A DNA stretch of 62,922 nt from Anaerolineae bacterium (GCA_026991225.1 JALXCB010000080.1:1-62922), one strand, 5' to 3'. Positions 1-62,922 are shown, counted from the stretch's first letter. The notes: generated by a model from the letters alone, not told the origin. Program-made: numbers and translations.

Positions 1-127
1 CGCCAGTGGTCGACCTTCGTCGACCTGTTGCATACGGTGAAAATGGACGGCGGAGGCCGTCCACTGGCCGCAGGCCTGAAGCGCCCGACTTGAGTCGGCT
101 AGTGCGCCCCATTTTTGAAACGCACCC
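1..127. mobile_element. Right part of a GGGTGCGT-TIR MITE (same element as 33525..33738), truncated by the window start
   Basis: Near-identical to 33612..33738; ends in TTGAAACGCACCC (115-127). Confidence 0.85.
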
Positions 128-230
128 CCGCCCCCGGAACCGGTGGCTCTTTCGGGGCGTTTCTGGTATAATATCTCCAAATACCCTTTGAACAAACCTC
201 ATTCCGCAGGGATGAGCGCTGGAGGATTTC

Positions 231-2174
<1,944 letters not shown>

Positions 2175-2178
2175 TGAT

Positions 2179-2280
2179 AGTGTTCAGTAATCAGTGTTCA
2201 GTAATCAGTGTTCAGTAATCAGTCGGACGAAGGAACCACTTCAGCCCCACTGAAAACTGAACACTGAAAACTGAATACTT
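2179..2280. repeat. Inverted heptamer tandem arrays (CAGTAAT/CAGTGTT ... ACTGAAA/ACTGAAC) between convergent ftsH and thrS
   Basis: Read directly; the two arrays can pair into a hairpin. Confidence 0.8.
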
Positions 2281-2296
2281 TCCCCGCGTTATTCCA

Positions 2297-4120
2297 TTAG
2301 ATAGCGACCTTCTTCTCAATCGCCTCCTTCGCCAGGGCGATGAAATCCTCCAGGGACATGGCGCCCAGGCGTTTGCCGTTGCGCAGACGCACATTCACCT
2401 GGCCCGCGTCCATCTCTTTCGCACCCAGCACCAGCATGTAGGGGATCTTTTCGAGCTGGGCGTTGCGGATCTTGGCGTTCATACGGCTGTCGCTGTCATC
2501 CACCTCGACGCGCAGCCCGGCCTCTTTCAACTTCCGGGCGATGTCGTAGGCGTAATCGTTCTGATCGTCGGTGATGGGGATGAGCTTCACCTGCACGGGC
2601 GTAAGCCAGACGGGGAAGGCGCCGCCGTAGTGCTCGATGAGCACGCCGAAGAAGCGTTCCATGCTGCCCATGAGCGCCCGGTGGATCATGTAAGGCCGGT
2701 GGGGCTGGCCGTCCGGGCCGATGAAGGTGAGGTCGAAGCGTTCGGGCAGGTTGAAGTCGAATTGAATCGTGCTGAGCTGCCAGGGGCGCTCCAGCGCGTC
2801 GGTGACGTAGATGTCGATCTTGGGGCCGTAAAACGCGCCGTCGCCCTCGTTGATGTCGTAGGGATGGCCGCTGCGCTTCAGCGCTTCCAACAGCGCGTCC
2901 TCGGCCGCGTCCCACTTGGCTTCCTCGCCCACGCGCTTCTCGGGCCGGGTGCTGAGATAGAGCTGGAAATTCTCGAAGCCGAAGTCCTTGAGCAAGTCGA
3001 TGCTGAAGTTGAGGACCATGTCGATCTCTGCGGGCATCTGGTCGGGCGCGCAGAAGAGATGCGCATCGTCCTGCGTGAACCCGCGCACCCGCGTCAACCC
3101 ATGCAGGGTCCCCGATCGCTCATAGCGATAGACCGTGCCCCACTCCGCCATGCGGATGGGTAGATCGCGATAGGAGCGCACCCGGCTCTTGTAAATTTGC
3201 ACATGGAAGGGACAGTTCATGGGCTTCAGGTAGTATTCCTGATTGTCGATCTCGATGGGCGCGTACATGCTCTCTTTGTAGAAGTCCAGATGCCCGCTGG
3301 TCTCCCACAGCACCGAGCGCCCGATGTGGGGCGTGAACACGAACTCGTAGCCGCCCTCCAGGTGCATTTTCTTGGCGTGCTCCTCCATGAGATAGCGGAT
3401 GAGGCCGCCCTTGGGATGCCAGAGGATGAGACCGCCGCCCACCATTTCGTGGTTCGTACTGAACAGGTCCAGCTCCTTGCCCAGCTTACGATGGTCGCGC
3501 TTTTTGGCCTCTTCCAGCCGCTGGAGATACGCCTTGAGCTGTTTCTTGTTCTTCCAGGCCGTGCCGTAGATGCGCTGAAGCATGGGGCGGTTCTCATCCC
3601 CGCGCCAGTACGCGCCCGCCACATGCAGCAGCTTGAACGCATCGGGCGGGATCTGGCCCGTGTGTTCCACGTGGGGCCCGCGGCACAGGTCCACGAAGCC
3701 ATTGTGCCGGTACACCGATATCTCGGCCGCGCCTTCGATGGGCTCGCCGTTCTCGTCGACCCCGCCCTGCTCCAGTCCGTCGATGAGCTCGAGCTTGTAG
3801 GGCTGGTCCTTGAACAGCTCGCGGGCCTCGTCCGCGGTGACGACGCGCTTCTCGAAGGGGTATTTGGCCGCGATGATCTGGCGCATCCGTTTCTCGATGG
3901 CTTCCAGGTCCTCGGGCGTGAAGGTCTTGAGATTGCCTTCCTCATCCCGGCCCAGGTCGAAATCGTAGTAGAAGCCATCCTTGATGGGCGGGCCGATGGC
4001 CAGCTTGGCCTCGGGATAGCGCTCCAGCACGGCCTGCGCCATGATGTGCGCGGCGGAGTGACGGATCTTGTAGAGTTGTTCGTCGTAATCGTTGTTGTGT
4101 TTTTGTTTGGGAGAACCCAT
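2297..4120 (-). CDS. thrS: Threonine--tRNA ligase (lacks the N-terminal TGS domain)
   Basis: RHSAAH, DLCRGPH, KPMNCP, motif 2 YRYERSG..RVRGFTQDDAH, C-terminal anticodon-binding domain. Confidence 0.97.
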   Translation of the reverse strand: MGSPKQKHNNDYDEQLYKIRHSAAHIMAQAVLERYPEAKLAIGPPIKDGFYYDFDLGRDEEGNLKTFTPEDLEAIEKRMRQIIAAKYPFEKRVVTADEARELFKDQPYKLELIDGLEQGGVDENGEPIEGAAEISVYRHNGFVDLCRGPHVEHTGQIPPDAFKLLHVAGAYWRGDENRPMLQRIYGTAWKNKKQLKAYLQRLEEAKKRDHRKLGKELDLFSTNHEMVGGGLILWHPKGGLIRYLMEEHAKKMHLEGGYEFVFTPHIGRSVLWETSGHLDFYKESMYAPIEIDNQEYYLKPMNCPFHVQIYKSRVRSYRDLPIRMAEWGTVYRYERSGTLHGLTRVRGFTQDDAHLFCAPDQMPAEIDMVLNFSIDLLKDFGFENFQLYLSTRPEKRVGEEAKWDAAEDALLEALKRSGHPYDINEGDGAFYGPKIDIYVTDALERPWQLSTIQFDFNLPERFDLTFIGPDGQPHRPYMIHRALMGSMERFFGVLIEHYGGAFPVWLTPVQVKLIPITDDQNDYAYDIARKLKEAGLRVEVDDSDSRMNAKIRNAQLEKIPYMLVLGAKEMDAGQVNVRLRNGKRLGAMSLEDFIALAKEAIEKKVAI

Positions 4121-4183
4121 AGACGTAAAAGCCTCCAGAGGATTTTGAAATCATCAAAACCGCAGATGAAATGAAATAAGCTG

Positions 4184-4435
4184 TTACTTGAACAGATTAA
4201 CAACAGCTAGAGCAATGATGAATAATGTGAGTCCGAACGAGAATGCTGCCAAAAGGGCGTTCATTCCCACGCGGAAAGGCGTGGTGTTGGTCATTTGCAC
4301 CACGGGTTGTTGTCGGAAATAGGCGCGAATGAGTTGTATCCAGTGAGCCATCTGGAAAACGCTAAAACCGAGAATCCCGGCAACAAACAAACCCAAAAGA
4401 AAGCCGCTTTGGAAAGAATTGAGAGCCGCCCCCAT
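4184..4435 (-). CDS. Small hypothetical membrane protein (2 TM)
   Basis: Strong RBS AGGAGGT at 4441-4447 before ATG 4435; two hydrophobic stretches; AT-richer than its neighbours. Confidence 0.6.
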   Translation of the reverse strand: MGAALNSFQSGFLLGLFVAGILGFSVFQMAHWIQLIRAYFRQQPVVQMTNTTPFRVGMNALLAAFSFGLTLFIIALAVVNLFK

Positions 4436-4480
4436 GATGAACCTCCTTTTTGGGGATAAAAGAAAAGATTCGGACGACAA

Positions 4481-4729
4481 TTAAACTAAACGCATTTTGA
4501 AATCAGGTGTTTTCGGCCTCGGCCACCCGGAGCTGAAGCTCCGGGCTACGAAACGACGCCGGGTGAACCCGGCTTCCTGCGGCGAGCGACCTGCGCCGTA
4601 GCTCCATTTATGGGGCGTCGTTTTTAGCCCGCAGGTGAACCTGCGGGCGGCGGCGCGGCCAGAGAATCGCCTTTCACTGATGATCCAATGCGAACCAAAA
4701 GCCTTGGTTTCAATTTGCTTTCAGTTTAG
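4481..4729. mobile_element. 249-bp REP-rich repeated element (copy 1 of 3)
   Basis: Near-identical to 56212..56460 and 62751..62922; ends (C)TAAACTAAA / TTCAGTTTAG; internal hairpins CCCGGAGC-TGAA-GCTCCGGG and CCCGCAGG-TGAA-CCTGCGGG. Confidence 0.9.
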
Positions 4730-4750
4730 CGAGAAAAGAGGGCGAGAGGG

Positions 4751-4792
4751 TTGACACGGGGTTGGGACGTGTGTATAATAGAACAAATGTTG
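4751..4792 (+). promoter_or_regulatory. Consensus sigma70 promoter with an adjacent LexA (Cheo-type) box-like site
   Basis: TTGACA 4751-4756, 17-bp spacer, TATAAT 4774-4779; GAAC-AAAT-GTTG at 4781-4792 (one mismatch to GAAC-N4-GTTC). Confidence 0.7.
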
Positions 4793-4822
4793 CGTTCTTG
4801 GGATTGCCTATTAGGAGCGATT

Positions 4823-5284
4823 ATGAATCAGACAGAGAAATCCAGCGATCTTAAACGTATTTTTTTTGACAGCCTTGCTCAGCTTGATTTTGTCGACCGT
4901 TTGGACCGCATTTTGGGCGTCTGGTTTCACCGCCGTTGGGGGCGCATTCTGGAACGCTATGGCGTATTGGGTTTGTTCAAAGAGCTGATTCGTACGGCCA
5001 CGGGCCAGAGTTCCTGGCGATTCGCTGTGCCCCGCGATGGCGGGCTTTCGGGATGGGAGATCGAAAAGATGCTGGCCCAATATGGCGTGAGCATCTGGGG
5101 CCGTTGGTTCGACAGCGAAAATCTGTATTTCAACGTCAAGCTCGAGCAGGCCAATTGGGCGGAGTATCTGCTGAAGCGTCGGGGCGTCGCCGTGATGACC
5201 ACGCCTTACAATCCGCTCAACGACCTGTATCCCCAGCGGCATCCGCCGGGAAGCATGCCCACGCCATGGAACGAGCAGAAATAG
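4823..5284 (+). CDS. Hypothetical protein (153 aa)
   Basis: RBS AGGAG 4813-4817, ATG 4823, consensus promoter upstream; no recognisable family. Confidence 0.75.
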   Translation: MNQTEKSSDLKRIFFDSLAQLDFVDRLDRILGVWFHRRWGRILERYGVLGLFKELIRTATGQSSWRFAVPRDGGLSGWEIEKMLAQYGVSIWGRWFDSENLYFNVKLEQANWAEYLLKRRGVAVMTTPYNPLNDLYPQRHPPGSMPTPWNEQK

Positions 5285-5291
5285 CCGGGAA

Positions 5292-5508
5292 GTAACTGTA
5301 AGGTAGTCTGGTTCGGCATCGAAAATGCCTTGCCACGAAGGCTTGAAGGGACGAAGACAATGTAGGTTTGCAGGTTTGCACGTCGCAAGTGGCAAGTCTT
5401 TCTGGCTACGGCGTTTTCACCTGCCACTTGCAACCTGCCACCCGCCACTTTTTCTCCTTCGTGTCGTCGTGTCTTCGTGGTTTTCGACCTTGCTACGTTA
5501 GTAGTTGC
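5292..5508. mobile_element. GTAACT-TIR MITE with 8-bp TSD
   Basis: Ends GTAACTGTAAG / TTAGTAGTTGC; TSD GCCGGGAA at 5284-5291 and 5509-5516; heptamer GCAAGT/GCCACCT cargo. Confidence 0.85.
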
Positions 5509-5516
5509 GCCGGGAA

Positions 5517-5757
5517 ACAAAAAACGCCGTCGTCCCAAGGGACGCGGCGTCGCGCGGTTCCACCCTCGTTGACCGACCGCAGTCGGCCCACTCGACGGAT
5601 TGATAACGGCTTCCAGCCGGGAGAAGTTACTGGCCCGAGGCGTTCCCTTCTCCGCTCCCGAGGGGTTTTCACAGGCCCGATGCGATGGAGGCTTCCAGCC
5701 GCGACCCCCATTCTCTGGCGCTCAGACGACCTGCTACTCGTCTCGGTCGACGCTTTC
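5517..5757 (-). ncRNA. T-box riboswitch, probable Thr (ACC) specifier
   Basis: Minus strand shows AGTA, AGAGA and GGCTGGAA stem-I motifs, GAAA-ACC specifier (5664-5666), antiterminator GGGTGGAACCGCG and a GC terminator hairpin followed by a U-tract. Confidence 0.9.
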
Positions 5758-5779
5758 ATGCTATCACTTGACAGAATCT

Positions 5780-5808
5780 ATTGTAGCACCATGTCCATGC
5801 GCTGTCAA
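5780..5808 (-). promoter_or_regulatory. sigma70 promoter of the T-box leader
   Basis: Minus strand TTGACA (5803-5808), 17 bp, TG-N-TACAAT (5780-5785). Confidence 0.75.
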
Positions 5809-5811
5809 CAG

Positions 5812-5848
5812 AGAACCCCGCGGGCCAGTGGTTGCCTGCGGGGTTCTG
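5812..5848 (-). terminator. Hairpin downstream of tRNA-Val
   Basis: AGAACCCCGCGGGC...GCCTGCGGGGTTCT inverted repeat. Confidence 0.55.
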
Positions 5849-5850
5849 CG

Positions 5851-5927
5851 TGGTGGGCGGTACAAGACTTGAACTTGTGACCTCCACGATGTCAACGTGG
5901 CGCTCTAGCCAACTGAGCTAACCGCCC
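5851..5927 (-). tRNA. tRNA-Val (GAC)
   Basis: GGGCGGTTAGCTCAGTTGG...CCACG-TT-GAC-AT-CGTGG...GTTCAAGT...ACCGCCCACCA; encoded CCA. Confidence 0.97.
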
Positions 5928-5974
5928 TTGCGATTTGAAATTATACCAAAATCGGGCCGCGGATGCCAAATCAT

Positions 5975-6177
5975 GCAGGCGACACGAGCAGCAACTCGCC
6001 CATACCAATGAAAATGCTTCGCGGCCAGGGCGGCGCGGGAAGCCAAGCACGTAATGCGTAATCCGTGATGCGTAAGGTTCTCACGTTTCACGTTTTCACG
6101 CATCACGCCCGTGGCAGACTCGGCCAACGTCGCCTTGGCGATCCTCAATCCTGATCCGAATCCTATTTTCAAAGCAG
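5975..6177 (-). repeat. Dispersed repeat family B (AGGATT hexamers + CGTGAAA/ACGCATT heptamers)
   Basis: Related copies at ~8125-8266, 13108-13265, 22565-22770, 32226-32320, 47923-48123, 49737-49900, 54225-54337, 60815-60958. Confidence 0.8.
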
Positions 6178-6268
6178 AAGAGACCGATGCACTGGTTGCG
6201 CTGAAAATGATCTTGCGATACAATAAGCGTACGTTTCTATCAGAACCAACGTACGCACTGAGGCGATC

Positions 6269-6493
6269 ATGATAAGTCCCACCGAACTCCGGAAAAACAT
6301 TTACAAAATCCTGGATCAGGTGCTCGAAACCGGGCAGCCGGTCGAGATCAAACGACGGGGAAGCGTGCTTCGCATTGTTCCGGCGGAGCCGGTGGACAGA
6401 TTTCAACGACTGGCGTCCCGCCCAGAGATCATCAAAGGCGATCCGGAAGAGCTGGTGCATCTCGAATGGGAGGTCGATCTTGATCTACCTTGA
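6269..6493 (+). CDS. Phd/YefM-family antitoxin
   Basis: SPTELRKNIYKILDQVLETGQPVEIKRRG pattern; overlaps the PIN toxin start. Confidence 0.88.
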   Translation: MISPTELRKNIYKILDQVLETGQPVEIKRRGSVLRIVPAEPVDRFQRLASRPEIIKGDPEELVHLEWEVDLDLP

Positions 6494-6857
6494 CACCCAT
6501 GTCGTGATCTGGCTTTACGCGGGCCTGGAGGAGAAGTTTAGCCAACAAGCCCGGGCCCTCATCAACCAACACGACCTCCTCATCTCCCCCATCGTGCGCC
6601 TGGAGGTGCAATATCTGTATGAAGTCGGCCGCATCACCGTCGATGCTCGGGCCATCATCGATGATTTGGAGGAGCGCATTGGGTTGCAGATCTGTGATGC
6701 GCCCTTTGATCAGGTTGTCTCTCGCTCCATGGCCCTCTCATGGACACGCGACCCTTTCGACCGGTTGATTGTGGCCCAGGCGCAGGTGGGGTGGAAACCG
6801 CTTCTGACCAAAGACGAAACCATCCGAAGCCACTTTCCCAACGCCATCTGGCCATAG
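6480..6857 (+). CDS. vapC: VapC/PIN-domain toxin
   Basis: IYLDTHVVIW, ISPIVRLE, RDPFDRLIVAQA, LLTKD PIN motifs; TTG start at 6480. Confidence 0.9.
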   Translation: MIYLDTHVVIWLYAGLEEKFSQQARALINQHDLLISPIVRLEVQYLYEVGRITVDARAIIDDLEERIGLQICDAPFDQVVSRSMALSWTRDPFDRLIVAQAQVGWKPLLTKDETIRSHFPNAIWP

Positions 6858-6924
6858 GGATGTCTCTCCCGGTCTACGGGTCTACCGGTTTCCCGGTTTA
6901 CCGTGATTTTCAGCGCCCAAGGCA

Positions 6925-7045
6925 GGGTGCGTCCCAACTTTTTGGCAAGACCTCCGGGAGGTGGCGTCAAACGCTTCATTTTGACCCAAACCCTGTTGCC
7001 ACCTCCCGGAGGTCGTCTACGGCGCCAATTTTCTGGGACGCACCC
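6925..7045. mobile_element. 121-bp GGGTGCGT-TIR MITE with 9-bp TSD
   Basis: TIR GGGTGCGTCCCA / TGGGACGCACCC; TSD CCCAAGGCA at 6916-6924 and 7046-7054; internal inverted repeat GACCTCCGGGAGGTGGC. Confidence 0.88.
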
Positions 7046-7096
7046 CCCAAGGCATCGGCGAGCGCTCTCCGACCCAACCCGTGTTATAATACTCCC

Positions 7097-8122
7097 ATGC
7101 ACTCTTCTTCCAACCCCGCCATCCTCGCCGACCGCTTCAAAACCCTCTACTACGACCCCGACCAGGACGCGGTCATCCTTCTCAACCGCGCCAAATACCC
7201 CCACGAAACCGAATATGTGGCCTGCCGCACGGTGGAAGACGTGGCCCGGGCCATCGAAGACATGATCGTCCAGGGCGGGCCGCCTCTGGCCTACGCCGCG
7301 GGCCTGGGCATGGCCCTGGCCCAGCCCGATTCATCGGGCTTTCGAGCCGCTTTCAAGCGGCTTATCGCCACCCGCCCCACCGCAGACGACCTCCACCACA
7401 TCCTGCCCGAGGCCCTGAAGCGGGCCCTGGCCGCCCTCGACGCAGGCCGCGATCCCAAACAAGCCGTGCTTGACTATGTCAACCGCGAGATCGAACGGGG
7501 TAATCGGGTGAGCCAACGATGCGGGGAACACGCGGCGGAATTATTGGAGGACGGTGACCGCGTGCTCACCCACTGCATCGCCGGCGCCGCCCTCTGCTGG
7601 ATGCTGTGGATTGCGAAGCAGCAGGGCAAAACCATCCACCTCATCGCCACCGAGACTCGCCCCTATCTGCAAGGCGCCCGCCTCACCGCCCAATGCGCCA
7701 AAGAACTGGGCGTCGAGGTCACCGTCATCACCGACGGCATGCCCGCCCACCTCATGAGCCAGGGCATGATCGACACATTCATCTGCGCCGCCGACCGCAT
7801 CACCCTGGACGGCCACATCACCAACAAAGTGGGCACCTTCCAGATCGCCATCGCCGCCCACTACCACGGCATCCCCTTCTACGTCCTGGGCTACGACGGC
7901 CCCGACCCCCACACCGAGAGCGCGGACGGCATTGAGATCGAATGGCGGGATGGGGGGGAAGTGCTCCACTGCGCGGGCCAGCGCACCGCGGTCGAGGGAG
8001 CAAAAGCCCTCTACCCCGCTTTCGACATCACCCCGCCTCACCTCATCACCGCCATCGTCACCGATCGCGGCGTCTACCCGCCCACCCTCATCCGCCGCTA
8101 CTGGTCTCAAGATCAACGATGA
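7097..8122 (+). CDS. mtnA: S-methyl-5-thioribose-1-phosphate isomerase (eIF-2B family)
   Basis: TRPTA, LTHC, ETRPYLQGARLT, ADRI..DG..NKVGT and PAFDITP motifs. Confidence 0.88.
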   Translation: MHSSSNPAILADRFKTLYYDPDQDAVILLNRAKYPHETEYVACRTVEDVARAIEDMIVQGGPPLAYAAGLGMALAQPDSSGFRAAFKRLIATRPTADDLHHILPEALKRALAALDAGRDPKQAVLDYVNREIERGNRVSQRCGEHAAELLEDGDRVLTHCIAGAALCWMLWIAKQQGKTIHLIATETRPYLQGARLTAQCAKELGVEVTVITDGMPAHLMSQGMIDTFICAADRITLDGHITNKVGTFQIAIAAHYHGIPFYVLGYDGPDPHTESADGIEIEWRDGGEVLHCAGQRTAVEGAKALYPAFDITPPHLITAIVTDRGVYPPTLIRRYWSQDQR

Positions 8123-8393
8123 AGAAGCTTGCCAGCCAGATTGGCGCGGGAAGCCAGATCCGTAATGCGTAATTCGTGATGCGTAAGGTGCTCACGTTTC
8201 ACGTTTTCACGCATCACGCCCGTTGCAGATTCGTCCAACGTGGACCTAACGATCCTCAATCCTGATACGAGAACGCAGATTCACATCAGATACAACGCTG
8301 ATCCCCGCAGGTAATCTTTAGTCTTCAATCATTTTCCCTTTGCGCCCTTTGCGTCTTTGCGTGAGACCAATCCTCAAAACAGGAGACTTTCCC

Positions 8394-9134
8394 ATGGCCC
8401 GAAAACCCCAATCCCGCGGCAAATGCGCCTATTGTGGCAAAGAATACAGCAAAGCGGGCATGACCCGCCATCTCAAAACCTGCGCCGCCCGGCAGAAAGC
8501 CATCGCCAAAGCCAACAAGCGCCGCGGTCGCGATATCACCATCTACCATTTGCAGGTGCTGGACGCCACCCCGCCCTACACCCCCTTCCATCAAATGTGG
8601 TCGCCCAACTTCTGGCTGCACCTGGAAATGAAAGGCAACGCCACCCTGTACGATCTGGACCAATATCTGCGGGCCATCTGGCTGGAGTGTTGCGGGCATC
8701 TCAGCGGCTTCGAAATCGGCCCCGTCTTCTACACCCAAATCTTCGACGACGGCATGGGCTGGCGTGAAGAGCGCAGCATGAACGTGCGCGTCGACAAACT
8801 CTTCCGGCCGGGCATGACCATCCCCTACCAGTACGACTTCGGCACGACTTCCGAAGTGATCATCAAAGTCCTGGGCGAGCGACGGGGCAAGCCCATCACC
8901 TCCCATCCCATCGAGCTGATGGCCCGCAACAACATGCCCCAGGTGGCCTGCCAGGTCTGCGGCGAACCCGCCACCGAGCTCTGTTCGGAGTGCCTGTGGG
9001 GCTATGAAGAGCCCTATCTCTTCTGCGAAAAGCACGCGGAAGAGCATGAACATGACGATATGCTGATGCCAATCCTCAACTCGCCCCGCACGGGCCTGTG
9101 CGCCTACCTCGGCCCTGACGAACCGCCATATTGA
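8394..9134 (+). CDS. Cys-rich protein with a pRiA4b ORF3-like domain (putative zinc-binding)
   Basis: CAYC..H..C zinc finger, WLECCGHLS, YQYDFG, C-terminal CxxC clusters, NSPRTGLCAY. Confidence 0.7.
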   Translation: MARKPQSRGKCAYCGKEYSKAGMTRHLKTCAARQKAIAKANKRRGRDITIYHLQVLDATPPYTPFHQMWSPNFWLHLEMKGNATLYDLDQYLRAIWLECCGHLSGFEIGPVFYTQIFDDGMGWREERSMNVRVDKLFRPGMTIPYQYDFGTTSEVIIKVLGERRGKPITSHPIELMARNNMPQVACQVCGEPATELCSECLWGYEEPYLFCEKHAEEHEHDDMLMPILNSPRTGLCAYLGPDEPPY

Positions 9135-9137
9135 TCC

Positions 9138-10685
9138 ATGCCCGACCCCCAGTCTCGTTCACTCCCCCTCGGCCGCCTGGCCGCGGCCCTGCGCCTGCCC
9201 TGCGCCCACCCAGAGATCGCCATCACCCACATCAGCGCCGACTCCCGAAAAATCGGGCCGGGCGGACTGTTCGTCGCTTATCGCGGCGTGCATGTGGACG
9301 GGCATCGCTTCATCCCCCAGGCCATCGCCGCGGGGGCCAGCGCTGTCGTGGGGGAGCAGGCGATGGCGGGGCTTCCCATCCCCTACCTGCGCGTGGGCGA
9401 CGCCCGCCACGCGTTGGGGGTTTTATCCGCGGCCTGGGAGGGCTTTCCCAGTCGCAGGCTGGGCGTCATTGGTGTCACCGGCACCGACGGCAAAACCACC
9501 ACCAGCAACCTCGTCCACAGCATCCTCACCGCGGCGGGGCTGCGCGCGGGCCTGCTCACCACCGTCAACGCCCGCATCGGCGACGACGCCTACGACACCG
9601 GGCTCCACACCACCACCCCCGACGCCCCCGCTCTCCAGGGCTACCTGCGCCGCATGGCCGACGCATCCAGCGATTGGGCTGTGCTGGAAACCACGTCGCA
9701 CGGGCTCAGTCAATGGCGCGTGGCGGGCGTGGATTACGATATCGCCGTGGTCACGAATATCACCCACGAGCATCTCGATGAGCATGGGGATTACGAGGGG
9801 TACCTGCGGGCCAAGGGACGCCTGCTGGAGATGCTCAACTGCGCGCCGCCCAAGCCCGGCATCCCCAAAGCCGCCATCCTCAACGCGGACGACCGTTCTT
9901 TTTCCAGACTGCGCGGCTACCCCGCGCCGCGGCTGCTGACCTACGGCGTGGATGCCGGGGATGTGCGGGCGGAGAACATCCGCCATCGCCCGTCCGGGCT
10001 CAGCTTCGACGCGGTGTGGGAGGGTGGACGTTTGGCCATCGAAACGCCGCTCATGGGCCGATTCAACGTCTACAACAGCCTGGCCGCCATCGCCGCGGCC
10101 CTGGCCATCGGCCTGGATGAGAAAGCCATCCGCCAGGGCCTGGCCCAGGCCCCCGCCATCCCCGGCCGCATGGAGCGCATCGACCGCGGACAGGACTTCA
10201 TCGCCATTGTCGATTTCGCGCATACGCCCTTCGCCCTGGCCGCGGCCCTGGACACCGCGCGGGCGATGACCGATGGCCGGGTGATTGTGGTCTTCGGCTC
10301 CGCCGGCTTGCGGGATGTGGCCAAACGTCGCATGATGGGCGAGGTCGCAGGCCGCCTGGCCGACCTGGCCATCATCACCGCCGAGGACCCCCGCACCGAA
10401 GACCTGGCCGCGATCATGGCGACCAGCGCCCGCGCCTGCGAGGCTGCAGGGGGCGTCGCCATCCAGGTCCCCGACCGCTATCGAGCCATCCAGCGGGCGC
10501 TGGCCGAAGCCCGACCCGGCGACGTGCTCATTATCTGCGGCAAGGGCCACGAGCAATCCATGTGCTTTGGCGAGATCGAATATCCCTGGGATGATCGCGT
10601 CGCCCTGAGCCACGCACTGGAGGTGTATCTGGGCCTGCGGGATGACGGACCGCCATTCATCCTGCCCACCTACGGAGACGATTGA
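9138..10685 (+). CDS. murE: UDP-N-acetylmuramyl-tripeptide synthetase MurE
   Basis: DSR, GVTGTDGKTTT, TTP, ETTSHGL, HLD, GRME, VDFAHTP, GKGHE. Confidence 0.93.
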   Translation: MPDPQSRSLPLGRLAAALRLPCAHPEIAITHISADSRKIGPGGLFVAYRGVHVDGHRFIPQAIAAGASAVVGEQAMAGLPIPYLRVGDARHALGVLSAAWEGFPSRRLGVIGVTGTDGKTTTSNLVHSILTAAGLRAGLLTTVNARIGDDAYDTGLHTTTPDAPALQGYLRRMADASSDWAVLETTSHGLSQWRVAGVDYDIAVVTNITHEHLDEHGDYEGYLRAKGRLLEMLNCAPPKPGIPKAAILNADDRSFSRLRGYPAPRLLTYGVDAGDVRAENIRHRPSGLSFDAVWEGGRLAIETPLMGRFNVYNSLAAIAAALAIGLDEKAIRQGLAQAPAIPGRMERIDRGQDFIAIVDFAHTPFALAAALDTARAMTDGRVIVVFGSAGLRDVAKRRMMGEVAGRLADLAIITAEDPRTEDLAAIMATSARACEAAGGVAIQVPDRYRAIQRALAEARPGDVLIICGKGHEQSMCFGEIEYPWDDRVALSHALEVYLGLRDDGPPFILPTYGDD

Positions 10686-10687
10686 AA

Positions 10688-11210
10688 GTGACTGCTAAGT
10701 GAGCGTCAAAAAATAACTTCCCTTTTTCGCCGCAACACTGGCCGAGTGAACTCGGGCTCTTTAGGCGCAAGCCCCCTCCTTTGCTTCCTCCCCCGCTTCG
10801 AGACGGGCGGGGGAGGAAATAAGGAAGGAGGATTCGATGGCGCCGGAGGTCGCCCTTCGGTGACCCTTTTGTGTGTCGTCGTTTTGGACGGCGGAGGCCG
10901 TCCACTGGCCGCAGGCCTGAAGCGCCCGACTTGAGTCGGTGAGCACAAAAACGGGAACTAATTTCTGGACGCGTACTAAGGCAGCCTGATTCGATCTCGA
11001 AAATGCCTTGCCACGAAGACTCGGCCCCCTCCGACTCCCCCCGAGCTACGCTCAGGGAGAGGGGGCGAAGACAAAGCAGGTTTGCAAGTCGCAAGTGGCA
11101 AGCGCCTCTGGCGGCGAAGTTTTTCACCTGCTACTTGCCGCCTGCCACCTGCCACCTGCCACTTGTCCCCTTCGCTCCTTCGTGGTTTTTGACCTTGCTG
11201 CGTCAGTTAC
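10688..11210. mobile_element. GTAACT-type MITE (8-bp TSD) carrying a nested element at 10700..10975
   Basis: Ends GTGACTGCTAAG / GTCAGTTAC; TSD GATTGAAA at 10680-10687 and 11211-11218; inner insert flanked by duplicated CTAAG (10695-10699, 10976-10980). Confidence 0.85.
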
Positions 11211-11370
11211 GATTGAAAAAGATTTGAGAGCCCAGAAGGGCGATAGAATCATCGGAGAAAGTTCATAAATGGGGCATTTGAGGGAAGATTGTTAAATTGA
11301 AGGCATCTTACAAAGAAAAATTTTCCAAATTTGGGATTTTGTGGCAAAAATGCAATTGTTGGCTGATGAT

Positions 11371-11390
11371 ATATCCGGATAATCGGATAT
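11371..11390. promoter_or_regulatory. Palindromic operator upstream of sqr (ArsR/SqrR/BigR-like)
   Basis: ATATCC-N8-GGATAT in the AT-rich promoter region. Confidence 0.5.
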
Positions 11391-11470
11391 GTGTCACCTT
11401 CCTTGCGATCATCTCCTTTCCCGCCCCACTTTGAACTCATCTTGTCCATCAGGGACACGGAGGTTGCACC

Positions 11471-12904
11471 ATGGCAAATGTCGTTCTCATTGGCGCCGGC
11501 TTTGCCGGGCAGACCGCGGCGCTCTATCTGGGTGACGCTCTGGGCAAAAAGCACAATATCACGGTCATCAACAGGTATGATGTCTTCGGATACACGCCAT
11601 CCTGGGTGTGGGTGGGCGTGGGGCAGATGGAGCCCGAGAAGACCACCTTCAAGCTCAAGCCGGTTTACGACAAATTCCATATCAATTTCGTGCAGGGAAC
11701 CGCGAAATCCATTTATGTGGATGACCAATACGTATTGGTGGACAAGGCTGATGGCAGCGGCGAGACGAAAGTTCCCTACGACTATCTGCTCATCGCCACC
11801 GGCGCCAAGTTGAACTTTGCAGGCACGCCCGGTCTGGGCCCGCACAACGGTTACACCACCTCGATTTGCTCTCTGCCCCACGCCATCGACGCTCGCGACA
11901 GGCTTTTCCAGCTCATGGAGCGCATGGAAAAGGGCGAGAAGGTGAAGATCGTCGTGGGGACCGGGCATCCCGGCGCCACCTGCCAGGGCGCGGCCTTTGA
12001 ATATCTCACCAACATCCACAAGGTGCTGCTGAAGCGGGGGCTGCGCGACAAAGCGGAGTTGCTTTGGCTATCCAACGAGCCCGCGTTGGGCGATTTCGGC
12101 GTGCGGGGCTTGCGCGTGCGCAAGGGTGGACAGATTATTACCAGCGAGGATTTCATCCGCGCCATTTTCGAGCTGTACGACATCAAGTGGCAGGTGCAAA
12201 CGGGCGTGCGCAAAGTGGAGCCTGGGAAAATCTATTGGGAGAATTACGAAGGCGTGGAGGGGGAAACCGAGTTCGATTTCGCCATGCTCATCCCTCAATT
12301 CCTGGGGCCCGGCTTTACCTATTTCGACAAGGACGGGAATGACATTACCGACCAGATGGCCAACAAAGGCGGCTTCGTCCTGGTGGACGCCATCTACGGA
12401 CTGGACTGGGATACGCTGGCTGAAACGCCCGAGGCCTGGCCCGCGGTCTATCAGAACCGCAAGTACAAAAATATCTTCGCCGCGGGCATCGCCTTCGCCC
12501 CGCCCGGCTCCATCTCCCGGCCCTTTGTCAACCCCAACGGCCTTTCCATCACCGCGGCTCCGCCCCGCACAGGCATGATCTCGGGCATTATCGGGCGTAT
12601 CGTCGCCCTGAACATCATCGACCTGGTCAAACGCGGTCGCATGACCCACTCCGAACGCATGACGGAGATGTTCGCGGCCTGTATTGCCTCCATGGGCGAT
12701 TCCCTGTGGGATGGCAGCGCCGCTACGATCGTCATCTATCCCGTCGTACCCGACCCCCGCACCTATCCCAACGAGGAAGGCCGCGACCTCTTCGTCACCG
12801 ACATGGAGATGGGCCTGGCGGGCGCATGGATGAAGCGCATGATCCACACGACATTCATGCACAAACTGCAAGGCCGCATCGGCTGGAAGTTCATCCCCGA
12901 ATAA
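11471..12904 (+). CDS. sqr: Sulfide:quinone oxidoreductase (FAD-dependent)
   Basis: GAGFAG Rossmann motif, [36 protein letters not shown]. Confidence 0.85.
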
Positions 12905-12981
12905 ATAGGAGTTGACAAATCCTTCTGTTTACATATTCTTTATTGGCTCCAGGCAACCTACGACCACTCCCGAGGTGACTT

Positions 12982-13107
12982 ATGACCACATTTCAGATCA
13001 CCGACAAAGAAAAGAAGAAGATGCAGAACAAGATCGTGCAGGCGTGGCGGTTCATCGTCCTCAACCTGAAGATTCTGAAGGCGGTGGATCACAGCAAACG
13101 ATCCTGA
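12982..13107 (+). CDS. 41-aa small protein downstream of sqr (not in the ORF track)
   Basis: RBS GAGGTG, ATG 12982, MTTFQITDKEKKKMQNKIVQAWRFIVLNLKILKAVDHSKRS*, GC3-rich codons. Confidence 0.65.
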   Translation: MTTFQITDKEKKKMQNKIVQAWRFIVLNLKILKAVDHSKRS

Positions 13108-13358
13108 GATAGGATTCGGATCAGGATTAGGATTGAAGATCGCCAGGCCGACGTTGAGCGAGCCTGCAACGTGCGTGACACGTGATGCGTGAAACGTGAG
13201 GGCTTTACGAATCACGCATTACGCATTACGTGATCGGCTTCCCGCGCCGCCCTGGCCGCGAGATATGTTCATCGGCATCGGCGTCCGTCACCGGAAAACC
13301 CTGTCCGCGCGCGGATGGGATTTTGGCGTTTTGGGAAAGGATGCGGGACAATATCGGC

Positions 13359-13817
13359 ATGAGCAAGAAATCTGTTGTCCTCATCATCCTCCTGCTTTCG
13401 ACAGCGCTGTTGGCCAGCGGATGCCGTAACAAGGGCGTCATCCAGGGCCAACCCGCCGACCCCAACCACCTGCCCGATCTGGCGGGAACTTACGCGGTCA
13501 ATGGTGTGGATCCCGCCGGAGAGAATTACGGCGGCACCCTGACCATCGAGCCGGGCGACGGGCCCAACGCCTACAAACTTCACTGGATCGTCACCGGCGC
13601 CATCCAGGAGGGGGAGGGGCGTATCGAAGGGAACCAGCTTGTTGGTCGGTGGTGGACGCTGGAGGGCATTACCGCGGCCAAAGGGGAATTGAAATACACC
13701 ATCACCACTCTGGGCGAGCTGGATGGCGAGCGCACGGTGGAGGGTTTTGAGCAAACAGGCTGGGAAAAAGCCTTTCCCAATGATGAAAAATGGGGCAGCT
13801 TCAAATTGGGGCATTGA
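13359..13817 (+). CDS. Hypothetical lipoprotein (beta-barrel-like)
   Basis: MSKK + hydrophobic stretch + LASGC lipobox; GTYAVNG...YGGTLTI. Confidence 0.75.
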   Translation: MSKKSVVLIILLLSTALLASGCRNKGVIQGQPADPNHLPDLAGTYAVNGVDPAGENYGGTLTIEPGDGPNAYKLHWIVTGAIQEGEGRIEGNQLVGRWWTLEGITAAKGELKYTITTLGELDGERTVEGFEQTGWEKAFPNDEKWGSFKLGH

Positions 13818-13828
13818 TCAAAACGCAA

Positions 13829-13981
13829 GTAACTGCTAACACACTTAACTTCAGGCCGCAAGTAGCCACGAAGGCTCGAAGTTTTGCGAAGACACGAAGT
13901 AAAATTAAAGAAAAAGGCTTCGTGCCTTCGTCTTCGTCGTGTCTTCGTGGCAAAAAGTGATGGCGAGACCTTGGTAGTTAC
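13829..13981. mobile_element. GTAACT-TIR MITE with 8-bp TSD
   Basis: GTAACTGCTAAC / TTGGTAGTTAC; TSD AAACGCAA at 13821-13828 and 13982-13989; inverted copy of the 35927..36080 type. Confidence 0.88.
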
Positions 13982-13990
13982 AAACGCAAC

Positions 13991-14022
13991 AAAAAAGCCC
14001 CCGGCGTCGAACCGGGGGCTTG
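13991..14022 (-). terminator. Rho-independent terminator
   Basis: AAGCCCCCGG...CCGGGGGCTT hairpin with an A/U tract. Confidence 0.75.
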
Positions 14023-14041
14023 ACTTTTTGCCGCGTCCTGC

Positions 14042-14425
14042 TTACTTCAACGTCATCAGGTATTTGACCAACTGATTGATCTGCTCGTCCGAGAGTTTCT
14101 CACCGTAGTCCGGGGGCATGGTGCCGGCAGGGAATCCCTCGGTCACATCGGCGTCAGGATTGATGATGGATTCGCGAATGAACTCCTCGCCTTTGCTGGC
14201 AATGCCTGCCAGGGAGGGGCCGACGACGGTCTTGCCGGGCTCGACGGAATGACAGGTGACGCAGCCAGCATTGCCTTCCAGGGTGGTCTGTTCGAACAGG
14301 GCCTTGCCCGCAGCCACGTCGGGGTCGGTGCTGCCGCTGGAAGAGGACTTGTCGCCGCCGCCGCAGGCCGCGACCAGGGCCACGGTCAGGACAAGAATCA
14401 AAACCAGGAATGCCATCTTCTTCAT
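14042..14425 (-). CDS. Monoheme cytochrome c lipoprotein
   Basis: VAAC lipobox, CVTCH, GPSL, distal Met in TMPP. Confidence 0.92.
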   Translation of the reverse strand: MKKMAFLVLILVLTVALVAACGGGDKSSSSGSTDPDVAAGKALFEQTTLEGNAGCVTCHSVEPGKTVVGPSLAGIASKGEEFIRESIINPDADVTEGFPAGTMPPDYGEKLSDEQINQLVKYLMTLK

Positions 14426-14579
14426 AAGATTTCCTCCAGATGTTAAGAAAAAGTGAGAGAGGGAGTAAATGCTGCCGTTGCAACGCCCTTTTATGAGGGA
14501 CGCATAGCAAACGCATTATAATCCAGCAGGAAAGAGGAATCAACGCCCGGTCTGAAAGGGATGTAACAGGCGTTACACT

Positions 14580-17003
14580 TCATTTCAGCGTCATCAGGAA
14601 AGCGACCAGGTCATCCAGGTCCTGGGGCGAGAGGCCTTCGGAAATGTAGGCGGGCATCTTGTTGTCGAAGCCCGGCACGATGTAGGCGTCGGGATGGAGG
14701 ATGGATTCGCGGATGTACTCCTCCGCCGCCATGCCCGGCACGCGCGTCGCCGCGCGGGTGGCGATGCCCGCCAGTGAGGGGCCGACCTTGACTTCATCCG
14801 GTTTGAGGGAGTGACACAAGCGGCAGCCCGTGCCTTCGCCGATGCTGCTGGCGAAGAAAATCTCCTTGCCCCGGGCCGGGTCCGCCCCCGCGATCACTGC
14901 ATCCTTGATGATCAGCGGGAATATCTGCCGCCCCTGCAAGGAAATCTCGCCATCGAAAATCACCTGCGGGGGCGATTGCCCGGCCTGATCAGTCAGGGTG
15001 ACGGTGAGATGGTGTTTGCCCGAGGTCGTAGGCAGATATTCATACGCATAAGCAATGCCTTCTTCGCCCTTGCGGGGATACACTTTGTCCACCACGGTCT
15101 CGCCGTCCAACGCGATCACGAGATGGGGATCCGCCGCGTTGGTGAAGTCCAGAGCATCGGCCTCCACCGTCTTCTGCTCGGGCGTCCAGATGGGCACGCC
15201 GCTCTGATGCTTCATCTGCACCTCGATGGCGGCGTCGCCATCCCCGAACGGGGTGTAGGGCGTCAGGCTCAGGCCCACGGTGATGGCCATGAACAGGGCC
15301 AGCAGCGCGAACGCGGGCAGGAGTTTACCCCAATTCGCCCCGCGCAAGGTAAATCGGTAGGAAGTCGCCTCGGTCTGGTGTTCGTCGGCGTGCAGCGTCT
15401 GGGTGAAGTCATTGGGTGGGACCCAATCCATGCTGATGGGCGCGCCTGCGAACCGCCGCTTGAGCTTGGGCTGCCGCTCCCGCTCCAGACGCAGCTCCTC
15501 CCACACATTGCCCTCCCGATTGGCGCAATCTTCGGGCGGGCAGCCGATGACCTGCACCTCGGACGCGCCCGCTTCCAGCGCCCGGGCGATGAGGTTGGGA
15601 TGGGCCATGGCCGCGCAGGTGAGGGGAACGATCTCCACCCGCTGGTCATCCTCCTCCACAGCGCCGGGATGTTCGGAATCGAACATGAATTTCTTGGCCC
15701 CGTGGAAGAGATGGCGCTCGCAGGCGAATACGACCTTGACCGGTTTCTCGCTCGCTTGTGACGCCCGGGCCACGGTGTCCAGCCACAGGGCCTCCACCGG
15801 CTGGTCGCCCAGGGTGAGGGCGTCGGTGGGGCAACTGCCGATACAGACCCCGCAGGAGACGCACATCTTCGGGTTCACCACGGCCACATATTTGTGCGGC
15901 TTGCCGTCGGTGCGCTCCACCATGGTCAGGGCGTTGTAGGGACAATCCTTGGCGCACAGGGTGCAGCCAATGCACTTATCCTCGTGCACGACGATGGGCT
16001 CCAGCCTGGGCCGCACCAGATTCCCCAACAGCCAGGGGATGGCCGTGACCACGCCCAAAACCAGGAAATTCAGCGCCCAGAACAGGGTGGGGTTCATGTG
16101 CAGAGCCGTGGGCAGCGCCGCCAGATACCACAGATCGATGTTCATGCGGCCCGGAAGCTGCACCAAATTGTGCTTGGGCAGCATCCCCACCGGAATCAGA
16201 ATGGCCGCAATCGCCGTGAACCCCAGCGACAGCCAGATCCAATAGCGCGGCGGCAGGATCTTGCCCCGCTGCAACCGCTTGATGTGCAGCCACATGAAGA
16301 GGATGATGGACAGGGGCAGGCCGATATGGATGAAGAACAGGGTGACGAACAGCACCCAGCCCGAGGTTTCACTGATGGGCGTCAGGTGATTGAGGATGAT
16401 GGCGTCGCCATTGGGAAGCCGTCCGATCAGGTCGACGAAAACCTGGTTCAACGCCTGCGCCCGGATATCCGCCACCATCCAGTAGCCTGTCACCCCGGTG
16501 AACCAGATGGCGACGGCCATGACCACGCCCGTGACCCAGGCCAGCCAGCGGGGCCCGCGAAAGCGGTCCATAAAGAACATGCGCCAGGCGTGAAGCAGGG
16601 CCATGATGATGGCCAGGTCCGAGGCGTAGCGGTGCGCCGCCCGGATGACGCGCCCCACCAGACTGCGCTCCACATTGGAGACGGCCAGATAGGAGACGTC
16701 GAATCCGAACTGGTAGAACATGAGCAGGTACACGCCCGTGATGGAGATGAAGATCAACAACCACACGGTGATGGTGCCTGTGTGATACAGAGGATTCAGA
16801 TGCGGATTTTTGGCGATGCGGTTGACCGGTTTCTCCAGCGCCAGAGAGAAGCGCTCCAGCAGATTCAAAAAGCTCCTGACCCAATTCCCCTCCCGTTTGG
16901 GCCAATCCACCGAACGGTGAAAGGCCGACCAACGTCCCGAAAATCGGGGCGATGGCTCGTTTTCAGCGTCTTGCGTTTTTGCTTCCACGTCGAGGTCGGA
17001 CAT
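14580..17003 (-). CDS. Multidomain redox protein: cytochrome b + 2x[4Fe-4S] ferredoxin + MvhD/FlpD-like domain + C-terminal cytochrome c
   Basis: Four heme-b His (AAHRY..LLHAWR; FIHIG..WLHIK); CIGCTLCAKDCP and CVSCGVCIGSCP; FAC..LTC..GCPPEDC; CRLCH. Confidence 0.88.
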   Translation of the reverse strand: MSDLDVEAKTQDAENEPSPRFSGRWSAFHRSVDWPKREGNWVRSFLNLLERFSLALEKPVNRIAKNPHLNPLYHTGTITVWLLIFISITGVYLLMFYQFGFDVSYLAVSNVERSLVGRVIRAAHRYASDLAIIMALLHAWRMFFMDRFRGPRWLAWVTGVVMAVAIWFTGVTGYWMVADIRAQALNQVFVDLIGRLPNGDAIILNHLTPISETSGWVLFVTLFFIHIGLPLSIILFMWLHIKRLQRGKILPPRYWIWLSLGFTAIAAILIPVGMLPKHNLVQLPGRMNIDLWYLAALPTALHMNPTLFWALNFLVLGVVTAIPWLLGNLVRPRLEPIVVHEDKCIGCTLCAKDCPYNALTMVERTDGKPHKYVAVVNPKMCVSCGVCIGSCPTDALTLGDQPVEALWLDTVARASQASEKPVKVVFACERHLFHGAKKFMFDSEHPGAVEEDDQRVEIVPLTCAAMAHPNLIARALEAGASEVQVIGCPPEDCANREGNVWEELRLERERQPKLKRRFAGAPISMDWVPPNDFTQTLHADEHQTEATSYRFTLRGANWGKLLPAFALLALFMAITVGLSLTPYTPFGDGDAAIEVQMKHQSGVPIWTPEQKTVEADALDFTNAADPHLVIALDGETVVDKVYPRKGEEGIAYAYEYLPTTSGKHHLTVTLTDQAGQSPPQVIFDGEISLQGRQIFPLIIKDAVIAGADPARGKEIFFASSIGEGTGCRLCHSLKPDEVKVGPSLAGIATRAATRVPGMAAEEYIRESILHPDAYIVPGFDNKMPAYISEGLSPQDLDDLVAFLMTLK

Positions 17004-17092
17004 GATGTGCGCCCCCTATGAACGGTTTTCGCCCCGGCGTCGTTGTGGGAAACGAGCCGGGGCGGTGGAAACCTGTGAGAGGATGATGGCGG

Positions 17093-18757
17093 TTAGCCGC
17101 CGAAGATATTGGTGATGGGCGGCGAGGTGAACTGCGCCGTGGAGATCTGATAAACAAGCTGCGGGCCGTAGGCAATGACCAGCAGGATGACGACGCCCAC
17201 CAGCCAGGGAACCCAGCGATCCAGCCAGCGGGGCGTGGTCTGCGGGTCCAGCAACGATTCGGCCACCGGCGGTTCCGGCTCCTCGCTGAGCTTCTTCTTG
17301 GTGACCAGCGAGCCGATCATCACCGCCACGAACAGATAGACGGAGATGAGCAGGATGAAGCCGCCGATGCCCACGCGCAACAGGTGGCCTGCCCATTCTT
17401 CGGGAATGTAGGGAGCCGCGCCCAGAGGCGTGCGCCGTGGCGCGCCCAGCAGGCCCACCACGTGCATGGCATTGGAGAAGATGGTCATGCCGATGAACCA
17501 CAGCCACACCTGGATCACGGCGCACTTCTTGCACCAAAGCGGTTTCTTGGTGAGATAGGGAACCAGCCAGTAGAGGATGCCCATGAACGTCAGGGTGACG
17601 CCGGTGGCGACGGTGAGATGGAAGTGGCCGGGAACCCAGGCGGTGTTGTGCACCACCAGGTTGATGTTGTAAGAGGCGTTGATCAACCCGCCGATGCCGC
17701 CGAAGAAGAAGAGGATGCCCGCCAGCAACTGCGCCAGGACGCTGGGATCATTCCAGGGCAGTTTCGTAATCCAGCCCAGCAGCCCCTTGCCCCCGCGATT
17801 GCGGCCCGCGTTTTCCAGCGACGCCACCACAGTGAAGGCCGTAAGCATGGAAGGGAAGAAGACGGAGTAGGTGAGCAGGGAGTGGACCATCTTCCAGCCT
17901 TCTGGCACGCCGGGATCCACATATTGATGGTGGAAGCCCACAGGCACGGAGAGCAGCAGGAAGAGCCAGAAGGAAAAACGGGCCAGCGAATCGCTGAAGA
18001 GCTTGCCCCCGGCCTGGCGGGGCAGGAACGCATACCAGGACATGTAGGCGGGCAGGAGCCAGAAGTAGACCAGGGGATGGCCCGTCCACCAGAAGTAGGT
18101 GCGGTCGAGCTGCGGGTCCAGCCCGGCGCGCAGCCCCAGGGACCAGGGGATCAGGTCCACCAGCAGCTCCGCGGCCGCGCCCAGGGTGGCCACCTGCCAC
18201 ATAACCATGGTGATCAGCGACATGAAGGAAATGAGCGGGGTGCGGACGCCGGGATTTTCCTTGCGCCATTGATAATACGTGAGGTAAAACCCGTAGCCCT
18301 CGATCCAGCTCCCCACCACCACCAGGGTAACGCCGATATAGAAGGCGGGATGCGCCTTCATGGGGGGATAGAAGGTGTAGAGCACGCTGGCCTGGTTCAG
18401 CAGGATGGGCACAGCCGCGATCAGCAACCCCACCACCATCATCCAGAAACCGAGGGCGTTGAGTTTGGGATAGCGCAGGGGGCGCTTGAGGCCGTAGATG
18501 ATGGTGAAGGTGAGGAAGCCAGTAATGAAGAATGTGGTCCAGATGAGGGCGTTGAGCACGCCATGCAGCGTCAGCCCTTCATAATAGGAATGGAAGATGG
18601 GATTCAGGAACTTGTCATAGAAGTTCCAGCCCGCATGTTCCATGGCCTGGAAGGGCCCAAACAGGCTGCCAATCGAAAGCGCCGCAATGGCAAAGATGAA
18701 ATGCCAGCCAATGAAGCGTTTCTCCTTGGCTGTCAGTTGATAGGTGTTCGCAGTCAT
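17093..18757 (-). CDS. cbaA: ba3-type (B-family) cytochrome c oxidase subunit I
   Basis: LTLHGVLNA, WWTGHPLVYFWLLPAY (His-Tyr), GFHHQY, PGHFHL. Confidence 0.95.
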   Translation of the reverse strand: MTANTYQLTAKEKRFIGWHFIFAIAALSIGSLFGPFQAMEHAGWNFYDKFLNPIFHSYYEGLTLHGVLNALIWTTFFITGFLTFTIIYGLKRPLRYPKLNALGFWMMVVGLLIAAVPILLNQASVLYTFYPPMKAHPAFYIGVTLVVVGSWIEGYGFYLTYYQWRKENPGVRTPLISFMSLITMVMWQVATLGAAAELLVDLIPWSLGLRAGLDPQLDRTYFWWTGHPLVYFWLLPAYMSWYAFLPRQAGGKLFSDSLARFSFWLFLLLSVPVGFHHQYVDPGVPEGWKMVHSLLTYSVFFPSMLTAFTVVASLENAGRNRGGKGLLGWITKLPWNDPSVLAQLLAGILFFFGGIGGLINASYNINLVVHNTAWVPGHFHLTVATGVTLTFMGILYWLVPYLTKKPLWCKKCAVIQVWLWFIGMTIFSNAMHVVGLLGAPRRTPLGAAPYIPEEWAGHLLRVGIGGFILLISVYLFVAVMIGSLVTKKKLSEEPEPPVAESLLDPQTTPRWLDRWVPWLVGVVILLVIAYGPQLVYQISTAQFTSPPITNIFGG

Positions 18758-18808
18758 AAATCTCTCCTCGAAAAGTGCAAACCAATGGATGTGCAAACCA
18801 ACGGACGA

Positions 18809-19300
18809 TTACGGAACGACGATGACCTTGCCGTACATGGTGGCGTGGGCGATGCCGCAGTATTCCGTGCAGATGAAATCATATTCGCCCGGCTCGTCGA
18901 ACTTCACTGCCAGGCTGGAGACCTGGCCCGGAACGATCTGCATGTTCACGTTGGTGTTTTGCAGCTTGAAGCCGTGTTGAACGTCCCGGCTGGTGACATA
19001 GAATTTGACAATCGAACCGGCGGGAACCGTGATCTCGCGCGGATTGAAAGACCAGGTTTGGGCGACGATGTAAGCTTCGTAGCGTTTGGGGGCCACCTCT
19101 TTCAGGCCCGGTTCCGCGAAGGTGCCGCTGGCCTGCAAGTCGGTGGGATTCACTCGGGCCACTGGATCGGGCACGCGCACGCCAAAGGAGAGGCCCGCCA
19201 CGGTGATGGCGCCAAAGAAGACGGCAAGCATCAGAATGCTGACAATAATCCAGGTCTTCTCGTACGGATCAATGTGCATGGATTCGTGTTTGTTAGCCAT
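18809..19300 (-). CDS. cbaB: ba3-type cytochrome c oxidase subunit II (CuA)
   Basis: Single TM, DVQHGF, CTEYCGIAHATM. Confidence 0.95.
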   Translation of the reverse strand: MANKHESMHIDPYEKTWIIVSILMLAVFFGAITVAGLSFGVRVPDPVARVNPTDLQASGTFAEPGLKEVAPKRYEAYIVAQTWSFNPREITVPAGSIVKFYVTSRDVQHGFKLQNTNVNMQIVPGQVSSLAVKFDEPGEYDFICTEYCGIAHATMYGKVIVVP

Positions 19301-19448
19301 AGAACGTCACTCCTCGGGAAAGCATGATCAGGTAAACGGAGCCCCAGAGAATGATGATGAGCAGGAAGAAGATAGCCAGAATCACGGCCGCCCCCTTCGG
19401 GTGCTCGAACTGTTCATTCCCGCTGTCGGGCAATTTCTCGTTGGACAT
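19293..19448 (-). CDS. cbaD: ba3-type oxidase subunit IIa (51 aa; not in the ORF track)
   Basis: MSNEK...HPKGAAVILAIFFLLIIILWGSVYLIMLSRG resembles Thermus CbaD; RBS GGAGG; overlaps the cbaB start. Confidence 0.85.
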   Translation of the reverse strand: MSNEKLPDSGNEQFEHPKGAAVILAIFFLLIIILWGSVYLIMLSRGVTFYG

Positions 19449-19481
19449 ACTTGTGTACCTCCTCTGTGGAATGGAAAGGCG

Positions 19482-19817
19482 TTATAAGACCTCGATGAGT
19501 CGATCGATGGTGATATCGGTGATCTGTCGTCTTTTGTAGAGGATAACTTTGTTTTCGTCTAAAATGACGAATAGAATCCTGTCTGGAATAAGATCGTTGT
19601 CATGGGCTGCAATCCGTTCCAGATCCGCCATCATCTCTTCAGCGTAGTGATAGTCGGCAATAAGCACATCCGGGTGAGCCTCCTCCATCATCCCTTTGGC
19701 TTCCGCCCAGCTTTCGGCGGAGCCGATGATCTCGACATCCGCGGGGCGATCCTCCAGAACGCGCACAAGGCCGTCGTGAAACATGCCGCGACTGACCAGA
19801 AGGACCCGAATGCTCAT
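19482..19817 (-). CDS. Stand-alone degenerate receiver-domain protein
   Basis: IRVLLV...GL..VLE...VEIIG...PDVLIAD; lacks the acidic pocket pair and any output domain. Confidence 0.7.
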   Translation of the reverse strand: MSIRVLLVSRGMFHDGLVRVLEDRPADVEIIGSAESWAEAKGMMEEAHPDVLIADYHYAEEMMADLERIAAHDNDLIPDRILFVILDENKVILYKRRQITDITIDRLIEVL

Positions 19818-19909
19818 ACTCCCATTATAAAAGGAAACAACGCCCCACGTCGTCACCCCGCCCGACACAATCCCCTACCCCCACGGATACAAATTTCCAC
19901 CCAAATGGA

Positions 19910-20566
19910 TTACGCCATTGGGCTATTGCCCGTCAATCCGTGCCGTTCGGCCCAGGCCGCGGCCTGGGCCCGGCTGCGCAACCCCAGCTTGTCCAGGATA
20001 TGGCGCAAATGGGCCTTGACCGTGTGCGGGGAGATGGCCAGGGCCGCTCCGATCTCTTTGTTACTCATGCCACTGGCTACATAGCGCAGGATATCTCGCT
20101 CCCGATCGGTGAGGATATCCTCGGGCCGCTGCCGCTTGCCCTGGGAGAGGGCCACGAATTCATCCAGCAGTTTGGCCGACATGGCGGGCGAAATAACCGC
20201 CTCCCCGCGGCGGATGCGATGAATGGCGTCCACTAGTTCGTCGCTGGTGCTGCTCTTGAGCAGATAGCCGCGCACGCCCGCCTGCACCGCCCGAAACAGC
20301 GTCTCCCGATCCTCCGACACCGTCAGCAACAGGATGGTCAGGTCAGGGTGGCGCTCCTTCAGGCGACTGGCGGTCTCGATGCCATCCATGCCGGGCATGT
20401 TTACGTCCAGCACGACGACATCGGGCCGGTAATTATGGAAGGAGGCCAGCACCTCCTGGCCGCTACGCAGACTGGCCACGACTTCGATATCCTCCTCATC
20501 GTCCAGCAGCCGCGTCAGGCCTTCGCGAAAGAGATGATGGTCATCCGCCAGCAATACGCGAATCAT
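19910..20566 (-). CDS. NarL/LuxR-family response regulator
   Basis: LADDH, VVLDVNMPGMDG, GYLLK, LTDRE..GMSNKEI..TVKAH. Confidence 0.95.
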   Translation of the reverse strand: MIRVLLADDHHLFREGLTRLLDDEEDIEVVASLRSGQEVLASFHNYRPDVVVLDVNMPGMDGIETASRLKERHPDLTILLLTVSEDRETLFRAVQAGVRGYLLKSSTSDELVDAIHRIRRGEAVISPAMSAKLLDEFVALSQGKRQRPEDILTDRERDILRYVASGMSNKEIGAALAISPHTVKAHLRHILDKLGLRSRAQAAAWAERHGLTGNSPMA

Positions 20567-20569
20567 CGC

Positions 20570-22525
20570 TTAGCGTCCCTCCTCCACAAGATTGGGCGTG
20601 GTTTCTCGCGAGACGTCAATCAACTCGTAGGAGGCTTCGGCCGGCACGGGCGCGGTGACGATAATGGCGGCGCCTCGGTCCGGGCCCGTCATCACCGAAA
20701 GCTGGCCCCCGATGCTTTCCGCCCGCTCCCGCATGGAAGTCAATCCAAAACCTGATGTGCGGTCGTCCGTCTGGCTGGATGTGGCGGGGAACCCAATGCC
20801 GTTATCCGAGACGCGCAGTTCCAGCCATCCTTCCGCCAGGGAAAGCTGCACATCCACGTGGTCGGCGCGAGCGTGTTTGCGCACGTTGGTCAGGGCTTCC
20901 TGGGCGATGCGCAAGAGCTGGAGGGAGACTTCGGCGGGGGCCATGAGCTCTTCGGGATGCGCGGTGAAGGTCACGTCGATGCCGGTCTGGAATGCGAAGT
21001 CTTCCACATAATTCTCCAGGTTCTCGGCCAGACGGGTGGGATCATCCCAGCGCAGGCGCAGTCCCTCGATGGCTTCGCGTACGTCCATGTAGGCGGAGCG
21101 CACCACCTGACGCATTTCGGGCAGCTCTCGCTCGACTTTCTCATATTGCCCTTTCTGCAAAAGGCGGTCCACGCGTTCGAGCTGAAAGCCCAGATAGCCC
21201 AACGTCTGGGCCAGACCATCGTGGAATTCCCGGGCCAGGCGATAGCGCTCGCGCAGCATGGCCGTCTGCTGCAATTCCTGGGAGAGCTGGGCGTTGCGCA
21301 GGGCCAGCGCAATCTGATGGGCGAAGGTCTGGAGCAGATCCGCATGTTGGGGATTGAGCCCCTGCGGGCGCTTTGTGCCCAGGAAAAGCGCGCCGAAGGC
21401 TTCGCCTTCGCTGAGCAACGGCAGGGCCGCGGCGCTGCGCAGATCATGCGACTGCCGGGCGGGCAGCGCCCGGATGATGATGGATTGGTCGGCGAAAGCC
21501 TGTTGTGCGAGTTGTTGGGCGAAGCCGAACCGCGCTGAAGAAAAATCGCCCAGACCCTGCTGGGAAAGACAAACCCACTGGTCTAACGCCTCGTCATAAA
21601 GGAAGATGGCCCCCGCCTGGGCCTTCCAGCCCATGATCGCGGTCTGGAGAGTTTGCGAGGCCAGTTCGGACAGGGATTTGTGGGTGCGAGAGGCGTCGTC
21701 CAGGGAGTGTAGGGCCTCCATCTGGCGCTCGCGGGATCGCAGACTATCGACGGCGAAGGCGATGACGCCGCCCAGGATGTTGAGCAGATGGGCCTGCTCT
21801 TCCTTGGGCCCGTCGGCCGACGGGAAATAGGCGGTGAGGATGCCGATGCGCTCCTGGTCGGTGTGGATGGGCAGACACATGAGGGACTGCACGCCATCCT
21901 GTCGGGCTGCGTCGGCCACGCCAACGAACAGGGGACAATCGCCATCTACATGGGCGTGCAGCGTGCTGCAAGTGCGACACCGCTCTGCGGCCACGCCTTC
22001 CCCCAGATAATTGCGAAAGGCCTGGGCGTAATCGTCGCTCAAGCCCCAGGCCATGGCCAGATTCAAGGTCTGTTGGTCTTCATCGAAGGTGACCAGGGTG
22101 GCGGCCTTGGCGCCGACCAGTTCGGTGGGAGCCTGCACTGCGACCTTGTACACCTCATCTTCATTGGGAGCCGAGGCGATGTACTGGCCCAGACGATCCA
22201 GCGCCAGCAGTTTCTTGTGGCTGTCCTCCAATTCGGCGAAAGCCTTGCGCAACTCCTGTTCGGTCTCCGATTGTTTGGCCGCGTTGCGGGCGATGTACGT
22301 CAATCCCCACCATGCCACAATACTCCCGGTGACGGCGTAGACCAGCACCTCCAGCCACCAGCCCACCGGCGAGTTGCGGGGTCGGATCACCGTCTGCACG
22401 AAGAGCTGATGGAGCGCAGCCAGAGCCAGCACGATCATGGGCGCGTTCCATCGCAACAGCCGCAGTTGCTTGTGCAATGGCTGTTGGCGGAGATGCTGCC
22501 AGAGACTGGCGATCTTCCCTTGCAT
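20570..22525 (-). CDS. Membrane GAF-GAF sensor histidine kinase (HisKA_3)
   Basis: 2 TM, two GAF domains, ERYRLAREFHDGLAQ, QEALTNVRKHA, DNGIGF, GFGL..MRERA; start codon uncertain. Confidence 0.9.
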   Translation of the reverse strand: MQGKIASLWQHLRQQPLHKQLRLLRWNAPMIVLALAALHQLFVQTVIRPRNSPVGWWLEVLVYAVTGSIVAWWGLTYIARNAAKQSETEQELRKAFAELEDSHKKLLALDRLGQYIASAPNEDEVYKVAVQAPTELVGAKAATLVTFDEDQQTLNLAMAWGLSDDYAQAFRNYLGEGVAAERCRTCSTLHAHVDGDCPLFVGVADAARQDGVQSLMCLPIHTDQERIGILTAYFPSADGPKEEQAHLLNILGGVIAFAVDSLRSRERQMEALHSLDDASRTHKSLSELASQTLQTAIMGWKAQAGAIFLYDEALDQWVCLSQQGLGDFSSARFGFAQQLAQQAFADQSIIIRALPARQSHDLRSAAALPLLSEGEAFGALFLGTKRPQGLNPQHADLLQTFAHQIALALRNAQLSQELQQTAMLRERYRLAREFHDGLAQTLGYLGFQLERVDRLLQKGQYEKVERELPEMRQVVRSAYMDVREAIEGLRLRWDDPTRLAENLENYVEDFAFQTGIDVTFTAHPEELMAPAEVSLQLLRIAQEALTNVRKHARADHVDVQLSLAEGWLELRVSDNGIGFPATSSQTDDRTSGFGLTSMRERAESIGGQLSVMTGPDRGAAIIVTAPVPAEASYELIDVSRETTPNLVEEGR

Positions 22526-22945
22526 GTCCAAAACTTTACTAAAATCGCGCTTTTCTGTCAATTGCTGTTCCGAAAATAGCGTTGCGTTGGTTTGTAAAAG
22601 CAACTCGAAACCCGCGTTGGGCGAGTCTGCAACGGGCGTAAAACGTGAAAACGTGAAACGCCATGTCCTCACGCATCACGTTTCACTCGTCATGTCTTCG
22701 GCTCCCCGCGCGGCCCTGGCCGCGAGACGTTTTCATCGGTATGGGCGAGCGGCCGCGCGTGGCGCCTGCTATGAAAATAGATTTGGTGGACCGGTACACC
22801 AGTAGACCAGGAAGGCGGCCCGGTTTTTCTGGTTTCCTGGTTTACCGGTTTACGGGGCTACATAGCCCCCCCATTTTCACCGCCTCGGCGCGGACTTGTC
22901 CCCGGCATTTTCCCAAAAATCCCCACTCTGCGGTAGACTAACCCC

Positions 22946-23488
22946 ATGCTTCCCACGTATTCTCCCAAACTTCCCGGCCTGAATATCAGTGTGGGCTCAT
23001 TCCTGCCCCGCATTCTCCTCCCCAGCTCCGAAGAGCTGGAACTGGCCCCCATCGACATGGTGGAGCCGGGCGCGCTGGCCGTGTGCATCTACAACCCCGC
23101 TCCGGTCAATCCCTTTCCCTTGCCTCCGCCCGGTCTCGATTATCCCGCCCGCCTGGCCATGCTGGATGCGCGGGGGGTGGGAATCTACGTCATCAGCGGC
23201 CTGCCCCTGCCCAAGCTGGCGAGCTGGCGCGAGCTGGTGGGACTGGAGATTCCCTATCTGAGCGATGAAAAGGGCGCATTCGCGGTCGAGGTCGGCATTC
23301 CCATCAAACAGGTGGATGAGCGCAACTTCCGCACCCACGCCGCGTTCGTCCTGCACGAGGATCGGGTGCTGGCCATCCTGCTGGAGACGGACCTGGCGCA
23401 CAATTTCGAGGGCTTGCTGGCCGCGCTGGATGTGGCCGAAGGCCGCGAGCCGGGGCGTTATGAGCTGCCCGACAAACCGACTTACTGA
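22946..23488 (+). CDS. Peroxiredoxin/AhpC-TSA-like redoxin-fold protein (atypical)
   Basis: IPYLSD..GAFA..VG..THAAFVL pattern; no canonical PxxxTxxC. Confidence 0.55.
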   Translation: MLPTYSPKLPGLNISVGSFLPRILLPSSEELELAPIDMVEPGALAVCIYNPAPVNPFPLPPPGLDYPARLAMLDARGVGIYVISGLPLPKLASWRELVGLEIPYLSDEKGAFAVEVGIPIKQVDERNFRTHAAFVLHEDRVLAILLETDLAHNFEGLLAALDVAEGREPGRYELPDKPTY

Positions 23489-23627
23489 ACCGCGTTGCCA
23501 GTTACGCCAAAGTTCGTTCACTTATAATACGGATGAAAGGCCACAGATAGGAATAAGTATCATTCCAGAGGATGTCGTTTTTTATCCGTGTTTTCCCCGC
23601 CAGGCGTATTGCGTTGGTTGATGCGTT

Positions 23628-24383
23628 ATGTCTCTGCCTCGATTGATCGGTCTGCGCACCTACGTGCGCGATGTGGATGCGGCCAGGGCCTTCTGGCGGC
23701 GGCATTTTCGGATGGATTTCGCGACCAGGGACGGGATAGGATGGAGCCATGTGGGGGATGTGGCCTGGGAGCTTTGGCCCGGGGGGAGGTTCTGCGGGAC
23801 GCGCGGGCCGCATCACGCCCTGCCCGTCTTCGCCATCGACGATTTCGGCCGCGCCCGCGGCTATCTGCTGGCCCATGACATTCCCATCGTCTTCGAGGAG
23901 ATGATTCCGGGCCTGAATCTGGTCGTCTTTCTGGACCCGGACAGCAATCCCTTCGAACTGGCGCAGGAGACGGCCCCGGACGCCTGGGATATCGCCCAAC
24001 GCAAGGCATTGCGCACAAAGCGCCGTCAGGATGCGCCTCAGGATGAGCCCATCGCTCTGCAAGGTCTGGCCGAACTGACCATCTACACCCACGACATCAC
24101 CGCCAGCGTGCATTTCTACCGCGATCTGGTGGGCCTGCCCGTGGGCCTCTCCTACTTCGCGCATGTGCATCTGGCCGCGGAGAACGTCCCGGTGGTGCTG
24201 CGCACGACGCGGTGGCGGTGCAAATCGCCCCATCAGCTTCATGGCTCCGAACCTATCTTTGGCGGGATGGATTTGGAGGCGCTGGCGGGGCGTCTGCTGG
24301 CGGAGGGGGTCTCGCCGGAGCCTGAGGAGGATGGCGTCGTCGCGCGTGATCCCGCGGGCGTCCGGGTGCATTTTCGGGCGTGA
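23628..24383 (+). CDS. VOC/glyoxalase-family protein (two domains)
   Basis: YVRDVDAARAFW, FLDPDSNPFEL, FYRDLVGL, RDPAG. Confidence 0.8.
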   Translation: MSLPRLIGLRTYVRDVDAARAFWRRHFRMDFATRDGIGWSHVGDVAWELWPGGRFCGTRGPHHALPVFAIDDFGRARGYLLAHDIPIVFEEMIPGLNLVVFLDPDSNPFELAQETAPDAWDIAQRKALRTKRRQDAPQDEPIALQGLAELTIYTHDITASVHFYRDLVGLPVGLSYFAHVHLAAENVPVVLRTTRWRCKSPHQLHGSEPIFGGMDLEALAGRLLAEGVSPEPEEDGVVARDPAGVRVHFRA

Positions 24384-24480
24384 AATTTTTACTCTGTGCA
24401 ATTTGGCGCGAAATCCGTTCTTGGGGTATACTCTAGCCCGTTCGAGCAGGCTTCTACGCGCTTTCCTTTTTGGCAATTCC

Positions 24481-24750
24481 ATGCGACGTCAGAATGCAAC
24501 GACGCATCCTGATTGGGTGCATCTCACAATCAAGCTCATCATTCTCGTCGGTTTGACCCTGCTCTTGCCGCTCTTTTTGGGCGTGGTTTTCGATATCCTT
24601 GCTGATTCCGCTCCCCTGGGAACGTTGTTTGGCATGCTCTCAGGGATATTTCTGGCGACCATACTGATAATTCGCACTATCCAAACGCGCTATCTGACCC
24701 TTGCTCCGGTTTCTGAAGCCGAAAACGAAGAAAAAGGAGAATCGTCCTGA
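24481..24750 (+). CDS. AtpZ/AtpI-family small membrane protein
   Basis: 2 TM with GVVFD..PLGTLFG; first gene of the atp operon; stop overlaps the atpB ATG. Confidence 0.7.
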   Translation: MRRQNATTHPDWVHLTIKLIILVGLTLLLPLFLGVVFDILADSAPLGTLFGMLSGIFLATILIIRTIQTRYLTLAPVSEAENEEKGESS

Positions 24751-25781
24751 TGAGCACATTGCTCAAGCCGAAAACCCTTGCCATCATCATTGGGACCATC
24801 GCTTTGGTGGTCATCGCCATTTTATTCTTCCGGGTGCCGCTGCCGACCATCCTGCTCCCCGGCGAAGCTATCCCCGGATGGAAGATCGGCAGCTTCCAGA
24901 TCACGAACACCTTCGTCGCCACCATCATTGCGGATATCATCGTGTTGGCGTTGAGTTTTCTGGCTGTGCGGAAGATGCAGGAAGTGCCGGAAAGCAAACT
25001 CCAGAATATCTTCGAATGGGTGTATGAGATTTTCGAAGGCATGTTGATGGACATTGGGGGCAAGGAAAAAGCGAAGGCCTGGGTGGGCGTCTTCCTGACA
25101 TTGTTGCTGTTCCTTCTTTTCGCCAACTGGATGGAGTTGGTGCCGGGCATCGACAGCATTGGGGTCATTGAACCTTTGGAAGTGGCTTACGCTGAGAAAG
25201 GCGTCACCGTGGGCTACAATATCAAGCATATCGGCCCGTTTATTACTTTGACTTCGGAGCAGGTCAAGTTGACGGATGAAGAACGGGCGTCGATTGTCGA
25301 GGAGGCGGAAAAGGCGGAAGCTGCGGGACACGAATATCATCCTGAAAATCCCAAGGGGTATGTGTTGACGCCGTATGTGCGCGCGGCCACCACGGATTTG
25401 AATCTGACCATCGGTCTGGCGCTGTTGGTCATTATCTGGAGTCAGATTGTCGGCTTCCGCCGTCTCGGATTCAAATATATCCGCCGTTTTGCCATGCCGC
25501 ACATCACCGGCATGAAGCCTGTCGATATAATCGTGGGTCTGTTGGAGTTCATCTCGGAATTCGCCAAGATTATCAGCCTCAGCTTCCGGTTGTTTGGCAA
25601 CATCTTCGCCGGACAGGTGCTGCTGTTCGTCATGGCGTTTTTGATTTCCTTCCTCCTGCCTTTGCCTTTCTTTGGCCTGGAGCTCTTCGTTGGCTTCATG
25701 CAGGCGTTCGTGTTCGCCCTCCTCACGTTCATCTATTTCGAGCAGGCCACCCATAGCTACGCGGGCGACGAGCATCACTAA
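24750..25781 (+). CDS. atpB: F0 ATP synthase subunit a
   Basis: QNIFE, ANWMELVPG, TTDLN, SLSFRLFGNIFAG, QAFVF. Confidence 0.96.
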   Translation: MSTLLKPKTLAIIIGTIALVVIAILFFRVPLPTILLPGEAIPGWKIGSFQITNTFVATIIADIIVLALSFLAVRKMQEVPESKLQNIFEWVYEIFEGMLMDIGGKEKAKAWVGVFLTLLLFLLFANWMELVPGIDSIGVIEPLEVAYAEKGVTVGYNIKHIGPFITLTSEQVKLTDEERASIVEEAEKAEAAGHEYHPENPKGYVLTPYVRAATTDLNLTIGLALLVIIWSQIVGFRRLGFKYIRRFAMPHITGMKPVDIIVGLLEFISEFAKIISLSFRLFGNIFAGQVLLFVMAFLISFLLPLPFFGLELFVGFMQAFVFALLTFIYFEQATHSYAGDEHH

Positions 25782-25878
25782 TCAAAGGTCAATGACTAAA
25801 GATTAAGAAAATCAGGAGTTTTTCTTGCTGAACAGATTAATCTTTGGTCTTCAATCTTTCGGCTCTTTTTATCATTGA

Positions 25879-26157
<279 letters not shown>

Positions 26158-26208
26158 GACCGCGGATGAGCTATCGCTTTCGCCTTCACAGCACAAGGAG
26201 GTTGATGT

Positions 26209-26700
26209 ATGGCGGCTTTAGGCCTGAATCTTAATTATCTGATATCGTATATCGTCAATTTCTTCCTGCTCTACTTCCTGCTGAAGAAGTTCGTCTTCCC
26301 GGCGGTCTCGCAGATGCTGGAAGACCGCAAGAAGCGGATTGCGGAAGGATTGGCGGCCGCGGATGTGGCCCGTCGCGAGGCGGAAGAGGAGCGCAAGAAG
26401 CTGATGGCGCAGCTCGAAGCGGAGCGGGCCGAGGCCCAGAAGCGCGTCGCCGCGGCGTCGGCGCAGGCCGAGAAGGTGCGGGAGGAGATCCTGGCCCAGG
26501 CCCGTCGCGAGGCCGAGGAGATCAAGACCCGCGCCATCGAGGAAGCCGAGGCCGAGAAGCAGCGCATCCTGGCCGAAGCGCACAAGCAGATCGCGGAGCT
26601 GGCGCTGCTGGCCGCGGAACGCGTCGTGCGGGAAGGGCTGGATGAAACCGTCCAGCACAAGATCATCGAAGACTTCCTGTCTCAAGTGAGCCTGAACTGA
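26209..26700 (+). CDS. atpF: F0 ATP synthase subunit b
   Basis: N-terminal TM (VNFFLL), LEDRKKRI, coiled coil. Confidence 0.95.
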   Translation: MAALGLNLNYLISYIVNFFLLYFLLKKFVFPAVSQMLEDRKKRIAEGLAAADVARREAEEERKKLMAQLEAERAEAQKRVAAASAQAEKVREEILAQARREAEEIKTRAIEEAEAEKQRILAEAHKQIAELALLAAERVVREGLDETVQHKIIEDFLSQVSLN

Positions 26701-26702
26701 TC

Positions 26703-27224
26703 ATGGAACGAACGCCCGAAGCGTACACCCGAAGCATCCTGGCCATCGCCCTGGAACCCTGGCTGGATGGCCTGACCGCGGTCAAAACCGCGTATGAGAC
26801 CGACGCCAAGCTTCGGGGCAAGCTGGATAATCCCACCATCGAGATCAAGGACAAGCTGGCGCTTCTGGAAGGCGTGCTGCCCGAAGGCTCACCCCCGGAG
26901 CTGCGCAAGTTCCTGGGCGTGCTGCTCACCCATAACGACTTCGGGCTCATCGATGAGATCGTCGAGGCGTTGAGTCGGACGTTGGTGGAGGAAGCCGCAG
27001 GCCCGCAGAAAGCGGTTATCACCACCGCGGTCGAACTCACCGACGAGGAACGCGAGAAGCTCGAAAAGCGCCTCATGGAACGCTTCGGCGCCAATATCGA
27101 GTTCACCTACCAGGTGGACCCGGACATCCTGGGCGGCGTCATCGTTCAGGTCGGCGACAAGCTCATCGATGACAGCGTCCGCGGGCGGTTGCAAGCCCTG
27201 CGCCAGAAGCTCGGCGTGTCGTGA
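26703..27224 (+). CDS. atpH: F1 ATP synthase subunit delta
   Basis: VDPDILGGVIVQVGDKLIDDSVRGRL. Confidence 0.95.
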   Translation: MERTPEAYTRSILAIALEPWLDGLTAVKTAYETDAKLRGKLDNPTIEIKDKLALLEGVLPEGSPPELRKFLGVLLTHNDFGLIDEIVEALSRTLVEEAAGPQKAVITTAVELTDEEREKLEKRLMERFGANIEFTYQVDPDILGGVIVQVGDKLIDDSVRGRLQALRQKLGVS

Positions 27225-27364
27225 TCGTGAATCGTAAAACGTGAACCGTGAGGATGCTCGCGTCATGTTTCACGTATCACGTTTCACGGCTGGCCCTGGC
27301 AAATGACTTTTTCGAGTGAGAAAGCTGGGGGCCAGCATCCCATTTCAATTGAGGAAAGAAACCT

Positions 27365-28870
27365 ATGGCAGTCGGATTCGACGATTACACCCGACAGTTA
27401 AAAGAACAAATCCTGGAGTTCGAGGCTCCGCCCAGCGTGGTGGATGTGGGAACCGTGGTCGAGGTGGGCGATGGCATCGCCCGCATCCACGGTTTGCAGA
27501 ACGCCATGGCCAGCGAAATTCTCGAATTCTCCACAGGCACCCTGGGCATCGCCCTGAACCTGGATGAGGATTCGGTGGGCGCCATCATCATGGGCGACTA
27601 CTCCGGCATCCAGGAAGGGGATATCGTGCGCAGCACGGGGCGCATCGCATCCGTGCCTGTGGGCGACGCGCTCATCGGTCGCGTTGTCAACGCCCTGGGC
27701 CAGCCTATCGATGGCAAAGGCCCCATCGAGACCGATAAGTTCCGGCCGGTGGAGCGCATCGCGCCCGGCGTCGTCTATCGCAAGAGCGTGGACACCCCGG
27801 TGCAGACGGGCATCAAGGCCATCGACGCCATGATCCCCATCGGTCGCGGCCAGCGCGAGCTCATCATCGGCGACCGTCAGACCGGCAAGACCGCCATCGC
27901 CATCGACACCATCATCAACCAGAAGGGCCAGGACCTGATCTGCATCTATGTGGCCATCGGCCAGAAGCGGTCCAGCGTGGCCCAGGTGGTGGCGACGCTG
28001 GAGAAGTACGGGGCCATGGACCACACCATCATCGTGGCGGCCACCGCGTCCGAGCCCGCGGCCTTGCAATATCTCGCCCCCTATGCGGGCGCAGCCATGG
28101 GCGAGGAGTTCATGGAGCAGGGCAAGGACGCCCTCATCGTCTACGACGATCTGAGCAAGCACGCCTGGGCTTATCGCCAGGTCTCCCTGCTGCTGCGCCG
28201 CCCTCCTGGCCGTGAGGCTTACCCCGGCGACGTCTTCTACCTGCACAGCCGTCTGCTGGAACGCGCGGCCAAGCTGGCTCCGGAATATGGCGGCGGCTCC
28301 CTCACCGCCCTGCCCATCATCGAAACCCAGGCCGGCGACGTGTCCGCCTACATCCCCACCAACGTCATCTCCATCACCGACGGGCAGATCTACCTGGAGG
28401 CCGACCTCTTCTACGCGGGCATCCGCCCCGCCCTGAACGTGGGCCTCTCCGTCTCCCGCGTGGGCTCCGCAGCCCAAACCAAGGCCATGAAGCAGGTGGC
28501 GGGCAAGATGAAGCTGGAGCTGGCCCAGGGCCGCGAGCTGGCCGCATTCGCCCAGTTCGGCTCCGACCTGGACCCGGCCACCCAGCGCCAATTGGACCGC
28601 TTCCAGCGCCTGACCCAGCTCCTCAAGCAGCCTCAGTACCAGCCCCTTTCCCTGGCCCGAGAGGTCATGGTCATCTACGCGGGCACCCACGGCTACATCG
28701 ACCACATCGACATCGAACGCATCCCCGAATGGGAGCAGCAGTTCTATCAGTTCATGGATGCGAACTATCCCGATGTGGGCAACGCCATCGAGCGGGAGAA
28801 GAAGCTCACGCCCGAGATCGAAGAAAGCCTGAAACACGCCATTGAGGAATTCAACAAGCAGTTTGTCTAA
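27365..28870 (+). CDS. atpA: F1 ATP synthase subunit alpha
   Basis: [26 protein letters not shown]. Confidence 0.98.
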
Positions 28871-28959
28871 AGATTAAAGACTAAAGATTAAAAAGACGGC
28901 GAGTTTGAGCGCGGCAACTTAATCTTTAGTCATTAGTCTTTTTCCCTAAGGAGTCTCCA

Positions 28960-29868
28960 TTGGCTACCACACGTGAGATCAAGCGACGCATCCGCAGCGT
29001 CAAAAATATCGCCCAGGTGACCAAGGCCATGGAGGCGGTGTCCGCCTCGAAGATGCGGCGCGCGCAGGAGCAGGTGCAGGCCACCCGGCCTTACGCCACC
29101 AAAGCCCAGGAGGTGCTGGCCTTTCTGGCCCGCATCCGCCCCGCCTACGCCTCCTCCCAGCCCCTGCTTCAGCAGCGGGAGGAGCGCAGCATCGGCATGT
29201 TGCTCATTACCGCGGACCGCGGCCTGGCGGGCGGCCTGAATCACAACATGATCATGCACGCCGCCCGGCAGATCACCGCCTGGCAGGATGAAGGCAAGTC
29301 GGTGGAGCTGGTGACCGTGGGCAAGAAGGGCCGCGACTGGATGCGCAAATATGGCCCGCCCATCCGCGCGGAGTTCGTGGGTATCGGCGACCGACCCGCC
29401 AGCCAACATCTCCAGGCCAAGTTTCGCAGCAAGGCCACGACCGAAGTCGGGCCTATCGCCCGCATCCTCATGGATGATTTCGCCGCGGAGCGGTATGACG
29501 CGGTCTATGTGGCCTACACCAAATTCATCAACACGGTGAAGCAGGAGCCGGTGGTGGAGAAAATCCTGCCCATCGTGCCCGATGAGACCGCGCCCGCCGA
29601 CATGGCCATTGATTACATCTTCGAACCCGACGCCGAAACGGTGTTGAGCCAGATCTTGCAAAGCCTGCTGGAGATCGAAATCCTCCAGGCGCTTTTCGAG
29701 GCCATCGCCAGCGAGCATTCCGCCCGCATGGTAGCCATGCGCAACGCCACCGACGCCGCGGAGGAGCTCATCAGCGATCTCACGCTTACCTACAACAAAG
29801 CCCGACAGCATTCCATCACCATGGCCTTGCTCGATATCGCAGGCGCGGTGACGGCGTTGGAGAAATAA
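28960..29868 (+). CDS. atpG: F1 ATP synthase subunit gamma
   Basis: IKRRIRSVKN..TKAM, DRGLAG, SEHSARMVAM; TTG start. Confidence 0.96.
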   Translation: MATTREIKRRIRSVKNIAQVTKAMEAVSASKMRRAQEQVQATRPYATKAQEVLAFLARIRPAYASSQPLLQQREERSIGMLLITADRGLAGGLNHNMIMHAARQITAWQDEGKSVELVTVGKKGRDWMRKYGPPIRAEFVGIGDRPASQHLQAKFRSKATTEVGPIARILMDDFAAERYDAVYVAYTKFINTVKQEPVVEKILPIVPDETAPADMAIDYIFEPDAETVLSQILQSLLEIEILQALFEAIASEHSARMVAMRNATDAAEELISDLTLTYNKARQHSITMALLDIAGAVTALEK

Positions 29869-29942
29869 TTTGGGCTAAATATAGCCATTCTCCCTGACAT
29901 TGACCTGAAACGAAGTTTCATTCCCAAGCACAAAACACGTAA

Positions 29943-31439
<1,497 letters not shown>

Positions 31440-31575
31440 CGCCAGCCGCCTGATCCCTCGCCGCTTCATGGTCATTCAAACTTCTCAAGATGAATGATTA
31501 AAGATTGAGCATCTCACCCTGGCATAGCGGATGCGTTCCTTTAATCTTCGATCTTTAATCCTTTAATTTCGACCC

Positions 31576-32055
31576 ATGGCAAAAACCCACTTCTCCCTCA
31601 TCGCCCAGGACCGCATCGTCTACGAAGATGATGTGGACATGGTCATCCTGCCCGGCTCGTCTGGCGTCTTTGCGGCGCTGTCCAAACACGCGCCCCTGAT
31701 GGCGACGCTGCAGCCGGGCGAAATTCTCGTGCGCAAGGAAGGCGAGGAAGACCGCTATTTCGCGGTGGGCGGCGGCTTCGCCGAAGTGCGTCCCGACGAG
31801 GTCATCGTCCTGGCCCGCTCGGCGGAATCCGCCGAGGAAATCGACATCCAGCGGGCGGAAGAAGCCATGCGCCGGGCCCAGGAATATCTGGCCAGCCCCG
31901 AAAAGGATCGGGACCTGGAACGCCGTCTGGCCATGGAAGCCGCGTTGCGCCGCTCCCTGGCCCGCATGAAGGTGGCCCGCAAGCGAGCGGATGTACGCGC
32001 TCGCGGGGTCGAACGCGGTCCGCTCCCTCCCCAACGGGAAGAAGAGCGGGAATAG
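31576..32055 (+). CDS. atpC: F1 ATP synthase subunit epsilon
   Basis: PG..G...L.KHAP, GGFAEV, EEID..RA. Confidence 0.95.
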   Translation: MAKTHFSLIAQDRIVYEDDVDMVILPGSSGVFAALSKHAPLMATLQPGEILVRKEGEEDRYFAVGGGFAEVRPDEVIVLARSAESAEEIDIQRAEEAMRRAQEYLASPEKDRDLERRLAMEAALRRSLARMKVARKRADVRARGVERGPLPPQREEERE

Positions 32056-32363
32056 ACAACCTTCCCCAAACGGCTCATCCTTCTGAATTTCATCCCATCC
32101 GCCGGGCGTTTCCCCTAACGTCCGGCTTTTTCATGGGAATGGGGATTGTTGATCCTTCCCGTTCTGCACTATAATCCGTTCGTAAATAACGTTGCGTTCG
32201 TCTGCAAGAACAATTCGAAGTCCATTTGGGCGAGTCGGCAACGGACGTAATGCGTAATGCGTAATTCGTGACGACCTTACGCATCACGCATTACGCATTA
32301 CGTGACCGGCTTCCCACGCCAGATCGGCTGGCATATTTCATCTTTCATTCGAGGCTTTATTGT

Positions 32364-33368
32364 ATGTTCGAAAAACAAATCGGCATTGATCTAGGCACAG
32401 TCAACGTCCTGGTCTACGTGGTGGGCAAGGGCGTGATGTTGCAGGAACCCAGCGTGGTCGCCATCTCCACGCGGGACAATAAGATCGTGGCGGTGGGCAG
32501 CGACGCCGCCGATATGATCGGTCGCGTGCCAGAAAGCATTCGCGTCTTCCGGCCCGTGCGCGATGGCGTCATCGCCGACTATTTCGTCACCACGGCCATG
32601 CTGCGTCACTTCATCCGCAAAGTCGTGGGCCGCAACCCCCTTTTCCGCCCTCAGGTGATGATGAGCTCTCCCAAGGGCATCACCAGCGTGGAACGCCGCG
32701 CGGTGTACGACGCGGCCATCAGCGCCGGAGCCAAGGAAGCCTACCTTATCCCCGAGCCCCTGGCCGCAGCGTATGGCGTGGGCCTGCCCATCCACACCCC
32801 CACCGGGAACATGGTGGTGGATATCGGCGGCGGCACCACCGAAGCCGCGGTCGTCTCCATGAATGATATCGTCGTGTGGAGCAGCATCCGCGTGGGCGGC
32901 AACCGCATCGACCAGGCCATCATCAACTACATTCGCAAGAAATACAACCTGATCATCGGCGACCAGACCGCCGAGCAGTTGAAGATACAGATCGGCTCCG
33001 CCTTGCCTCTGGAAGATGAACTCACCCTGGAAGTGCGCGGGCGCAATCAGGTCTCCGGCCTGCCCAAGACCATCACCGTCACCTCGGAGGAGGTCATGGA
33101 GGCCATGACCGAGCCCCTGCGCCAGATCGTGAACACGGTCAAGCAGACGTTGGAGAAAACCCCGCCCGAACTGGCTTCTGATATCATCGACCGGGGCATC
33201 GTGCTCACCGGCGGCACGGCTCAACTCCACAATATCGACAATCTTCTCACTCGCGAAACGGGCGTGCCCTGCTATGTGGGCGACAATCCCGTGGCGGCCG
33301 TCGTCATTGGCGCAGGCAAAGCCATCGAAAACCTGGATATCATGCGCCGTTTCCTGCCGGAAGTCTAG
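32364..33368 (+). CDS. mreB: Rod shape-determining protein MreB
   Basis: [26 protein letters not shown]; start ATG 32364. Confidence 0.96.
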
Positions 33369-33524
33369 CGCGTTCGAAGACCATGCGCGCGCAGGTTTCG
33401 CCTTCAGATCGATGACCAGATGACCTGTTTCACCCATGCTGGCGACGGCGGCCCCTCACGAAACGATGGATTTTTCTGACAACAACGCACTTTGTCTCCA
33501 AATTGGAATGCACTCCACCCGTGC

Positions 33525-33738
33525 GGGTGCGTTTCAATTTGGGGGCAAAAAATCATCGTCGATTCGTCGCCAAGCACTGGCCGAGTAAACTCGAGCTTTT
33601 TGGGCGCTTCGCGCCAGTGGTCGACCTTCGTCGACCTGTTGCATACGGTGAAAATGGACGGCCTCCGCCGTCCACTGGCCGCAGGCCTGAAGCGCCCGAC
33701 TTGAGTCGGCTAGTGCGCCCCATTTTTGAAACGCACCC
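33525..33738. mobile_element. 214-bp GGGTGCGT-TIR MITE with 9-bp TSD
   Basis: Perfect 13-bp TIR GGGTGCGTTTCAA / TTGAAACGCACCC; TSD CACCCGTGC at 33516-33524 and 33739-33747. Confidence 0.92.
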
Positions 33739-34009
33739 CACCCGTGCCGCCTGCTTGGTTGTGGCGCGGCCTTTGTGCTAAAATGCGCATGTCATCATCC
33801 CCTGCAATATCCTGACATCATGCACACGCCATTCATTTTGCTCGTTGGCAAATCGGGCCTGGTTCATGGCCGGTGGGGTTCGGCGGCGAAGGGCGCGATG
33901 GGGGGCTTCCCCCAAAACGCCTGATCTCCTCCGAACCTGTTGACTCGTGCGAAGCGCGATCGTTCCGCCGTCATACCTTGTCCCGATCTTCGTCCAAGGA
34001 GCTTTTCTT

Positions 34010-35788
34010 ATGCCCAAAAACACTCCCCGTTACCTCGTTTGCGTCGCCTGGCCCTACGCCAGCGGCGATCGGCATCTCGGCCACGTGGCCGGAGCCTATC
34101 TCCCTCCCGACATCTTCGCCCGCTACCAGCGTCTGCGCGGCCACGACGTCCTCATGGTCTCCGGCTCCGACACCCACGGCACGCCGGTGATGCTGCGCGC
34201 CCAGGAGGAGGGTGTCACGCCGCAGGAGATCGTGGCCCGCTACCACGGGCGGTTTGTGGAATCCTTCCGGCAGTTAGGATTGAGCTTCGACCTCTTCACC
34301 CACACCGACACCCAAAACCATTGGGACACGACCCACGAACTCTTCCTCAACCATCTCAACAACGGCTATATCTACAAAGACAAACAGCTCCAGCCCTACT
34401 GCCTTATCGATCAGCAATTCCTGGCCGACCGCTATATCGAGGGGACATGTCCCATCTGCGGCTATCCCCACGCCCGCGGCGATCAGTGCGATAACTGCGG
34501 CAACACGCTGGATCCCATCGAACTGATCCACCCCCACTGCAAGATCTGCGGCCAGAGCGAGATCGAATTTCGCGAGACCGAGCACTTCTTCTTCGATTTG
34601 GGCAAAGCCAGTCCTGCGTTGGCCGCATGGCTGAACGAAGACAAGGAGCACTGGCGGCCCCACGTCATCAACTACGCCCGCCAGCAGGCCGAAAGCGGCG
34701 AGCTGCGGGGGCGGGCCGTCACCCGCGATATCGATTGGGGCGTTAACGTGCCCGTGCCGGGCTATGAGGATAAGGTCATCTATGTCTGGTACGATGCGGT
34801 CATCGGCTATCTCAGCGCCACCCGCGAAGCCGTCGCCCTGGATGGCGACCCCGAGGCGTGGAAGGACTGGTGGTTCGATGAGCATGTTCGGTCGTATTAC
34901 TTTATCGGCAAGGACAATATCCCCTTCCACGCCATCTTCTGGCCCGCCATGCTCATTGCAGATGGCCGCGGCATGAATTTGCCGTATGACGTCCCTGCCA
35001 ACGCCTACCTCAACATCGAGGACAAGAAGATCAGCACCAGCCGACGCTGGACGATTGATCTGCCCGACTTCCTCTCCCGCTACGATCCCGATCCCTTGCG
35101 CTACGCCCTGACCATCAACGCGCCCGAAACCCGGGACGTGAACTTCACCTGGGAGGAGTTCGTCCGCCGAAATAACGACGAGCTGGTCGCCACCTGGGGC
35201 AATCTGGTCAACCGCACATTGGGCTTTGCCTACAAGCGCTTCGACAAACAGGTTCCCCAGCCGGGTGAATTCGACGACCTGGACCGGGCGCTGCTCAAAC
35301 AGTCGGAAGAAGCTTTCGCGCGGGTGGGGGCGGAGATCGACGCCGTGCGGCTGAAGATTGCGTTGAGCAAGGCTATGGAGCTGGCCCACGCCGCCAATCG
35401 CTATCTCAACGAGAAGGCTCCCTGGACTCAGATCAAGACCGATCCCCAGGCCGCGGCCACGACCATTTACGTCACCCTCCAGGTCATCGACCGGCTCAAG
35501 ATCATCCTGCATCCCTTCCTGCCCTTCACCACCCAGCAGCTTCATCGCTTCATGGGCTACGAGGATGATCTCTTCGGCGAACTCGTCATCGAGGAGGTGG
35601 AGGACGCCCGCGGCGTGCACAAGGTCCTGCGCTACGACGGCTCGGGCGTGAAAGCCCGCTGGGAGCCTGCGACTCTGCCCCCCGGCCAGTCTCTCCAAAA
35701 GCCCCAAGTCCTCTATAAAAAACTCGACGAGTCAGTTGTCGAAGAAGAGCGAGCCCGGCTGATGGCCCGTCTCGCTCTGAGCGAGTAA
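34010..35788 (+). CDS. metG: Methionine--tRNA ligase (no C-terminal dimerisation domain)
   Basis: AWPYA..HLGH, GSDTHG, two Cys knuckles, [19 protein letters not shown]. Confidence 0.96.
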
Positions 35789-35902
35789 CTTCTCCCCAGC
35801 CCCAACGCTGGCCATCCATCCTGGTTGGCCAGCGTTTTTCTTTGTGAATCATAAATGGATGCGATAAAAACTGCCGTTGATCCGAAGTTTTTGCTATAAA
35901 TT

Positions 35903-36208
35903 GTAACTGCTAACGCACCCCGGTTAGTAACTGCTAAGGTATCGCCACCACTTTTTGCCACGAAGACACGAAGAAAAGCCAAGGCACGACGTATTTTTCT
36001 TGATTTTTCCTTCGTGTCTTCGAAAAACTTCGAGCCTTCGTGGCTTTTGGCGGCCTAAAGTCAAGTACGTTAGCAGTTACCCCGGTTAACAAACCACAAA
36101 GGACACAAAGGCGCCAAGAACACGAAGAAAAAATGAATAAATTTCCCTTTGTGTCTTAGTGTTCTTAGTGGTTTTTAGATAACGACCGGTGACGACCTTA
36201 GTCGTTGC
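35903..36208. mobile_element. GTAACT-TIR MITE with a second GTAACT MITE nested at 35927..36080
   Basis: Outer TSD TATAAATT (35895-35902, 36209-36216); inner TSD CCCGGTTA (35919-35926, 36081-36088). Confidence 0.92.
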
Positions 36209-36388
36209 TATAAATTGGCTCGCGTTCTTTGTGAATCTTCATAGATAAGCCATTTGTAAGCAATCTCTCACCACCATTTTTGACGCATCAACGGTTTTCC
36301 TTTACAATTGTCCACCATCTATCACTGCCGGATCTGCCGGCGTCGAACTTTTCTCACCCACTCATTCCCGACAGGAGGAGAATTCGAT

Positions 36389-37558
36389 ATGAAACGGAGA
36401 GAATTTCTGAAGGTCGCCACAACTGGCGCTCTGGGCGCAACCGCCCTGGCTCTGGTGGGGTGCGGCACGAAGGAGGAGGCTGCGCCAACAGAGGCCGCCG
36501 TCGCCGGAGAAAAGGAGCAGGAACTGAAGGAGGAAGTGGCCAAAGATCAGGCTCTGCCCGAGCTCAACTGGCAGATGGCGACAAGCTGGCCCGTGGCGCT
36601 GGACACCATCTACGGCGGCGCTCAGACCTTCGCCGAGCGGGTCACGGCCATGACCGGCGGCAAGTTCAAAGTCACCGCCCGCGCCGCGGGCGAGCTCGCT
36701 CCGGGCCTGGAAGTGCTGGATGTCGTTTCTCAGGGCGCGGTGCCTCTGGGGCACACCGCCTCCTACTACTATGTGGGCAAGACCAACGCGGTGGCTTTTG
36801 GCACGGCGTTGCCTTTCGGCCTGCTGGCCAGCCAGCAGAATTCCTGGCTGTACGAAGGCGGCGGGCTTGATCTCATGCAGCAACTTTACAAGGATCGCTT
36901 CAATGTCATCCAATTCCCGGCCGGGAACACGGGCGCACAGATGGGCGGCTGGTTCAACAAGGAGATCAACACGCCCGAAGACCTGAAAGGTCTGAAAATG
37001 CGCATCCCTGGCCTGGGCGGCAAAGTGATGAACAAGCTGGGCGTCACCGTGCAGGTGCTCCCCGGCGGCGAGATCTTCCAGGCCTTGCAGACCAACGCCA
37101 TCGACGCGGCCGAGTGGGTGGGCCCCTATGACGATGAGAAACTCGGCTTCCACAAGGTGGCGAAATACTACTACTATCCCGGCTGGTGGGAGCCCGGCCC
37201 CTCTCTGGAAGTTCAAGTCAATCTGGACGAGTGGAACAAGTTGCCCGAGGTCTATCAGGAGATCATCAAGACCGCGGCCTATCAGGCTAACATGACCATG
37301 CTGGCTCGCTACAACGCCAAGAACAACGAAGCCCTGCAGCGCCTGCTGGATTACGGCATCGAACTGCGTCGCTATAGTGATGAGATTTTGGCCGCTGCGG
37401 AAGCCGCCGCCAATGAACTCTACGACGAATACAAGCAGCAGGACGCGGATTTCAAAGCCATCTTCGAACAGTGGGACGCCTTCCGTCAGCGCATCTGGCA
37501 GTGGAACAGCCTCAACGAAGCCAGTTTCATGGATTACATCGCCACCAAGTTCAAGTAA
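36389..37558 (+). CDS. dctP: TRAP transporter substrate-binding protein (TakP-like, Tat lipoprotein)
   Basis: MKRREFLK Tat motif, LVGC lipobox, [43 protein letters not shown]. Confidence 0.93.
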
Positions 37559-37691
37559 ATTGGCGCCAAAAGACCATCGAAGTCCGCCAGACTTCAAAGG
37601 TCTCTTTCGTCGGACGCGACAAGGCCCCGAGACGCACAACCGTCCGGGGCCTTTGTCATGGGCGGCGCTGAAAGACCTTCAAGGTCTGCCA

Positions 37692-39038
37692 CTAATGAGC
37701 CGAGAGATTCACCAGCCAGGTCACCGTCTGCGGGAACAACATGACGATGATCAACCCCACGCCTTGTAGGACCATGAAGGGAAGCGCCCCTTTATGGATG
37801 TCGATAGTCTTCACTTCCGGCGGTGCGACGCTTTGCAAATAGAACAGAGAGAATCCCACGGGCGGGGAGATGAACGCCATATTCAGATTGATGGCCATCA
37901 TCACCGAAAACCACACCAGGTCCACGCCCAGCTCGCGAGCGGCGGGCACCAGCAAGGGCATGGCGATGAAACTGATTTCGATGAATTCCAGGTTGATGCC
38001 CAAAAGGAAGATCGCAATGTTCGCGACGATGATGAAGCCCCAATAGCCGCCGGGCAGGTCCGTGAGCAAGGATTTCACATACTCCTGACCTCCCAGACCA
38101 TCGAACACGATGCTGAAATAGGTGGAAGCGAAGAGGATCATCAACACCAGGGCAGTGATATTAGCCGTGGACCGGGCAGCCTTTTTGACCAAATCCCAGG
38201 TAAGATTACCATTCGCAGCCGTGAGCACGGCCGCGCCGAACGCGCCCACCGCGCCCGCCTCGGTGGGCGTGGCGAAACCGAAGAAGATGGAGCCCAGCAC
38301 GGCGAAGATGAGGATCAACGGGGGAACCACGGCCACCAGCACCCGTCGGAATAGAGCCCAACCCCGATAGGTGCGGGCCTCGGGGGGCAGAGCGGGCGCT
38401 TTTTCAGGACGAAGCCAGGCGACAACCAAAACATACAACGCGTAAAGTCCGGCCAGAATCAAGCCCGGAATCAATGCGCCCATGAACAAGTCGCCCACAC
38501 TGATGCCCACCTGGTCGCTCAACACCACCAGCACCAGGCTTGGGGGCAGCAATTGGGCCAGAGTGCCGGAGGAGATGATGGCTCCGGTAGCCAACTGATG
38601 ATCATACTTGTATTTCACCATGATGGGCAGCGACATCAGCCCCATGACGATGACCGTGGCCGCCACCACGCCCGTAGCCGCAGCCAGCAGCGTGCCCACG
38701 ATGACCACCGTCAGGGCCAGACCGCCGCGCAGGGGGCCCAGAAGAATGCCAATGGTGGTGAGAAGCTGTTCGGCCAGGCCCGATTTTTCGAAGATCGCGC
38801 CCATGAATACGAAGAAAATAATGGCCAGCAAAGTGAAATTATTCATACTCCCAAACCAGCGGCTGGGTAGCAGTTTCAGCAGGTTGGGATTGAAAGCCCC
38901 CAGAGCAATGCCGATGATAGTGAAAATCACCGCAGTGCCGGCAAAGGAAAATGCAACCGGATATCCGACCAGAATCAAAATGAAGAAAAAGACAAACATG
39001 GAAAGGGCGAGCAGGCCCAACAGCGTTGCGGATGCCAT
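37692..39038 (-). CDS. dctM: TRAP transporter large permease
   Basis: [44 protein letters not shown]. Confidence 0.93.
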
Positions 39039-39071
39039 AATCGTTCTCCCGATGAAAAATAGACTGCAATG

Positions 39072-39213
39072 GTAACTGCTAACGCACTCCGATTAACAAA
39101 CCACAAAGGGCACAAAGGCGCTAAGAATACGAAGAAAAAATGTATCAATTTCCCTTTGTGCCTTTGTGTCTGCGTGTTCTTAGTGATTTTCGGGCGACGA
39201 CCTTAGTAGTTAC
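39072..39213. mobile_element. 142-bp GTAACT-TIR MITE between dctQ and dctM
   Basis: GTAACTGCTAAC / CTTAGTAGTTAC; TSD CTGCAATG at 39064-39071 and 39214-39221. Confidence 0.92.
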
Positions 39214-39225
39214 CTGCAATGAATG

Positions 39226-39825
39226 CTATTCGATGCGCAGGGGCTCTTCGTGTTCCTTCTCCTCGAGTATCTCTTCGGAAACCTTGCCGCGGAGATACCA
39301 CCAATACTTGATCTGTTCCGAAATCGATTGCAGCAGCAAAGTAAAAAAGCCGAAGATGATCATCGACTTGATGGGCGCGCGGGGCAAACCGCTGGGGTCA
39401 GGCGACCACTCCATCGCGCCCCAACTGCCATCGGGCCGCAGCCCCCACGATTGTAGGATCGCGGGCCAGGCGATATAACTGCCCAGAATGAGAAAAGGAA
39501 TGAGAAAGAAGAAGTTGCCGATGAAATCAAGCCACACTTGCCGTCGCTTGGGCCATTGCCCGTAGAGGAAATCCACCCGCACATTGATATCATACTTCAA
39601 AATGTAAGGGAAACTGAAGATAAACACCAACGAATACAAATACCATTGCAACTCGATAATCATGTTCGACGTGAGACGCACGCCGATCATGAATCCCGTA
39701 TACCGTAGCACGACATTCGCAAACCCGATAATCACGACCAAAATCGTGAGCATCTGCGACAGCCACCCCAGCCATTCTGTGAGGCCGTCGATGCTCTTCA
39801 CATACTTCTCAGCGAATGTGGACAC
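39226..39825 (-). CDS. dctQ: TRAP transporter small permease
   Basis: VVLRY, ELQWYL, VRVDFLY, DPSGLPRAPIK; GTG start after GGAGG. Confidence 0.9.
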   Translation of the reverse strand: MSTFAEKYVKSIDGLTEWLGWLSQMLTILVVIIGFANVVLRYTGFMIGVRLTSNMIIELQWYLYSLVFIFSFPYILKYDINVRVDFLYGQWPKRRQVWLDFIGNFFFLIPFLILGSYIAWPAILQSWGLRPDGSWGAMEWSPDPSGLPRAPIKSMIIFGFFTLLLQSISEQIKYWWYLRGKVSEEILEEKEHEEPLRIE

Positions 39826-39861
39826 AAACACCTCCTTAACAAAGCGTTGGGTTGGAGAGAG

Positions 39862-40773
39862 TCAGGCGATGTGAGTTCGGGGCTTGAGTTGATTGAATAG
39901 AAAGGCGATGCCTTGAAACAGCTTTTTGAACAACCAGACAAAGGGGAGAAGCAACAGATCGACGAAGCCGTTGATATAATAAAACAGTTTTCGGAAAACG
40001 TTAAAGACCGGGCCAAAGAGACGCTGCAAGAGAGACGAATGCGCGTATATCACGGATAACGTCAGAATCGCCACCGAGACGCTAAACTTTTGCCAGCTTT
40101 TGAAATCAAATTCATGTCCCATGAGTAACGCAATGTCGGAAATGAGCACCTCGACGCCAATTGCCAGCACCAATAGATAGGCCGCCGTGGAAAGCACGGG
40201 TTCTCTCTCGATGAGAATGGTGAAAATCTGGGCAGCGAACCGCATGATCAAAATGCCGATAGCCACCCCCAGAAAAACCACCCAAAAATCTTTGCTCAAC
40301 GCCACCGCCGCCACCACATTATCCAAACTGAACGCCATATCCGCCAGATTGACCAGCAGCACCACCGTCCAAAATCCTTTCCCCTGCACCCTTTTGGCCA
40401 TCTCCTCGGCCTCTTCTTCCTCCTCCCAGGCCTCATGCGGCGCCCCCAAATGCTCGATGGCAAGCTTGAAAAGATACGCCGCGCCCAGCAGCCGCAGCCA
40501 GGGATTGGCAATGATGAACGTGGCCAGCAACAGCATCAACGCCCGGCCTGCATACGCGCCAATCAACCCCACTGTCAAGGCCGCCTTGCGCTGTGGCCCA
40601 AACACCCGGTCCCCCCACTTCGACATGAAATGCAGCCAATGAGGCCAGGGAATGGGCTCCGTAGCCGGAAGTGGGGCCACCATTGCCCCCAACACCGCGG
40701 CGTTGTCGATAGAGAGAATGCCTTCCAGGAAGATCAACTGCAAAACGATGATGACGACTTCAACGAACGTCAT
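39862..40773 (-). CDS. TerC-family membrane protein
   Basis: LEGILSIDNA, AY..RAL, DMAFSLDNVVAAVA. Confidence 0.9.
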   Translation of the reverse strand: MTFVEVVIIVLQLIFLEGILSIDNAAVLGAMVAPLPATEPIPWPHWLHFMSKWGDRVFGPQRKAALTVGLIGAYAGRALMLLLATFIIANPWLRLLGAAYLFKLAIEHLGAPHEAWEEEEEAEEMAKRVQGKGFWTVVLLVNLADMAFSLDNVVAAVALSKDFWVVFLGVAIGILIMRFAAQIFTILIEREPVLSTAAYLLVLAIGVEVLISDIALLMGHEFDFKSWQKFSVSVAILTLSVIYAHSSLLQRLFGPVFNVFRKLFYYINGFVDLLLLPFVWLFKKLFQGIAFLFNQLKPRTHIA

Positions 40774-40906
40774 GGCTCAGTGTTAGCTTTCTAAGAGGTA
40801 AACAGAAGATTTCGGCGTCGGCTCAAAGACGCGATACAATCTGGAAGCCTGCGCCACAGCAGGAGGGAGGGGGAACCCCCTCCCTGACGACAAAAGCGAA
40901 CGGAAA

Positions 40907-41177
40907 GCAACTGCTATCGTCGCTCTGTTCACTCGACACGGATACGAGGAAACGCGGAAAAATCTTTTTTGAATGACTGTAACTGCTAACGTACCCCGGT
41001 TCACAAACCACAAAGGGCACTAAGGCACCAGGAACACGAAGAAAAAATGTATGAATTTCCCTTTGTGCCTTCAGTGGTTTTCGGGCGACGACCTTAGTAG
41101 TTACGAATGACTTCTCGTTTCCTTCGTATCCTCGTGGCAAAAGAGGGACGATTGGGGCCAACCGCCTTAGCAGTTAC
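40907..41177. mobile_element. Older GTAACT-type MITE with a nested younger copy at 40979..41104
   Basis: Inner TSD GAATGACT (40971-40978, 41105-41112); outer ends GCAACTGCTA / TTAGCAGTTAC with a degenerate TSD (AACGGAAA vs AACAGAAG). Confidence 0.85.
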
Positions 41178-41322
41178 AACAGAAGTCTGACATAGCCTCC
41201 GCGTCCGGCGCAAACCGCTTTTTGTTTTTCCACAGGCGGCCACTATAACATGAAATTCTTCTGTAAGCAATCTTGAAGCCCCATCAAAACGTAGGATTTC
41301 TTCACTTTCCGAGGAGACGCTC

Positions 41323-42426
41323 ATGTCCCATCCCAAGCTCTTCATCCCCGGCCCCACCGAAGTCGCTCCCGAGGTGCTGGAGGCCCAAACCCGCCCTATG
41401 GTCGGGCATCGCAACAAAGACTTCGCCGACCTTTTCTACCACATCCTCCCTCGGCTTAAACAGGTGCTTCTCACCGACCAGCATGTCTACATCACCGCGT
41501 CTTCGGGCACGGGCCTGCAAGAGGCCGCGGTGCGCAACGCCGTGCGCCCGGGCCGCAAAATCCTCAACATGGTCGCGGGCGCGTTCGCCGACCGCTGGAA
41601 TCAGGTGTCCGCCAGCAACGGCAAAGACGCGGTGCGGGTGGACATCGCCTGGGGCCAGCCCATCCGCCCGGAGGACGTGGACGCGGCCCTGGCCGCGGGC
41701 GGCTTCGACGCGGTCACCATCGTCCACAACGAGACCAGCACCGGCGTCATGAGCGACGTGGGCGCCATCGCCCGCCTTGTGCGCGAAAAATACCCCCACG
41801 TCCTCATCCTGGTGGACGCGGTCTCCTCGGCCTCGGGCGTGCGCATCCCCTTCGACGAGTGGGGCCTGGACATGCTCCTTACCTCCAGCCAGAAAGCCTT
41901 CGCCCTGCCCCCGGGCCTCGCCTTCGCCGCGGTCTCCGATCGGATGCTGAAACGGGCGCAGGAGGTCCCCCATCGGGGCTGGTACTTCGACCTGCTCACC
42001 CTGGAGAAATACCTGGCCGCGGGCAAGACCACGCCCGCCACCCCCGCCATCAGCCTGCTTTATGCTCTAGACGTCCAACTCGACCGCATCCTGGCCGAGG
42101 GGCTGGAAAACCGCTGGGCCCGGCACGAAACCAGCATGAAGCTGACCCACGCCTGGGCCCAAAAACAAGGCTTCGAGCTCTTCCCCGCGCCCGGCTACGA
42201 ATCCCGCACCGTCACCTGCGTGCGCAACACCCGCGGCGTCGACGTCCCCGCCATGATCGCGTTCGCCCGCGAGCATGGCATGATCATCGGCAACGGCTAT
42301 GGCGCGCTCAAGAACCAAACCTTCCGCATCGCCCACATGGGCGAACTCGGTCCCGACGACATGCGGATGCTGTTCGACGTGCTTGACGATTTCTGTTCCG
42401 AAAATGGGATTAGGGGACGCAGATGA
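41323..42426 (+). CDS. Class V PLP aminotransferase (alanine/serine--glyoxylate family)
   Basis: LFIPGP, GHR, SSGTG, HNETSTGV, VDAVSS, SSQKAFALPPG, FRIAHMG. Confidence 0.92.
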   Translation: MSHPKLFIPGPTEVAPEVLEAQTRPMVGHRNKDFADLFYHILPRLKQVLLTDQHVYITASSGTGLQEAAVRNAVRPGRKILNMVAGAFADRWNQVSASNGKDAVRVDIAWGQPIRPEDVDAALAAGGFDAVTIVHNETSTGVMSDVGAIARLVREKYPHVLILVDAVSSASGVRIPFDEWGLDMLLTSSQKAFALPPGLAFAAVSDRMLKRAQEVPHRGWYFDLLTLEKYLAAGKTTPATPAISLLYALDVQLDRILAEGLENRWARHETSMKLTHAWAQKQGFELFPAPGYESRTVTCVRNTRGVDVPAMIAFAREHGMIIGNGYGALKNQTFRIAHMGELGPDDMRMLFDVLDDFCSENGIRGRR

Positions 42427-42455
42427 CGCAGATTGAAACGGATGAACGCAGAAAA

Positions 42456-42708
42456 ATGACTATACAGGCATCCAGCAAAATACGCTACCACGAAGGCTCG
42501 ACCCCCCTCCGGCTCTCCCGAGCTACGCTTAGGGGGAGGGGACGAAGACAATGCAGGTTTGCAAGTTTGCAGGTTGCAGGTGGCAAGTCCTTCCGGCTGC
42601 GAGGTTTTTCACCTGCTACTTGCCACCTGCCACCTGCCACTTTTCCTCTTCGCGCCTTCGTGTCGTCGTGGTTTTTGCCTTGCTATGAGAGGATGCGTGT
42701 ATAGCGAC
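42456..42708. mobile_element. MITE-like element with heptamer cargo shared with 5292..5508 and 10981..11210
   Basis: Imperfect TIR TGACTATACAGGCATCC / GGATGCGTGTATAGCGAC; a second left end at 62650. Confidence 0.7.
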
Positions 42709-42732
42709 AAAATCTTTACTCATCGAAAACGC

Positions 42733-44076
42733 ATGATATCTCGAGACAAACCATCTATTCGGCGCTGGTGGCTGATGCTGGGAGCGATCCTCCTCCTGGC
42801 GTTGGCGATTCGCCTGGCGTTCATTTTCATCTTCCCCCAGGCCGAGAACCAGACCGGCGATTCTTTGGAGTTCGATTTGCTGGCCCGGAATCTGCTGGCC
42901 GGCCACGGGTTGAGCTACAAGCCCCCCTGGCCGCCTTCCGCCCGCAAGACTCCCCTCTATCCCTGGCTGCTGGCGCAAACCTACCGGCTCTTTGGTCTGG
43001 GAAACGCGACGCCGCTGTTGGTCTTGCAGGCGGTGGCGGACACGCTGCTGGCGGTGATGTTGGCCTGGCTGGGAGCGTGGGCCTGGCGCGACCGACGCCT
43101 GGGCCTGTTGGCTGCGGGCATGTGGGCCTTGTATCTGCCCGGAGCGCAGCTTTCCGCCCGGCTGTTGGCCGATTCCCTGTTCGCATTCTTGCAGGTGGCC
43201 GGCGCGTTTTTCTTTTTCCTGACCACGCTGAGCCTACAAAGAGGAAGACGCGCGTGGGGCTTCGCCGCGGCGGCTGGTTTGTTGTTGGGGCTGGCCACCC
43301 TCACCCGCCCCACCTCCCTCTATTTCCCCCTGCTTCTGGGGTTGGCTCTGGCAGGCTGGTGGGCATGGTCCCGACGACGCCGGGTGCAGTCCGCTGTGCG
43401 GAACGCCCGCGTCGTTTGGGCGTTCTCGACGCTGATTTTGGTCATGGCGTTGGTGGTCGCGCCCTGGTTCGTGCGCAATTATCGGGCCTTCGGCCAGGTG
43501 GTCATGGGCAGCACGCTGGTGGGATTCAATTTCTTCCAGACCCATTATCGCCTCGACCAGCCCGATTACTGGCGATTGCCCGGCGTGACCCTTTCGTTGC
43601 GGGCTATCCATCAGTTGGCCGATGCACGCGGCCTGGATTTGAACGAAGCGGAGCTCTTTCAATTGGGCATGCGCTATGGGCTGGAAAAGGTCAAAGCCCA
43701 TCCTGGCCGCTTCCTGGCGCTCTCAGGGCTCCGCACCCTGCAACTCTGGTTCAATCTGGGCTTCACATGGCATCCGTCTAAGGCGACGTTGTTTTTCGCA
43801 GCCGTGAATCTGACGCTGCTCCTGATGGCCGTCTGGGCGGAATGGCGGGCCTGGCGACGACGCCAACGGTTGTTTACGCCCGAAGGAGGGTTTCCCCTTC
43901 TCATCCATCTGACCGTCATTCTCATCCTGGCGTATTATACCCTCAGTCATGCCGTGGTCATCGCCGCGGGCCGCTACATCATCCCCGCCATCCCCTTCCT
44001 CATCATCCTCGCCGCGGGTGCGCCATGGTCCTGGATGAAGCCGGCCGAGGTGTCAAAATCCCGGAAAATGATGTAA
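42733..44076 (+). CDS. GT-C membrane glycosyltransferase (ArnT/PMT-2 family)
   Basis: Multi-TM; GD..EF..LARNL..GHG, PLYP, LATLTRP, PWFVRNY, RY..P; start uncertain. Confidence 0.85.
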   Translation: MISRDKPSIRRWWLMLGAILLLALAIRLAFIFIFPQAENQTGDSLEFDLLARNLLAGHGLSYKPPWPPSARKTPLYPWLLAQTYRLFGLGNATPLLVLQAVADTLLAVMLAWLGAWAWRDRRLGLLAAGMWALYLPGAQLSARLLADSLFAFLQVAGAFFFFLTTLSLQRGRRAWGFAAAAGLLLGLATLTRPTSLYFPLLLGLALAGWWAWSRRRRVQSAVRNARVVWAFSTLILVMALVVAPWFVRNYRAFGQVVMGSTLVGFNFFQTHYRLDQPDYWRLPGVTLSLRAIHQLADARGLDLNEAELFQLGMRYGLEKVKAHPGRFLALSGLRTLQLWFNLGFTWHPSKATLFFAAVNLTLLLMAVWAEWRAWRRRQRLFTPEGGFPLLIHLTVILILAYYTLSHAVVIAAGRYIIPAIPFLIILAAGAPWSWMKPAEVSKSRKMM

Positions 44077-44126
44077 AATGGGCATCCATTCCCGGTACGT
44101 CGCACAGGATCTCGCCACTTTCTCCC

Positions 44127-44747
44127 ATGAACGCCGACACGGAATTCACACGCGCCCTGCTGGGCGACCATGTCCTCATCCAACCGCACGCCATTGTAGG
44201 GCTGATTTATCGCGCAGACTGCGGGCCCGCCCGGTTGGGCGATCATGGCGTCGTGCGCGCATTCACCATCATCTACGGCGACGTGACCATTGGCGAAGGG
44301 TTCAAGTCGGGCCATCACGCCCTGATTCGAGAGCACACCCGCATCGGCGATTACGTGCTGGTGGGAACTGCATCCATTCTGGATGGGCATGTGACCGTCG
44401 GCGACTTCGTCAGCATCCAGAGTCAGGTTTACGTCCCCGCCTACACCACCATTGGCAGCTACGTCTTCATTGGCCCGAACGCCACCCTGACCAACGACAA
44501 ATACCCCTTGCGCCAACGGGAATCCATGAAGCTGGAAGGCCCTATCATCGGCGATCACGCCACCATCGGGGCCAACGCCACCCTGCTGCCCGGCGTGCGC
44601 ATCGGCGAGGGCGCGATGGTGGCGGCTGGTGCGGTCGTCACCCGCGATGTGCCGCCGTGGACGCTGGCCGTGGGCGCGCCCGCCCGCATCCAACCTTTGC
44701 CCGAACGTCTTCGCGAACCCAACATTCCCATCTTCGGGCCACGCTGA
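44127..44747 (+). CDS. Hexapeptide-repeat acyltransferase (WbpD-like sugar N-acetyltransferase)
   Basis: FIGPNATLTNDKYP, IGANATLLPGVRIG, GAVVTRDVP, GAPAR. Confidence 0.88.
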   Translation: MNADTEFTRALLGDHVLIQPHAIVGLIYRADCGPARLGDHGVVRAFTIIYGDVTIGEGFKSGHHALIREHTRIGDYVLVGTASILDGHVTVGDFVSIQSQVYVPAYTTIGSYVFIGPNATLTNDKYPLRQRESMKLEGPIIGDHATIGANATLLPGVRIGEGAMVAAGAVVTRDVPPWTLAVGAPARIQPLPERLREPNIPIFGPR

Positions 44748-44963
44748 GGCCCCGTTTGAACATTCCTTCATCCATTTCGATGGCATTTTCACACCGTTTT
44801 CATCCGGGTTTGCTATACTGATTTGGGAACCCGGTAGACCGGTCGCCCCGTCGGACGAAAGGCTGGCATTTTCCGTGCAGGCCGAAAGAATGACGCCCTT
44901 TTACGGATTCGCGATGACATCACCAACCATCCCACATCCATTCACCTTTCCCGAGGTGATCGC

Positions 44964-46019
44964 TTGACCCAACATCTCCGAGCCGCCGTCATCGGCGTAG
45001 GCGCCATGGGGGCGAACCACGCCCGCGTGTACGCCCGCATGCCCCAGACCACGCTGGTCGCCATTGCCGATCTGGATCCCGTCCAGCGAGACCGCGTTGC
45101 GCGCACATACAAAGCCAGGGCGTATGAAGATTATCGGGAGATGATAGCGAAAGAAGCGCTGGATGTGGTGACCATCGCCCTGCCCACGCATTTGCACCGA
45201 CAGGCGGCTATCGACGCCATTGCCGCGAATATCCATACGTTTGTGGAAAAACCCCTGGCGGATTCTGTGGCCGCCGCTCAGGAAATGATCGTCGCCAGCG
45301 AGCAGCATGGCGTGCTTCTGGGCGTGGGGCATATCGAACGATTCAATCCCGCGGTGATCGCTCTGAAGGAGCGCCTGGAAGCGGGACAGCTGGGTCAGAT
45401 TTATCAGATTCACGCCCGACGCATCGGGCCATTTCCGCCGCGCATCAAAGACGTTGGCGTCGTCTTCGATCTGGCCACGCATGAACTGAACATCCTGGAA
45501 TATCTCACCGGGTCGGGCATCCGCAGCATCGCCGCCGAGGCCAAACAGACCCTGCATGATAGTCACGAAGATATGGTTTCCAGCATCCTTCGTTTCGATA
45601 ACGGCGTCATCGGCATGATCGATATCAACTGGCTAACGCCCACGAAGATCCGAGAGCTGACGGTGCTGGGAGAGCGGGGCATGTTTCTGGTGAACTATTT
45701 GACCCAGGAGCTTTGGTTCTATGAAAATCGTTCCGCCCAGGATCACTGGCTGGGTCTGGTGACCGTGGGGGTGACGGAGGGAGCCGTTACGAAATATGAA
45801 CTCACCCGAATCGAGCCCTTGCGCATGGAGCTGGAAACCTTTGTGAACGCCATCAAACGCGGCTACAACGGCCTTGTCAATGGCGAAGAGGGGTTGAGAG
45901 CGGTGTTCCTGGCGGAGCAGGTGTTGCGAGCCAGCCAGGAGCGACAGGTCGTCACCCTGCCGCCCTACACGCCCGTCCCCGCCCGTTACGGAAATCATGG
46001 ACCAAACTCCTCCCATTGA
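44964..46019 (+). CDS. Gfo/Idh/MocA oxidoreductase (WbpB-like NDP-sugar 3-dehydrogenase)
   Basis: GVGAMG.NHAR, VEKP, GHIERFNPAV, DLATHE, WLTPTKIR. Confidence 0.88.
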   Translation: MTQHLRAAVIGVGAMGANHARVYARMPQTTLVAIADLDPVQRDRVARTYKARAYEDYREMIAKEALDVVTIALPTHLHRQAAIDAIAANIHTFVEKPLADSVAAAQEMIVASEQHGVLLGVGHIERFNPAVIALKERLEAGQLGQIYQIHARRIGPFPPRIKDVGVVFDLATHELNILEYLTGSGIRSIAAEAKQTLHDSHEDMVSSILRFDNGVIGMIDINWLTPTKIRELTVLGERGMFLVNYLTQELWFYENRSAQDHWLGLVTVGVTEGAVTKYELTRIEPLRMELETFVNAIKRGYNGLVNGEEGLRAVFLAEQVLRASQERQVVTLPPYTPVPARYGNHGPNSSH

Positions 46020-46536
46020 CGTTCGCGCCGGGCCGCCGCGGCAGCGCGTGTTGGTGGTGCTGGGCGCGGGCGGACACACTCGTCAAATGTTGCGGCTGGT
46101 GGATCTGCTGGGGCCTGACTACGATTACAGTTATGTCGTGCCGGATTACGATCGCGTTTCCGAAACGAAGATACGCATACCGGGCCCTGTCTATCGCATC
46201 AAGCAGCCGCGGGAAAAGAAGCAGGGGCGCACGGATGGGCCGTTGCAGGTGATGCTGAAGATGCCGGGGGCCCTCAAAACCGCATGGGATATCCTTGGCA
46301 AGGCTCAGCCTGATCTGATCATCGGGGCCGGGCCCAGCCTGCAAATTCCCATCGCGATCATGGCCAAACTGCGCGGCGTCCCCCACATCTTCATCGAAAC
46401 CGCGTCCAAGATCGAATTCCTCAGCTTCACGGGGCGCATCATTTACCGACTTCGGCTCTACGACCGCTTCTACGTGCAATGGGAATCCCTGACCGAGCAA
46501 TACCCCCGGGCCCGCTATGCGGGGAGGTTGCTATGA
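45997..46536 (+). CDS. Alg14/PssD-like glycosyltransferase subunit
   Basis: GAGGHT.QM, PDLII.AG, FIET, S.TG, FYVQW. Confidence 0.9.
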   Translation: MDQTPPIDVRAGPPRQRVLVVLGAGGHTRQMLRLVDLLGPDYDYSYVVPDYDRVSETKIRIPGPVYRIKQPREKKQGRTDGPLQVMLKMPGALKTAWDILGKAQPDLIIGAGPSLQIPIAIMAKLRGVPHIFIETASKIEFLSFTGRIIYRLRLYDRFYVQWESLTEQYPRARYAGRLL

Positions 46537-47006
46537 TCTTTTGCACCGTGGGCACGACCGATTTCGATGACCTGGTGCGGGCTGTGGACGCGCTCGCGCC
46601 CAGATTGGGCGAACCCGTCATTTTTCAGATTGGACAGGGATTGTATCAACCCGAAAACGGCGAGTGGTTCCGTTTTCAGCCCGATATCTCCCACTACATC
46701 AAAAACGCCAGCGTGGTCATCGCTCATGGCGGCTTCGGCACCACGGTCGAGGCGCTCTATGCGGGCGCGCGGCTGATCAGCGTGCCCAACCCCGATCGGT
46801 TCGACAAGCACCAGGAGCAGATCATCCGTCGATTTGGCGCCGAGGGCTATCTCATTCCCTGCTTTCACCTGGACGAATTGCCCCAGGCCATCGAAAAAGC
46901 CCGCACTCAGCGCCTGCGTCCTTACGAACCGCCGCAGACGACGCTGCATCTGGAGATCCGGGAGTTTTTGGACGCCAGACATCAGGGTCGTTCCAGAACC
47001 ACGTAG
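46533..47006 (+). CDS. Alg13/PssE-like glycosyltransferase (GT28 C-terminal) subunit
   Basis: MIFCTVGT, QIG, IAHGGFGT, VPN...HQ; overlaps the alg14-like stop (ATGA). Confidence 0.9.
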   Translation: MIFCTVGTTDFDDLVRAVDALAPRLGEPVIFQIGQGLYQPENGEWFRFQPDISHYIKNASVVIAHGGFGTTVEALYAGARLISVPNPDRFDKHQEQIIRRFGAEGYLIPCFHLDELPQAIEKARTQRLRPYEPPQTTLHLEIREFLDARHQGRSRTT

Positions 47007-47728
47007 AGATTGAAGGTGAAGTATTCGCGCAGAAAGGGAATGCGGGCGGGTAGAGACAGGAGGCGGGAAAGGAGTTTATCGCTGCGATTTGTCTGTAGAG
47101 AAAGGATGGTCAAGCCCGATTGGGCGAAAATACGCTCATAATCGGCCAACGCCAGACCATTCAGCCCCAAGTCGCCCAGGCTGTGGATCTCCAATTGCGG
47201 CCAGCGCGCTCGGGTGCGGGCCAGCACGCCCTCTTCCCCCAGCATGAGGTGTCGCCAGGGGATGCGGGATTGCGAGTATCCGTGGTCGCCCAGAGGGCTG
47301 TTGTAAAGCGGCCCAAAGCCTGCGTAAATGCGCCCGCCCCGCTTCAAGCGCTTCTTCATCTCCGCCAACATGCCTGGCAGATCAAGGATGTGTTCGAAAC
47401 TGTCCTTGGAAAGAATGAAATCGAACGTCTCATCCTCGGGATAATCCTTCAAATCCTGACAGAGGAAGGTCACCCGATCGGCCACGTCCCCGTGATTCTG
47501 AATGAGGTTGGCGTTGGCGAACTCGATGAGTCGACAGTTCAGGTCCAGTCCCACCACACTCGCTGCGCCCGCCCGGGCCACGTAGATAGCCATGCTACCG
47601 TGGCCGCAGCCCACATCCAGCACGCGTTTGCCGGTGAAATCGGGCTGGCCGCCAAAGCGTCGCCAGAACTGGGGATTTTGCCACTCGCCGCGGGCGAAAT
47701 AGTCGAGATCAGCTTGCTTTAATTTCAT
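46982..47728 (-). CDS. Class I SAM-dependent methyltransferase
   Basis: VLDVGCGHG, GLDLN, FD.I.S.DSFEHI, LKRGG. Confidence 0.9.
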   Translation of the reverse strand: MKLKQADLDYFARGEWQNPQFWRRFGGQPDFTGKRVLDVGCGHGSMAIYVARAGAASVVGLDLNCRLIEFANANLIQNHGDVADRVTFLCQDLKDYPEDETFDFILSKDSFEHILDLPGMLAEMKKRLKRGGRIYAGFGPLYNSPLGDHGYSQSRIPWRHLMLGEEGVLARTRARWPQLEIHSLGDLGLNGLALADYERIFAQSGLTILSLQTNRSDKLLSRLLSLPARIPFLREYFTFNLYVVLERP

Positions 47729-47808
47729 GGCTGCATTATGCCACAATTCTTTCAGGGAAGCTGAAAAGCGCGTGGGCTGTCCCGCCGTGATGCCGTCGGT
47801 AAGAGGGC

Positions 47809-47864
47809 AATTTTTATGAAATCTTTCATAAAAATTTGACAACTCTCAGAGCAGCGCATATAAT
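47809..47864 (+). promoter_or_regulatory. Perfect sigma70 promoter plus a 28-bp palindrome upstream of the radical-SAM operon
   Basis: AATTTTTATGAA-ATCT-TTCATAAAAATT (47809-47836); TTGACA 47836-47841, 17 bp, TATAAT 47859-47864. Confidence 0.8.
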
Positions 47865-48171
47865 GGCGACGCATCCATTGGTTTGCCTGCCAGGAATGTT
47901 GTAAACTTATTGGTTGCATCTCGCTGCTTTGAAAATAGGATTCGGATCAGGATTAGGATTGAGGATCGCCAGGTCTCCATTGAGCGAGTCTGCAACGGGC
48001 GTGATGCGTGAAAACGTGAAACGTGAGATCGTTACGCATCACGCATTACGCATTACGTGCCTGGCTTCCCGCGCCGCCCTGGCCGCGAGGCATTTCCGTC
48101 CGTATCGGCGCAGGCTCACCTGCCGTCATCCTCCCTCTCACCTATGCTTTTCCCAACGAGGTTTCACGTCC

Positions 48172-49674
48172 ATGCGCGTTTTACTCATCAATCCCCGTTT
48201 TCGCCTTCCCATCGACACCCGCACCAGCCCCCATCTCGGCCTCGCCTACCTGGGCGCCGTCTCCGAAGAGCGCGGCGACGAAGTCGTCGTCTTCGATGCA
48301 GATGTGGAAGACCAACCTTTGAGCGAATTCGTTCAGGAATACAAACCCCATCTCGTGGGCATCACCGCCAACACGCCCCAGGTGAAACAGGCGTGGCGTC
48401 ACGCCAAGGAGATCAAGAATGTGTGGGATGTGCCTATCGTCATCGGCGGCCCGCACCCCAGCGTGGTCTCCGAAGACCTGGACTACGAATCCCTGACGCA
48501 GGGGCCTATCGATATCGTCGTGCGGGGCGAGGGCGAGGAAACGTGGATCGAGATTTCGGAGAAGGTCGAGGATTTCCTCAAGCATCATCCCACCTTCTCC
48601 ACGGATGAATTGATGGACCCGGCCAAGGGCATTTGGGATGAGGTGCTGGGCATCACCTACAAAACATCGGATGGCGAATTGCATCGCAACCCCGACCGTC
48701 CCGCCATCAACGATCTGGACAGCCTGCCCTGGCCCGCGTACCACCTCTTCAAGATGGATCGATACACGAACTTGCAGCCCGCCACCGACGCGGTGGACGG
48801 GGCCAAGAGCTTCAGCATCCTCACCAGCCGTGGCTGCCCCTATCGCTGCACCTTCTGCTCCCAATCCATCATGCCCGTCAAATGGCGCAGCCGCACGCCC
48901 GAGAACGTCATCGCCGAGTGGGAGCACCTGGTGCGCAACATGGGCGCACAGGAGATCGGCGTGCTGGACGACAGCGCCAACATTCGCAAAAAGCGCCTGC
49001 ATCAGATCGCGGACCTGCTCATCGAGAAAGAGCTTAATCACGTGCCCTGGATTTTCGTCAACGGCATCCGGGCGAATCTGGTCGACCGGGAGCTCATGTT
49101 CAAGCTGAAAAAGGCCGGGCTCAAGCGCACCGCGTTCGGGGTGGAGACGGGCAATCCGGAGATTCTGAAGACCATCGACAAGCGCATCGACCTGGACACC
49201 ATCCGCGAGGCGTTCAAGATCACCAAGGAGGCGGGCATCGAGACCATCGCCTTCATGATCATCGGCCTGCCGGGCGACACGCGCGAAACCATGCAGGACA
49301 CCATCAACTTCGCCATCGAGCTGGACCCCCTCATCGCCAATTTCAGCATGATGACGCCCTATCCGGGCACCGCGGTGTGGGAGCAGGTCAAACGCAATGG
49401 CCGTCTCCTGATTCAGGATTGGGAGGATTACGTGTTCTTCGAGCAGAAGGCCCGCTTCGAGATGGGCGATCTCACGGCCGAGCTCATGGAAGAAATGTAT
49501 CGCCGCGCCTACCGCCAGTTCTATCTGCGTCCGGGGCCCATCTGGCGGCGGGTGAAACAGAAGGATTTCTGGGTGAATCTGCCGCGCAACCTGCGCATCG
49601 CCGCCCGCACCTTCCTGCCCAAGAAGGAAAAGACCGGTCTGCGCAAGCAGATGGAAGCGCAAGCGCTGTCTTGA
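48172..49674 (+). CDS. Cobalamin-binding radical SAM protein 1
   Basis: PHLGLAYL, GGPH, GEGE, TSRGCPYRCTFC, GVETG, IGLPG. Confidence 0.93.
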   Translation: MRVLLINPRFRLPIDTRTSPHLGLAYLGAVSEERGDEVVVFDADVEDQPLSEFVQEYKPHLVGITANTPQVKQAWRHAKEIKNVWDVPIVIGGPHPSVVSEDLDYESLTQGPIDIVVRGEGEETWIEISEKVEDFLKHHPTFSTDELMDPAKGIWDEVLGITYKTSDGELHRNPDRPAINDLDSLPWPAYHLFKMDRYTNLQPATDAVDGAKSFSILTSRGCPYRCTFCSQSIMPVKWRSRTPENVIAEWEHLVRNMGAQEIGVLDDSANIRKKRLHQIADLLIEKELNHVPWIFVNGIRANLVDRELMFKLKKAGLKRTAFGVETGNPEILKTIDKRIDLDTIREAFKITKEAGIETIAFMIIGLPGDTRETMQDTINFAIELDPLIANFSMMTPYPGTAVWEQVKRNGRLLIQDWEDYVFFEQKARFEMGDLTAELMEEMYRRAYRQFYLRPGPIWRRVKQKDFWVNLPRNLRIAARTFLPKKEKTGLRKQMEAQALS

Positions 49675-49951
49675 TGAATGCATTGACATCTTGCCCGGCG
49701 GCCACGTTCAACACGCTTTCATCTTCATGTGCTAAACTGCTTTGAAGATAGCGTTGGCCGCGGTTGCGAAAGGATCGCCAGGCCAACGTTGGGCGAGTCT
49801 GCAACGGGCGTGATGCGTAATCCGTAATCCGTAACGACCTTACGCATCACGCATCACGCATTACGTGCCTGGCTTCCCGCGCCAAGAGATTCATCAAAGC
49901 TCGCACTCTTCCCCCGGCCCTTCCCACACATCCCGCCTGGAGGATATATCG

Positions 49952-51424
49952 ATGAAAATCGCTCTCATCGGCCCCAAATGGAACGAACTCGTCAACGCCT
50001 ACCCCTCGCTGGGGCTGGGCTATCTGGCCGCGGTGGCGGAGCAGGAAGGGCATGAGGTCGCCATTTTCGACTTCGGCCTGAAGCCCTGTCGCCCCATCGA
50101 GGAGGAGGTGCAGGACGTGATCGATTTCAGGCCCGATCTGGTGGCCTTCACCTCCATGACCACCAGTTTCGCCAGCGTGGAGCAGGCTGCGGCCATGCTC
50201 AAAGACGCGTTGGGCGTGACCATCCTCATCGGCGGGCCGCACGCCACCTCGTTGCCCAACGAGACCCTGAAGAATCCGAACATCGACTATCTCATCTACG
50301 GCGAGGGCGAAGAAACCTTCATCGAGTTCCTGCGGGCGCTGGAGAATGGCAATCGCCAGTGGGACGGCTTTGGGGGGCTGTGGTACAAGGAGGATGGCCG
50401 GATTTTGAACAATCCACAGCGCGGGTTGATCAAAGACCTGGATGCGCTGCCCTATCCCGCCCGCCATCTCTTCCGCCTGGACGAATATCCCCTCTACGCG
50501 CCCACGGGCGAGCAGATGCTGACCGTGCTCAGCAGCCGCGGCTGCCCCTACAACTGCTCCTTTTGCTTCAAAGGCATCGTGGGCCGCACCTACCGCCAGC
50601 GCAGCCCCGAAAACATCGCGGATGAGCTGGAGCACCTGATGAACGCCTATGGCGTGCGCAATTTCTATTTCATCGACGATCTGTTCACCATCGACGTGCG
50701 CCGCCTGGACAAGATTCTGGACCACTTCATCGAACGCAAGATGGACATTCGCTGGCAGTGTCTGGCCCGGGTGGACCGGGTGAATCCGGAACTGCTGGGG
50801 AAAATGTATCAGGCCGGGTGCCGCGAGATCCACTACGGCATCGAGAGCGGCAATGAAGAGGTGCTGAAACGTACGGCCAAACACATCGACCTGAACCGGG
50901 TGCGGGACGCGGTCACCTGGACGGAAGAAGCGGGCATTCGGGCCAAGGGCTACTTCATTCTGGGGCTGCCCGGCGATAACGAGGAGACCATCGAAGAGAC
51001 CATCGAATTCGCGGCCAGCCTGCCCCTGACCGAGGCCATGTTCTCCATCGCCACCCCCTTCCCGGGCACGCAGCTTTGGAATGAGCTTTTACGCCGGCAT
51101 CCCGACCTGGTGTACAATGCCGACTTCACCAAGAGCTACTACTACAACAGCTATCAATCCTCCATCGCCCCCTTCATGAACGTCTCCGACGTGCCCGACG
51201 ACGTGCTCAGCCAGAAGGCCATCGAGGCCCGCCAGCGCTTCATCGAGGCCAAGAAGCGCCGCATCTACCGCGAGAGCTTCGGGCCCAAGGTGGGGGATCT
51301 GTTGTGGAATGTGGCGCAGATCACGCCCGTGCGCAAGGTGGGCAGCGCGCTCACCCATGCGGGCCTGTTCAAGAAATTCCAGCGCACCAAAGGCGAACTC
51401 TTCGGCCCCGTCTCCTGGACCTGA
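49952..51424 (+). CDS. Cobalamin-binding radical SAM protein 2
   Basis: PSLGLGYL, GGPHAT, GEGE, SSRGCPYNCSFC, DDLF, GIESG, PFPGT. Confidence 0.93.
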   Translation: MKIALIGPKWNELVNAYPSLGLGYLAAVAEQEGHEVAIFDFGLKPCRPIEEEVQDVIDFRPDLVAFTSMTTSFASVEQAAAMLKDALGVTILIGGPHATSLPNETLKNPNIDYLIYGEGEETFIEFLRALENGNRQWDGFGGLWYKEDGRILNNPQRGLIKDLDALPYPARHLFRLDEYPLYAPTGEQMLTVLSSRGCPYNCSFCFKGIVGRTYRQRSPENIADELEHLMNAYGVRNFYFIDDLFTIDVRRLDKILDHFIERKMDIRWQCLARVDRVNPELLGKMYQAGCREIHYGIESGNEEVLKRTAKHIDLNRVRDAVTWTEEAGIRAKGYFILGLPGDNEETIEETIEFAASLPLTEAMFSIATPFPGTQLWNELLRRHPDLVYNADFTKSYYYNSYQSSIAPFMNVSDVPDDVLSQKAIEARQRFIEAKKRRIYRESFGPKVGDLLWNVAQITPVRKVGSALTHAGLFKKFQRTKGELFGPVSWT

Positions 51425-51509
51425 GAAATGGCTAATTGTCAATTGTCAATGGCTAATTGTCATTCACTCATCCCCCAATCCCAATCCTAATCCTAATCCC
51501 GCCTCCCCC

Positions 51510-52679
51510 ATGCCCAAACGCCAGCTGACCTTCCGCGAGAAACTTCGCAACAAATCGAAAATCTACCGCAACAAGGCGCTGGGGCCTGTCAAGTACCTGG
51601 CTTATGAAACCGGCCAGACCAGGCATGTGCCCCCGCCCGACCGCATGTACATCGAATCCACCAACGTCTGCAACCTGCGGTGCGTCATGTGCCCCACGGG
51701 CCGGGGCGAGATCACCCGCGTCAATGGCTACATGAAGTGGGAGGTGTTCAAGCAGATCGTGGACGAGATGGCCCCGCTGGTCAAGGCCACCACCCTGCAC
51801 ATCTGGGGCGAACCCCTGCTCCATCCCCGCATCTTCGACATGGTGGCCTACTGCTCGGAAAAAGGGCTGCGGTCGGAGATCAGCACCAACGCCACCCTCC
51901 TCACCGAGGAGCGGGGCCGCAAGCTGCTGGACGCGGGCCTGAGCGTCATCTACCTCTGTCAGGATGGCGTCCGCCCGGAGACCTATGAGAACGTGCGGGT
52001 GAATGCCGACTTCGAGCGCACCAACGCCAACATCCGCCGATTCGTGGAAATGAAGCACGAGGGCGGCTATCAGACCTTCGTCAACCTGCAAATCATCGAG
52101 ATGGAGCACACCAAGGACGAGACCGACGCGTTCGTCGAGTATTGGAAACAGGTTCCGGGCGTCGATCTCGTTCACATCAAGCCCTTCGACTCCTGGGGCG
52201 ACCAGATCGAAGAGATCAGCGCCCTGCGCCCGCAAGAAGAACTGAACCTGCCCAAGCGTTACGCCTGTCCCAACCTGTGGTACCACGTCCACATCTACTG
52301 GGACGGCTCCATCGCCATGTGCGACCGCGATTTCAACCTCGACTTCGACCTGGGCAACGTCATCGACGAGGACGGCGTGGTGCGGGTGATGAAGAACTGG
52401 AACGGGCCCAAGATGCAAAAGCTGCGCCAGATGCACGTCGAAGGCCGCTATGATGAGGTGTCGCCTTGCAACACCTGCGTGGAATGGGCCTGGTGGAAAC
52501 CCACGCCCTTCGAATCTTACGGCAACCGCCCCGCGGAGGACTCGCACGAGACCTTTGGCGGGGATCGCGTCTACATCAAAGACGAGCGGAAGCATCGTGA
52601 CAACGGCGCGAATGGCACCTCTAACGGCGCTTCCGCCATCCCTCTGATCCTTCCCGAAGAGACGAAAGCTAAAGACTGA
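51510..52679 (+). CDS. Radical SAM protein with SPASM/twitch domain
   Basis: ESTNVCNLRCVMC, GEPLLH, STNA; C-terminal CPNLW..CDRD..CNTC. Confidence 0.92.
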   Translation: MPKRQLTFREKLRNKSKIYRNKALGPVKYLAYETGQTRHVPPPDRMYIESTNVCNLRCVMCPTGRGEITRVNGYMKWEVFKQIVDEMAPLVKATTLHIWGEPLLHPRIFDMVAYCSEKGLRSEISTNATLLTEERGRKLLDAGLSVIYLCQDGVRPETYENVRVNADFERTNANIRRFVEMKHEGGYQTFVNLQIIEMEHTKDETDAFVEYWKQVPGVDLVHIKPFDSWGDQIEEISALRPQEELNLPKRYACPNLWYHVHIYWDGSIAMCDRDFNLDFDLGNVIDEDGVVRVMKNWNGPKMQKLRQMHVEGRYDEVSPCNTCVEWAWWKPTPFESYGNRPAEDSHETFGGDRVYIKDERKHRDNGANGTSNGASAIPLILPEETKAKD

Positions 52680-52773
52680 AGACTAAAGATTAAAGACTAA
52701 AGCTTTTATCGTCTTCCAGACAGTTGTTCACTGAACACTGATTACTGAATACTGAATACTGATTACTGAAACC

Positions 52774-54180
52774 ATGGCCACCTTCTTCCCCTGGGGCAAA
52801 AGCAAACGCTCGAACATCCTCTGGCTCGACCTGGGCGACCTGGGCGACCTGGTGAACCCCGGCGGGCCCCACGAACAATGGCAGGACCACGGTTTGGGCC
52901 TGCTGCGTACCATCCTCCACCAGAACGGCATTCAGACCGATCTGGCGTCCACCCGCGCGGTCACCTCGTGGGATCAGCTCGCGCCCAAACTTCAGGGCTA
53001 CGACATGTTGCTGATGAACGTCCGCAGCTACACCTATCCGCCTGCCAAGAAAGCGGCCGAGCTGTTCAAGGAAATCAATCCCAACGGCCTCGTGCTGGTG
53101 GGCGGCATGCACGCCACCGTCGCGCCCGATGAGATGCTCTCGGTGGACGCGTTCGATAAAATCTGCATGGGCGCGGGCGAGCAAGTCATCGTCGACCTGG
53201 TGAAAGATCCCCACAGCTTCCCCCGCGTCTTCTCGGGCGAAAGCGCCAAAAGCATGGCCGAATGGCCCATGATCGACCGGGAGCTGTGGCCCAAGCCCGC
53301 GGGCGGCTGGCGCATGCGCCGTTATTGGAAATGGAAATGGCCTCTGGAGCCGGAATGCGGCTGGGGGCCCGGGCCCGTCGCCACCATCATCACCAGCCGG
53401 GTCTGCCCCTGGAAGTGCGTCTTCTGCAACGAAAGCTCCTACATCCCCCTGATGGGCCGCCGCCCGGTGGACATGGTCATCGACGAGCTCAACTACCTGG
53501 ACCGCAAATACGGCGTCGGCTCCGTGGTCATCCACGACTCCATGTTCTTCCAGAACCCAAGCTGGCTGGAGGAATGGCTGGAGAAATACCCCCGCAAGAC
53601 GAAACGCTGGACCTACTGGGCCGCGGCCCGGGCCGACACCGTGGTGCAATGGCCCGAGCTCTTCATCGCCCTGGTCAAAGAGACCAACTGGCGCACCATC
53701 TCCATCGGCTTCGAATCGGGCAGCGACCGCGTCCTCAAAATCCTGAACAAAGAAGTCACCGAGGAAGAAAACTTCTTCGTCATCGACCTGGTCAACCGTC
53801 TGGGGGATGAGTTGGAGGCCAAGGGCGAGCAGCCGCCCGTGTTCTGGTCCAACATCATGCTGGGCATCCCCGGCGAGACCCGCGAAGACGCGTTCAAAAC
53901 CATGCGCATGCTCAAGACCATGAAGCGGGTCATGCCCTCCATCTCCTTCTACGCGCCCTACCCCGGCTCCGCGCTGGGCTACCAGCTCATCGCCGAGGGC
54001 AAGAGCCTCATGTCCAAGGACAACTACCATCGCTTCCCGGGCGATGAGAAGGTCAAGGGCATCGACTACCAGTTCTACCGCGACCTCATCGCCGGCAAAT
54101 ACGACGACGAAGTCAACAAGGGCCTGGACACGGTCATGCACGGCGCCGAGCTCTACCGCGGCTCTCTGGTCAAAGCCTAG
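52774..54180 (+). CDS. Cobalamin-binding radical SAM protein 3 (divergent)
   Basis: HGLGLL, GGMHAT, TSRVCPWKCVFC, GFESG, LGIPGE, PYPGS. Confidence 0.9.
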   Translation: MATFFPWGKSKRSNILWLDLGDLGDLVNPGGPHEQWQDHGLGLLRTILHQNGIQTDLASTRAVTSWDQLAPKLQGYDMLLMNVRSYTYPPAKKAAELFKEINPNGLVLVGGMHATVAPDEMLSVDAFDKICMGAGEQVIVDLVKDPHSFPRVFSGESAKSMAEWPMIDRELWPKPAGGWRMRRYWKWKWPLEPECGWGPGPVATIITSRVCPWKCVFCNESSYIPLMGRRPVDMVIDELNYLDRKYGVGSVVIHDSMFFQNPSWLEEWLEKYPRKTKRWTYWAAARADTVVQWPELFIALVKETNWRTISIGFESGSDRVLKILNKEVTEEENFFVIDLVNRLGDELEAKGEQPPVFWSNIMLGIPGETREDAFKTMRMLKTMKRVMPSISFYAPYPGSALGYQLIAEGKSLMSKDNYHRFPGDEKVKGIDYQFYRDLIAGKYDDEVNKGLDTVMHGAELYRGSLVKA

Positions 54181-54382
54181 CGACGCCGCGCCTGACGACG
54201 TGTTAAGCCGAACGAAAGCGCCTCGCAGCCATATTGGCGCGGGCAGCCGACTTCGTAATGCGTAATGCGTGATGCGTAATGACCTCACGGATTACGGATT
54301 ACGCATCACGCCCGTGGCAAACTCGCCCAACGTGATCTTTAAGTCACCTTTGCAAACAAGCACAGCCTTCTGAACACAAACC

Positions 54383-54589
54383 ATGAGCAGCTTCGACCAT
54401 CCCACCCACATGTTCCTCTTCAAAATGAAGAACGGCAAGAACAAACTCGCCTATGGCGAGACGCCCGAGGACGCGCTGGAAATCCTGCGATGGCGTTTGA
54501 CTGAAGAGGAAATGGCGCAGATCATCCCTGACGACTACGTCAAATTCCATCCCCGCCAGCTTCAGAAATACATCGACAATCTGGGATGA
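54383..54589 (+). CDS. 68-aa hypothetical protein within the radical-SAM operon
   Basis: Co-oriented ORF with host-like codon usage; KLAYGETPEDALEIL. Confidence 0.7.
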   Translation: MSSFDHPTHMFLFKMKNGKNKLAYGETPEDALEILRWRLTEEEMAQIIPDDYVKFHPRQLQKYIDNLG

Positions 54590-54590
54590 C

Positions 54591-54690
54591 GGGATCAGGA
54601 TTAGGATTAGGATCAGGATTGGGAATGGTTGCGCCCAACCACAATCCTAATCCTGTTCCTAATCCTAATCCTAATCCTAATCCTCAATCC
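54591..54690. repeat. Inverted AGGATT/AATCCT hexamer arrays
   Basis: Read directly. Confidence 0.8.
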
Positions 54691-54748
54691 CAACCCTCGC
54701 CCCCTCGCCCTTTCGCCCCCTCGCAATCTCGCCCCTCGCCCTGCCTCC

Positions 54749-56173
<1,425 letters not shown>

Positions 56174-56211
56174 CATGAAAGGTAACTACTAAGATCGTCA
56201 CCCGAAAACCA

Positions 56212-56460
56212 CTAAACTAAACGCATTTTGAAATCAGGTGTTTTCGGCCTCGGCCACCCGGAGCTGAAGCTCCGGGCTACGAAACGACGCCGGGTGAACC
56301 CGGCTTCCTGCGGCGAGCGACCTGCGCCATAGCCCCATTGATGGGGCGTCGTTTTTAGCCCGCAGGTGAACCTGCGGGCGGCGGCGCGGCCAGAGAATCG
56401 CCTTTCACTGATGATCCAATGCGAACCAAAAGCCTTGGTTTCAATTTGCTTTCAGTTTAG
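56212..56460. mobile_element. 249-bp REP-rich element (copy 2), abutting a truncated GTAACT MITE end (56182-56211)
   Basis: Near-identical to 4481..4729. Confidence 0.9.
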
Positions 56461-56511
56461 TCTTTAGTCTTTGATCCCCACCAACCCACCACTCCACAAG
56501 CACACCTCCCC

Positions 56512-57996
56512 ATGCGCGTTATCCTCGCAAGTCCCGAATCCAAAGTCTGGTCCTCTCGCAAGCACATTCCTCTCGGCCTGGGATATCTGGCCGCGGTGCT
56601 GCGCGAGGCGGGCCACGACGTCATGATATACGACGCTTCCATCGAAGATTACCCCATCGAAACCTACCTCGACCAGGCGGAAGCGGAAGGCAAACCGTAC
56701 AAAGTCCTGGGCATCACCGCGGCCACGCCTCTCATCGAGGACGCGTGGGACATGGCCAAGATCGGCAAGAAGTACGGTATGACCACGATTTTGGGCGGGC
56801 CGCATCTCACCATCATGCCCGCGGAAAGCCTGGGGCCCGACCATCCCGAGGTGGATTACACCTTCAAGGGCGAGGCCGAAGAGGGCATCGTCGCCTTCGT
56901 CGATGCTCTGGAGCAGGGCAAACGCCCGGAGGATTTGGGCATTCCGGGCCTGAACTTCCGCGTGGGGGACGACATCTACGTCTCGCCCGAATCCCCCATG
57001 ATCCAGGACCTGGACGCGCTGCCCTTCCCCGCCCACGACCTGTTCAAAATCGACAAATACACCAACCTCCAGCCCCTGACCGACGGCCTCGACCCCCACG
57101 CCCGCTCCTTCACCATCCTCACCAGCCGGGGCTGCCCCTACCAATGCACCTTCTGCTCCAAGCCCGTCACCGGCAACACCTGGCGCGGGCGCAGCGTGGA
57201 AAACGTCATCGCGGAGTGGCGCTGGCTGGTGAAAGACCTGCACGCCACCGAAATCGGCGTCACCGACGATATCTGGAATCTGAAGCTGCCTCGGGCCAAG
57301 AACCTGTGCCGGGAACTGGTGCGCGAGGGGCTGAACACCGTGCCCTGGGTCACCGTCCACGGCATGAAGGTGAACCACACCGACCCTGAGCTCTTCCACC
57401 TGATGAAGGCCGCGGGCGCGAAGCGCGTGGGCTTTGGCGTGGAAAATGGCGATCCCTGGATGCTGAAAAACGTCATCCGCAAGGGCCAGACCATCGACCA
57501 GGTGCGCAACGCCTTCAAATGGGCCAAGGCCGCGGGCCTGCAAACCATGGGCTTCTTCATCTTCGGCATGCCCCGGGAGACCGAGGAAAGCATGGAGAAG
57601 ACCATCCAACTGGCCCTGGAGCTGGACCCCGACCTGGCCAACTTCATGCTGGCCGCGCCCTTCCCCGGCACAGCCATGTGGGATTTGATTCAGTCGGAGG
57701 GGCATGTGTTCGCCTCCACCTGGCGCGACCTGGCCATTCACGATGAAAAACCGCGCTTTACCATCTACGATGGCGACTACGACCCCGACCTGGTCATCCG
57801 CAAATGGCGGGAAGCCTATCGCCGCTTCTACCTCTATCGCCCCAAGCGGGTGTGGGAGAAGGTCTCCAACAAGCGGTTCTGGCTGGAGCTGCCCACGACC
57901 CTGGCCACGGCCAAGCGTTTCTTCATCGGCGATAAGGTGCAGACGCCGCCCGCGACCGCGCCCGACGCATCCCACTCGCCCCAACCCGCCTCGTAG
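56512..57996 (+). CDS. Cobalamin-binding radical SAM protein 5 (close paralog of protein 1)
   Basis: PLGLGYL, GGPH, YTNLQP.TD...[16 protein letters not shown] shared with the 48172 ORF. Confidence 0.93.
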
Positions 57997-58075
57997 TGAA
58001 GTGTTCAGTATTCAGTGTTCAGTGTTCAGTTAGCCTGCACGCTACCCTTACTGAACACTGAAAACTGAAAACTTA

Positions 58076-59173
58076 TTGACTCAAACTGTGTCACTCCTCA
58101 CCCTCGCCCCCAAACTGCCCCTCTACTGGGCCTTTCGACGCTTTGGCTGGCCGCCCATTCACCCCTTTTCGGTGGTGGTGTCGGTCAGTTATCGTTGCAA
58201 CAGCAAATGTCGCACCTGCGACGTGTGGCGCAAGCCCAACGACGATATGACGGTGGAGGAGTGGGATAAGGTCTTCGCCAGCATCGGCAAGTCGGTGGAA
58301 TACCTCACCTTCACCGGCGGCGAGCCCTTCCTGCGCAAGGACCTGGACGAGCTGGTCATCCGCGGGTGGCGGCGCACCCGGCCCACCTATATCACCATCC
58401 CCACCAACGGCCTCCTGACCAAACGCATCCTGGAGGCGACCGACCACATGTGCACCGAATGCAAGGGGGCGGATATCGGCATCAACCTCTCGCTGGATGG
58501 CGTGGGCGCGGAGCATGATGACATTCGGGGCGTGCCCGGCAATTGGGAGCGGGCCATGGCCACCTGGCAGGGGCTGAAAGCGCTGCAAGAGAAGCATCCC
58601 AACCTGGTGCTCACCGTGCACACGGTCATCAGCCGCTTCAATATCCACCGCTTTCGGGAGATCTACGAGGGGTTGCAGTTTCTGGACCCGGACAGCTACA
58701 TCACCGAGGTGGCGGAGGAGCGGGTGGAGCTGGACACGGTGGGGTGGGGCATTACGCCCCTGCCCGAGGATTACGCACCCGTGGCCGATTTCCTTTCCGA
58801 GCAGGCCCGCCAGCGCCCGGCCCGGGGCTTCGCCCGCATCACGCAGAGCTTTCGGGCGCAGTACTACCAGATCGCCAAGCGCACCCTGTTCGAGCGGCGG
58901 CAGGTCATCGACTGCTACGCCAGCTGGGCCAGCGTCCACATCGCGCCCAACGGCGACATCTGGAGCTGCTGCATCCGGGCGGAGCCAGTGGGGAATCTGC
59001 GGGAGGTGGGGTATGATTTCGACGTCATCTGGCGCAGCCCGGCCATGCAAGCCATGCGAGAGAGCATCTACAACAAAGAATGCGCCTGCCCCATGGCCAA
59101 CGCCACCTACGCCAACATGCTCTTTCATCCGCCCACCCTGGCCCGGGCGACGAAGGACTTGATTCGGCGATAG
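58076..59173 (+). CDS. Radical SAM protein with SPASM/twitch domain
   Basis: [25 protein letters not shown]; C-terminal CYA..WSCC..CACP. Confidence 0.92.
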
Positions 59174-59302
59174 TGAGACCGTCGCGGTTGATTTGTTGGG
59201 GATGAAAATTTGGTGTTCGGGGATGGCGTCGCTACAATTGGAAGACATCATCCTTCCATTGTCGCATTCCCCCACTTTTCCATTACGCAGGCTGGAGACA
59301 TC

Positions 59303-59611
59303 ATGGCGGACATCCACTTCATCGGCCCATTGGTGCGCAGGGGCAACTACTATTGCGTCGAATTCCCCCGGTTCATCAGCGCTGAACTCAACAGCCGGTC
59401 CCGCATCAAAGTCAAAGGTACCATCAACGGCGGCGATTATGACGGCTCCGCATTTCCCACAGGCGATGGCCGCCATTTCATCATGATCAACGCCCGGCTG
59501 CGCCAGAAGCTGGGCATCGAGGTGGGCGAGGAGGTCGTCGTCATTCTCGACGCCATCGATGACAAGGCGGAATCGGAAATCCGGGCGGGAACAGAAACGA
59601 CGGCGGGATAA
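59303..59611 (+). CDS. DUF1905-like small protein
   Basis: RIKVKGTING...FPTGDGRHF..IN..LR.KLG..VG; RBS GGAG. Confidence 0.7.
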   Translation: MADIHFIGPLVRRGNYYCVEFPRFISAELNSRSRIKVKGTINGGDYDGSAFPTGDGRHFIMINARLRQKLGIEVGEEVVVILDAIDDKAESEIRAGTETTAG

Positions 59612-59650
59612 ACGCGCTGTCCGGGGGCGCCGCGGCTTCTCTCCGCGGCG

Positions 59651-60010
59651 GTAACTACTAGAGGCTGTTATGCACTTTCCCGCCCTCAAAGGTCAGGATC
59701 GCCGCATCGGAGGTTGAAATTCGCCGCAGATAACGCGGATAAAGCAGATTTCCGCGGATTTTTTCAAAAGGATGCCATCTTTTTTCCGTAACAATCCGTG
59801 TTGATCCGTCGCATCAGCCTCATCCGTGGCGAATTGAAACGCACGTCACCCACAAAATCACGCCAAATTGGCGATAAGTTCATAACAGGCTCTAAGGTAT
59901 CGCCGCCACTTTTTGCCACGAAGACACGAAGAAAAAATGTATAAATTCCCCTTTGTGCCTTTGTGTCTTCGTGTTCTTAGTGGTTTTCGGGTGACGACCT
60001 TAGTAGTTGC
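59651..60010. mobile_element. Chimeric GTAACT MITE with a nested element at 59661..59892
   Basis: Inner TIR GAGGCTGTTATG / CATAACAGGCTC with TA duplicated; the outer ends lack a matching TSD. Confidence 0.8.
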
Positions 60011-60028
60011 GAAAAAACTGATGACTGG

Positions 60029-60796
60029 TTATCTTGGTCCCATGCGCAATGCGCCATCCAGACGGATGACTTCGCCGTTGAGCAGGACGTTTTCGATGAT
60101 GTGTTGGACCAGGAACGCGTATTCAGGGGGCTGGCCCAGACGGGAGGGGAAGGGAATCTGCCTGCCCAGCTCGTTGCGCACCTGATCGGGCAGGCCCGCC
60201 AGCAAGGGCGTGTCGAACAGGCCCGGGGCAATGGTGACCACGCGGATGCCCCATTTGGCCAGATCCCGGGCCGCGGGCAGCGTGAGCCCCACCACGCCGC
60301 CCTTGGACGCGGCATAGGCGGCCTGGCCGATCTGCCCCTCGTAGGCGGCGATGGATGCGGTGTTGATGATGACGCCCCGCTCGCCGTCGGCCATCGGTGC
60401 GTTCCCCTGCATCGCGGCCGCGGCCAGACGCATGACATTGAAGGTGCCGATGAGATTAACCGCGATGACCTGGGAGAACGTCGCCAGGGAAAGCGGGCCG
60501 CTTCGGCCCAGGATGCGTCCGGGCGTGGCGATGCCCGCCGTGTTCACCGCGATGTGCAGCCCGCCGAAGCGCGTCAACGCCTCATCCACGGCCCGCTGCG
60601 CGTCCGCCTCCTCGGTGACGCTGCCGGGAATGAACGCGAAGCCTTCGCCCAACTCCCCGGCCAACGCCTCACCCCGCTCGGCGTTCAGATCGAATACGAC
60701 GACGTTCGCTCCCAACTGATGCAATCGCCGGGCCGTGGCCTCGCCCAAACCGGACGCGCCTCCGGCGATGAGCGCTGTTTTGCCTTGAATGTCCAT
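60029..60796 (-). CDS. SDR, 3-hydroxyacyl-CoA dehydrogenase type II (HSD10-like)
   Basis: [49 protein letters not shown]. Confidence 0.93.
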
Positions 60797-60998
60797 GAAA
60801 TCCTCCTTGCCTGTAAATAGGATTCGGACCAGGATTAGGATTGAGATCGCCAGGCCGACGCTGGGCGAGGCGGCAACGGGCGTGATGCGTGAAAACGTGA
60901 AACGTGAGAGCGTTACGCATCACGCATGACGCATTACGTGCTTGGCTTCCCGCGCCAACGTGGCTGTCGAGCTTGCCAGGGTGCGAGCGCGTTCTCGC

Positions 60999-62252
60999 TC
61001 AAGCCTCCTGAATGATGCGCTTCGCATCTTGAAGCAGGGCTTTTTTATCTTCTTCGGGCGTTTGTAAATTATCGAAATACCGTTCGAGCAGCTCCAGCGG
61101 CGTCGCCTTCTCGAAATCCACTGCGCCCAGACGGCTGCGCACATGCCAATCGATCTGGCGGATGATCCCGGCCACCGAGAACGCTTCCGCCAGCGCCGCC
61201 CGAATCTGCCGGTCGCTGATATGTCGATCCTGATCCTCGCGTAGCTTCAGGCGCACCCGCACGATGGCGTCCCGGACGCCTCCCTCTTCCTGACGGCGGC
61301 GGATGCGCTCGAGGATGGTCTCCATGGGGTCATCCTCTTTGCGGCAGTCGCAATCGATGGTGGTGAAGCGGCGGGCTTCGCGGCGGTAATGGGGGATGAA
61401 TTCATAGCTGGCGTGGCCGGGGCTCACTTCGACCAACACCCAGCCCTTGGGCTCCTTCTCCTCGCCGAAATCGATGCGCTCGATGCTGCCGCTATACACC
61501 ACCGGCGGCTGCGCGCCCGCGTTCAAATCCTGATGCTTGTGAATATGCCCCAGCGCCACATAATCCCAGGCGTCATCCACCAGCACCGACCGGGGGACCA
61601 GAATATCTCGCCCCACCATGACGCTGCGCTCCGAGCTGAACATGGCCCCATCCACCGAGAAATGCCCCACCAGCACGGCGGGAATCTCGGGCCGGGAGCG
61701 CACCTCCTCGGCCATGGCCCGGATGATATCGCTCATGAACTCGGTGTAGCGCCGGTCCAGGTCCTCCAGGCTGGCGGCCCGGAACGCCTCGCGGCTGGCC
61801 AGTTCCGACGTGTAGGGGTAGGGCGCAGGCGCGATCTGCACCGGGCCGTGACGGGTCTCGATGATGGTGACGCCGCTGTCCTGGTCCAACACATGGATGT
61901 TGGGCACGCGCAGGGTGTCGAAAATCTCGATGGTCGAGGCCCGCTGGCTCACAGGCGGCAGATCATGATTGCCCGCCACCATGACCACGGGGATGCCCTG
62001 ATCGGCGATGGCCTTGATGCGCCAGGAAAACTCGCGACGGTAGGTGGAGTTGGGATTGCGGGTTTTGTAGGCGTCCCCGGCGAAGATGACCAGGTCCACC
62101 CGCTTTTCGACGGCGAAGTCCGCCAGATCGGAAAGCCGCCGCAGATAATCCATGACGCGGCCGTTGATGCCGGTGGCGGGATCGACCCGGCCATAACGCT
62201 CCATGCCGATGTGAACGTCGGCGAAATGCAGAATGCGGATGGGCTCAGCCAT
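60999..62252 (-). CDS. sbcD: Nuclease SbcCD subunit D (Mre11 family)
   Basis: HFADVHIG, FAGD, GNHD, YVALGHIH, YSGS; start MAEPIR at 62252. Confidence 0.93.
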   Translation of the reverse strand: MAEPIRILHFADVHIGMERYGRVDPATGINGRVMDYLRRLSDLADFAVEKRVDLVIFAGDAYKTRNPNSTYRREFSWRIKAIADQGIPVVMVAGNHDLPPVSQRASTIEIFDTLRVPNIHVLDQDSGVTIIETRHGPVQIAPAPYPYTSELASREAFRAASLEDLDRRYTEFMSDIIRAMAEEVRSRPEIPAVLVGHFSVDGAMFSSERSVMVGRDILVPRSVLVDDAWDYVALGHIHKHQDLNAGAQPPVVYSGSIERIDFGEEKEPKGWVLVEVSPGHASYEFIPHYRREARRFTTIDCDCRKEDDPMETILERIRRRQEEGGVRDAIVRVRLKLREDQDRHISDRQIRAALAEAFSVAGIIRQIDWHVRSRLGAVDFEKATPLELLERYFDNLQTPEEDKKALLQDAKRIIQEA

Positions 62253-62312
62253 AGCTCCCATTATACTGAAGGGGATGGGGCGTGGCAATGACGCCGAGGG
62301 CGCAAATGGAAG

Positions 62313-62633
62313 GGGTGTGTCCTTTTTCGGTTGAGGAGTCTCACCGCAGTACTCGCCGACTGAAGTCGGACTCTTCTGGCCTACGGCCATCCCCCTCTTC
62401 ATCTCCCCCGCAAGCGGGGGAGAATAGCGGAAGGGAATAAGATGACGGCCTCCGCCGTCCAGTTTTCCGGTCGACGAAGGTCGACCATCGGCGCCATCGA
62501 ATCCTCCTTCCTTATTTCCTCCCCCGCCCGTCTCGAAGCGGGGGAGGAAGCAAAGGAGGGGACTTGCGCCTAAACAGCCCGAGTTCACTCGGCCAGTGCG
62601 TCCGGCTAACGCCAACTCATTTAGGACGCACCC
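62313..62633. mobile_element. 321-bp GGGTGYGT-TIR MITE with 9-bp TSD
   Basis: GGGTGTGTCCT / AGGACGCACCC; TSD AAATGGAAG at 62304-62312 and 62634-62642; cargo shared (inverted) with 10735-10850. Confidence 0.88.
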
Positions 62634-62750
62634 AAATGGAAGTGTATGAGTGACTATACAGGTATCCAGCAAAACGATCTGCCACGAAGGATCGAAGGGA
62701 CGAAGACAACGCAGGTTTGCAGGTTTGCAAGTCGCAAGTGGCAAGTTCTT

Positions 62751-62922
62751 CTAAACTAAACGCATTTTGAAATCAGGTGTTTTTGGCCTCGGCCACTGAA
62801 GCTCCGGGCTACGAAACGACGCCGGGTGAACCCGGCTTCCTGCGGCGCGCGACATGCACCGTAGCCCCATTCATGGGGCGTCGTTTTTAGCCCGCAGGTT
62901 CACCTGCGGGCGGCAGCGCGGC
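62751..62922. mobile_element. 249-bp REP-rich element (copy 3, truncated by the window end), inserted in a 62650-type MITE
   Basis: Starts CTAAACTAAACGCATTTTGAAATCAGG like the other copies; small internal deletion. Confidence 0.88.

Follow-up and report, generated by a model that had tools for sequence, protein, structure and literature searches.

The question raised by the locus examined here is what an 807-residue, multi-domain redox protein does for the ba3-type oxidase whose genes precede it, and whether it can take the place of complex III, in which quinol oxidation is thought to depend on a Rieske protein. The window, meaning the whole stretch of DNA that was analysed, comprises 62,922 nucleotides from an Anaerolineae bacterium (GCA_026991225.1 JALXCB010000080.1:1-62922), and positions are counted from its first letter. 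The gene and its parts are as follows.

14580..17003, minus strand: whole fusion gene, 807 aa and stop, in the order cytochrome b, 2x[4Fe-4S], MvhD-like domain, transmembrane helix TM7, beta-sandwich, cytochrome c.
15999..16826, minus strand: cytochrome b membrane domain, residues about 60-335, helices A-F (Pfam, VIA, family HMM).
15813..15995, minus strand: ferredoxin domain, residues 337-397, two CxxCxxCxxxCP motifs for 2x[4Fe-4S], cytoplasmic (Pfam, profile match, Cys conservation).
15399..15746, minus strand: MvhD/FlpD-like domain, residues about 420-535, presumed [2Fe-2S], cytoplasmic (Pfam FlpD, profile match).
15267..15332, minus strand: seventh transmembrane helix, residues 558-579 (hydropathy and model).
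14889..15263, minus strand: periplasmic all-beta domain, residues 581-705 (model).
14583..14879, minus strand: class I cytochrome c domain, residues 709-807, CxxCH at 727-731 (Pfam, structure match).

Read on the minus strand, positions 17003..14580 form a single frame of 807 aa with zero internal stops; the plus-strand reading of 14580-17003 contains stops and was discarded. All Pfam matches in the product (Cytochrome_B, Fer4, FlpD/MvhD and Cytochrom_C) exceed the curated cut-offs, and its AF2 model was obtained with a pLDDT of 88.8 and a pTM of 0.83. The architecture is established, as the reading frame, the Pfam matches and ligand conservation agree on the chain given in the preliminary description: cytochrome b, two Fe-S clusters, an MvhD-like domain, a transmembrane helix and a cytochrome c. 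The topology is established as well: positive-inside loops and helix count (hydropathy, model) predict that the Fe-S domains face the cytoplasm and that the cytochrome c is exposed on the outer side. The public annotation of the family, "hydrogenase iron-sulfur subunit", is misleading for the fusion.

The membrane part of the protein was compared with known cytochromes b at several levels. Pfam Cytochrome_B covers residues 65-244 with 58.5 bits (cut-off 27.2). The haem ligands His124, His138, His226 and His240 are invariant in 89 aligned homologues and, across 149 family representatives, are retained in 135/135, 135/135, 137/138 and 137/138, respectively. By VIA, model residues 65-336 were aligned with residues 33-361 of QcrB (Z 22.0, rmsd 3.3 A, 260 residues aligned), an alignment spanning helices A-F of the fusion, ef loop included. 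Foldseek aligned 290-330 columns with full-length cytochrome b, but only 182-200 with b6 alone (prob 1.0), and the family HMM matches canonical cytochromes b as two segments, A-D and E-F.

A Qo-like site can also be recognised. In the family HMM and six canonical cytochromes b, Asp290 of the Qo-like loop aligns with the Glu of PEWY, and Asp is kept at this position in 135 of 142 family representatives. Other Qo-like residues are Gly173 (136/137), Tyr174 (121/137) and Asp179 (134/139). The PEWY equivalent of the fusion reads Ile-Asp-Leu-Trp; across the family, position 1 is Leu or Ile, position 3 is Pro, Trp or Leu, and the canonical Pro and Trp are not conserved. Two further histidines were dropped as key residues: His74, which aligns with a b6 Cys that we take to be the haem-cn Cys (65/135 family representatives), and His599 of the beta domain, invariant within the clade yet present in only 66 of 127 family representatives. 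Since both are restricted to this clade, neither is a core feature.

The cytoplasmic tail is conserved to a similar degree. Pfam Fer4 matches two stretches within residues 337-397 (44.5 bits, cut-off 21.1). Cys344, Cys347, Cys350 and Cys354 (followed by Pro), together with Cys381, Cys387 and Cys391, are invariant in the 89 aligned homologues and Cys384 is nearly so (at least 90%); each of these eight ferredoxin cysteines is retained in at least 138 of 142-145 family representatives. Pfam FlpD/MvhD covers residues 453-533 (40.7 bits, cut-off 22.3), with Cys428, Cys463, Cys488 and Cys493 invariant in the 89 homologues and retained in 139/140, 138/142, 138/144 and 125/143 family representatives. 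Conservation of the ligands is thus established from the haems to the clusters. The fusion profile also matches the solved MvhD chain 9sw2_D (E 7.5e-8) and the C-terminal ferredoxin domain of HdrA. It had been pointed out earlier that MvhD normally links a hydrogenase or Flx to HdrA, and that arrangement has no counterpart here. The fusion contains the sole FlpD domain of the genome; neither HdrA nor an Mvh-type hydrogenase was found in it, the best match to the HdrA2 model being the fusion itself, and its sole [NiFe] hydrogenase looks like group 3b, with group-3b-like partners. An Mvh or Hdr partner for the MvhD-like domain was considered and rejected, none being found in this genome.

Beyond the tail, the chain returns to the membrane. 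By VIA, alignments with mitochondrial cytochrome b extend to model residues 584-590 (chain residue about 343), and from these ranges TM7 probably replaces helix G of cytochrome b. The beta domain was also considered as a possible degenerate Rieske fold; a structure search with it returned, among the 50 matches listed, only generic beta-sandwiches and no Rieske protein, the best having Z 7.4 and an rmsd of 2.9 A over 88 aligned residues. Pfam Cytochrom_C covers residues 710-807 (34.1 bits, cut-off 21.3), and Cys727, Cys730 and His731 are nearly invariant (at least 90%) in the 89 homologues. Two structures tie as best match of this head, 1w2l_A from caa3 oxidase (Z 12.9, rmsd 2.1 A, 91 aligned, 35% identity) and 7zs0_A, a dihaem cytochrome c of Kuenenia (Z 12.9, rmsd 2.2 A, 96 aligned, 34% identity), so that a domain feeding CuA is among its closest likenesses. 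The head is present in only 19 of the 108 complete family representatives, and therefore lies outside the conserved core.

The genes around the fusion are listed below.

19293..19448, minus strand: CbaD-like ORF, 51 aa, single helix (from size, position and one hydrophobic helix only).
18809..19300, minus strand: cbaB, subunit II with CuA site (COX2/cupredoxin match).
17093..18796, minus strand: cbaA, subunit I of a presumed B-family haem-copper oxygen reductase (COX1, 330.9 bits).
14042..14425, minus strand: cytochrome c lipoprotein, 127 aa, with lipobox, paralogue of the fused cytochrome c head.
13995..14021, both strands: terminator-like GC-rich hairpin at the end of the oxidase operon, a candidate from a consensus scan only.
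13359..13817, plus strand: conserved lipoprotein, about 141-152 aa, convergent here, candidate companion of the system.

It can be seen that cbaD, cbaB and cbaA are followed by the fusion and then by the cytochrome c lipoprotein, all co-oriented on the minus strand, which bears out the placement first described. CbaA carries the active-site His-Pro-x-Val-Tyr and the His-His motif, and CbaB the CuA-type motif Cys-x-Glu-x-Cys-x3-His-x2-Met. Because the CuA ligands are present, the adjacent oxidase is a cytochrome c oxidase. The CbaD-like ORF overlaps the cbaB start by 8 nt; we take CbaA, CbaB and CbaD to be of family B from their motifs rather than from a tree. The lipoprotein cytochrome c is 44% identical to the fused domain over 101 residues. 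The conserved lipoprotein was found, on either strand, in 54 of the 63 loci having at least 1500 nt downstream; it has a weak match to the LIC10280 family (E 6.8e-9, below cut-off), and its automatic name in the Atlas is 'lipocalin family' (score 0.91).

The same arrangement recurs widely. Relatives are encoded in 523 species genomes, and the family comprises at least 591 clusters at 50% identity (E 1e-30 or better). Of 594 database matches, the 120 best show the full-length architecture, as do 73 of 75 locus ORFs ending in a CxxCH domain. The preliminary description had named an assembly error as a possible origin; a chimeric ORF arising from misassembly or a sequencing frameshift is refuted by this recurrence and now has a negligible probability, since neither chance nor misassembly can account for the whole fusion turning up in all of those 120 best matches and in 523 species genomes.

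Co-occurrence with haem-copper oxidases, also at issue from the outset, is close to complete, and the linkage of the genes is established. Among the 70 loci with enough upstream DNA, COX1, of the B-family type, lies directly upstream of the fusion and co-oriented with it in 68. COX2 is present in 64/65 loci and SCO1 copper chaperones in 47/58, and 30/63 have a separate cytochrome c gene after the fusion. A distant paralogue clade adjoins Tyr-less haem-copper enzymes in 6/6 loci. Rieske genes are absent from the conserved neighbours in 81 loci. Because a ba3-type oxidase is encoded immediately before the fusion in nearly every case, the fusion is probably that oxidase's own supply module; its putative assignment as an electron-supply module of an oxidase is made with high confidence.

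The earlier proposal went further and described a single-chain, Rieske-free substitute for complex III, which in a strong form would serve the whole respiratory chain. Part of it stands. The Rieske domain (PF00355) has zero matches in the window, as first stated, and likewise in the whole 97.3%-complete genome; the fusion is the sole Pfam cytochrome b of that genome; and SoxABCD provides a precedent, with a weak NCBIfam SoxC match. These points favour the proposal, as do the oxidase linkage, the predicted topology and the likeness of the head to the CuA-feeding domain of caa3 oxidase. However, a complete ACIII is encoded on another contig, beside another oxidase, so quinol:cytochrome c activity does not require the fusion, which itself has none of ActB, ActC and ActD. 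The same holds for other carriers: ActD occurs in 32 of the 65 sampled and a canonical cytochrome b in all other 33, and in none of the genomes searched is the fusion the sole candidate quinol:cytochrome c oxidoreductase. (A class-wide Rieske count was dropped as a bc marker: 341 of 401 genomes match, mostly through oxygenase-like frames of 330-400 aa. As this count is uninformative, ActD and PF00033 were used as markers instead.) Moreover, in both genomes examined of one family (G226 and G384), the fusion shares one operon with b6, subunit IV and Rieske, and its presence beside a true Rieske/cytochrome b complex does not fit easily with its acting simply as a replacement. The strict pairing with one particular oxidase also points to a private supply line. 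A substitute serving the whole chain is thus very improbable.

The best explanation is that the fusion, as a dedicated subunit, feeds electrons into the neighbouring ba3-type oxygen reductase and is not a general complex III replacement, a reading to which we give about an even chance. For its working we infer a substrate, a direction of flow, a contact with CuA and a cytoplasmic partner. The protein is a seven-helix cytochrome b of the b6 plus subunit IV type with two b haems, whose putative Qo-like pocket on the outer side is retained with Asp290 replacing the PEWY glutamate. The cytoplasmic loop between helix F and the probable helix G carries the inserted chain of 2x[4Fe-4S] and presumed MvhD-like [2Fe-2S], and the periplasmic beta-sandwich and then the caa3-like cytochrome c head follow beyond helix G. 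Menaquinol may be oxidised at the Qo-like site; one electron would pass to the cytochrome c head, or to its lipoprotein paralogue, then to CuA and O2, and the b haems and the Fe-S tail would join the Qo-like site to a putative cytoplasmic redox partner. Quinol as the substrate is somewhat favoured. Several observations count against the whole: a Rieske-like first acceptor is absent, neither Pro nor Trp of PEWY is conserved, the head is a minority feature of the family, no cytoplasmic partner is conserved and no HdrA or Mvh is found, ACIII is present, and in G226 and G384 the fusion coexists with a Rieske/cytochrome b complex.

This cytoplasmic link might serve as an outlet at low potential, in the manner of bc1-like bifurcation with no Rieske protein, or as a second inlet. 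True bifurcation into the Fe-S tail is possible and somewhat unlikely. In its full form, the fusion and the ba3 oxidase would constitute a Rieske-independent, quinol-based bifurcating oxidase, in which the passage of one menaquinol electron to O2 through cytochrome c and CuA would drive the second through bL, bH and the three clusters to an acceptor of low potential in the cytoplasm, be it NAD(P)+, a disulfide or ferredoxin. The G226 and G384 operons also hold a GltD-like NAD(P)H flavoprotein with Fe-S domains, which might be the acceptor module there. If this were true, O2 respiration would directly make low-potential reductant; we consider it distinctly unlikely.

Ferredoxin-type clusters are usually low-potential, so outward flow, from the cytoplasm to the oxidase, is thermodynamically easier, a further point against the preferred reading. 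A rather unlikely alternative is a wire that bypasses the quinone pool: ferredoxin, or NAD(P)H acting through a flavoprotein, would reduce the MvhD-like cluster, and electrons would run from [2Fe-2S] through 2x[4Fe-4S] to haem bH and on to haem bL, from there to cytochrome c, and by way of CuA to O2. Its role would be scavenging of O2 (or NO) in Anaerolineae that live mostly without oxygen or with little of it. The whole family conserves three clusters in a chain with an MvhD-type adaptor at its end, and, from what is established of the potentials of ferredoxin-type clusters, of b haems and of cytochrome c, outward flow would be downhill. Low-oxygen-regulon neighbours (17 loci with cytochrome bd and 32 with an Rrf2 regulator) and the GltD-like flavoprotein of G226 and G384, here as a putative donor, are in accord with it. 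A pure wire would, however, have no need of the conserved Asp290, Gly173, Tyr174 and Asp179 or of the retained cd/ef architecture. The conserved operon, surveyed in 81 loci, encodes no cytoplasmic partner and keeps no donor gene beside the fusion, and the genome is without HdrA or an Mvh partner.

The lack of an identifiable cytoplasmic partner would suit a quinol-oxidising module whose Fe-S tail stands off the main path, as a redox, O2 or NO sensor, a gate or a capacitor tuning the oxidase; two-component genes and the Rrf2-type regulator, close to the fusion in many loci, also agree with this. Known Fe-S sensors are usually single-cluster. The three clusters of the fusion, with all 12 Cys conserved over the family's clusters at 50% identity, resemble a transfer chain instead, and this reading is improbable.

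For the preferred reading of a dedicated input subunit, the significance lies in a large conserved family that combines the Qo architecture of cytochrome b with an added cytoplasmic Fe-S chain, has no Rieske protein and is tied to haem-copper O2/NO reductases. If characterised, it would represent a new way to feed terminal oxidases and might link them to cytoplasmic redox carriers. For many enzymes of the ba3 type, and for Tyr-less (eNOR-like) ones, in Chloroflexota and Acidimicrobiia it would also name the electron donor that is still missing, and it would bear on the evolution of bc complexes from dehydrogenase membrane anchors.

A literature search on cytochrome b with methyl-viologen-reducing hydrogenase delta and 4Fe-4S found only Kao & Hunte (2014, PMC4122944), where the same kind of fusion is noted in passing as a 'PDWF-FeS' cytochrome b clade. 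The available part of that article names two sequences, one of Magnetospirillum magneticum AMB-1 and the other of Turneriella parva, gives no function, and mentions neither a cytochrome c head nor oxidase linkage nor Chloroflexota. Compared by description, this clade (PMC4122944) shares cytochrome b, 4Fe-4S and MvhD, with no Rieske in the cluster; its motif is PDWF, against Ile-Asp-Leu-Trp in the 807-aa fusion. The searches found nothing on Rieske-less cytochrome b, on MvhD with a haem-copper oxidase and cytochrome b, or on cytochrome b/Rieske in Anaerolineae with a B-family oxidase; on cytochrome b with MvhD and cytochrome c in Chloroflexi they gave a paper that, by its title and abstract, deals with something else. 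The available main text of Murali 2024 does not mention an oxidase partner, and the appendix of Schwartz 2022, in its available part, lists one protein with b6 and FlpD domains and gives no more.

With the Rieske/cytochrome b complexes (b6 plus subunit IV of b6f, QcrB of actinobacterial bcc, and bc1), the fold is common over helices A-F and probably G. Like canonical cytochromes b, the fusion has four His in helices B and D, spaced by 14 residues, and an acidic residue at position 2 of PEWY. Unlike them, it is without a Rieske partner and does not keep Pro or Trp at their PEWY positions; on the Qi side we cannot make out the His/Asp pattern, a cytoplasmic Fe-S insertion of 220 residues is present, and a beta-sandwich and cytochrome c lie beyond the last helix. 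Pfam significance is much weaker for the fusions, at 1e-9 to 1e-17, as opposed to 1e-34 to 1e-56 for canonical cytochromes b of the same class.

The appended domains have relatives elsewhere. Positions 573-736 of the model for HdrA2, an HdrA-MvhD fusion, match residues 338-515 (79 bits, cut-off 1100); in contrast to HdrA2/MvhD of methanogens, the protein is without the FAD/thioredoxin-reductase core and without HdrBC. In caa3 oxidase, the cytochrome c domain of subunit II feeds CuA; the domain is similar here, but it sits on the cytochrome b protein instead. QmoC, HdrE/HdrD, NarI/NarH and the type-B succinate:quinone reductases combine an outer quinone site, two b haems and a cytoplasmic cluster chain, the same transmembrane electron logic as in the fusion. 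Their b subunits have NarI/HdrE or SdhC folds, not that of bc-type cytochrome b, and to our knowledge none has a cytochrome c head or a tie to haem-copper oxidases.

The NCBIfam SoxC model (cyt_b_SoxC) gives the fusion 48.4 bits against a cut-off of 740, and the fusion is therefore not a SoxC member. SoxC has, as far as we know, no Fe-S tail and no cytochrome c, and the oxidase subunit II of SoxABCD is without CuA. The closest functional analogy to the fusion is nevertheless SoxC in the SoxABCD complex of Sulfolobus, where a cytochrome b homologue serves a haem-copper oxidase with no Rieske protein in the complex.

The 807-codon frame of the fusion runs uninterrupted on the minus strand (14580-17003); the plus-strand reading of this interval contains stops and was ruled out. 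Each of its four modules scores over the curated Pfam cut-off.

Pfam modules of the fusion
Residues 65-244: Cytochrome_B
Residues 337-397: Fer4, two motifs
Residues 453-533: FlpD/MvhD
Residues 710-807: Cytochrom_C

In an alignment of 89 sequences, the haem ligands His124, His138, His226 and His240, the MvhD-domain residues Cys428, Cys463, Cys488 and Cys493, and 7 of the 8 ferredoxin cysteines are invariant, while the remaining Cys384 and the CxxCH residues 727, 730 and 731 are nearly so. A word-indexed search found 594 proteins matching the fusion at E <= 1e-3 among 8000 candidates. The best 120 of these 594 are 716-838 aa long, cover at least 90% of the query, and carry the Fe-S and MvhD domains in all cases and the cytochrome b domain in all but one. 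Their sources are Caldilineales, Anaerolineales, further Chloroflexota and Acidimicrobiia, and those with a name carry the annotation "hydrogenase iron-sulfur subunit" or "cytochrome b N-terminal domain-containing protein". With each species represented by a single genome, 523 of 559 candidate stretches were confirmed as relatives, and 1.84 billion cluster representatives searched with a profile yielded 16839 matches at E <= 1e-3, 3962 at 1e-10 and 591 at 1e-30. An assembly error is ruled out by this recurrence of the full-length architecture, in the best 120 of 594 matches and in 523 species genomes; the fusion is a member of a large family and no artefact.

The genes around the fusion in the window are as follows.

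Features neighbouring the fusion
11471-12904, plus strand: SQR-like flavoprotein, 477 aa, Pyr_redox_2; weak NCBIfam match to type III sulfide:quinone reductase
13359-13817, plus strand: window copy of a lipoprotein of about 141 aa, adjoining the fusion system
13995-14021, both strands: GC-rich terminator-like hairpin, a consensus match only
Upstream of the fusion, co-oriented: CbaA, with His...Tyr active-site motif
Upstream of the fusion, co-oriented: CbaB, with CuA motif
Upstream of the fusion, co-oriented: CbaD-like one-helix ORF, 51 aa
19482-19868, minus strand: 128-aa ORF without Pfam family, present in 20 loci
19910-20566, minus strand: LuxR-type response regulator, kept in 24 loci
20570-22672, minus strand: double-GAF histidine kinase, kept in 18 loci

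The cytochrome c lipoprotein 3' of the fusion shares 44% identity with the fused cytochrome c head, and the hairpin separates it from the convergent gene of a lipoprotein of unknown family. The preliminary description of module order and gene set agrees with these data in all items that could be checked (ORF, Pfam modules, ligand residues, co-oriented cba genes and downstream cytochrome c lipoprotein).

For the neighbourhood survey, every ORF lying up to 8 kb from the fusion was clustered, in 80 loci and the window. The proposed co-occurrence with haem-copper oxidases holds: COX1 lies immediately upstream on the same strand in 68 of the 70 loci that offer 1800 nt or more of upstream sequence (the two others are L084 and L085), and COX2 was found in 64 of the 65 that offer 2600 nt or more. 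The pairing of the fusion with a CuA-containing oxidase is near-obligate. SCO1/SenC copper chaperones precede the oxidase genes in 47/58 loci. Where 1500 nt or more of downstream sequence was available (63 loci), the fusion is followed by a cytochrome c gene of its own in 30 loci, and the lipoprotein of about 141 aa, which has no Pfam family, is nearby in 54 (25 on the same strand, 29 opposite). The window copy of this lipoprotein, with a weak LIC10280-family match and the automatic label 'lipocalin', may be a further subunit. Other neighbours are an Rrf2 regulator (32 loci), the SQR-like flavoprotein (21) and cytochrome bd (17). No conserved cytoplasmic redox partner was found within 8 kb in the 80 loci and the window. 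The 128-aa ORF, the LuxR-type regulator and the double-GAF kinase lie just 5' of cbaD; the first has a receiver-like sequence as in response regulators, judged by eye only. The LuxR-type regulator and the kinase may regulate the oxidase operon.

An AlphaFold2 model built from the 89-sequence alignment (pLDDT 88.8, pTM 0.83) contains helices A (71-94), B (115-144), C (151-176), D (216-244), E (253-269) and F (305-330), and a seventh at 558-579. Foldseek ranks full-length cytochromes b from bc1 and bcc complexes highest, aligning 290-330 columns versus 182-200 for cytochrome b6. Residues 65-336 of the model superpose on residues 33-361 of M. smegmatis QcrB (VIA-align Z 22.0, rmsd 3.3 A, 260 aligned), and several mitochondrial cytochrome b rows reach model residues 584-590, at about chain residue 343. 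The seventh helix would thus occupy the helix G position, as judged from the first and last aligned residues only, and because it is read as helix G, the Fe-S domains would be inserted between helices F and G, in a cytoplasmic loop. The D-E loop, with five Lys/Arg and no acidic residues, fits a cytochrome b topology in which the N-terminus and Fe-S domains are predicted inside and the C-terminal domains outside. Modelled alone (pLDDT 89.6), the C-terminal 233 residues form a beta-sandwich with generic matches only (best Z 7.4 among matches listed) and a class I cytochrome c. Two listed matches of the latter share the top score, Z 12.9. One, 1w2l_A, is the cytochrome c domain from subunit II of caa3 oxidase (35% identity, 91 residues aligned at rmsd 2.1 A); the other, 7zs0_A, is a dihaem cytochrome c from Kuenenia (34% identity, 96 residues aligned at rmsd 2.2 A). 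In the window's clade, the cytochrome c is caa3-like.

An HMM made from the membrane domain of the family was run on related genomes, and matched the canonical cytochromes b of 14 loci, in two segments (A-D and E-F) in 12. In six of these loci, Asp290 aligns with the Glu of canonical PEWY. Conservation was counted across 149 family representatives sharing at most 50% identity.

Conservation of outer-side residues
Asp290: kept in 135/142 (Asn in 5)
Gly173: kept in 136/137
Tyr174: kept in 121/137
Asp179: kept in 134/139

The Pro and Trp of PEWY are without conservation in this set. Since the outer-side residues are well kept, a variant of the outer pocket seems to be retained under constraint. 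For the inner side, reading of the alignment recognised no Qi-type His/Asp pattern among the 149 representatives; the conserved residues there are Arg243, Arg246 and Pro251.

Each of the eight ferredoxin cysteines is present in 138 or more of the 142-145 sequences compared from the same 149 representatives, and the four MvhD cysteines in 139/140, 138/142, 138/144 and 125/143. Ferredoxin domains of HdrA and one solved MvhD chain are among the matches of the family profile. Residues 338-515 align, under the cut-off score, to positions 573-736 of the NCBIfam HdrA2 model, which comprise the C-terminal ferredoxin domain and the fused MvhD. No HdrA was found in the source genome, where the best match of this model is the fusion itself and the sole FlpD domain is that in the fusion. 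The genome has only one [NiFe] hydrogenase:

Contig C154, locus L092:3920-8513, plus strand: Fer4_22, NAD_binding_1/DHODB, Oxidored_q6, large subunit, HycI protease

We take this gene set to be group-3b-like. With no HdrA and only such a hydrogenase, the usual MvhD partners are missing, and the established role of MvhD as a link from hydrogenase or Flx to HdrA has no counterpart here.

The protein combines a di-haem bc-type cytochrome b, whose outer pocket is under constraint, with a cytoplasmic chain of three clusters and an outer beta-sandwich. From this fold, the pocket, the clusters and the near-obligate oxidase pairing, we infer that the fusion very probably serves the ba3 oxidase as a dedicated subunit for electron input. 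CuA would receive electrons from the cytochrome c head or from the lipoprotein paralogue of that head, and the b haems and Fe-S tail would link the Qo-like site to the cytoplasm. Quinol is somewhat favoured as the substrate at that site. That the b haems and Fe-S tail form the low-potential arm of a bifurcation without a Rieske protein is doubtful. They may instead serve as an inlet for cytoplasmic reductant; the rival reading of a pure wire is rather improbable. Thermodynamically, electrons would flow outward more easily. The conserved outer pocket argues for quinone involvement.

The fusion had been proposed as a Rieske-free substitute for complex III. The source genome (3.87 Mb, 201 contigs, 97.3% complete) yielded no Rieske domain and no Pfam cytochrome b other than that of the fusion. 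However, it encodes a complete ACIII on a separate contig, adjoining another oxidase, and four COX1 genes over the cut-off.

ACIII locus of the source genome (contig C130, L008)
6738-14220, plus strand: ACIII, with multihaem ActA-like protein, 991-aa ActB-like protein, NrfD/ActC, ActD, cytochrome c and a 406-aa ORF
4945-6534: COX1 of a second haem-copper oxidase
14766-16769: COX2-cytochrome c fusion of the second haem-copper oxidase

Also near this ACIII, at L008:721-3315, is a multihaem cytochrome of 864 aa that gives MtrC-like domain matches. Among 401 genomes of the class (completeness of at least 90% requested), the fusion was matched at E <= 1e-20 in 95. Matches spanning the cytochrome b/Fe-S part were retained (65), and 30 confined to the cytochrome c or ferredoxin part were left out. 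ActD is present in 32 of the 65 carriers, and each of the remaining 33 has at least one further cytochrome b, scoring 1e-34 to 1e-56 versus 1e-9 to 1e-17 for fusion-type matches. The fusion is therefore never the sole candidate quinol:cytochrome c oxidoreductase in the 65 carriers; these counts describe a sample of related genomes and carry no statistic. A count of Rieske domains was uninformative as a marker, with matches in 341/401 genomes. The Rieske-free part of the proposal holds for the source genome; the substitution is not supported.

Other contexts of the family were also found. In genomes G226 and G384, the two examined from a single family of the class, a longer operon ends in a variant that lacks the cytochrome c head:

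L107 (G226, contig C60), 928-11098, and likewise L108 (G384, contig C23): COX2, COX1, cytochrome c, GltD-like flavoprotein, cytochrome b6, subunit IV, Rieske, multihaem cytochrome c, fusion

By gene content, the fusion coexists here with a true Rieske/cytochrome b complex. The operon, with its GltD-like NAD(P)H flavoprotein (678 aa; Fer4_20, Pyr_redox_2 and two Fer4), resembles the Rieske/cytochrome b complexes of anammox bacteria for which NAD(P) oxidoreductase subunits have been proposed. A more distant clade of paralogues (about 700 aa, 30-38% identity, no cytochrome c) is represented by six loci (L124-L129, in G103, G275, G265, G043, G320 and G123), and all six have a COX1 of 572-597 aa at a distance of less than 5 kb. 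Between the two genes, a copper P-type ATPase occurs in 5/6 loci and a DsbD_2 protein in three; CtaA was found at one of the six. This COX1 has Gln at the cross-link Tyr position of the window's CbaA. Tyr-less, CtaA-linked B-like enzymes are termed eNOR by Murali et al. 2024 (PMC11214002) and are described for Magnetospirillum by Degli Esposti et al. 2019 (PMC6431628). The six loci are thus candidate clusters for an eNOR-type nitric oxide reductase. Among 108 complete representatives of the family, just 19 have a cytochrome c head, with about three gains or losses by parsimony on a midpoint-rooted FastTree tree (21 incomplete rows scored as unknown).

By fold and sequence, the closest known family is the cytochrome b of Rieske/cytochrome b complexes; as no Rieske domain was found in the source genome, the fusion works without the defining partner of that family. 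Kao & Hunte 2014 (PMC4122944) mention two cytochromes b fused to 4Fe-4S and MvhD domains, with no Rieske protein nearby, and call them the 'PDWF-FeS' clade without assigning a function; a 2022 survey (PMC8756737) includes one b6+FlpD protein in its appendix. Targeted searches of openly readable main texts found nothing further on the fusion. The family is uncharacterised and widespread, and a good target for biochemistry. The nearest functional precedent, by analogy, is the Rieske-less SoxC of Sulfolobus SoxABCD.
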